64,000 nt of DNA from Callorhinchus milii. Its lineage: Eukaryota. The notes below the pieces were generated by a model. That model made no database searches, had not been told where the DNA came from, and worked only from the letters and a program-made list of their open reading frames with translations. Positions 1 through 64,000 of this stretch are shown here, piece by piece (positions within the stretch are counted from its first letter, which is position 1; every line of letters starts with the position of its first letter). The translations under genes were made by a program, and so were the position numbers. The stretch covers positions 92,444,001 to 92,508,000 of the forward strand of contig NW_024704742.1 in the NCBI RefSeq assembly GCF_018977255.1. The letters run 5' to 3'.

Positions 1-1194
1 TAAAAGCTGCAACATTCTGTCTCGTGTTGGGGGAAAATATTATAATAATTCTTGCATTTGATATTGCTTCTTGCCAGATTGGGCGAGGTGTATCAAAGTG
101 CTTCACAGGATATACTGTAAAGTGCAGTGATTGTATTTTGTAGGCAAACGCAGCAGCCAGTTGGCACTTAGCAATATCCTACAAACAGCCATAAGGTGAG
201 TGACCAATTTTACGTGGAGGATTGTTGGCCAGGACACAGGGAGACACGACTTTCTCTTTTCAGATGCTGCCACGGGATTCTTAGCATCCACCTGAACAGG
301 TAGACAAGACCTTGGTTTAAGTGTCTCAACTGAAGGATGGGGTACATCCAATGCAGCGCTTTCCCGCCACTGCATCAGAGCGCAATCTGAGACTGTGAAA
401 GGGAAGGGCATCAAAGGGGTTAACACTGGTAAAGCATTTCAGCATTTATACAGAGGCGTGATACATTTCAAATGCAATTGAGAAACTGAGCACAAATTTT
501 TAAGGAGGAATGGGAGTGGGGGGAGTTGGAGAGTGATGTGATAGTTTTCAGAAACTTCAGGGTAGTACAGGAACAAAATATTCCAGAGTAAAATATTTTT
601 AGAAGTAGTACGGGTTTGGGGTGGGGTTAGTAATTGGGGGCATTGGAACAAGAGCAGAACGTTGGTCTAATTCCACCAATTTATTGGGATCATGACTGAT
701 TTGTTAATCCTGTTTCCATGCTTTTTGTCCCCATCCCCTTAAAGCCCTTATTTCTGCATTTATTACATAGCCTATTTATCTGATTTTTTTTGGTGGTGAA
801 TTTCAATGAAGGAAGATTGTTAGCTGGGAAAACTGAGGAATTCCCTAAGTGTCTTTGTAGATTCCCTTAATGCAGCTTGAATCGCAAGGCAGATGGGATT
901 AAGAATTCAATACGACCTGAGGAATGATATAGAAATGCTTGCATTAATGTAAATGTGCATTCACAATGGCTCTCTGAATTAGCACCAACCTTGAGAACAA
1001 AATAAGGGAGTTCTCAGAGTGTCTTCAGGTGTGCTTTTTAAATCAGCACAATTGGACTAATTGGTAAGATGCAGCAGCAGTACATATTCCCTGGTGTCAG
1101 GGAATAAAGCATGGAAATAACTAATCTAAAGGTTGGAGAGTATTTAGGAAAGTGATCATGCGATGATTGTATTGGAGAGTGATTGAGCTATAAG

Positions 1195-1560
1195 TGTGTC
1201 AGCCTGGCTCAGTTGGTAGCACTCTCATCTCAGAGTCAGAACATTGTGGGTTCAAGCCCCACATTTGGATTTGGGGCTCTAATGTTGGGTGGGGAGATGT
1301 GTGTGTGTGTGTTTGTGTGCTGCATTGCTGGAGGTGCCATACTTCGGATGAGACGTTAAACAAAGGCCCCATCTACCAATACAGGTGGATGTTAAAGATC
1401 CTATGGTCCTGTTTGAAAAGAGAAAGGAGTTTTCTGATCGACAGTCCTCCAGATTAAATCGGTCGCTCACTTCATGGCTGTTTGTGGGACATTACGAATT
1501 GGCTGTCGCGTTCGACCATGAAATATAGTTGTTACACTTTACAGTAATTTCCTGTGTAAA
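1195..1560 (+). mobile_element. Older Deu-domain SINE
   Basis: gtcagcctggctcagttggtagcactctc..gggttcaagcccc..cttcggatgagacgttaaac..aaagatcc..gctgtttgtgggac. Confidence 0.75.
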
Positions 1561-2949
1561 TTCAAGTATTATTGTTAGGCTTACTATCACAATAGGTAGA
1601 GGAGATACCACAGGTTAGAGGTTGTTGGTTGGAAAGGAGCACATTATAGAGTGATTGAAAATCAAAGCCGTACAGGTTAAAATTAGAGGGAAACACTTCA
1701 GGTAAAATAGACCAGCAGTGGGAAAACTATAAGATGAGTAGGATTCAGAGTAAGCACCATCCAACTAGGAGTAAAGACGTTGCATTAAAGATTGGAGTTT
1801 GCATTTTGTGGATGAGCAAGGAGGCAAGTTCAAAAATAAGCACGTAATATAGGTCTGCTAAAACAGGATAACTGACAGAGCAAAAAGAGTTTCTAAAGGT
1901 TAAGACTATGAGGTATGAAAACAATTATGGTAAAAAAACAATATGTTCAAACAACAAAGATATTCAATGAAGGAGTTGTGCAACTAAAGAGACAAGGATG
2001 AGAAATCTTAAACTGTATCAAAATAATTTGTCACTGGGTCTGAATGATCTGCATCCCAAACAGATTAGTAATGAAATAGCAGATGATTACTGTTCACAAA
2101 TTTGGCTCCTGTCTTCGCCTACAAAACGTAGTAATTCCTGTGGAGTGGTTTGAAAAGTCACTTATCAATTGCAAGTGTTATTATTTTGAAATTAATTGGA
2201 AACAGGAATTGTACCAACAGATTGGAGGGTAGGGATTGTTCCACCCTTTTCAAGAAATGGGAAGGTGCTATATCAGGGCAACTATCAGGGTAACTATGGG
2301 CCGGTTTGTCTGGCATCATTGGAGGGTAAACTGCTAGAGAATCTGAACGGTTAGAAACATGCACTGGTAAAGCAAGCTGGTTTTGAACCATTTTAGTAAA
2401 ATATTTGATGAAATTTCCCAAACATCCAATATACATACACAAGTGCAAGTTTTGTGCATTGACTTTCATAAAACACAATAGAGGGTTGCATAGAGTTACA
2501 TAGAGTGACAAGGTGTGGAAACGCGTCATTTGGTCCAACTCGTCCTTGCCGGTGTTTACGCTCCACACGAACTGCCACTCTAAGACTTGTTGCGAAGATG
2601 AAAGCCTGTGGTGGAGTTGACTGGAGGACATAACGGAAGAGTGAGATTAAATAGATGTTTCTTGACAAGACAAGGCTGGCCGCTAGGATCTCCTGTATAA
2701 CTTGTATGTAAATGAGTTGGATGGAAAATAGAATTTACAGATAGGAAAGCAAGAGAGTACCACTATCAATGAATTGAATGAGATTGAATACATTGGGAGA
2801 GTGGGCGAGTGAAAATTTGAAGCAGATAAATGTGTATTTACCTACAAATAATCACACTACACTAAACAGAAATCTCTGAAGTGCTTTGAGATGTTTCAAT
2901 GTATTAAGGTGCTATATCAAATGCAATATTATAGGTGAAGTGCATATTT

Positions 2950-3580
2950 AGGGGAAATGTGGGAGAAAAAAGGCTATAAAAAGAGCAAATGTGGGATATT
3001 AGGTTTTATTTGTAGGACATTGAATAAAGAAGAGTGCTGATTCTGTGTAAAAGAAGACATGGTTAGGCAGCAGCTGGTGCACTGTGCAGCTTTAGTCAAC
3101 CTCATTATGAAAAGGATATCGGAGCCTTGGAGAGGGTGCAGCATAGATTCACTGGGATGATAACCAGGGATGAAAGGATATAGTTATGATGAAAGGCTTA
3201 AACTGGGTCTGCATTCACTTGAGCACACAAGGTTAAGAGGGGATCTAATAGATCTGAAAAGGGTTTGAGAGGGTTAATAATGAAAGATTATTTCCATTCG
3301 GTGGTGGATCGGCAACAAGGGAGCACAGACTTGAGATTATTACCAGAGGTTAGATTTTTTTTAGGCAGTTATAAGGATGTGGAATGCTTCAAGTAGCTAT
3401 TGAAGCCCAGTCAGTTACAACACTTAAAAGGGATTTTCAACAGTTAAAGGGGAATTAGATAATCTCTAGAATCTTTGAAAGGGTGTGAGGAAAGGAGCAA
3501 GGAAATGAATTTGAAGTTGATGGGTTCAGTGGAGAGTGAGCACAGCACAGACGGGATGGACTGAACGTCCAACTCCTTGC
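2950..3580 (+). mobile_element. Degraded CR1 LINE 3' region (more decayed CR1 sequence probably extends back to ~1600)
   Basis: ggatatcggagccttggagagggtgcagcatagattcac (DI.ALERVQ.RF), ttaagaggggatctaatag (LRGDLI). Confidence 0.75.
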
Positions 3581-4569
3581 ATGCATTTGTACAGCTCCCT
3601 TCACGGAGCACTTAACAATACTGTAGTTTGATGCCAAACTGGGAAGAAAGGGGGAGGCCACCGCGACACGGTCAAAGAGGAAGGTTTTCACCGATTCTGT
3701 AATTTTTGCAATCCCAAGGTGTTGCACTTGTCTTGTACATACTTCTCAAGTATTAAGAATATTTTTAGGAGCTTTTATCAAATACTTATTACTTGAAAAA
3801 TTATGTGTTGCACATGTGTATGTCTAATGCCTTTTGATCAAATTAATTCTCAGTCTCGTATCTGTTGGGTAGAACACTAAAACCACATATTTCATTGCAG
3901 CAGCTTTTGAGATGGGGGGGGGCGGGGTGTCCCTTTTTTGTAAGTCTTTTTGTTTGTTTATTGTTTTGTTGCTTTTGTATTTTATTTTGTCCGGTGAGTT
4001 GTCGGTTTTTATTTCAGCTTTTGGCTGGTCTGTTTACCCTGTTGTACTCTTTTCCTCCCCCATCAGTATTCCTTTGAAAGGTAGTACGCTCCTGAAAGGC
4101 CAGGAGTAGTTTTTTGGGGGGGAGGAAGGAGGGAGGGAGGGTATGGAGGGAAAGGTCAGGATTTTCAGAAGTTCATGGGAAATAAATAAGATGCTCATTT
4201 TTTTCCTGTGAGTCAATGGAGCAGGACATGTTCACTGAGGACCTCTGGTGGCAGATGGCCAATACTGCAACTGCACAAACCCTTATAAAGGACAGAAGGA
4301 CTTGAACATTTCCAAATCGGGTCGAGAAACAATTTTCCACCTCCTTTTATTTACCACTATTTTTTCTCACTGTTCTTCACAGAGCGAAAGTCCTAGAAGG
4401 CCTTTGCAGCTTTCACACTGCTCTTAGTAGCAGTGCTCAGCTGGGCTCTCGCTTACACCTGCTTTGTTTAATCGTAGGGAAAACAAACCAAGTGTTGACA
4501 GGTCCTATGTGAACAATTTGCGTGTGGTCCAGAGGAGACCTAGATATCCCTGGTCACGTCATTCTATGT

Positions 4570-5010
4570 TTTATTTTGGTCAGCCGGATGTCAGACACAG
4601 GAGGAAACCTATCATCGTGCTTAGGAGTATCCAAACCAGACAAAATTAAAATTCCCTGGAATGAAATGTGCACTCTCTCCCTGGAGGGACACATCCTGTT
4701 TATCTAATCCCGGAGAATATTAGGCTTCGGTTGGTGAGAGCCAAGGTTTGGGGCCTGCAGAGTATGCATTGAGTTTAATCAGCTAAAACTGCATAACTTG
4801 CCATTGAGAACACTGTTATTTACAAGTTATTTGCTCCTTGGCAGCTAGGATGACCCTACCTGTTAGGGCTTTGCAGGGTTGATGGAGGGGAAGAACTTTA
4901 CTCCAAACCACCACTCAGCCCTGAACCAGGCTGGCAGGCACTGGAGTATTGCCGATCTGCCTGGCTCACAGACTGCACTACTGAGACTGCCACAGGATTG
5001 ACTCGATTCC
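4570..5010 (+). repeat. Second copy of the unclassified dispersed repeat
   Basis: Collinear with ~14878-15330. Confidence 0.75.
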
Positions 5011-5589
5011 AATATTCCATCGCCAAGTATGTTATCTTGGAGCCAGTTCAACTCCCAAGGAGACCCTGCTGGTCTCCCCCCTTCCCCAGCTCCCAGGAGC
5101 ATAGTTTCCTAGGTTAATGGAAACTTGGAAAGTATTCCCTCCCTGTCCACTTATTCAAAACAGCAGAATTAGGCTCTCCCATGTAACATATATTGAGTTT
5201 AGTGTATGTGATTGTTAAAGCCTTGCTATCTCTGGCTGGATCACATTAAATTCCTGTAACTCGAACTCAATTCAGAGTAAAAATGCACAATTCCAAACCA
5301 TCATAAATGTCCAATGGTGCGATTCTGAATCACAGGGACAACATATGGGTGCAATTGTTCAAGAATGTGGCTGCATTGGAATGTCTCATCTTTCATGGTG
5401 GCTGTGGGTTTCCTTCCCCATTTGTGCTGTCCCTCCTGGATATCAGCAGAGGCTGTTTCCAATGGTGGTAGTGCCGGGGGTGGGGCCGTACATTTCTGTA
5501 TTTATACAAGACTTTACGACATACCATTGACGTTTACCCTTTGATCACAATTTTGGAATGTTCTTTCAAAAGATGAGAGTTTTTCTCCC

Positions 5590-5955
5590 TGGAGAGGTGA
5601 TGATTGAGAGGGAAACTGATAGAGGGGTTGAACATTATGAAAGGTTTTGATAAAGTGGCTGTAAATAGGCTGTTTTCATTTGCTGATCATTCCAAAAACC
5701 AGGATATACATTAGTAAACATTAATATAAGATAGCTAGCAGCAGTTTAATAGGAATTTTACACAGACAATGCTGAAAATGCGGAACTCGCTGCTGGAAGC
5801 TGTGGTTGAAACAAAAACCGTCAATGTATTTAGAAGGAAATTTGATACATACATGAGGGAGCGAGGAAGTGGATTAGGAGGGGAGGAGGTTCATGTGGAG
5901 TATAAACACCAGCACAAACTAGTTTGGCCGAATGGCCAATTTCCCTGGTGTAATG
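5590..5955 (+). mobile_element. CR1 3' fragment
   Basis: gagagggaaactgatagag..attatgaaaggttttgat..tttagaaggaaatttgatacatacatg..ggccgaatggcc. Confidence 0.7.
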
Positions 5956-6238
5956 TTCCAGGCAAGGATCATTTTTACTTGTTTGAAAACTAAATTTGAC
6001 ATCAAACCTGCTTTGTGTCTTGAGGATTTTCTAAGATTAGTAATTAATTGACTTCCATAAGCACCTAATTTTGCTGTTGCAATATAAGGTCCCAGTGTGC
6101 TGGGAGGCTACTGCAGTATGTTTCACCACCAGCAACGTAGAAGGGTGTTGGCAAGGCTCCAATAAACGTTTATTTCAGCATGCAATTGATTGGGGGCATT
6201 AAGGGGGGAGAATACTGTGTGTTGCATGACTGAATACT

Positions 6239-6590
6239 GGAGTCCTGTTGCGAATTGGTTAGAGGACTTGTCCTGGGTTCGATTCCTGAGCAGGGAATCT
6301 TAGGCAAGTTTCCTTACTCCACACACCTCTGTTTACCTAGCAGTAAATAGGAATCTGGTTGTTAGTCGATTGGCAGAATGCTTTTGGGGATAATAATCCC
6401 TTCAAAATAAATAAATAATAAATTGGTCACTCAATCCAAGACTGTTAGTGGGACACCGCTGTACGCAATTGGCTGCCGAGTTTCACCCACAGAGTATTCA
6501 GTTAATACACTTTACAGTATATTCTATGAAGCACTTTGAGACGTCTCAACGGCGTGACAAGGCACCGTTTCAAATGCAAGGGTTATTGTA
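6239..6590 (+). mobile_element. SINE, longer variant
   Basis: ggagtcctgt..ggttcgattcc..ctgtttacctagcagtaaatagg..caaatgcaaggg. Confidence 0.8.
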
Positions 6591-8336
6591 ATAGCTTATC
6601 AGATTTTGATACTGTTAACCTAAACCAATAGATCCCCATCAGGAAGGGAGTCTTGGGAGGATCATAAAGTTTAAAAATCAACATTCCCAGAGTTTCTCTT
6701 CCTTTCCCGCATCTTACATTAAACAAACAAACAAACTGGAGCATTATAAACCAATTCCATTGCTGAACCAATAAGCCAGAAAGGGAGATTTTGCTGTGTG
6801 CTTTGGATCCGCTTTGAAGCTCCTGTCCTCCAGACTGCTGGAGTTTTAATAACCAAACACTGTTATACAGACTGGGTAATTGTCCTGTGAATTGCTTTTA
6901 ATAAAAGTCTGAACAAGACAAATCTAGTTTGCCAGGATAACTGAAGGTGGTGTTTTTTTGATATCTTGGAAAATTCTATCAATTGTTGCACAAAATTGAC
7001 AAGATGTCGGGGGCACCCCGCTCCCAGGGGGTCTCCTTCACATTTCTTGAGAAAGCCAATGGTTTCACATACCCACGCAACCATTGCCTTTCTCCCTTTG
7101 CTGCTGTGCCTCTGAACCAGCCGGCTTTGGACACAGATCACACGCATGAAGTCAGAGCATTGGATTGTATCTTCATTGTATTCAACTGAAGCTCAGTGGA
7201 TGCTACACTTTTGTTAAAACAAAAAAAACACAGAATAAGCGCCGCCTCATTAGATGATAGATAATAATCATATTAATCCTTGCATTTGATATAGTCAAAT
7301 CATCACGTCGTTGAGACGTCTTAAAGCGCTTCACAGAATATATTGCAAAGTGAATTCACTGTATATTTTGTGGGCGAAAAGTGGCAGCCAACTGCACACC
7401 GCAGTAATAGATGAACCCCACAAGCCGAAGGTCCAATGCCTCAGGCCAAGCCTCGCAGATTTCATTCACAGTTGAGCAGCGTCGTGTTCGGTGGGCACAT
7501 TCGATGTGAGAAATGCTAAATGAACCGACTGTTAGCCTAACATCTCACCCACAGGGGCAGCACAACGGAGAGTAGCACAAACATGAAGAACAAAACTACA
7601 GCAACCGCAAAGGCCAACAATCGCACCCACATATTAACCCTTAGGATGTGGGTTTGAATCCTGCCCCACTCAGCCCTTTACCCATTACGAGGGCAGTTAA
7701 ATAAAAATCTGGATGTCTGCACTTGTGGACACAGTTTTCCCTCTTAATTTTAAACTGTTTAATTGAAAAATATTAAAAACTGAAAATGTTTAATTATAGC
7801 AAGAGGCAAAGCCGAGGCACAATAATTTTTTTTTGACTCATTTCACTGCACTTGGATGGCTAAATTTATTTCGCGGGGTTTAATTTTTGGTTGCAGTCAT
7901 AAATGTTATAAAATGACTTGTGGGGCTCCTCTTATTTGTTTATCGGATTTATTCAATGAAATAGCTTAGGTAAAGACTCAAGGTTATAGATCCTGGTCCG
8001 CACTGGCCAAGTCAGCAATTCACGTGTTACAATTGAGCTCAGCATCTCCAGATTAGCAAGGGGAAATCAGTCAGGAAATCTCACTCCATCGATCTCTCAA
8101 GCTTTCAAGTGAGACAGGATCAGACTTTGATGACTTTTTCCCTTCCTCCGCATTCTGCCTCTCTCCCCCACACCACACCCCACACCTCCATAATAGTAGC
8201 AGCTCTAGAACTGTAGCCTCATAAAAAGGAAAGGAGATGTTCATGTCAAAATGAATGAAGGATGAAAGAGAGAAGAAACTATTCTGCCATTCCCGTGAAT
8301 ACATTTTATAATCCTTGCAATTAATATAGGGCTCTA

Positions 8337-8510
8337 CAGTAAACCTCACATAAGTCATATCAGTTGGGACCATACGCTTAATATGACTCATGCAAAGTAT
8401 GAGTTATGTGAAACTTATAAATAATAGGAAATTCAACGGGAACTGGGCAGATGTACGACTCAGTCGATTAATACAGTTTATAAAGTTCAGACTTTATGTG
8501 AGTTTTACTG
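8337..8510. mobile_element. MITE with Tc1/mariner-pogo (Tigger)-type termini
   Basis: TA|CAGTAAACCTCACATAAGT ... ACTTTATGTGAGTTTTACTG; imperfect ~20-bp TIRs; TA present on the left side only. Confidence 0.65.
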
Positions 8511-10999
8511 TTTCACATTGGCAAAATGTCTCAAAAAGTGCTTTGCACTTTTACTGTGAAGTATAGTTCAGGTGAATGTCACAGCCAATTTGTGCACAGC
8601 AGCATCTCACTAACGGCTATGAAGTGAATGACGAATTATATCTGGGGCATTGTTGCCCAGGACAAGAGTAAAAACTACCTTTTTTTGAATACAGTAATAA
8701 TTTTATAGTACAGTGTCAAATAAATGCCACTTGGATGAAAAAAAATTGTTCCTACAAAGTTAAATTCAGAAAGTACCGTTCGGAAACCGATGATTTGCAT
8801 TGGGTTACATGAATTAATCTGACATGTTTTTTCAGAAGCATAACGGAAGTATGTGTGTGTGAGTGAGACGCAGAGGGCTGAAATGCACCACAACTTTTAG
8901 GTTCCCTGTGCCAGAAACAGAATGAAGAAATCAGGAATTAATCTGGTGGAACATCATTTAATTGGGAAAATCTGACTTTGAGTGGTCTCTTTTATGATCT
9001 GGACACACTGCACGATGTAGACAGGCTGCAAGCACAGTGAGGCATCAAGAACCGGTCAGATTGCACTATGCAATGCAGTACTATGACCTGGACAGTCCTC
9101 ACTTGTAGTGAGGTGCGAGACATATGAATGCTTCTTCCCTGTTTACATTTGTCACCGCTTAAGAAGTCACGTGACTCACACTAGAGTAGAAATCTGCTGT
9201 ACCGAGAGACAGTGAGTCTCTGTTTGTGTGAATTACACACCCGATTTTACAATGCTCTCACTCTGTCTTGTTTATGAACCATGTCTTTTGCAGGCTGCAT
9301 CTTTATTTTTCACAAGGGATGTCTAAGGGCAAAGGACCTTTTTAAATCTTTCCAACAGAATACGATCTGAGTCTTAAGTTGGACTGACCCACTATGAAGG
9401 TGTTAATGTGGCGCGTTTAGTGGGCACTTACACAAGTTCGGTCTAAGGTCAGTGGTGATCGCTGATCACTGTTTGACTGTTAGCATTCACGTTCTGATGC
9501 CCAATATCTTTGGCTTCTTTTCTTTATCCTTGGGTGATCTGGTGAACTTTCCTTCAGGATCTGGGAGTTCTGTGTATTAATATTAATAATAAGCCTTGCA
9601 TTTGATAGTGCCCTTCACTTTGGAAGACGTCTCAAAGTGCTTCACAAGATTACCTGTAAATTAGCTGCTGTATATTTTGTTCGTGAACGTGGCAGCATAT
9701 GGCAATTACCCGCAAACCTTCATGAAGCGAGTGACCAATTTTATCTGGGGGATTGTGTGCCGGAAACTGGGAGAAACTCCCTTCTCTTTTCAAACTGTGC
9801 CATGGAATCTTTTGAGTTCAAAGTCCAGATTCGTGGCTTGAACCCTCAACCTTATGACTCCAAGACGAGTCTTTCTCTTGTTGCTTCTGTCTGAACCACA
9901 ATAAGGTGCATTTAGCCACTGGGCTACTGGAGAAGCAATGCCCAGGGTTATTTTCCTTAAAATAGTGGCCTGAGAAGTGGTTCGATATACGATCAACTCA
10001 TATTACATACAAAGAGATGCTCAAATTGCCTGTCCTGGGCTGTGGAAATAGGAATGAATGCAATTCAAGCTTTTCCATCGCGTTAGTTTTGAAGTGCCAT
10101 CAATATTCTGCCACTGAGCTATAAAGCTGACATCCTCTTGTAATGACTGCTACTCTCTGAGGAGCAGCAAGCAGCTTAGTTTGAAGAGCGTGAGATGCTC
10201 CGATGCAGATCATTCAGCCCGACTTCTTGTTTTAAATTCTGCTTCAGACTCAAATGTTCCCCAGTTAATATTAGCTCCAGAGCTTCATCCTCTAGACGGG
10301 CTCCCACTCTTTCTCCTTTGCCCAACCCCCTCCCACCCCATCTGCCTGGGATGGCAACAGCAGATTTCATTTGCATGAACGGAAATGACTAGTATTTGCG
10401 CAGCAGTTTGTGATGTAGAATCAGAGCCTCACCCCCCGGCACTCCATTCAACCCCTCCCCTCCCCTCCAAAAAAAAATCTATTATCCATCTGTGACACTG
10501 AACATCTGTGGTTAAAAGTCGGCTGGGGAAAAAAAGTTTCTGTCTGGGGCCTCAAATGCCTTCATGCTCAGCGATAAATTATTGTGGGTTTATCAAAATC
10601 TTCTCAAGATCATGCTTTAGGAAAGAGATTGTGCAGAGGGAGTTTTATAGCAAAACTGCAAGCGGTGTTTGTATAAAATGTTCCTGCATTTGACTTTATA
10701 CCATTTATCTGTTCATCATTTAAGAATATTTGTGGTTTTTTTTTTAAAGTTTGTGGGCGGTGAGTGGAGTGGCAAGGGGCGATTTCGAACTTCTTTAGTT
10801 ACCAAATATTTGTCTGCAAAGCTTTTCTATCCAGTTATTCGCGAAACAGTGCATTAAAAAAAGGGCAGGCTGCGTCAATCAATATTAGTTTTCCTCACTT
10901 CTATTCATTCTCTCCCTACTCCAAGCGAATTCACAAAGTCCATGGCACGGTTTACGGATCTCTAAAATAAGATATCGTTCCTCGTCACTGGAACAATAA

Positions 11000-11280
11000 A
11001 TTACATTTGACATCAGGAGGACGTCCCAAGGTCCTGGACAGTCAGGGATTTGGACCCCGTGCAAGGGATTGGGATCAGTGTGAGTAGGGGTAGAGGTGAC
11101 CGAAGGAGGGGTCAAAGAGGTGAGTTTTAAGACAGGCCTTGAAGGAGATGAGGGAAAGGGAGAGGCGAAGGGATTGTGGGATGGAGTTCCAAAGAGTGAG
11201 GGCAGAGAGGCAGAAGGCCTGACTTCCGATGGTGGGGTGGTCGGTGTGGGGACATGGAGCAGGCCGGAGGCTGCTGAGGG
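11000..11280 (-). mobile_element. LINE2 3' fragment
   Basis: LWNSIPQSLRL..FKACLKTHLF on the minus strand. Confidence 0.8.
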
Positions 11281-12518
11281 ATAAACATACCCAAGGCACT
11301 GCTTCCTGGATCGCAGGGAATACTGCTTCTGGAATCCAAAGAGTCCTTGGGATAAAGAAATGCAAAATGATGCATCTTTGCTGCCGATATTCACTTTCCA
11401 CCAAACTGTGGCACTTTTTTTTTTGCAAAGCACTGATGCAGAACCAATGCACTTGCTCGGCGAGAGAGGTTTATATTCGCACAGCGCAAAACTGATTTGA
11501 CGAATTCACCAGAGCTTACAGTGGAACATTTTCTGATATTGTTTTTTCGTGGAATCAAATCAACATATTTGGAAAAGGATGGGGAAGCCATTTTAAAATT
11601 GCACATCCATTTTCTACAATATTGTGTAATTTAGGAAGTGGGTTACTTAACACACGCGAGGCATACTATCCACCCACACTTCCTCTAAAAAAACAAGAGA
11701 AACGTGACGCACGCAACATTCAATAAATTAAAATCTAATGGGACTTCAGTTCACATTCTAGGGAGGGGAGAGAGGACGAGAACACAGAGGTCCGAGAAGG
11801 ATCAATTTCTGCATTCAGGGTATCTGATTAGCAAGTGATGTTTTTTTGGTCCAGATATTTTTGGACAGTGAAAATTGCAAATCAAATCCAATTGCAAGAT
11901 GTACTGTATAACCTGTGACTATATATCATTTTGTTACAAGTTGGGAGAATCTTGCCCAGTTCCGTTTCAGTGTGGGAACAGCTTTGAGAAGCAAGGCAGC
12001 GCTTGTGACCTTCGAGGATTATAGCCTTTTTTCCAAAGACGCTCTTTGCGCACCGTGTTCATACTATTTGTAATAAAAAAAACTGGAATAGAGCGTTCTG
12101 CTGGCTTTTATTACTTCTGCGTTAGAGTAAATGAAACGGTGTCGCCTCCAACTGATTCGTCTTCCTGAGTTTGTTGGTAGCTTAAGAAATGGGTTCCATC
12201 TTTTGGGAAACGGGTTACGTTGTATACGTGTCGGGCAGAAATTTATTTTTGAGGGGCTGCCAAAGTTATGAAGTTGAAGTCATGAGCTCTGTATTAAACG
12301 TATAACTAGAGGTCATTGCCAAGAAATATAGAAAAACGTCCTGAGCTTTATGAGCTGCAGTATTTTCTTACTGGCCCTTTGTTGCAAGTCGAGCGTAAAC
12401 AGTGTGAGCGTTGAAGTGATCCTGGAGGCCTGGTTGCGGAACAGATACTCTTTGAGGAAGCTGCTTAAATGTAAGGGATTTTTATTGTTTGTTTTTTGCG
12501 GTGGGATCTGACTGCTGA

Positions 12519-23396
<10,878 letters not shown>

Positions 23397-23789
23397 AATA
23401 AGAATCCAAGTGACCTAAAAGACTATTTAGTATTGGATGGGCTGTACGACCCCATCCCCCCTCTCCCGGATTTGCGACTGTTGAGGATCTGCACAACACT
23501 GTGGGAAAGAGCACTGGATATCACAGAGCCAGCGGTCGCCGTCCTCTGACATTCCATATATTTATAAATACAGTTAATCCCAATTGCAAAACCCACACGG
23601 AGTAGTGAAACTGGGTAGAATTTGGTCCAGTGCTTTTATTATGTTGGGGTTCTTAGGTTAACTGCTAAGACAATTTCCATAGCCAACAAGAGCAGATGAG
23701 AAGATTGGATAGTCATGTTTGTAAATGGCTGCCTGTTACAGAGAGGTTATAGCATCAATTTTTACTTTATGTAAGTCAAACGCTTTGTA

Positions 23790-23795
23790 AATAAA
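23790..23795 (+). promoter_or_regulatory. Proximal polyadenylation signal of ANP32B (second AATAAA at 23892-23897)
   Basis: AATAAA ~390 nt after the stop, followed by T/GT-rich sequence (ttttgggtttgtt). Confidence 0.65.
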
Positions 23796-26700
23796 ATCTT
23801 AAAATTTTGGGTTTGTTCCTCTATATTGCATACCATTTTGGGTGTTATTTACAAATGCAAGATGTTTCTAAACTAACAGTTTCAGAAAGTTAATAAATGG
23901 TTTCTTTTAAAAAGGCAGTATTCATTTTTAATATCAATATCTAGGTTTCAATCCCAACCCATTTTAAGGGGAGGGGGGATTTGCACACGACAACAACAAA
24001 AAAATAACATGACTCATCTGTGGATGTCTAGAGCTATCTACTTTCTTGAGAAAGTTACAACTGAACACCCACAGGAAGTCCTAGTCTACTACCAAATGGG
24101 AATCCAAAGCAGGGTACTGTCACTTTAGCTGTGACTGTACAAACCTGCTATTAATTTGATGGAAAAGACTTGCACATGTTAAGAGAGAAGGATTCTTCAT
24201 TATTATCTGCATATGCAAGGTAAGCCATACAACTGGAAAAGCAGACTGATCCAACAGGACTGTCAAATCTGAGGCTGCTGGGAGCCGTGATCCTTACCCT
24301 AATGTCCAGTTGGGTTGCCTTTTCTGAATACTGCCCGAAACTCAGACTAGCAGAATTGGTTTCAATGAGTACAAAGTTCCACTTCAGATTTCTTTTGCTG
24401 CGCACATTTCTGATTTTCTGGCTAAATCGCCGCTTTAAAGTTTGCATAAGTTTCAGGAAGACCGTTCCACATCTGGCTTTGCGCAGAAAAAAGATGTTGG
24501 CTTCTATTCGACCACAGCACTGTCTCATCTAATTCTGCCACAATTTTTAAAAAGAGGATTATGGAGCGACATTTTTCTTCTCCCTCTCTTACTCCTCCGG
24601 CCATGGATCCGTGTAGAAAAGTTGATTTTAAAAAAAAAAGCAAAAAGGTTAAAGTGTTTGGTTCAATGTGTATGATCCTTTCCTCCTGAATGAGCCCCAA
24701 ATATTGACCATTATTAGGCTCCTAACGCCCATGTCAGACAAGTGTTAGCACTAATTCAAGTCCCTCTGGCTGCCCACCCTTGCAAAGTTTAAGTTGTTTT
24801 AACTAGTAATCCGGTTTTGTATGAAGGAAGGAACTGGGCATGATAATAACTTGGAAGAAATGCATTCATGAATGCAATGAATGAATATATTGGGGAGAAT
24901 AGTACATAAAGTTGTTGAATTTACTGAGGCTTTGTATTGTGGTATTGTCGTGTAGACCACCAGGGTATTACCAGGTCAGTTTCCTGTAAGGATTATGATG
25001 TGTTTTCTTTGAACTTTGGGGCTAGAGCAGCATCTGAACACTGGTTGGATTGTCAGGGATGCAGAGATTTTGATTCAGGGAACACAGGCTCACAAATCAT
25101 GCCACGCAGGCTTCGACACTTTGTTGTATCCCAGTGAGTTTCCAAGGACATTTTCACCATAGGACGTAATTTTAGTCTATCCCCACCATTTCCTATGCTT
25201 CTTCTTCAGTGGCAAATGTCTTTCCAAAGTGACTAGTTGATGGGGGAAAAAAAATTCAAACCCTTAACAAGTAGAGTTTCTTTATTCATTCTGTTGGAGA
25301 AGAAGTACGTGTTTGAAGGTTTCCTGGTAAGGTAGAGCGTGGCTCAGTATGTTTTATGTACAAGTGGCTGAGCCACAGAGACTGAAGGCTGCGGAGCTCG
25401 GTTCCTGGTTGGTGCTGGTCTTGGCCAGAGCGGCAGTAAAGGTGCTGTAAGTGTTGTCAGTGCTCCAGGTTATAGAAGGGAAAACCAAGCCCAGGTTCCC
25501 ACTCATAGCTATTGTCCAATGTCACCAACTGCCCATATACAGGTGTCTAGTCAAATAGACTGGACACATGAGTATTGACCAAATAGGTGAGGTACCAGTG
25601 AGTGACAGTTGCCTGTTCTTTCTTCCTTCACTTTCTCCCTCCCAAGACATGAAAATGTGTAGAGAAAGGTGTCTCGGCGGGGGTGTCCTGTCTAATGGAG
25701 TCAACTACCTCTGTTTACTTCTCAGGTTCTTGGACAGAGGGGCTCAGTTTGAGGATGATTTATCTACTCAAATCAGTTGGGCCTACCTTTCTGTATAAAG
25801 TGCTTTATGGTTTTAGTGTTTGTTTCTGTTTGACATTGTTTTCAGGCTATGCCAACAAACCTGGTTTGTGCCTTCCCTGTACAAACTCTGTTTGTACCTT
25901 CAATGTAGCTTAGTAACTAGCATCCTTAAATCCTGCTTTTTCAATGTAGTCAGTTTGATGGCAAGGCACCTCCTAAAGTGACGTGCTAGATGGTCCTAAA
26001 ATGCCCAACCTTTCCAATATATGCTGATGGGGGAGATCATGGTTTAATTAAAACAGTGGCCACACTATCACTCAGAACTCATAAGCTCTCACACTTCTGG
26101 TAAGACAATCTGCCGACATCGCCTATGGTGATGAACAGTGTACTTACAGTACCGCGGCAATGTTTCACCAAGACCGTGAGTTTCAGTGTAATCAGTTGTT
26201 CACGTTTAAATTTACCTCTTTACATTCAGTTATGATCCCTCTTCCCATCTGGACTGAAATCAGTTCTGGGTCAATCACTTTGGTAGAGTCTGTTCATATC
26301 CTGTTGAATGAGAAATAGTAGCTTAGGAGTATTGCCTCCTGGAATTCCTGTGAATCAACAAATCTCAACAGAGATGGGTTCAAACATGATGTAGCAGCCC
26401 ACTGATAGGATATGTGAACTTGTTGACAGTGAGTGCACTGCAGCTAGACCTTGCCTCAAAATTGAGTGTTTGATTATAGAGCCCAGGATCCTCTTTATGT
26501 AGAGAAATCCTTGTATTGAGGGCAGTGCAAAACAGTCTTGTTTTGGGGAATATGCAGGGTTAAGTACTTGCGTATAATAGAATTTATCCATCAATAAGGT
26601 TTTCTATTGAGGCTTGAATCCCCTTGTTCATGTTTTGTTTTCTGCAATTGGGCATGGAGGAAATGGAACACTCAGTGCTGAATCCTATACCAAATCAAAG

Positions 26701-27678
26701 AAAATGGTGATCTGGGGATACCAATTGAGGCTTGAAAATGGGAAGACAAAACTAGTGTCTAGTTCAAAACAAACTTAATGGGATATATGCCCATGTAATT
26801 TCTCAGTTGCATGGCTTACTTTAATCCTGCTATGTGGAGAGTAACCTCATTCATTGAAATGAGAACTAGATTGCATAGTGACATAAACATCCATTTAAAC
26901 CCTAGTAAGATTAGTTGTATTAATTGCACCAAACCTATCAAAGTAAATGTGCTCTTTCAGGGACTGTAATGACACATACGGTGGACTTGCAGGTTTGTAA
27001 AGGAAGTCGGTGCTTTTAGCATACCTAAATACTCATAACAGTAGAGTTCTGGTCTGAAGTTCCGATGGCCCAGATTAACGTAAAGTGTTCTGCCTTTTTG
27101 TCTGTAGGACAGAGTGTGGTGGCAGTTGTGAGCAGGAATCAGAATTTTTTTAATATTCCAGTTTGATGCCATGTTAACAAAATCTTTCATGGGGGAGGGG
27201 GAGTGGGGGTGCTGACCCACCAAAGACTGGTTTCCATGTAATCGAGTGAGATGGAAATAAGTTTTTAAAAAGTTAACTTCTTCTGAATTAAGTTGATTTT
27301 GTGTATGAAATCCTGAATGAACCCATCTTATTACAAGTTAAAATAACAGACCACATTTTGTACCCAACACAACAGTGGTGTCTGGTAATCCCTGGCTGTA
27401 CATTCAGACATTATTGCTGGAAGCCACAAAGGATAATTTATAACAAAATGTACAGTAAATTTATATATCTTGGTTAAGTGCTGTATCTAATGTTGAGGTA
27501 GGTAGGTAGCTCTAAGAGCTCAGACGTTTCATTTGTTGATAACCATGAACTGTACAGTGCAAAGACTTTGTTTCAATTCTTTTCTGCAGTGATGTCCCGG
27601 GAGATTTATTTATTTATTTATTTGTGTTCAGCATTTATTTTGATTGTCATAGAATACTGAAGTGATATTTTTTAAAAC

Positions 27679-27684
27679 AATAAA
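27679..27684 (+). promoter_or_regulatory. Candidate distal polyadenylation signal of ANP32B
   Basis: AATAAA preceded by an ATTTA cluster (~27604-27620) and followed by gtatgtgtgtacgt. Confidence 0.45.
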
Positions 27685-27962
27685 CCTTTACGGGTATGTG
27701 TGTACGTAACAGTTTCCTCTTTGCATCACCCACGATCTGTGGTCAGTCAAATCAAACTGCATCTCAGTGACCAATGAATCCACTTATGTGGCTGTATACC
27801 GCACAGCATGGCACCACTGCCTCAATGACAAAACATTGTTGAGCAGGAAAGGGGGGGGGTGGGGGGATGCGGTGGGGGGGTGGAGATGGAGAAACATGAA
27901 TGTTCAATTCTGCACAAGTAACCATTAGGGTCACAACAGAAAGGATTTCCAAGATAACGGTA

Positions 27963-28650
27963 CAGGAGGTGCAGAGGCGCTGGCGTGAGCCAATCAGGAG
28001 GGCCTCAGTCTTGTTCACATTCAACTGTAGGAAGTTTGCCCTCATCCAGGACTTGATGTCCGACAGGTAGTCTGTCAGGACAGCAGTGGTCCTGGAGTTG
28101 AGGGTGGAGGCAGAAAGAGAGTTGGGTGTCATCCACATACATATGGAAGTTAACCCCATGTCTGCGGATGATGTCACCAAGGGGGAAGCATGTAGATATT
28201 AAATAGGAGAGGGCCAAGGAACAGAGCCCTGGGGGACGCCTGACGTGACAGTGCGGGGGCTGGAGCAGAAACCGTTAGAGGCAATAAAGTGGAGACAGTG
28301 AGAGAGATAGGAATCGAACTAGGCAGGGGCAGGTCCACAAAGATTAAGTAAGTAGGAGAGGCGGTGTATGAGGATGGAGTGGTTGACAGTGTCGAAGGCG
28401 GCAGAGAGGTCGAGGAGGACAAGGATACAGAGCGAGCCCTGATCACAGATGTTCAGAATGTCATTAGTGACTTTGACCAGGGCTGTTTCCGTGCTGTGGG
28501 CAGCGAGGAAGCCGGATTGGAGGGGTTCAAAAGGAATGGCGAGAGAGAAAGGAGTGGAGCTGGGATGCAACGACTCATTCCAGGACCTTAGAGAGGAATG
28601 GGAGGTTAGAGATGGGGTGGTAGCTGGAGAATAGGGATGGGTCCAGGGAA
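27963..28650 (-). mobile_element. LINE2 RT fragment
   Basis: [44 protein letters not shown], frameshifted. Confidence 0.9.
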
Positions 28651-28864
28651 ACAGGCCTACTGTTTATTTCAAGTGAAAAACATTGATGGTTCTGATCCAA
28701 GCATTGGTGGCTGGCTGAGGGAGATGGGGTTGGTGGGAGTGGTAAAATGGTTGGTCCTTAAAGTTGGGGAGGTTACGGTTGATGTAATTGAAGTGTTTCA
28801 AATAAAGGGTTGCATATGGATGATTCAGAACGAGGAGACATTATTAGGGATAACAAAGAGTCCC

Positions 28865-28984
28865 TTCCCTCCCCTCACCCTGACCATTTCCCCCCTGCTC
28901 GGGTCTTGACCCAACTGTCCAGTGCCTTGGGACGTCCTCATGACGTGAAAGGCGCTCTATAAATGAAATCTTGTTGTTGTTGTT
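28865..28984 (+). mobile_element. Short LINE2 3' end
   Basis: Near-identical to 37465-37583; (GTT)n tail. Confidence 0.8.
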
Positions 28985-30894
28985 AAGAGTGGGATGCACT
29001 GGCACAGAAATTCATAGATAAATGAAGTTTCGAAAAGAGAAGGGAGTTTCTCCCGATTTCCTGGCCAAAAATCCCCCAGATAAAATTGGTCACCCACTTC
29101 ATGTCTGTTTGTGGGAAATTGCTGCATGCAAATTTGCTGCAGTATTCATTTACAAACAAAAATCCTGTCAAGTGCTTTGAGGCGTCTTGACAATGTGCTA
29201 TATCGAATGCAAGACCTATCATTATTAGTGTTATTAATAATACAATGCATCCTTGAAAGACCAAGTTCCTGAAATGTAGCTTTTTAAAAAAACGTGTTAA
29301 AGATCCCCACCACCTTGTAATATTACCAAGTAGAAACTTCTTACTTGTAGAATTTTTATGAGCAGGAGTTTTTGAATCCCTTCTGTCTCCCTCCCTTTAT
29401 CAGCAAAGTCTGTTGCTTATTGAGGTCAATACACTTGGGAGCCTTGGGAAGGCATGGTGGAACAACCAAATCGTGCCTGAAAAATAATTAAATGGTTCGA
29501 CTAATGAGCGCACATTTCAACTGGTTGATTAAACCCACAGAGGTTAGTTCTGGTTGCTTGTAAAGGGATTTCCCCCCAAAACAAACTGATAAAGCAGTCA
29601 TTTCACAGACCAGTGAATTTCACCCCCATCCCCGACAGTGCTCTCAATGGCAAGCTATATTGTTTTAGCTGGTTAAACTCCAGATACTCTGAAGTATGGT
29701 GATGGGTTCCCGCGTGCAGCAGGCACCCACCCGGTTGACCACAATAAAGATGCAGTGTTTTTACTGGCCTCCACTGGAAAAGTTAATGTTCTTATATAAA
29801 AATAACAAATCTTGAATTTTAATAGGATGGTACCGTCTACAATTTTGAAAACACGTCTGTAACATTGGAGGAGGAAAACAAATCAATTTATGTGTTTTCA
29901 GCTGAAATGCAGAACCTGCAAGAGGAAGGATGAAATTCAAAACAAATTGAAAGAAAAATTGGGAAAGAAAAATTACAGGTTGACATCATAGCAACTTTTA
30001 CACATTTAAGAATATGATCCCGTCACCTTCATGCCAAAGCAAACAAATCAATGTTGTTATCAGCAAGGTGGTTTACTTTGTAATATAAATGTGACATAAA
30101 CTGGCTTCAATTACAACCTTCAAAAACGACTCGGGGACGTCAGAATGCAATGTACTTTTGAGTCGCACTTAGAAGAAATAATGGCTATGTAGACTCACAG
30201 AAGGAACATATCTCATCAAACAACTTGTTGAAAGAGTCTTAGAATGCACAACTATGTCTCTCCACTGTCAATTATTGCTTAGCCCACTCTTACAAACAAA
30301 AAACTGAGCAGAGAACACCAGCTCTAATTTCTGACCCTTTTGCAAAACAAGCTGCTTCACTTGAAGTTTGTTCTGCAGTCAGTAAGATGATTTTATATTG
30401 TCCTTCCCTTCTGCAAAAAGAGTTAATTTCAGAGAGACTCCCTCTGTTACAGGGTGGGGATGGGTAGCTATAAGCCAGCACATCTGTCAGTGTCACTCTG
30501 CACAATTTGAACTGCTCGTGTTATTGACCATGAATTTAAGGCTATCTTTTATTTGTATCAGATTGTAAATTGCACAGCAATAAAAAAAATCACCAAATTG
30601 TATTCATCTGGGTGATAGATGGTTCCTGCTGTTACCATTGTCATTTACATGCAAATACATAAAGAGATAGACAGTGTTTTTGAAGTCCCCTTATAGTTCA
30701 GCCATAGCATTAAATAGAATAGATTAGAACAAGCAACAAAAAAGAAGGAAAGAGCATGGGAACCTAGCACCAGCACAGACACACTGGCCTTCTTCTGTAA
30801 TGTAAACATTTTATCAATAATAACTTAAAGGCAGGTGACAAAGTGGTCTGTTTCAGAACGAAACATTAGCTAACCTCAGAGCATTGTTAAAATA

Positions 30895-31156
30895 ATACTA
30901 ATCGTTACATTTGATATAGTACCTTATCATATCGTTGAGATGTCTCGAAGCGCTTCACAGAATATACTGTAAAGTGAATTGACTTATTATTTTTAAAGAG
31001 ATATTACGCGCAGAAAGCAATCTGCTAGCAACCGGGTTCCTACTTACTGTTAGCTAAATAGGCATGTGGAATAAGGAAACTTTCCTAAGGTTTTGCCCTG
31101 CCCGGGAATCCTCTTGCTTGAGAGGCGAGTGCTCTAACCAACACATTACAGGACTC
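30895..31156 (-). mobile_element. SINE, degraded
   Basis: Tail and head both recognisable. Confidence 0.75.
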
Positions 31157-32303
31157 TAAATTTGAAGAAAGTTTGACAAGATTAATTAGGTCAAACATTT
31201 CTTCACCAGGAAGTTTCCTGTAGTAAGAGGAAGGGATGTTTATGAGTGCTAAGCACCAGTTGAGAAGACCTGGTTTCATATCTTCCACCTGAAGGAGGAA
31301 TGATGAGAAGAAAGTTGGCTTCGCAGGATTCCAGGGCTAAGAAACTAAAGTGAAAGGATACTATGGGTTGCCTTGCTATCAGAATGATCTGTAGTCTGGT
31401 GGAGCCCAGTGCACTGAGCCACCAGTGCAGTAATACATAGATATGTGTCTGAAATCTTCTGCACACTGAGTTCCCAATATCAGCCATGTAGTTTTGGGAA
31501 TGGTGGAGCATAGGGCACAGAGTTTCCCATGAGGAGTACGAATTAGGTAGGTTATCCCGAACCACTCATGCATTTTCTGACAGCTGGTTGCGAAGTGGAA
31601 CTGAAAAAAGCCTGGGATCAGGGGCTGTAAATAAAACATGGGGAGACTAAATGAAAGTGAAGGGACAGCATTCACCTCAACAAGAAACACAGATTCGTGT
31701 TTTCCTGCCATTCAAAATCTAACCTGCTGCATCACCGTCTTATTTTATTAAAAGAAATGTCTGAGTTAAGAGAAACAGCAGATATTTGTGACCCTGTTTA
31801 GTGTAAGTATCTCGTAGCTATTCCCCAGATGGCATTGAAAGCAGACTTTTTTTGAACCACAGTAGCATCCTACATACACAAAGGAGAGGAGGTTGTATTG
31901 AAAAAGCTACAAGAGCATAAAGCTTTTTTTTAAACAATAGGTGTAATAAGCGATGAAGTAATGTAGCAGAAGTCTGGAACAATCAGTCATTCAGGCCAAC
32001 ATGCCAAATGTCAATTAATACTTTTTTGCAACTTCACTCATGCATAGTGGGATTCTTGAAGGTGACAGCCTTCCATGCTATTAAAACTCATTTGTCATCT
32101 TCTATTAGACCTCAGTGGTGCATATGAGGTGCACATACTTGATGTCAAATTAGTAATGATTTTCTGAGCTTCCATCAATAAAGGATTTCTTTAAAATAAA
32201 TTGTAGCTTTTATGTTGAATGCTTTTCATTATAGTAACATTTAGGTGCTAAGTTGGGTTGTCAGTAAAGAGCAATGTCTTTCTGATTGAAAAGGGCTGGA
32301 ACA

Positions 32304-32327
32304 CGAGAGAGAGAGAGAGAGAGAGAG
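32304..32327. repeat. (GA)n microsatellite
   Basis: Direct. Confidence 0.9.
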
Positions 32328-35300
32328 CATTAAGAAGTGTGTAAATGTAGCTTCTTGTCAAAAAGAAACCTTAAATGAGGGTCAAATTGTGATTTGTTTT
32401 CTCGAAGTAGGTCATGATTGTGTCGTTTTGTCCGCACGTTGCTTTGAACACATGTGAAAATAAGTGGATTGCAATGGCCATCATGTCACCCATTGACAAT
32501 TAACAATAGTGGGAATGTTTAAAAAGCACAAACGTTTTACACCAAGCCTAAAGCAATTATTCTCATTGAAACCAGGCACTGTGTGTACTGAGTTTGGAGA
32601 AACTGCAACAGTGACACAGTTGATTGACGTGTAGTGTCTTTGCTGCTGTGAAATATTCCCTCAGTGGAAATCAGTTAATTGGATAATTATCCACAGAAAT
32701 GTCTACAAATAACAGTTATATGTTTCATAGTAACTGCATTATCCTGTTCAGACCGAAGCTATTTCCTACCCAATAAACATCTCAGGTTTTGCAATAATAT
32801 TGAGGTGAACTTCGAATCAGCACATTCCAACAGGCAGAGATGACTGTGTCTAATGACTATGGATACTATCTGTGTTGGACAGTTCTGGTTTCAGCCACTT
32901 CTAAAGAACATTTATTATAAGTACTCATGGAATTGTGCACCGTGGACTCCCAAGGCCTGAATTTAAGCATTTAAGTCTTGGACTTAAGAGTAAATAATAT
33001 CCCCTATACCAAATTTTAGAGATGTGCTGCCGCTATTTTACTTGCATTTATTCCACAAACAGCCAAGAAGTTGATGACCAATTTTACCTGGGGGGTTGTT
33101 GGTCAAGAAAAAAAGTAGTCCATGGGATCTTTAACACCCACCTAAACAGGCAGACTAGGCCTCAGTCTAATCTGAGTAATGGCATTTCCCACGCCCAAAA
33201 CACTGAGTGCTCTCCCAGCTCTGTATTGGAGTTCCAGCCTAGACTATGAGTTCAAAGTCCTGACGTGAGGCTCAAACTCACAACCTTCTCGACTTCTCGG
33301 AGTCGAGGAGTGAGCCAGGCTGGCACTCCAGTTATGAGTAGAGTGAACACTAACTTTCCCATAGACCCTACCTTGTGAAGGAGATGTAATCCATAACCAA
33401 ATGTGCTAACCCTGGTTTAAAAATGGGATAACCCAAAGTCTTGCTTTCAAATTAATGGGATCAGGGAGGATGGAGGGCAAAGAGGGTAGCAGGGTGACCA
33501 AAGGCAGGGTCGAAGAGGAGGGTCTTGAGGCGTACCTTAAAGGAGGCAAGGGAGGGAGGGAAGGAGGTGAAACATCTTGACGCATTGAAACATGTCAAAG
33601 CACCTCACATTTTCTGTAAAGTGTAATGACTCCGTATTTGTAGGCAAACACAACAGCCAATGTATTTGGGGCTTATTGGCCAGGACACTACAACAATAAC
33701 AACTTGCACTTACATAGTGCCCTCCATGCAGGGTAGTGTCTCAGAGCGCTAGGAGAAACTCCCCTTTCTTTTCAAATAGCATGATCTGTAAGATCAACCC
33801 GAACATGCAGGTGAGACCTCAATTTAACGTTTCATTTGAAGGGCAGCATCTCCAAAATTGTCGCAATCCTAGCACTGCAATACAGCGTAAACCTAGACTG
33901 CAATTCAAAGTCCCAACATTGGGCTTGAACTCCCAACCTTCTGACTCAGATCGAGAGTGAGCCAGCCTGATACCTTAGAAGAACTAATTAGACAAGGCCA
34001 ATTCTATTTCTGGGAATATCTGTTTTGTGGATTTGAATTGCCTCACTACCTTTCAACAGAGTGGCTTTATTTTTGCCTCTTTAGTCATCGCTGCCCATGG
34101 AAAAACTCACATGTTTTCTGATTAAGAAGCATGGGGAAGAGATTTTATCCCTAAGGGACACATCAGCCACCTATGGCTTTTTACTACATGCACTGTGTAC
34201 AATGAATGTAATGAAATGCAATACCTTACAATAGCAACCTTACAATAGAAATCAGCTGAATGTTATTGCAGGTCACATCGGACACATGCCAAGACTGTTA
34301 TGAGAATTAGCAATGACTAATTGTTATGTCGCTGTTTTGGGTGACTGAGAATCTTAGGCTTTTCCTGATCGGCAAAAGAGACCGTTGGAGTTACTCTCTT
34401 AACACTTCCAGTGTTATAATCATAATAATCCTTGCATTTCAGATCTTACCTTATAAAGTCAAAATGTCTCAAAATGTCTTGACTGTGTATTTGTGGACAA
34501 ATGTGGCAGTCAACAATGCCCCACAAAGAGCCATGATGTGAATGGCCATTTTTTTAAATGAAACTGATTATCTACAATCAAGCACAGCATCATAGCAAGC
34601 CTTCCCTGGCCAAGAAATAGGAACCCTTTTAGACCAGCGTGCATTTTGCATGGGAAGTGACAAGAATGAGAGGTTTTATTTGCCAACCACATTATTCATG
34701 CTTAAACAGAGTTATAGGCTGTCACCTTACTCTGAGCTGATAATGGTGTAAGTGGGTCACATATCACCAGGATGGTTTAACTAATACTACATCTTACAAT
34801 GCAAAGAAAGTGCCACATTGAGCGCTCTGGGACGCCGCCTGGCATGGAGGACACTTTATAAATGTAAGTTGTTGTTGTTGAAATACAAAGTGAAAACAAT
34901 ACAAAGTTATGAATAAAGTGGAAAAGTTTCATTTTAATAAAATACATTTTTTTAGAAGAAAAGTAATTCACTGTGTGGCCTGTAACACTTTATTTTCAAG
35001 AATATATGGTTCCCTTGGGGAGAAAAGAGTGCAGTGACATTGAGATTGTCTAAGCTGCTTTTATATTAAACAATATGGACAAAAGACAATTTCATATAAA
35101 AATAATGAAAGCAATTGAAATCATGCTATTGTGAGCTGACAGGCCTGTGAGTGTGTATTTTATCCCAGTCAGTGCCACATGATGCTCCACACAATCCAAA
35201 GTGTTTGTTAAATAGTGTTTAATTAAATGGCAATATGTTCTTGTCTTGTGCTCCCTCCTGACTAGCAAGATAGTAGGTGAAATATGAGAAGAACTCCTTT

Positions 35301-35699
35301 GTCACTGCAGACTGAAATAGCTGTTAAGGCACACTGGGTGTCCAAGAATGTAATGAACTGGTTTGTTATTGAGCAGAGTCAGGCTCTTTATTACATCTGA
35401 GCCTTGCTTATTACAAGGGGTTAGGGGGAAAATCACCCCCAGCCAATCTGAGCTGTGTTGTAAGTATTAACTGCATGGTTAAATCAGATATACAGAACCA
35501 TATCTATACCTGCACATGAACAGTCTTTCAGTAGTAAATGTGGAATCAATATCAATGAGCTAGAACATATTTCATATTCTTTTGTGGTAATTTGCCACTG
35601 ACGGTAATTTAAGGCATTCCAATGATCAGTGAGATGATGCAAATAACTAAAAAGCCTTCATGTTGCTTTTGTTCTTTTTTCCCCTTCTGTTCCACAAGA

Positions 35700-36290
35700 T
35701 CACGAAAGGATTGAATGAAGAAGGCCCTTTGGCCCATTTGATCTAATTTTCCAGAAAATTTACCCGATCATCTTCCAATCGCAACATCAATCTGTTTTAA
35801 AAATTAGTCCAGCATCCGAACAATAACCACCCTTCGCAAAACTAAACCCGCGTCCTCTTTTTCTGCTGCCTCAATTCATCTGTTTATTTTTTCAATCACA
35901 TTAAAAAAAATTATATCCCTCAGTAAGATTCCTTCTGAGAGTTCTCTTGTGATGACTGAAGAGCTCTGAAGAGTTTTGTCTGATTGTTGCTCATAGCATA
36001 TTCCTCTAATGCTTGGGATCATACTCGTTGCTCTCTTCCACACTGGTTCTGGGGTCTGGGCAGCTCCCTTATGTTGTGATGATCAGAACTATATGCAATA
36101 CTCTAGGTGCACCCTGATCTGAGCACTATGCAGCTTGACTATGATGCCTGAGGGATGTAAACTCCACTGATTTCATAATATAGCCCAACATTCTGTGTTG
36201 CCTTGTTTATTGCTGTTTCACACTAATTTGACATGGCAAGTGGTGAGCCAACTATTACATCAAGATCTCTTTCAACTTCCCCATTGGCAA
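35700..36290 (-). mobile_element. Degraded CR1 fragment
   Basis: Antisense CR1 RT C-terminal signature (cagaactatatgcaatactctaggtg, agcccaacattctg). Confidence 0.6.
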
Positions 36291-36704
36291 ATAACCTGAA
36301 GACCACTCTCTTAAAATGTAATTGGTGCAACATTTTTGAATATTCTTAATTTTATTCACTATTTGGAAGGCAGAGGATGTGTTGGATTATGGAGCCCTAA
36401 CTCTGTCTAAAAAAAAGGACATTTTACCTTTGGTTAAGAATACTCTGACCTCCTGTAATCCTCTGAATACAATTGAGAAGCATGGGATAGCAGTGCTGCA
36501 GCTATGTAAAGGGGTGGATTTGAATTGGGTACCATTATTTGGCACTTGCAGGCTATGACACAACAACGTGTAGATCTGAATACAGTTTTTTCCTTTGCTT
36601 TCCCCAAATGAAGGTATTTTTGTACTTAATTTGGAGGCCACAAAGGCAAAGTTGCTTTCTTATTCTTAAAATTCACAGAATTGGGGGTTTCCATATTACT
36701 AAAG

Positions 36705-37900
36705 TGTGTCAGCCTGGCTCAGTTGTTACCACTCTCTGGGTCAGAAGGTTGTAGGTTTGTGCCCCACGTAGGAACTTGGAATCACATAGGATAAGCTGAC
36801 ACTCCAGTGCAGCGCTGGGGGTCTGTTACATTGCCTTCAAAGCCCTCCACGGCTTTGCTTCCCCCCCCCTACCTCTCCGACCTCATAACCCCATATCAGC
36901 CTGTCCGCTCCCTCTGCTCCGTGGACACCGGCCTGCTTCATGTCCCCCGCACTTACCAACCCACCATTGGTGGTTGGGCATTCAGCATCTCTGTCTCTAC
37001 ACTCTGGAACTCTATCCTGCAATCCCTCCGCCTCACCCCCTCTCTTCCCTCCTTCAATTCCCGTCTGATGACCTTCCTCTTCGGCTGTGCCTTTGGCCAC
37101 CCTCCCACCCCCACTTCCTCTTCTGATCCTAACTCACAGCTTGGGTCGAAAACCCCTGATTATCCAGCACCCTGGGAAGTCCTTCCGACGTGCAGGGTGC
37201 TATACAAGTATAATTTGTATACTCCGTTACTTAGTTGTATATTTCCATTCCTCTGGCTCCGGTCTGCTCCACATCCCCCGCCCCAACCGCCCTACCATCG
37301 GTTGCCGGGCCTTCAGCCTCTCAGCCCCCAGGCTCTGGAACTCCATCCCCCAGTGCCTTCGCTTTGCTTCCTCCCTTTCCTCCTTCAAGGCCGGTCTCAA
37401 GACCTTTCTCTTTGACCGTGCCTTCAGCTCCCCTCTCGACTCTCTACTCGCTCCTTCTCTTGCCTCCCCTCACCCTGACCATTTCCCCCCTGCTCGGGTC
37501 CTGACCCAACTGTACAGCGCCTTGGGACGTCCTCCCGACGTGAAAGGCGCTCTATAAATGGAATCTTGTTGTTGTTGTTGTTGCTGTATTGTCAGAAGTG
37601 CTGTGCTTCGGATGAGACGTTAAACCCGATTGCCTGTTTAGATGGACGTTAAAGATCCCATGGCAATATTCAAAAAAAAAGAAGTTTCTCCCAGTGTCCT
37701 GGCCAACAATCCCCCAAATAAAATTGGTCACTCACTCCATGGTTGTTTATGGGACATTGCTGTGTGCAACTCAATATCGTGATTCACCCACAAAATACAC
37801 AGTCAATCCACTTTACAGTATATTCTGTGAAGCGCTTTGAGACATCTCAATAACATGGTAAGGTGACATATCAAATGCAAGGATTATTATTATTAATAAT
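36705..37900 (+). mobile_element. Older Deu-domain SINE (SacSINE1/AmnSINE1-like) split by the LINE2 insertions
   Basis: Head gtcagcctggctcagttg... at ~36705-36820; body cttcggatgagacgttaaacc...aaagatcccatggc resumes at ~37585 and ends caaatgcaaggattattatt. Confidence 0.75.
36835..37583 (+). mobile_element. Two tandem LINE2 3' fragments nested in a SINE
   Basis: Two LWNSI..FKxxLKT modules (~36835-37215 and ~37250-37583), second with (GTT)n tail. Confidence 0.85.
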
Positions 37901-38762
37901 ATAAATTGCATTCGTCAATTAATATACCGATATAAGCATCAGTTCAATCAAAACTGTAATATTTTAACACAGTGCAAATTAACAGTAAAATCCAAAAGTA
38001 TTGAAAATGATATATCTGCAACTTTGCGACTTTGAATTACATACTTCTAAATAAATAATTGGTCATTCACTTTATGACTGCCTGTGGGGCTTTGCTTTGC
38101 ACTGCCACTTTCTCCTAGGAATACTTTCATTCCATTTCACAGTAAATCCTGTGAAGCTCCCAAAGTGAAAGGCACTGCACCAAATGCAAGGATTATTATT
38201 AATAATAACAATAATAAGAGCCACAGCAATTATTTTGAAAGATTTCAAATAACACCGAGTAATAACTGGGATATGATGGGCAAACATAACAAGAAGGGTA
38301 GAAAATGCTCCAGATATATAATCATGTGAGTCACCACACAGTTCATGTAAATACCTGCTTTACCATGTTGATCATGCAGCCCATTGTGAAAGGATAATTC
38401 CAAATGAATACTTTGGAAAGTGGTTGAGAAAGTTAGAACTGTCACACACAAAGAAAATGAATAACAACTCAAGTAGGTTATTATCTTAACTGCAGTAAAT
38501 CATTTAATGAATGGCACGTTGATTCCGGCAACACAACTTCACTGCAGTGCCTCTTTCATGCAATATTAATCATTTTATATTTTTGTGAATTATTTTCTGG
38601 AAAAGTCAAATACATTGATTTATATTCCAAGTGAATGCAGCATTTCATTGACATAAAGAGAATAGTTTCTAAACATTAGAAAATGCAACTGAAAAAGCAG
38701 TGGTTTGTTTTTCTTATAGGGGCAAAGAAATGGTTCAGATGAGCTTTTACTCTTTCTATCCT

Positions 38763-38933
38763 TTATTGGTCCAGTTGTTCCAGTTTAGCTAGTCTTTGTT
38801 CAAGGATTTTAAAGTTGACTCTGTGCATCATTAGAAATTGTCCATTCAAGTGAAAGACAGGTATGTCACACTTGTACCTGTCAAACCACACAGAATTCTC
38901 AGGCAGACTGATATCCACTTCTTGTAGGACGAA
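38763..38933 (-). CDS. C5orf63: C5orf63 last coding exon
   Basis: minus strand: ctgatttgcag|TTC...CAA TAA; 171 nt. Confidence 0.94.
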   Translation of the reverse strand, partial: FVLQEVDISLPENSVWFDRYKCDIPVFHLNGQFLMMHRVNFKILEQRLAKLEQLDQ

Positions 38934-41900
38934 CTGCAAATCAGATAAAAAATAATACGTATTTGATACAACCCTTTATCAGGTCATTGAATACAGCATC
39001 TCAAAGTGATTCACAGGCTTTATTGTAATGTGCAGCGACTGGGAACTTGTAGGCAAACCAAATAATCCAAAACAATACATGAAATTAAATAAAGTCTCAT
39101 TTATGGTATTTCTTAAAGGGATTCCTTAATAAGAAATCCTGTAAGCAATCCTGATAGAATTCCTGTCAAGTCTTTGGGAACTCCACTCTCAAAGTAGATT
39201 GCGTTGAAGCAGAGAGGCACTAGATTATGTTTAACACAACCCCAATTTCTGCAACTCAGATTTCTTATTAAGGAACGATTTGAGAAATAACGCAAAGTAG
39301 ACCCCAATTTCTCGAAAATCACTCATGATAACTGTCACTGATGATGAATCTAAGAGACAAAACTAAGAAGTCCCAAAGCTGTGAGTTTTGTGAATGTCTT
39401 TCTTATGATTAAAGACCAGAACTCACTATAGTTAATGAGGTATTCCCTTTATTCCATAGTTTTCAGTCATTACTGTGGCTGTTATGTGGGGCCTTGATGG
39501 AATTTAAAGCTGGGGTACACTAATAGGTGGACATAAGAACACTTTAACAGTTAAAAATGCTGTTTGTCGCTGTCAATCTATCATAATGTTTTCTGCAATG
39601 GAGATTGAGATGGCAAGAGAACAAGATTTGTTTGGTTGAAGAAGGCCCTTCGATGTATCTGCTCGCATCCCTCCAGTACACCCACCCTACCGTTAACCCC
39701 CACCCACCACCCCCAGCACTGCATCAAGCTGCTTTTCGATTGAATCTATTGAACTGGCCTCTACCACCTTTCCTGACAACCTATTCCAGTTGTTTTTTAC
39801 CCTTTGTGTAAAGAGTATGAAGGTGGTTTATAACTAACAAAGCTGATCTGTGTTTCTGGTTCCCTGTTCCTCAACAATCAAAGCGTTGATACTCATGAGC
39901 AAACACTGAATATCAGTGGCACAATGACATCAACTCCATGTCCCTGATAGTGATCTACATTATGATGACGTATATAATTATAAGCTTCTGGAGGTCGAGC
40001 CACACGATCTCAACCGCAACTGGGACTGGAACCGCTCTCCTCCAGCAATCAGACACGCCTTGACTCACAAGTGACCATCAGACCAATTGCCGGTGACCTC
40101 CCTGGGGAGAGAGATGGGGGGGGAGGGGGGGGGGGGGAGAAGAGGACACTGATGACATTCCCGCTGCCTTGTAGAAGGTAGTGATTAGGGATGATGCATT
40201 TATTCACACTTATATAAATGGTCACAGGGAAAATGATTCAATAAACCAAATCATTTAATTACCCGACATTCAATTAACCAAATTTCACTGTATAGTAAAC
40301 ATCAGTCTATTCTGGACCACAGATCTGGTATTTGGAGCATACACAGGGCTACATAATAATAATCCTTGCAATTGATATAGCACCTTATCACAACTTCAAG
40401 ACGTCTCAAATCGCTTCACAGAATATACTGTAAAGTGAATTGACTGTATATTTTGTGGGCGAATCCCGGCAGCCAATTGTGCACAGCAGTGTCCCCCAAA
40501 CAGTCATGGATTGAGTAACCAAATTATTCCCCGCAGAAAAACAATCCGGCAATCGACTAACAACTGAGTTCATACTTATTGCTAGGTAAACAGAGGCGTG
40601 TGGAGTAAAGAACTCACATCCTCTTGCTTGCGAGGCGTAGTCGCCTCTAACCACTAAGCTACAGGATTTTGTATCGCCACTATACATGAACACAATCAAA
40701 TATACAGGAATTAATGAATGATTTTCAAATGCCCATATCTAACTATTAGCCTGAACGATGATATAGAATTATGATTTGAATCTGATGTTTCACAAAGTTT
40801 ACAAAATTTTGTAAAACTTTGCTGCTTTTATAAATTAGTTCACCATTTATGTTAATTACTTCTTATAATTTTGGTTACTGGCAAGATATGATCTGTTGGT
40901 TTTATTGATTAAAAATAATCTAGAGATTTAAAAAAAATGCTTTGCAGATTTCCCAAAAACTTTGAAGATTTCCCGCAGATTTCCACTAATCCATCTGAAC
41001 TGCATCTTCAAAAATGCCAATGTACAGGGAAAGATTAGCTATTTATTGTGTGGACACATAGAATAGTTAACCCGATGTGCACAATTCTGCACATATATCT
41101 GTTACTGCTGTCTTTATCACAAAAAAAGGACTTCTTTTTTTTCCCGAATCCAATAGAGAAGTTCACCAAATGCAAACAATGGCCAAGTGTTTGAAAACTA
41201 AAAATATTCTGTGAAGTGATGGATTGACAAAAGAGATAAGTTAAAAAAAAATGGTCACTCAATCCACCACTGTTTGTGAGACATTGCTGTGTGCAATTGG
41301 CTGCTGCAGTTCATCCAGAAAATACACAGTCAATCTCTTTACAATATATCCTGTGAAGCGCTTTGAGACGTGCCAACGATGTGATAAGGCGCTATTTCAA
41401 ATGCAAGGATTATTATTATGCAAATTTTAGTCTTCTGGAGACATTAATATTTTCCGAAGATTGAATCACAATGAGAAAACAAACTGTTACAATTAAAAAT
41501 AAAGCAGCAAGGGCGATACATTCCTCCTGGCTCTAGATTTTATTCTATTTAGGTAACATATTAGAGCGTCCAGAATTTGGCAAATTCCTGAATAGAGCTG
41601 TAATTTTGAAAACAATTTCTTAAGTTCTTTTAGGAAGGTTTACTGTAACCCAGTTCAAAGCGAAGGCTGAATTTAGCAATCTGCTAAATTCCGGATGCTT
41701 CAAAACGCTACCCAAATAGGATAAGTCTAGACCCAGGTGGAATGTATCCCTGCAGATTGCAGCAGCTTACAGTATCATAAACTTTTTATTTCTTACTCAA
41801 TATTTGTTCACTGAATTTCATACCCTGCATTTATATGGCTCCAAAGTCTCTTTTGCTTCTTCACAAAGTGGACAAGGATCCTGGAATTAAAAAAAAAGAC

Positions 41901-42286
41901 TGAGTATTTTTTCACAACTATTCAACCTTTTGCATTATTCTGCAAATGTTATAACTAAAATTGTATTTTTCAAAATAATGCATTTGTCTACATTTCTATA
42001 ACATTCTTTCATGTTGATTATGCCATAGTTGATGTGTTCTCTAGTACACCGTTGCAAAAAGTTAACAGAGGGTTGAAACACAGTTTATTGTCTAAAATGT
42101 GCCAGATCTAGAAATTGAGTGAAAGGCGCTCTATAAATGTAATTTTGCTGTTGTTGTTGTTGTCTGTACCTTGGTAAACAATGTTAAAACTGGCAGATTC
42201 CTCTTCTGCGAAAACATTCTTCTTAGAAAATGTTCTGCCATAGACTTGGTTGATAGCCCGAGGTTTGAATAACAAAGCCGATACAT
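38763..42286 (-). CDS. C5orf63: Glutaredoxin-like protein, C5orf63/YDR286C family, 114 aa; complement(join(38763..38933,41824..41880,42170..42286))
   Basis: Three phase-0 GT-AG exons translate to [129 protein letters not shown] and [17 protein letters not shown] are recognisable C5orf63 motifs. Confidence 0.93.
40353..40667 (-). mobile_element. SINE, longer variant
   Basis: Same tail and core plus the segment gctaggtaaacagaggcgtgtggagtaa. Confidence 0.85.
41250..41420 (+). mobile_element. SINE 3' half
   Basis: Core plus tail. Confidence 0.8.
41511..41750. repeat. Long imperfect inverted repeat (~80-bp arms), MITE-like
   Basis: gatacattcctcctggctctaga..ccagaatttggcaaatt pairs with aatctgctaaattccgg..tctagacccaggtggaatgtatc. 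Confidence 0.8.
41824..41880 (-). CDS. C5orf63: C5orf63 second coding exon ([19 protein letters not shown]), carries the CxxC
   Basis: minus strand: ttttaattccag|GAT...AGG|gtatga; 57 nt. Confidence 0.94.
42170..42286 (-). CDS. C5orf63: C5orf63 first coding exon (exon begins at 42299; ATG at 42286)
   Basis: minus strand: catttcag|tggcagcacaacaATG...ACCAAG|gtacag; 39 codons; basic N-terminus resembling a mitochondrial presequence. Confidence 0.9.
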
Positions 42287-42649
42287 TGTTGTGCTGCCAC
42301 TGAAATGGATTAAAATTTAAATGGATTATATGTTGATGAGAAGATATACAACTTGCATTTATATAGCGCTCTTCACACGAAGTAGCATCTCGGAGAGCTT
42401 AACAGTAACTTATGATTATTACAGCAAACTTCTGTTAGAGTTACTACCATCTTCCTGGTCTAACCTATCTCTGCAATTGCCTCTAGCCCCATTCTCCTCA
42501 CTCATTCAACTATGGCCTGTTGCTCAACCCTCGCCTTTTCTGTCCCACCATCGATCCCACCACCATGTAGAATGCTGTGCCCAAATCCCTTCTCCATGCA
42601 TCCTCTCTCCCTGCTTTCAAACCTCCTAAAAACTCCTTTTTGTCTTCAT

Positions 42650-42936
42650 GGAGCCCTGTAGCTCAGCGAGAGACCTAGGTTTGATTCCCGGCAGGGTGAA
42701 ACCTTGGTTACGTTTCCTTACTGCACACGTCTGATAATAATCCCTCAAGAAAAGAAACAATAATAAATTGGTCACTTCAATCCACGACTGTTTGTGGGAC
42801 ACTGCTGTGCGCAATTGGCTGCTGCGTTTCGCCCACAAAATATAGTCAATCCACTTTACAGTATATTCTGTGAAGCACTTTGAGATGTCTAGAAGATGTG
42901 AAAAACGCTATATCAAATGCAAGGACTATTATTATT
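42650..42936 (+). mobile_element. SINE with internal deletion in the tRNA head
   Basis: Same core and tail as 48971-49288. Confidence 0.85.
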
Positions 42937-43609
42937 GTTTGACTGTGTCGTTGCTTAACAACCTCAACCCCTCCGCACCCACTTTCCACCTTCCTTGATT
43001 TTTAGTTTCTATAATTCATAGAGCACAGAAGGAGGCCATTCAGTCCATCGTGCCTGTGCCACCTCTTTGAAAGAGCTACCAATTAATCCCACTTCCCCCC
43101 TCTTTCCCCATACTTTTGCCAATTTTTCCTTTTCAATTAGATAGAAGGAATAAAGAAGGAATGAGAAAAGGCAAGTCACTTCAATTCTTCTCACAACACA
43201 ATCTGCATCCACATACAGTACTATATTTGAAATACTTTCCCAACCTCACAGGAAGAGTCTCTTTTGAGACACTTGCTCTGTGGCTTGTGATAAACAGAAG
43301 CTCTCTTTAGTTTTTTTTTAACAGTGATGATATCACCGGAGTAAAACCCTCAGTTCTCAATAAAACAGAAATGTAATATTCTAAAATGAAGCGTCAGAAT
43401 CAAGTAAACCCTCTGTGGCGGACCAGGTAGTCTTGTTCCAGAGTCAGGTGTGTCCGCAGTATTCCAGGGCACAATATCTTTCTTGTAGTATGTTGACCAG
43501 AACTGCGCATAGTACTCCAAATGTGGTCAACCAAGATTTTATGCTTAAAGGAATCCAAACCATGGTGATAGGTTTCTGCCTGCGTCAGACATACTTAACT
43601 ATTCCAATG

Positions 43610-44107
43610 CCCTCCTCTCCGGTCTCCAGCTCCACCATTCATAAAATCCAGGCAATTCAAAACTCTGCTGCGCCAAACTCCGCACCCCCAACACTTCAGT
43701 GACGCTGCACCCTGCTCATCCAGGCCTCGATGGAGCCAGGCTTCACTTGCTCCCTATTGCATAAAAGGTTGATTTCAAGATACTCGTGTACAAATCCCTT
43801 CATGCCCTGACACCTTTACCTCACCGATCATTTCACTACCCACTGCCTTCACTAAACTGGCCTCCTGCATGTTCCTTGTCCCCTCCGCTACACCGTCACT
43901 GGCTACGCTTTCAACCACTGCGCCCTGAAACTATGGAACTCTCTGCCTCAATCCCTCCATCTTGTCCCCTCGTTAATCATCTTCAAATCGCAGCTGAAGA
44001 TCTTAGTCTTCAACCGTGCTTTCGGTCTCCCTTCCTCCCTCTCCCAGGTTTGGTGTCAAGGTTTGGCGCTCTGAGAAGAGTACTTTATAAATTCAAGTTG
44101 TTGTTGT
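43610..44107 (+). mobile_element. Degraded LINE2 3' fragment
   Basis: IHKIQAIQNSAA, YKSLHAL; tail ataaattcaag(TTG)n. Confidence 0.7.
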
Positions 44108-44399
44108 TCTGTCACCTGTCCTCCCTTTCTGCATCTATTTTACAGTCCTTGTACCAGCCTGTCCAGCTCGGACCACCCTTCCTATCAGCGCTCTGGCTTG
44201 CAGGGTTAACAGGGGCTGAGCGGGATGACTCTCAGCCCCCAGTGACTGCTCTGCCTTCCAGGTCGTGTTGATGTGCCAGGCTGTGCTGTGCTGTGCTGTG
44301 CTGCCATCAGCAGCGCCCTGGAAAACCGCAGACCCGCCTGGCTCAGGATCCAGGCTGGAGACCCCCACAGAGGGTTGGCTTGATTCCGGCATTCCTTTG

Positions 44400-45040
44400 C
44401 CAGGCACGTCAGCTTGGAGCCAGTTCAGAGTTCAGCGTTCAGCCCGGAGGCGGCGCGGCGCGGCGGCGCTCCCCGGGGACAGCAGTCAGGGGTTTAGATT
44501 TCAGGGCCAACATAGACAAACTTGATGAGCGGCAGATGTTTGCTTAAAGCAGCCACAGACAGACCCGCAATTCCCGGTCAAACGCGGCAGCTCCTGTTCC
44601 TCACCACCTCTGCAACAGTGCAGCCCAGTGCCCCGGCACCAGGCCTCACACCCTCCAGCTGTCAATCACCGCCGGCCTCGCTCCTCATAGGTCAGCGCTG
44701 CTGTCAATCACCGCCGGCCTCGCTTCTCATAGGTTAGCGCTGCTGTCAATCACCGCCGGCCTCGCTCCTCATAGGTCAGCGTTGCTGTCAATCACCGCCA
44801 GCCTCGCTCCTCATAGGTCAGCCACTGCTGTCAATCACCGCCAGCCTCGCTCCTCATAGGTCAGCGCTGCTGTCAATCACCGCCAGCCTCGCTCCTCATA
44901 GGTCAGCGCTGCTGTCAATCACCGCCAGCCTCGCTCCTCATAGGTCAGCGCTGCTGTCACTATCCCTCCCTCCTGCAGTGTGTTGGTCGAGGACATTGGG
45001 CGATCACTGACTGGCGCAACGCCCCCACCTGGTCTTCTGT
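44400..45040 (-). promoter_or_regulatory. GC/CpG-rich promoter and probable non-coding exon 1 of C5orf63 (candidate donor GTG|gtgagg, exon ending 44605)
   Basis: The clearest non-LINE CpG-dense patch in the window, ~2.3 kb upstream of the ATG-bearing exon, which itself begins at a splice acceptor. Confidence 0.6.
44659..44959. repeat. 42-bp minisatellite, 7 full copies plus a partial (CTGTCAATCACCGCCRGCCTCGCTCCTCATAGGTCAGCGCTG)
   Basis: Units start at 44659, 44701, 44743, 44785, 44828, 44870, 44912, 44954. Confidence 0.95.
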
Positions 45041-45319
45041 TGAATTACACCCCCAACTCAGCAAACTCTGACAAAAGGTTTGTGAACACAGCATTAACAC
45101 GTGTGAGTGTGTTTCCAAAAAAAATGAGACGCAAGTATTTCACAACCTGAGCAGAACTGTGGTCAGAACACTTACAAGTATCCAGTATTGCTGAGCGCTT
45201 TGAGACGCCCTCCTGACATGAAAGGCGTATGAATGTAAATTATACTCTTAAGTATGAAAACAAACCAATGCATTTAATAAGAATGGTACACGTATAAATG
45301 ACTTGTACTGGTAGTTGAA

Positions 45320-45507
45320 TAATAAATTGGTCACTTCAATCCATAACTGTTTGTGGGACACTGACTGCTGTGTACAATTGGCTGCCAGGTTTTGCCCACA
45401 AAATACACAGTCAAATCACTTTTCTAATATATTCTGTGAAGCGCTTTGAGACGTCTCAGTGTCGTGATAAGGCGCTATATCAAATGCAAGGATCATTATT
45501 ATTATAA
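45320..45507 (+). mobile_element. SINE 3' half
   Basis: Core plus tail. Confidence 0.8.
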
Positions 45508-45564
45508 TCTATTCAGAATCAAATCTAATAGGTTTTAGAAAAGTTGAAGGTGATTACCATCAAC

Positions 45565-45760
45565 TTACAAATTCAAATTCACGTTTATATAATGCCTCTC
45601 GATCCGGGAGGATGTCCCAGGGTGTGCAGTCAAGCTGGGGGTTGGGAGCTGAGGGGGTGACAAATGGTCGAAAATACGGTCAAAGAAGAAGGTCCTGAGG
45701 CAGCCCTTGAAGGAGGCGAGGGAAGCGAGGAGACGAAGGGACTGCGGGATGGGATTTTGT
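45565..45760 (-). mobile_element. LINE2 3' fragment
   Basis: IPQSLRLLASLASFKGCLRTFFFD. Confidence 0.75.
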
Positions 45761-46239
45761 AGCATTTTCTGTTTTAAGTTTTGTTCTCAGAATATGGAAG
45801 CAGTTTAACATTGCTGCTCCATCAACAACAATAACTGCACTCACATTGCACCTTTCCTGTCGTTAAATGCCTCAACACGTGTCTCGGAGCTGGAGTGGGA
45901 GCTTGTGCGGGGTGGGAGATTGTGGTTCATTAGAACAGTGATTGGAGTGCGTTAAAATCGTATTTTGAATTAAATGTTTTCATTCAGTTATTCAAAAATA
46001 TAGTGTTAGCCTGGCTTAGTTGATAGCACTCTTTCTTCTGAGTCAGGTGCTGTGGGTTCAAGCCGCAGGTCTGGCTTTGATCTAATACAGTTTAGTCTGA
46101 CACCCCTATGCAGTGCCATTGGCTATCTGTTTTCATTCGGAGTATCTAACTTTTTCTCACTATAATATCAATCTGTTTCTTAAAATGACTCCAGTATTCT
46201 GGCCTCTACCAACCTCCCCGGTACATTGTGTTGGCATAT

Positions 46240-46372
46240 GGACATATTGTGGGCATATTTCGCCCACAAAATATACAGTCAATTCACTTTACAGTATATT
46301 TTGTGAAGCGCTTTGAGACGTCTCGAAGACGTGATAAGGCGCTATATCCAATGCAAGGATTATTATTATTAT
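46240..46372 (+). mobile_element. SINE 3' fragment
   Basis: Core plus tail. Confidence 0.8.
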
Positions 46373-47189
46373 TTAATTGTTATTATGATCAGGTTTCAAT
46401 CTCAGGATATAACTATCTGGTATATTAAGGACACCATAAAAAACAGAAAGCTGCATAACCGTGACATACATAACCAAATTATTTGTCTTTTAAAAAAATC
46501 TCTACCTGCTCAGTCATCCATAGATGTTAACTGCAGCTTCTTCAAACTTACAAAGAATGAATTCTCAGTACAGTTAAGGGAGAGTAATAAGAAAACTCAC
46601 TGAAAAGATTGATTCTGAAGAGCCCACTCTGTCCATCAAAGGTCCAACCTCCCTCACTTGTTCCTCCAGATAAATGCAGGAATCCATTCCACTGCAAAGA
46701 GGACTATTGTTTAAAGAGGAGGATGGAAAAAGAGGAGCAATAACTACTGTTAATATGTCTAAATATTTCCATCAAAGCTGAGTTGCAGGAGATTCAAAAA
46801 TCTAATTGTATTTCCACTTTCACTTCATTAATATTTAAACGATTCTAAACTTTCATTTCTTTTAGATTGCTGTTTGAGAGAGCAATTCCTGCCTTGCAGC
46901 ATGTCTTGGAAGACATTCATTTCAGAGGATAGATATGAAATAAATTGTTTCATATTCTCGGTTTGATTGTCCTACTGTGCAGATTGCATTATGACCTGGA
47001 TACATTTTATTAGTGCTCTACTAAGTTCTTGGGGGTAAAGTTATTAACATCCTATTTACAAAATGCTCACTCATAAATTTGCTATTTACAAATGCGTAAC
47101 TTTTCTTTATTTCAGCTATCTCTGTTTGATTGATCTCAGCTCCATCAACCTACTTTCTTGTACTTCCTCTCAGTTCCTTCTCTCGCTGT

Positions 47190-47880
47190 CTACCTGGATG
47201 AGAGCTGACTTTCTCCAGTTGAATGTCAACAAGACCGAGGCTCTCCTAATTGGCTCCTGTCAGCACCTCCACACCTCAGGCGCTGAGAGTATCACTATCC
47301 ATGGATGCACACTCCACCTTACTAAGCCAGTCTGGAACCTTGGTGTCTTGTTTGACCCTAAACTATCCTTTCTATCCCGCATCCCATGACCTCCTATGGC
47401 TTCCCCCACTTCCGCAACATCGCCCGGCTCCACCATTGCCTCACCCCTCAGGCAACCAAAACCCTCATTCATGCATTTATTACATCTAGTCAACTCCCTG
47501 CTTGTTGGCCTCCCAGCTTTTCCCTCCACAAGCCGCTAACCCCATATCAACCTGTCCACTCCCTCCGCTCAGCAGGTTCTGGCCTGCCCCACGTCCCCCG
47601 GCACCCACCATCAGCAGTCGGGCCTTCAGCTCCTCTGCCCCCTTCCTTTGGAACTCCATCCCACAGTCCCTTCATCTCGCTTCCTCCCTTGCCTCCTTCA
47701 TAAGACATTTCAAGACCCTCCTCTTTGACTGCACATTCGGCTACCCTCCTACCCCTACCCTCCCTGCCCTCCACCACCCCTGACCCCAACCTCCTGTTTG
47801 GGTCCAAATCTCTGATTGTCCAGTACCTTGGGACATCCTCCCATCATGTAAAGCACTTTACAAATGTAATTTGTTGTTGT
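47190..47880 (+). mobile_element. LINE2 3' fragment
   Basis: WMRADFLQLNVNKTEALLIG, SAPFLWNSIP; (GTT)n tail. Confidence 0.88.
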
Positions 47881-48970
47881 AGCTGGAAGTTTACTTTGTT
47901 GTCTCCTAAACCCATTCATCTACAGAAAACACAGTCACTACACAATGCAATAAATCTCGTAAAGCATTTTGAGACATCCTGACATGAAAGGTGTTATATC
48001 AAATGCAAGAATTATGATTATTATTATTAATTTATTGTGCACTTTGGTTATCTACACTGAAGCTACATTATACAAGTGCTGCTTTATTCACTGCAGAATC
48101 TTAGCTTGAACCCCAGACGTCCTTTAATCCTTTTTCCATCTCAAAAATGTTGTCTGCTTGCTCCCTTACTTCATTCTCTTGTTAAGTGCTTTGAGACGTT
48201 CGTACTATATGGCTTTTAAGATGGTGTTTTGGATGGGAAGGAACAGCTGGTTTCTGTTCTCGTGAGGAGTGGGTGGGATAGGCTTGTGTTTTTGTAAGGG
48301 ATCACAGATCACTGTAAGGCTCAGGGGAACTCACATATGTTGTATTCATTGAATTCCATAAGACTTTTGACCCAGGGTCATGTGAAGCCCTCATGAAGAA
48401 GCTGGAAGCTATCAGAGTACATGGTCAAGTGGTGCATCTTATTTGGGATGTGTACTCCAGCCAAAAGATTCATATGAAACTTGATGGAAGAATCACTGAG
48501 ACTATTCCTCTCAAAACGGGATAAGACAAAGTTCTCCAATGTCACCACATTATTCAGCATATTCACTGGCAGAAAAGTTGTCCTGTTGAGATTTGTCTGC
48601 AGAACACAACAGAATCTCGCCCATAATTTAAGGGCTATTATGGGAAGGAACAACCCTTGTTCCTTAGTGGAACACAATTTGATCTAATTCGATTAATGGG
48701 GCTCATGTACTGATGGTATTGAGAGGAATGAACTTGGTGTATGTGCTCCAGGTATTTCTGATAGAATTGTGGCATTTCTGTTTGTGGATTATATGGTGCT
48801 GCCACACACCATGTTTGGATATACTGAGCAATTAATCAACTAACACCCTAGATGTCTTTCAGGTTCCCCCTTGACAAGTTCTATTCCATCCATGGAGTAC
48901 TGTCCATGTGTTTCCATTCTTACCTCCTTTGTACGTAGTACCTTGCATTTGTTTGTGTTCAACTACATCA

Positions 48971-49288
48971 GGAGTCCTGTAGCTCAGTGGTTAGAGCACT
49001 CGCTTTGCAAGCGTGACATCTAGGTTCAATTCCAGGCAGGGTGAAACCTTGGGCAAGTTTCCTTACTCCACACACCTAATAATAATCCCTCCAAAACCAA
49101 AACAATAATAAATTGGTCATTTTTAATCCATGACTGTTTGTGGGACACTGCTGTGCGCAATTGGCTGCCGCGTTTCGTCCACAAATATACAGTCAATTCA
49201 CTTTACAGTATATTCTGTGAAGCGCTTTGAGACATCCAGAAGACGTGAAAAGCGCTATATCAAATGCAAGGATTATTATTATTATTAT
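48971..49288 (+). mobile_element. Full-length SINE
   Basis: ggagtcctgtagctcagtggttagagcac...caaatgcaagg(att)n. Confidence 0.92.
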
Positions 49289-50710
49289 TTGGCAGTTATC
49301 AGCCCATGTGTATACCTATCAAGCTCTGTTTGCAAGACCTTTGCTACTTCCTCTGATTCGACAGATCTCCTCAATTTAATGTCATTTAAGTCTCTTGCAC
49401 CATGTTTGCATATATGGGTCATTAATGTATAGAAGGAATAGGAGGGGTCCCAGTACAGACCACTGAGACACACGCTTATTAGAATTCCCATTTTGACCTA
49501 GCTTCCCTAACAAAAATCCTCTCCTTAATCAATCTGATCATTGTAATCATCTTTGCTAATGCATTAGGAGTCTTATAAATAAACCGAAGTAGACAAATAT
49601 ACTATCAATCTTTCTTGCTTGTCTAGGCAAACCAGAACGACTGGGGGTATCTTTGCCTACCTCTGTCTGGCTACAACACTCCTCATTCATTATCAAAAAT
49701 GATTAGACAGTTAAGTTAATGCAACCCTTAGATATTGAACTAATTAAAGCACAAGAATATTATCTCTAATTCTATAAACCAGTATTTATTTATCCAATTC
49801 TGAATGATCTGTTGACACAGATTGTTGACTTTCATTTTAAAACTGTGTAGTTTTAATGAAAGAGAGTCCAAATGATTCAGTGAATGTGTAGGTTAGTCAT
49901 TCTCATCAGGTACTTAAAATCAAATCAACATTCAGTTCAAAGCCTAGTTGTCTGCTTTAATTTTTTTTACATAAATTTAACACTTCAAAAAGATTAAATA
50001 AATCTATTGGATAGACAGTTAAGATAATGCACTCTCTGTGTGCATTACTGTTGCATCAATGGTGTGTGTACGTGTGTGTGAATGTGTGTAGATATGTGTG
50101 TGTGTTCCATGAATTGATTTGAAGAGAAAAATCTTATATCATGGTCTGAATCATCAATTCAACAGAGTTGAAATTTTGTGATAACTCCAAAGTAATCTTT
50201 GTACTACAGTATTCTTGTGTTGCTAACAGATGGTTTCCAGCTCCTTGGGATATCCTCCCGACGTGAAATGCGCTATACAAATGTAATTTTGATGTTTTGT
50301 TGTTGTTATGGTATGGGCCAGCAGTGCTGAACATTTGTCCCAGCACAGTTACTTGTAGTTACCTCAATGCTCCAGCTGGTGGGGTACCAGTCACATATTT
50401 CAAATGGTAGTAGTTGGAGTATCATCATAACAGTGCAACAGTGTAAATCACTGCTGTAATTTTTATCCATTCAATTGATTCTACTTAATAAAATAAGAAC
50501 AAATGCAATTATCAGCACCAGTATCCAGTCTGGAAGCCACATTATCGTTCTCCTGGATAACTTTAACTCTCACCCGCTGGTAAAAAAAATATTGAGATGA
50601 AATTCCTCCTACGCTGTGTTTAGTGACTGATGATGTGTATTTAAAATGGAAAAATCATACTTCTGTATAAGTGAATATTGACCAAGTCACCACCCTTAGC
50701 ACAAAAGGCT

Positions 50711-51043
50711 ATAATAATAATAATAATAATAATCCTTGCATTTGATATAGCGCTTTTCACGTCAGGAGGACGTCCCAAAGCGCTTCACAGAACACACTGT
50801 AAAGTGAATTGACTGTATATTTGTGGGCGAACGCGGCAGCCAATTGCGCACAGCAATGTCCCACAAACAGTCGTAGATTGAAAATGACCAATTTAATTAT
50901 TGTTTTTGGTTTTTTTGGAGGGATTATTATTAGGCTCTGTGTGGAGTAAGGAAACTTGCCCAAGGTTTCGCCCTCTGCCTGGGATTGAACTCAGGTCTCT
51001 CACTTGCAAAGCGAGTGCTCTAACCACTGAGCTACAGGACTCC
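50711..51043 (-). mobile_element. Full-length young SINE, same subfamily
   Basis: Near-identical to 16151-16474. Confidence 0.92.
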
Positions 51044-51177
51044 ACATGCTATGGAAGCTGCCTAGGCCGTGTGTAGAGGAGAGGAACAAGGATTGACTCA
51101 GTGTTAGAGCAATGAAGAGTTACTGGACAAGTTAAGACTCTTCAGTCTTGAAAGGAGATATCTCGGAGGATACCTTA

Positions 51178-51670
51178 TACAACAACAACAACAGCAGCAA
51201 GATTACATGTGTATAGCACCTTTCACATCGGGAGGATGTACCAAGGCGCTGGACAGTGTATAGCATTTCAGTCCCGAGCTGCGGTCAGGGGGGGAGAAGG
51301 GAGGGAGGGGAAGGGGGGTGGCCGATGGCATGGTCGAAGAGGAGGGTTTTGAGGCGGGACTTGAAGGAGGCTAAGGAACGGGCGAGGCGGAGTGATTGGG
51401 GGATGGAATTCCAGAGGTTGGGGCCAGAGTGGCTAAAGGCTCTCCCGCCAGTTGTGGGGCGGGTTGGTCGGGGGACGTGGAGCAGGCCGGAGCCAGTTGA
51501 GCGGAGGGAGCGGATGGCTTGGTAGGGGGTTAGGAGGTCGCAGAGGTAGGGTGGGGCGAGGCCATGGAGGGCTTTGTATGTGAGGACCAGGATCTTGAAC
51601 TGGATCCTCTGAAGGATAGGGAGGCAGTGGAGTTGGACGAGAGTGGGGGAGATGGACACGGGCTGCAGAG
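51178..51670 (-). mobile_element. LINE2 3' fragment, apparently inside a degraded CR1 remnant
   Basis: RIQFKILVLTYKALHGLAPPYL...LWNSIP...FKSRLKTLLF; (CAA)n tail on +. Confidence 0.88.
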
Positions 51671-52302
51671 AGGAATATATAAAAATTTAAATGGGATTGG
51701 AAAAATAAACCCAGAACAATACTTCATTAAAACTTGAAGAACAATATTTGCTGGATAATGCAAATCATATATAACCCTTGCATTTGATATATCACTTTTC
51801 ACTTTGGGACAATTACAGCAATGTTCCACAAACAGCCATTAAATGTATGACCAATTTTATCTGGAGGATCGTTGGTCAGGACACTGGGCGAAACTCTCCT
51901 CTCTTGTTGAGTGGTGGCATGGGATAACAAGCAGATAGCATATGGAGAGAATATCTTGGATATGTTTTCCGTGTCCTTCCTAGTAAAGAAAACTCCTGGA
52001 AATTAGGGGTAATTAGAGTTGTTTAATACGTTCACTTTTCTTGTTCATTCACTTTGCCTGATTGCAATTTTTTCCCTTCCATCTCAGATATGTGCACCAT
52101 TTATTGTGATGGTTCATCCTGCTGGGTTTAACTGATAGTTTCTGAAATATTCAGTCACAATGTGTTACTGTGTCCTGGGTAGGTATGATATTATGTTGAG
52201 ATTTCTATATTTGTGTATGTGGTTGTTTTGGCTTGTTTCTGTGCAAAACAAGCTTTCAAATTATGCCTGAATTTCAGAATTTTCTAAAATGCTGAAGGAT
52301 AT

Positions 52303-52610
52303 ACTACATTGTGTTACTCCATACTACACTGTGCTACTTTGTGCTACTCTGTACTACACTGTGCGAAACTGTACTACACTGTGCTACTCTGTACTACACT
52401 GTGCTACTCTGTGCTACTCTGTACTACACTGTGTGAAACTGTACTACACTGTGCTAACCTTACTACACTGTGCTACTCTGTACTACACTGTGCTACTCTG
52501 TGCTACTCTACTACACTGTGCGAAACTGTACTACATTGTGCTACTCTGTACTACACTTTGCTACTCTGTAATACACTGTGCTACTCTGTACTACGTTGTT
52601 CTACTCTGTA
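52303..52610. repeat. 10/20-bp minisatellite (TGTACTACAC/TGTGCTACTC), left part
   Basis: Visible tandem array; produces the spurious C/Y/L-rich ORFs. Confidence 0.92.
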
Positions 52611-54640
52611 GTGCACCAGCCACCTACGCTCCCTTAAAGCCCAGGCCCGTTCCGCTGAGTGCTCCTGGCTTAAATCAAACCTAACTGTCCATTGGTAGAT
52701 TTGGCTGGACCGTGTCAAAATCCTACCGCTCCGCTAAATCGTTGTTCTACTCCAAGACAATCTTGGAGGTTAAGGACAACCCCAGGCTCCTCTTCTCCAT
52801 CACGAACCGGCTCCTCCGCCCACCCTCTCACGCTTCACCCATCCTCACCTCAAATGCCAACTGTGAGGCGATGCTGGACTTCCTTGAATCCAAAATCGAG
52901 GGAATCTGCTCAGCTGCCTCTGCCACTGCATCTGCTAACCCCTCCCCATCTCCCCTCCCACCCCGGCCCCTACCCACCCCTCCCTCCACACCTTTGAACC
53001 TGTCTCCCCCTCCTCTCTCATCACCACCATAACCCGCATGAAACCCACCACCTGCTGCCTCGACCCCATCCCTATCCCCTCCTTACCTCCCAGCTCCACC
53101 TCCTTGCCCCTCTACTCACTGACATCGTCAATCTCTCCCTGACCTCTGGTACTGTTCTCACCCCTTTAAAAACCGCTGTCATCATTCCTATCCTTAAAAA
53201 TCCCTCCCTGGACTCTTCACTACTCCTTAACTACCGCCCCATCTCCAACCTCCCCTTCCTCTCCAAGGTCCTAGAATGAGTTGTTGCTTCTCAGTTTCGC
53301 TCCTTCCTCTCCCACCACTCCCTTCTCGAACCCCTCTAATCGGGCTTCCACAGCACAGAAACTGCCCTGGTCAAAGTGACAAGTGACATTCTGTCCATCT
53401 GCGACCAGGGCTCCCTCTGCCTCCTCGTCCTCCTTGACCTCTCTGCTGCTTTCGACACTGTCGACCACTCTATCCTCATCCACCGCCTCTCCTCCACCTC
53501 AACCTCCATGGCGTTGTCCTTGATTGGTTCAGATTGTACTTCTCACACCAGCTGCATCTCCTCCAATGGCTTCTCCTCTAGCCCCCAGACCATCTCATGC
53601 AGCGTTCCTCAGGGCTCTGTCCTTGGTCCCCTTGGTGACGTTATCTGCAGACATGGGGTCAACTTCCCCATGTATGCGGGTGACACCCAACTCTGCCTCG
53701 CTGCCTCCACCCTTGACTCCAAGACCACCTCTGTCCTGACTGAATGTCTGTCAGACATCAAGAAGAGAGCTAACTTTCTTCAGTTGCACATCAACAAGAC
53801 CGAGGCTCTCCTGATTGGCTCCTGTCAGCGCTTCCTCACCTCAGGCGCTGACAGTATCACCATCCATGGTTGCACACTCCACCCTTGCAAAGCCAGTCCA
53901 GAACCTTGGGGTCTTGTTCGACCCTCAAATATCCTTTCTTCCCCACATTCGCGCCATGACCCGCTCTACCTTCCCCACCTCCGCAATGTCACCCGGCTCC
54001 AAAACCGTCTCACACCACAGGCCGCCGAAACTGTCATACAGGCCTTCATTACATTGAGGCTCAACTATGCAAACTCACTGCTTTTCGGCCTCCCAACTCC
54101 TCCCTTCACAGACTGCAGATCATCCAGAACTCTGCAGCCCGTGTCCTCTCCCCCACCAGGCTCCATGACCCTATCACCCCATCCTTGCCTGACTCCACTG
54201 GCTTCCCATCACACAGAGGATACAGTTCAAGATCCTGGTCCTCACCTTCAAAGCCCTCCATGGTCTTACTCCCCCCTACCTCTGCGACCTCCTAATCGCC
54301 TATCCTCCTGTTTGCTCCCTCCGCTCAGCGGGCTCTGGCCTGCTTCACATCCCCCACCTTGCTCTCCCCACTATCGGCGGGCCTTCCGCCACTCTGCACC
54401 CACCCTCTGGAACTCCATCTTGCAGTCCCACCGTCTCGCCCCCTCCCTCACCACCTTCAAGACCCACTTCAAGACCCTCCTCTTTGATGTGCTTTCGATC
54501 TCTCTGGTTCCCCCCCACCGCCCTCCCCCCGCCCCCACCCCGACCCTCAGCTCAGGTCCGTAACTCTGTCTGTCCAGCACCTTGGAACGTCCTCCTGAGG
54601 TGAAAGGTGCTATAAATTGTAATCTTGTTGTTGTTGTTGT
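52611..54640 (+). mobile_element. LINE2 (L2/CR1 group) retrotransposon, 5'-truncated, degenerate RT ORF2
   Basis: [61 protein letters not shown]; stops and frameshifts; 3' end gtgaaaggtgctataaat...(GTT)n. Confidence 0.92.
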
Positions 54641-54808
54641 ACTGTGTACTACACTGTGCTACTCTGTACTACGTTGTGCTACTCTGTACTACATTGTGCT
54701 ACTCTGTACTACATTGTGCTACTCTGTACTACGTTGTGCTACTCTGTACTACGTTGTGCTACTCTGTACTACGTTGTGCTACTCTGTACTATGTTGTGCT
54801 ATTCTGTA
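54640..54808. repeat. Same minisatellite, right part
   Basis: Array resumes immediately after the LINE2 (GTT)n tail. Confidence 0.92.
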
Positions 54809-56514
54809 CAGAGGCATCTCAGCCACAAGGAAAAAGGAAAGTGGGCGCAGAACCCCTATAGAAAGGTATATCGATGACTTGATAGAATAGCTAGATTTCA
54901 GAGCAGCAGCAGAGCCAGGTTTTACATCTGAGGTGGAGCAATGGGCCATTAGTGGTGCCACCTTTCCATCCTTCTCCATGCTGCCTCATACCTCCCGCTC
55001 CCCCTCTCTATCCGCCGTTCACCGAGCTGCCTCTCATGAAGTTGTATGAGGCACGAGGCAATGTGGAGAGTGACAGAAAGAAAGTCTGGAGTGGTAGGTG
55101 AAGGCATCACTGGGGAAGGAGGCGACTGTATCCCAAATCATTTGCTTCAAGTTCAAAACGCTATACCATTGCACTTGTTATCCTTTCCTTTGATGTGGAC
55201 ACTTATGTGCCTTTTATCATTCTTTTATAATTCTCCATAAATGGCCAACTCATGCATTTTCACTTCTGGGATAGCAAAATACTACGATGAATTATGAATG
55301 CAAGAGCAATGCATATTCTTTTTTGTTCCAATATTTTTATTTTTATTCTCCAAGACTGGGGCTTTCTCCAACCCCATTTCTTGTAACTAGCTTTGAATAT
55401 GGCTTTGACTTGGCCCTGAATTTGTGGCACATCATCTGTAGAAACCACAGCACAACACGTGTAATTCTAGGTCAAACTCTACATATGTGTAAAATATGAG
55501 CTTCACTATAATTTGAGGTTTGTTGAGTCAGCGACATTGCTCTCAGTTATCATTATGTTGCTGTATTTAAAGTAGAAATGAATTATTATGTGGTGTAAAA
55601 TGGAAACTGTATAATTAACTGGTTGCATGTTCAATGTCAGTGTTTCTGCAAGAGTTGAATAACATTTCAGCAATAAACACAAGTTAATGTTCTCCACTGT
55701 CTCTGCATGTGGTGTTTCCTGTCCTTTTGTGAGCGTAGAATATTTTGAAATATATTTTACAAATCATTCACATCAGAATTTGCTTATGTCTTTCTCACAT
55801 CAAAGGACTGAGATTGCTCATGTTCTTAGCCTTAAGACCATTGTATTAAAATGTAAGATTGGGCAGAATTTTGGAAAATTCCTTAAATCAGGCTTGATTT
55901 GGAAACTGGCTTTGCACAGCTCTTAAAAGTAACTGTGGAAAACCAGGGATTTGGAAGGTATGGGGAAAGAGCAGGCTATTGGAATTAGGTTTGATGGCGT
56001 TTTGGAGAAACAAATTTTGATGTGAAAAAACAGGCCAAATGGCTTTCTGCTGTTTCACACATTTCTCTGGTTCTCTGACTTCTCTGATTCACCTCCCAGG
56101 ACAATACTACCATTCAGGTTTAAAAATAATAGATGGAATGTTGCTATTGTACAGAGGTCCTGAACGTATGCTGAGAAGGTGTTGACTGGCACTAAACTGC
56201 AATTTGCTTAAAACTCTAGACAGCTTCATACAATTCTTGCTGAGTCACTCTATGTTATTTTAATAAATATCTCGATGATGTAATGGGAACATGGTAGGAT
56301 TGGTATTCCGTGATGAAAAGATCAATTGGGCCGAAGGGCCTACTCCATCTGAACCGCTCTTGTGATCTTGTGATTTACAATTGTGGAATGGAAAAAAACG
56401 TCTTGTAGCAAAGCATTGACCTATTTCCGTTGGGCAGCATTCCAGCTTAAAAGTCAACTAATTTTTTCTGCAAACAGTCGTTTGAATTGATGCTTTTTGT
56501 TACTGTGATTCCAC

Positions 56515-57465
56515 AGACACGGGGTTAACTTCCACATGTATGCGGATGACACTCATCTCTACTTTTCCGCCTCCAGCTGCGATCTCCAGTCCCCTGATAT
56601 TTTGTCAGATTGTCTGTCGGACATCAAGAGCTGGATGAGCGTAAATTTCCTGCAGTTAAATGTCAATAAGACGGAAGCCATACTCTTTGGCTCTCGCCGA
56701 CGTCTTCTGTTCCACAGTTCTGACCTCCTCAACCTACCCGACCTGTCCTTAAAACTCTCTGAACCCATGCGCAATTTAGGCGTCAGGTTCAATCCCCAGT
56801 TATCCTCCCTCCCCCACATACGGTCCCTGACCAGCACCGCTTTCTTCCACCTCCGCCACATTGCCTGTCTCCGAGAATACTTCACTCCAAAAGCTGCTGA
56901 AAGCCTTGTCCACGCCTTTGTCATCTCTCGGCTGGACTACTCTAACGCCCTCCTCGCCGGTCTCCCCTCCTCAACTATTCACAGAATTCAACTCATTCAA
57001 AACTCGTCGCCTGCATTCTCACCCGCACCAAACTTCGTATCCCGATTACTCCAGTCCTTGCCAAACTCCACTGGCTCCCTGTCACAGAGAGGATCAACTT
57101 CAAGATCCTCACTCTAGTGTTTAAATCCCTCCATTCCTTAGTAACCCCCTATCTCTCTAACTTCCACAGCAGTATCTGCTGCTTCTGCTCTACTAGGGCC
57201 GACCACGTTCTCCAAATTCTTCTCTCCACTATTGGCGGTCGTGCCTTCAGCCACTAGGCCCCGAAACTCTGGAACTCTCTCCCTCAACCTCTTTGCCTCG
57301 ACCCCTCCTTCCCCATCTTCAGGTTGTACCTGAAGATCTTCCTTTTTGACCGCATCTATGGTCACCTTCCCCCTCCCCCTGGCTTGGCCTTGGGCTCCGC
57401 CATTGTTAAGTGCTCTGAGACACCGCCTGGTGTGGAGGGCACTATATAAATGCAAGTTGTTGTTG
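56515..57465 (+). mobile_element. LINE2 fragment (RT C-terminus and 3' end)
   Basis: YADDTHLY...NFLQLNVNKTEAIL...HAFVISRLDYSNALLAGLP; tail actatataaatgcaag(TTG)n. Confidence 0.9.
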
Positions 57466-57489
57466 TCGACTTAATTCGCTTCAATATTT

Positions 57490-58498
57490 CAAATATTGAC
57501 TGTGTCGGGGCCGTTTCCTGCTCTCGCAGTGAGTTAGAAGCATTTATAAATTTTGCTTCCACCTTCCATTCCTCCATAAAATTCACATGGATCAACTCTG
57601 ACTCTTCCCTTCCCTTCTTCGACTTCACTATCTCCACGTCAGGTAACAGACTATTCACAGACATTTTCTATAAGCCCACCACCTCCCACAACTGCCTTGA
57701 TTACACCTCATCCCACCCAGCCTCCTGCAAAGACGCCATCCCATTTTCCCAATTCCTCCACCTCTGCCACATCTGCTCTGACAATGCAACCTTCCACACC
57801 AGAGCAACCGAGATGCCCTTATTTTTGCTCGACCGAGGAATCCCATCGACAGTAATAGCCAAGGTCCTTGATCGTGTCCGCCCTATTTCCCTCATCTCTG
57901 CCCTCACCCCTTCCCCCCATCCTGGAACCGTGATAGGGTTCCCTTAGTCCTCACCTACCACCCCACCAGTCTCAATATTCAGCACATCATTCTCCGACAT
58001 TTCCAGCACTTCCAGCATGACTCATCCACCAAACACATATTTCCCTCCCCTCCCCTCATTCCAGAGGGATCGTTCCCTCCGGGATTCCTTAGTTCATTCC
58101 GCCGTCAGCACTACCAGCTGCTCTCCTTCCCCGGCATCTTCCCATACCAGCACAGGAGATGCAATGCCTGCCCTTTCACCTCCTCCTAGACCACTATCCA
58201 AGGTCCCAAACATAGCTTCCATGTAAGACACCGGTTTACATATACTACCACCTAATGTATCCGCTGCTCACGGTGTAGTCTCCTCTATATCGACGAGACT
58301 AAGCACAGATTGGGTGAATGATTTGCAGAACACCTCCGTTCTGTACTCATGGTCAACCCTGATCTTCCGGTCTCCTGCCATTTCAACTCACACTCCCATT
58401 CACAGTCTTACCTCTCCATTCATGGTCTCCTATGCTGTTCCAATGATCCACAGCGAAAGCTTGAGGAACAGCATCTTATCTATCTGCTAAGGACCCTA
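57490..58498 (+). mobile_element. Penelope-like retroelement fragment (RT C-terminus and GIY-YIG endonuclease), degenerate
   Basis: FINFASTFHSSIKFT..LPFFD..TDIFYKPT..LDYTSSHP..KDAIPFSQFL; downstream IRCSRCSLLYIDETK..EHLRSV..PVSCHFNS..EEQHLIY. Confidence 0.85.
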
Positions 58499-58499
58499 C

Positions 58500-58995
58500 T
58501 GCCGCGTTTTGCCCACAAAATTCACTGTACAGTATATTCCGTGAAGACATGATAAGGCACTATATCAAATGCAAGGATTATTATTATAATAATATAATAA
58601 TAATCCTTGCATTTGATTTAGCACTTTTCATGTCTTCTCAACATCTCAAAGCGCTTCACAGAGTAAAGTGAATTGACTGTATATTTGTGGGCGAAACGTG
58701 GCAGCCAGTTGAGCACACAAACAGTCGTGGATTGAAGTGATCAATTTTCTTGAGGGATTATTATCAGGCGTGTGGAGTAAGGAAACTTGCCCAAGGTTTC
58801 ACCCTTCCAGGAATCAAACCCAGGTCTTATTGCATTTCATATAGCGCTTATCACATGTTGAGACGTCTCAAAGTACTTCACAGAATGTACTGTAAAGTGA
58901 ATTGACAAACAGTGCTGCCGTGTTTGCCCACAAATACAAAAACTTTGTGAAGTTCTTTATGTACGTGATAAGGCTCCATATCAAATGCAAATACA
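58500..58995. mobile_element. Cluster of four SINE pieces in both orientations (+ 58500-58588, - 58593-58830, - 58831-58935, + ~58940-58995)
   Basis: Repeated caaatgcaa/ttgcattt tails and gtaaagtgaattgac cores. Confidence 0.8.
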
Positions 58996-61429
58996 ATTAT
59001 ATATGCGATAGTTGCCTTAAGTGACACAAATTCTGGAAATTCCACATCAATTTTACCTAGTTCCAAAAGGATGGGAACTGGTGCAGTGATGTCTGCAGAG
59101 ATCTCCCCCTTTATCATCTCTCTCTGTCTACTGTTAATGAAAATCAGTTTGTGCCTCAGGCTGAAACAAAAGGGCAAGGTAACGTCGCAAAAAATGTTTC
59201 CTTCCGCAGTGTGGAGCTTGTTTTTAATGTGTTTCAGAATGATTATCTGATCAGTGGTTTCATATGACAGAACCAAATGAGGCAAATGTGTAGCTACAAT
59301 GATCTCTTTGTCATGTAATGGATTGCATTGGATTGCAACAAAAAGATTCAGTGTTCGAAAGTGATTTGAGATCATTTGACTTCACCACGCTTTTTAGATT
59401 TTTAATTTGAGTTAGTATAAAAGAACACCCAGCGTCTCAGTCTTCTTAAGAAGTTAAACATAATCAAATAACTTAAAATCATAGGTGGAAATCTCCTTCT
59501 GATGACTGGAAAGTTGACAAAGAAAACTGAAGCCATGTTTACCTTCGACCTCGCCTCCTCCCTCCCTACCTTCAAAAACCCATCTGAAGACCTATCTCTT
59601 TGTCTCTGCTTCCAGTCACCTTTCCCTAATAATCCCCTAGCTCCCCCTCGGCTCAGTTTTGAACTCAGCATTCATGGAGAGTTTTGAGACACTCTCTGCA
59701 CGTGAAAGGTGATGCGAGTATAAATTGTTGCTGTTGAAACATAATCGTTTTTAAGTACATATAAAATGTCAAAATAGTCATATAATCATGGACACCTCCA
59801 AATATCCATAGCGAAGTTGTAGGTTCACTTTAAGAAATTACCATCACACCTATCCTGGCATTATGCTTGATAATATAGCAGTAACTGTTATCATCCTGTG
59901 AAACTTCCAATTAAAATTTTGAACTCAATTTGGTGCATAGGAATATCAAAAATATTTCAATGCTGCACTAGGGGGTGCTGTTCTGAGCTTGGACACAGAG
60001 GGAGCTTTGCTTCGTTTTGACCTGTCCTGTACCTGACCTGGGTGTGGTTCCTGCTGCCTGAAATGCTAACATTCCTCACTGATCATCTCACAATTTAGCA
60101 AAAATAAAAAAAAGTAGAAAACGATAACTCAAAGATACAAAAAAAGTAAACATATTTGTACACATGTAGATAGATATCTCTTCCTCCCCTCCTCTTTTAG
60201 GTCACGACTCAAGACCTTCCTCTTCGATCGTGCTTATGGTCACCTCCTCCCTACTCGGCATCAGGCTCTACCGCAATTAAATGCTCTCAGACTCTGTCGT
60301 GCGTGAAGGACGCTATATAAATGGAAGTTTTAGTTGATGTTATAGATATAAACAACGATTCAATATGAACTGTATTGCAAGACATAAATAAAAAAAATGT
60401 ACATTTTGATATAGCACCTGGTTGCTTCTTGCCTCTGAACGAAAAAAAAAGGTTGGGACTTCAAACTCATATAATTTTAGGCTGACACTCCAGTGTAATA
60501 CTGGGTGTATGCTGGATTATTGGAAGTCCTGTCCTTCAGCTGAGACAAATTGGCTACTGCATTCACATACAAATAAACAGTCACTCCACTTTATAGTGTA
60601 TCTTGTGAAACACTTTGAAATGTCCTCCTGATGTGAACGGAGCAAATATCAAATGTGAGGATTATTATTATTATTTCACGTCGGGAGCACGTCTCAAAGC
60701 AATTCACAGGATTTCCTGTGAAGTGATTTTGCTGTAAAGTGATTGTGTTTTGTAGGTGAATGAGACTTTTGTACACGGCAATACAAGCCATAGAAATTTA
60801 CAGCACAGAAAGTGGCAATTCAGCCCTTTATACAGACAGTAACAGATCTGTAGGTTAAGGTGTTGCTGAACTGCTTGAGTTTCACTGCTGCAGTTTCTGG
60901 TGTCGTCTCCACCACAAGGGCTCAAATATCAGTACCTCATCATCACACACGGCAGAACAAGGAAAGGGGTGAAAATCGTGATGGTTCTTCACTTGCAACT
61001 TTCACCCCACACAACGTGTTTCCAGCAATAGGGAGTGACATTCAGAGAGCATCTAAGCTCACACAAAGACTGTCATTCTTGGCTTTGTCTATTGCACAGA
61101 CAATAGACTGTTATGGTTGCTCTCCTCTGAGAGTTTCTCTCTTGTTTCTCCTTAGCATCAAATATGTTGTCCTGGCATGCTTTTACCCTCCCGAGGCTGA
61201 AAACAGTACCTAGAGGGGGAAAATGACAGAACTTACCGCCTTGTCATGCCAATAAAGGACAATTTTAAAATTGTCATTGAGCATAGAGCATTGACCACAG
61301 AACCAAGCACACAACTGTACACAGTATTATCGTTACATTATTCAGGATCTGTTTTTTGTGCCTACATATGTTGGCTGTGGTGTAATATTTTCAGCAGATG
61401 TTGCTAAAGTCTGTAACATCTATTTATAG

Positions 61430-61570
61430 AATCAGAATTATACAGCCCAGAAGGAAGCCATTCGGCCCATTGTGTCTGTGCCGACTCTTTTAAAAGAGCT
61501 ATCCAAATCAATCCCACCTCCCCGCGCTCTCCCCATAGCCCTGCAAACTTGTCCTCCCCAAATAATTATC
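61430..61570 (-). mobile_element. CR1-type 3' end (similar copy at ~43010-43110)
   Basis: cagaaggaagccattcggcccattgtgtctgtgccgactctttt. Confidence 0.65.
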
Positions 61571-62157
61571 AACTTTGGAACAGCGAGTGAGTTTCTGAAC
61601 CGCAAGCGCTCTCTCTCTTTCTCTCTCACACACACACACAGGTTGCTAGAAATAAAAAGGTAGGGTTTGGATTCACACAGCCCTACTTTGGAACAGCAAG
61701 TGAGTTTTTGAATCCCAGCTTCTCTCCCTCCCTCCCCCCCCCACACACACACACAGGTACCGTTGGGATTCAAGCCAGAGGTGGAGCAGCCTCCAGAACA
61801 GAACATCTGGCTGAATGCACCCACTGAGAATTAACATTCTTGCAAAAAAAAAGGCAAACTTTCAGTTGCGTCTCCAGCCCAAGCAACATGAACCACACGC
61901 CCTGCTCTGGCATGGCAGTTGCTGATCCAGCTTGTTTATCGCCCTCTGTTTGGGGTGGGGATGCAGGTGCCTGCACTTTCTCACCCACTGAGACCTGATG
62001 CTCACAGGGCTGATCGGGCAACCGGTTGCCTGCCTGTGCCTGTGGATCCCTACACTGCAGCATCTTTGGGACCATTGCAAGTTGGAGAGTGGGTGTTGCA
62101 GATGATCCGACAGCCAAAGCTCCCCCAGGAAAATGCCACCTCCACTACAGGTAGCAA

Positions 62158-62210
62158 CTCTCTTTCTTTCTTTCTTTCTCTCTCTTTCTTTCTTTCTTTC
62201 TCTCTCTCTC
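62158..62210. repeat. (TTTC)n/(TC)n microsatellite
   Basis: Direct. Confidence 0.9.
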
Positions 62211-62996
62211 CTCCACCACTTGTCATGTTGCCTGGACCAGAACCAGTGATTTGAGGGAGGAGGAGATGTCTCCAAAGCCCTTACCATTGGCTGTGAGCCT
62301 GGGTGACAGGCACTGACTGCCAGTGAGAGAGGGAAGTTCATTCCCACATTCAAAGTTTCATATATAAAAAAANCCTCCTCTCTCTCTCACACACACACAT
62401 AGACACACCACACACTGAGCATTACAGCTCAAACTGCAAAGCACCCCCTTGTCCAGGGGTGGGGAAAGATCTGAATGGCTGTATATAAACCATCTCTTCT
62501 TTATTTGCAAGGAACAAGAAAAGCAACCCTTGCCCTTGTGCAATTAATCTTTTTTGTTCTGAGTCACTGACTTTGATTGTGCGGAAAGAGGAAAAGAGAA
62601 AGAAAGAGAGAGAGAGTGTGTACGACGTGCAAAAAGAAAAGAGAACTGGATGAATGAAACCACAGAGATAGAGAGGAGGCACAGATACAACCAACAACCG
62701 CAGGGAAACTTCTGATGTCTGGTAAGAGTGTTTTCCTTTTTGCTTCAACTCTCTCTTTTAGAATATACTGAGTTGTATATAAATGCATAAGAATAAGGAT
62801 GTGTCTGGGTACCGACAAGAAGGGAAGAGAAACTAACGCGTTAACTGCTTTAGATTCGTTTCCCAGATTGGAGTTCATGGAGAAACCATAGGAGAAACCA
62901 GGGAGAAAGATAACAGTGTGTAGTTCTCAACGTTTGATGTTCCTGCAAATTGTTACCTTTGGGGGGTAGGAATGGTCCCTGCCAGCAAAGCAATCT

Positions 62997-63311
62997 ATAA
63001 TAATAATAATCCTTGCATTTGATATAGCGCTTTTCACGTCGGGAGGACGTCCCAAAGCGCTTCACAGAACACACTGTAAAGTGAATTGACTGTATATTTG
63101 TGGGCGAACGCGGCAGCCAATTGCGCACAGCAATGTCCCACAAACAGTCGTGGATTGAAAATGACCAATTTATTATTGTTTTTTTTGGAAGGATTATTAT
63201 TAGGCTCTGTGTGGAGTAAGGAAACTTGCCCAAGGTTTCGCGCTGCCTGGAATTGAATCCAGGTGTCTCACTTGCAAAACGAGTGCTCTAACCACTGAGC
63301 TACAGGACTCC
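62997..63311 (-). mobile_element. Full-length young SINE, same subfamily
   Basis: Near-identical to 50711-51043. Confidence 0.92.
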
Positions 63312-64000
63312 AAATAGCAAAGCCTTAAACAACTGGACAGCAAAGAGGCATTAAACATCTGAGTAACATTGCTGGCATTCTGGTAATCATCAGTTTGAAG
63401 GAAAGCACTGCACTGTATCAGGTTGTTTCTCTTTGCAGAACTCTGCTGCTGCCAACTTGGAGAGAGTTGGAAACAGACGGATACACTAGTTATTTGGGGG
63501 GATGGATTCCTATAGTTTCCAAAAGAGAGCAACGTGAGAAAGGGGGGTGTGTGGAGGTCTCAGCAAAAGAGGCATTGAATGTTCAATTGGCATCGTTAAA
63601 ACTATATAGATCAGCATATGTGACTTCTCTCCCTCCCTTTCCCAGTTTTCTAAGGGACAAACCATTTAAAAAAACATGAGGGACAAAAGTGGGTCTAAAT
63701 GACGTGACTGTGTTTACAATAACATTGCGGAGCAGGGATAGGAAGACAAGCAATTCCCACCCCCTCCAAAAATCCAGGATGTTTTTGCAATGAGTTCAGA
63801 GCATTTTACAACCAGAACAAAACAATAATTGCCCTTGCAGGATACTGGGAGCACAGAGGGGTCCCTGGATTCATAACTGGGAACTGGATAATGATATCAA
63901 GCTATCTACTGAGATCATGTTCACTGAATCTTAGCCCAAAAGACTATTTTCTCATAAAATTTTTAAAGGCTTGTGGAAAATTCTCTATATAATTTGGATG

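Follow-up and report, generated by a model that had tools for sequence, protein, structure and literature searches.

The analysis covered a window of 64,000 nucleotides from Callorhinchus milii (contig NW_024704742.1), and all coordinates given here are positions within that window. Three coding exons on the minus strand were joined at GT-AG ends to give one open reading frame of 114 amino acids, and the product was identical to database protein P0001, annotated as 'glutaredoxin-like protein C5orf63 homolog [Callorhinchus milii]'. The last exon was matched by Pfam Glrx-like with an E value of 1e-6, and the search that returned P0001 also gave a mouse homologue, C330018D20rik (P0117), at 75% over this exon. 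The exon frame, the Pfam match and the identical database protein confirm the original identification of this minus-strand gene as C5orf63.

42170–42299, minus strand: first coding exon of C5orf63, with the ATG at 42286 and the acceptor at 42300 or 42294 (splicing, protein match)
41824–41880, minus strand: second coding exon of C5orf63, containing the CPLC motif (splicing, Pfam search)
38763–38933, minus strand: last coding exon of C5orf63, to the stop (Pfam, protein match)

No protein-coding partner in divergent orientation emerged when 69 of the 75 upstream frames of at least 70 amino acids were scanned, a search that small exons would escape, and the only two hits obtained were both to reverse transcriptase. 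Scanning of 50 of the 59 frames in 22300–38700 gave one reverse-transcriptase match, and a pattern search of the window did not reveal a RING exon resembling MARCH3. An ANP32-family gene converging on C5orf63 is presumably represented by plus-strand exons at 19258–22075 that encode leucine-rich repeats (Pfam LRR_4, E 2e-4) and long acidic stretches. A 165-amino acid frame at 57450–57944 (plus strand) had no Pfam match; we liken it to the terminal part of a reverse transcriptase of the Penelope type.

The feature of interest is a minisatellite that lies 2.4 kb upstream of the C5orf63 ATG. Tandem Repeats Finder, applied to the 64-kb window, gave a period of 42, 7.2 copies and 95% matches. The elements within and around it are as follows.

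44658–44959, minus strand: minisatellite with a 42-bp unit (one of 43 bp) in 7.2 copies, having eight TGACAGC sites around seven spacers (Tandem Repeats Finder, sequence)
44659–44921, minus strand: seven perfect DECA motifs TGATTGACAG of 10 bp each (sequence)
44687–44944, minus strand: seven CCTAT boxes with RR..SR flanks, starting at 44944, 44902, 44860, 44817, 44775, 44733 and 44691 (sequence; published geometry and consensus)
44954–44965, minus strand: outermost degenerate TALE site TAGTGACAG, with the hexamer intact and one base short of TGAGTGACAG (sequence)
44982–44986, minus strand: CCAAC in 42-bp register with the array boxes (register identity 15/42, p 0.13, not significant)
44995–44999, minus strand: intact CCAAT, the only one on the strand of the gene within 44300–45300 (sequence)
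45017–45029, minus strand: GC-box-like GGTGGGGGCGTTG (sequence)
44605–44660, minus strand: candidate non-coding exon 1, with the donor GT at 44607 or 44604 (contig depth bins and arithmetic)
44300–45000 (approximate), no strand assigned: GC- and CpG-rich patch, of which the array is the upstream half (CpG o/e)

On the plus strand the decamer reads CTGTCAATCA and starts at 44659, 44701, 44743, 44785, 44828, 44870 and 44912; no further perfect copy is present in the window, on one strand or the other. A tandem array of perfect decamers had been predicted from the sequence, and both this count and the repeat analysis bear it out. The prediction of seven 42-bp units held for the seven decamer-headed units, except that one of them is 43 bp long. 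Similarly, CTCATAGGTCAG was expected in each unit and is exact in six of the seven, the unit at 44701 having CTCATAGGTTAG in its place. The array ends with an eighth TGACAG at 44954–44959, where the full decamer is incomplete, and the surrounding TAGTGACAG appears to be a decayed decamer. The CpG o/e over the array was 0.78–0.91 in 200-bp steps compared to 0.40 for the whole window, and the array belongs to the CpG-rich patch instead of lying upstream of it as had been proposed.

Five transitions and one insertion distinguish the units from one another. CpG>TpG changes account for two of these six mutations and would be consistent with methylation, and a single CpG/TpG site divides the units into four upstream and three proximal. 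None of the six falls within the decamer, an outcome with a chance expectation of 20% by hand calculation, (32/42)^6, and therefore not significant. Each unit also contains an 8-codon frame beginning with ATG, the stop of which is the TGA of the next decamer (44688–44941, minus strand). Rfam and ARAGORN gave no match at the array.

Four arrays of at least 160 bp cover 1.4% of the window, indicating that arrays arise readily here. A second near-perfect array was found at 15360–15520 (23 bp × 7, 97% matches) and is devoid of CpG, TGACAG and CCAAT, while two related 10/20-bp minisatellites lie 2 kb apart at 52324–52610 and 54640–54809. A frequent dispersed repeat is headed by tRNA-Ala(TGC)-like calls (16401–16471, 48973–49044, 50970–51040 and 63239–63308) and is probably a tRNA-derived SINE.

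The position of exon 1 was examined using contigs of four runs placed at 80% likeness on 41750–44720, an interval that reaches the first unit and a half of the array. The contigs are filtered and reveal neither transcription start nor expression level, and the RNA labels of runs X5 and X7 are guesses. SINE and LINE copies swamped the tables of joints, loose ends and letters, leaving almost nothing for 44400–44720. The depth of X5 was 8–12 on the listed intron contigs and 53–152 on exons. Its depth of 28.1 in the bin 44550–44649 is reproduced by 49 × 11.7 (the listed contig) plus 42 × 53.4 (the depth of exon 2) with an exon end at 44608, where AG/GTGGTG stands. The donor at 44604 has a better score on a rough consensus and predicts a depth of 29.8. 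The same arithmetic also reproduces exon 3 (39.5 versus 39.6). The depth of X5 then falls to 8.1 in the next bin, which contains the first unit. In 44450–44549, 44550–44649 and the first-unit bin X7 gave 0, 69.8 and 8.25, respectively; the value of 69.8 at 44550–44649 is ambiguous because intron patches of X7 reach an exon-like 47–53. Zero depths of X7 (44450–44549) and of a third run, X19 (44450–44649), were excluded as evidence of absence. These data make it likely that a short exon 1 adjoins the array. The contig depth of the two probable RNA runs fits the predicted adjacency of array and exon 1 indirectly, but a joint between exons 1 and 2 was not among the 15 joints listed (2618 more).

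Several other features of the introns were observed. Contigs of X7 at 42472–42696 and 43725–44161 have the exon-like depth of 47–53 and possibly represent retained or alternative non-coding segments. Intron 1 contains a (GCTGT)n microsatellite at 44272–44310, and the X5 contig over 43942–44598 has 10 gap letters, perhaps two (GCTGT)n units fewer.

The depth over the first unit also bears on where transcription begins. If the start lay 60–100 bp below the intact CCAAT, at approximately 44900–44940, the array would be mostly 5' UTR and its 8-codon uORFs would damp translation by copy number. This arrangement would place the intact CCAAT at 44999–44995 and the GC-box-like site upstream of the start, and would make use of the ATG and short frame in every unit, each unit adding one uORF if starts shift upstream. 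NF-Y is known to fix the position of the start, and its loss leads to upstream starts and uORFs (10.1101/369389). The first-unit bin, however, has a depth of only 8.1–8.3 in both probable RNA runs compared to 33–152 on exons, even though contigs of all units could pile up in it. This speaks weakly against upstream starts, since the bin stands at the margin of the stretch and the contigs are filtered. Starts at 44900–44940 with uORF damping are considered very improbable.

Contigs from two relatives, B (run X17) and C (run X19), contained orthologous coding exons that share many differences from the window. In relative B the depth was 36 in the first-unit bin, where a single copy would give approximately 44, and 33 over the candidate exon 1. 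Relative C gave 484 in the same bin (44650–44720) against 49–58 for a single copy, with the flank uncovered. Contig depth is no copy number and gives a lead only, but the values could reflect about one unit in B and, for C, either about ten units or a repeat of unrelated origin. The high depth of X19 with zero flank would also fit derivation of the unit from a dispersed satellite or mobile element that carried the motifs, and NF-Y and TALE proteins do co-bind MER57 LTRs in human cells (PMC12065363). The geometry of MER57 is different (PMC12065363), X17 has approximately single-copy depth in the bin of the unit, the best look-alike outside the array in the window agrees at 24 of 42 positions, and the index that was scanned contained no look-alike. 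Such an origin is regarded as extremely improbable. Metagenome contigs contained 0 exact matches to a 33-base piece of the unit, which is uninformative for a vertebrate locus.

The predicted identification of the decamer as a PBX-PREP site was upheld, as it matches the published DECA motif, tGAxtGaCag (PMC6023610; PMC4395233). The composite element formed with NF-Y has been described as GAnnGAC-11 bp-CCAAT with both sites on one strand, a 12-bp spacing being modelled as tolerated (10.64898/2026.02.16.706105), and is elsewhere written TALE-10 bp-CCAAT (PMC12065363). The NF-Y consensus is RR-CCAAT-SR, and CCAAT is typically found at −60 to −100 (PMC11802806). On the strand of the gene each of the eight TGACAG sites is followed by C, and CCTAT follows seven of them, 11 bp beyond GAC in six and 12 bp in one. 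The box follows a full decamer in six of seven cases; in the remaining case it stands 11 bp after the outermost upstream TALE site, and the start-proximal decamer is perfect without a box. All seven boxes have the RR..SR flanks of the NF-Y consensus. The core is CCTAT in all seven, and none contains the intact CCAAT pentamer. The CCAAC at 44982–44986 was considered as the trace of an older ninth unit upstream, a reading rejected because its register identity leaves it unproven.

The chance rates of these features were estimated by shuffling. When the circular unit was shuffled 3,000,000 times, TGAnTGACAG occurred 702 times, the seven copies counting as one event; outside the array this motif was observed only at 25599 on the plus strand. 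A one-mismatch CCAAT somewhere in the unit was obtained in 44% of 100,000 shuffles and consequently means nothing alone. When the decamer was fixed and the remaining 32 bases were shuffled 500,000 times, a one-mismatch box on the published strand appeared at 11 bp in 0.6% and at 10–12 bp in 1.8%, and a box that also had NF-Y flanks in 0.044% and 0.14%, respectively. A pyrimidine at −3 is part of the NF-Y flank consensus. The flank test (YRR/SR) also demanded this base, without which the last two values would roughly double. Among GAnnGAC sites outside the array, 3 of 85 had a one-mismatch box at 10–12 bp. It is the geometry and not the mismatch box that beats the shuffles, which shows the unit to be a presumptive descendant of a real DECA-CCAAT element.

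The proposal that a working TALE/NF-Y module was amplified is not supported, because the NF-Y core is CCTAT in every unit and the pentamer is mandatory: every base of CCAAT has been called mandatory for mammalian NF-Y, and with the plant NF-Y trimer a transversion at each position lowers binding (PMC6843132). For each unit to work as such a module, Sp2 bridging and tandem cooperativity would have to seat NF-Y on CCTAT, with variable copy number scaling expression. The geometry and flanks are preserved in all units, Sp2 stabilises NF-Y and TALE on DECA-CCAAT in vitro (10.64898/2026.02.16.706105), a 43-bp spacing class exists among double CCAAT boxes (PMC4889920), and the promoter repeat of human TRIB3 provides a precedent (PMC7425993). 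Against this, Sp2 was unbound with NF-Y or TALE singly in the EMSAs of 2026 (10.64898/2026.02.16.706105), and the literature found contained no paper joining CCTAT with NF-Y and CCAAT and no report of Sp2 rescuing NF-Y on CCTAT. Working modules are quite unlikely, as is NF-Y on the units barring rescue by Sp2 bridging. A more speculative extension, judged decidedly improbable, is that tandem decamers and Sp2 bridging let NF-Y occupy CCTAT in a binding-site-seeded array whose length differs among cartilaginous-fish lineages (about one copy in B against about ten in C, should the depth values reflect copy number) and sets the output of C5orf63. If this reading of CCTAT occupancy were true, the array would be a natural titration series of a TALE/NF-Y/Sp2 element.

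It is also conceivable that the array is functionally inert, a neutral and possibly methylated minisatellite with its motifs unbound and the promoter run by other elements. Minisatellites are common in the window, CpG>TpG changes distinguish units, no Prep1 peak is listed for the mouse orthologue in the available ES-cell tables (PMC4395233), and many possible motifs could catch the eye of a reader. An inert repeat would leave unexplained the coincidence of a perfect decamer with the published spacing and NF-Y flanks, and its placement by a likely exon 1 in a CpG-rich patch, and is considered rather unlikely.

The reading favoured here, with a probability of about 0.55, is that a locus-specific minisatellite has grown in the proximal promoter of C5orf63, where it would act as consecutive PBX-PREP (PKNOX) sites and its units would bind NF-Y little if at all. 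It would most likely be a PBX-PREP array and not a working TALE/NF-Y array, and it stands in what is likely the promoter of a small housekeeping gene of the elephant shark. The seed of the duplication was probably a pair of TALE sites 42 bp apart, since eight TGACAGC sites bound seven spacers; once six units are deleted, just such a pair remains, with TGACAGC common to both. The single-copy ancestor, reconstructed from the flanks only, would have carried these two sites, the upstream one as a DECA-11-CCAAT composite of which both halves have since decayed and the start-proximal one as a perfect decamer. The shared TGACAGC may have served as microhomology for slippage or unequal crossover, and the intervening 42 bp would then have been copied six more times, each duplication coupling a perfect decamer to a broken CCTAT box at the canonical spacing. 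This growth was probably neutral.

In the one-unit state the intact CCAAT would lie at −78 to −86 from 44660–44668, within the usual −60/−100, with the GC-box-like site near −110. In the present state they lie near −335 and −365, the CCAAT being 253 bp further off. We read GGTGGGGGCGTTG at the latter position as an Sp/KLF site. PBX-PREP dimers would be bound to the decamers just upstream of the start, and occupancy of the seven perfect decamers, lying as they do in the CpG-rich patch, is likely. The single intact CCAAT, at its increased distance, would supply the NF-Y input. The effect on expression is likely to be modest and in either direction, as added units bring TALE sites yet push the intact CCAAT away. 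In ES cells Prep1 is found mostly at promoters, with DECA in 70% of 3902 peaks, and the binding of PBX-PREP dimers to the decamer occurs mainly at promoters of basic cellular genes (PMC4395233).

Conservation of a PREP-driven promoter has no support from the mouse, as C330018D20rik is 2.06-fold up in the Prep1 knockout (PMC4395233 supplement) and has no peak: the available ES-cell peak table did not contain the gene by name, Ensembl id or four coordinate prefixes, and its expression row lists no peak (PMC4395233). A very strong Prep1 peak (mouse chr18:57084709-57085824, score 3100, enrichment 125; PMC4395233 file 4) was observed at the start of March3, the mouse C5orf63 homologue starting approximately 50 kb away. 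The gene was not found in files 1–8 of the 16 in the supplement of PMC7793273 or in the two files of PMC4694823. It was also not found in the seven files of PMC6023610, where the control anp32b was likewise absent, making this result uninformative.

Multiplication of a factor site by a promoter repeat is already known as a class, including in human promoters. The present array is a clean example, in which two homotypic binding sites appear to have supplied the microhomology for their own amplification and the amplified unit retains the exact DECA-CCAAT geometry despite a broken NF-Y core. The biological stakes are modest, since C5orf63 is a small, little-studied glutaredoxin-like gene. The array lends itself to asking if NF-Y can be rescued by cooperativity on a non-consensus box, and which counts for more, the additional activator sites or the lost spacing to the upstream CCAAT. 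As judged by titles and abstract openings, none of the papers listed for the 'C5orf63' promoter describes this locus, and no description of a tandem DECA-CCAAT array was found in the literature searched.

When the array was compared with known systems, it shared with the DECA-CCAAT composite the decamer (perfect in seven of eight sites, the eighth retaining the hexamer only) together with the strand, order, 11-bp spacer, NF-Y flanks and probable promoter position (10.64898/2026.02.16.706105; PMC6023610; 10.1101/720102). The mouse Sp2 promoter likewise contains several DECA-CCAAT composites (same sources). The array differs in that its core is CCTAT and its copies are near-identical tandem repeats and not separately evolved. 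The unit is not counted as a member of this class because its pentamer is CCTAT in all seven copies; it looks like a decayed one. The MER57B1 LTRs co-bound by NF-Y and TALE are also repeated DNA with both kinds of site, but these retroviral LTRs are dispersed and their TALE site lies 3' of CCAAT at a distance of approximately 50 bp (PMC12065363), whereas the array is a single tandem locus with promoter geometry.

The closest known case is the 33-bp promoter VNTR of human TRIB3, a composite site present in 1–5 copies in people and as a single copy in other mammals, which raises expression (PMC7425993). One obvious difference is that polymorphism, the single copy in other mammals and the reporter and eQTL effects have all been demonstrated for TRIB3. 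The factors also differ, being TALE and NF-Y at C5orf63, where half of the composite is broken. In both cases a promoter segment with a composite factor site is repeated in tandem, at C5orf63 near the likely start, and by this comparison the array would be classed as a promoter minisatellite of the TRIB3 type.
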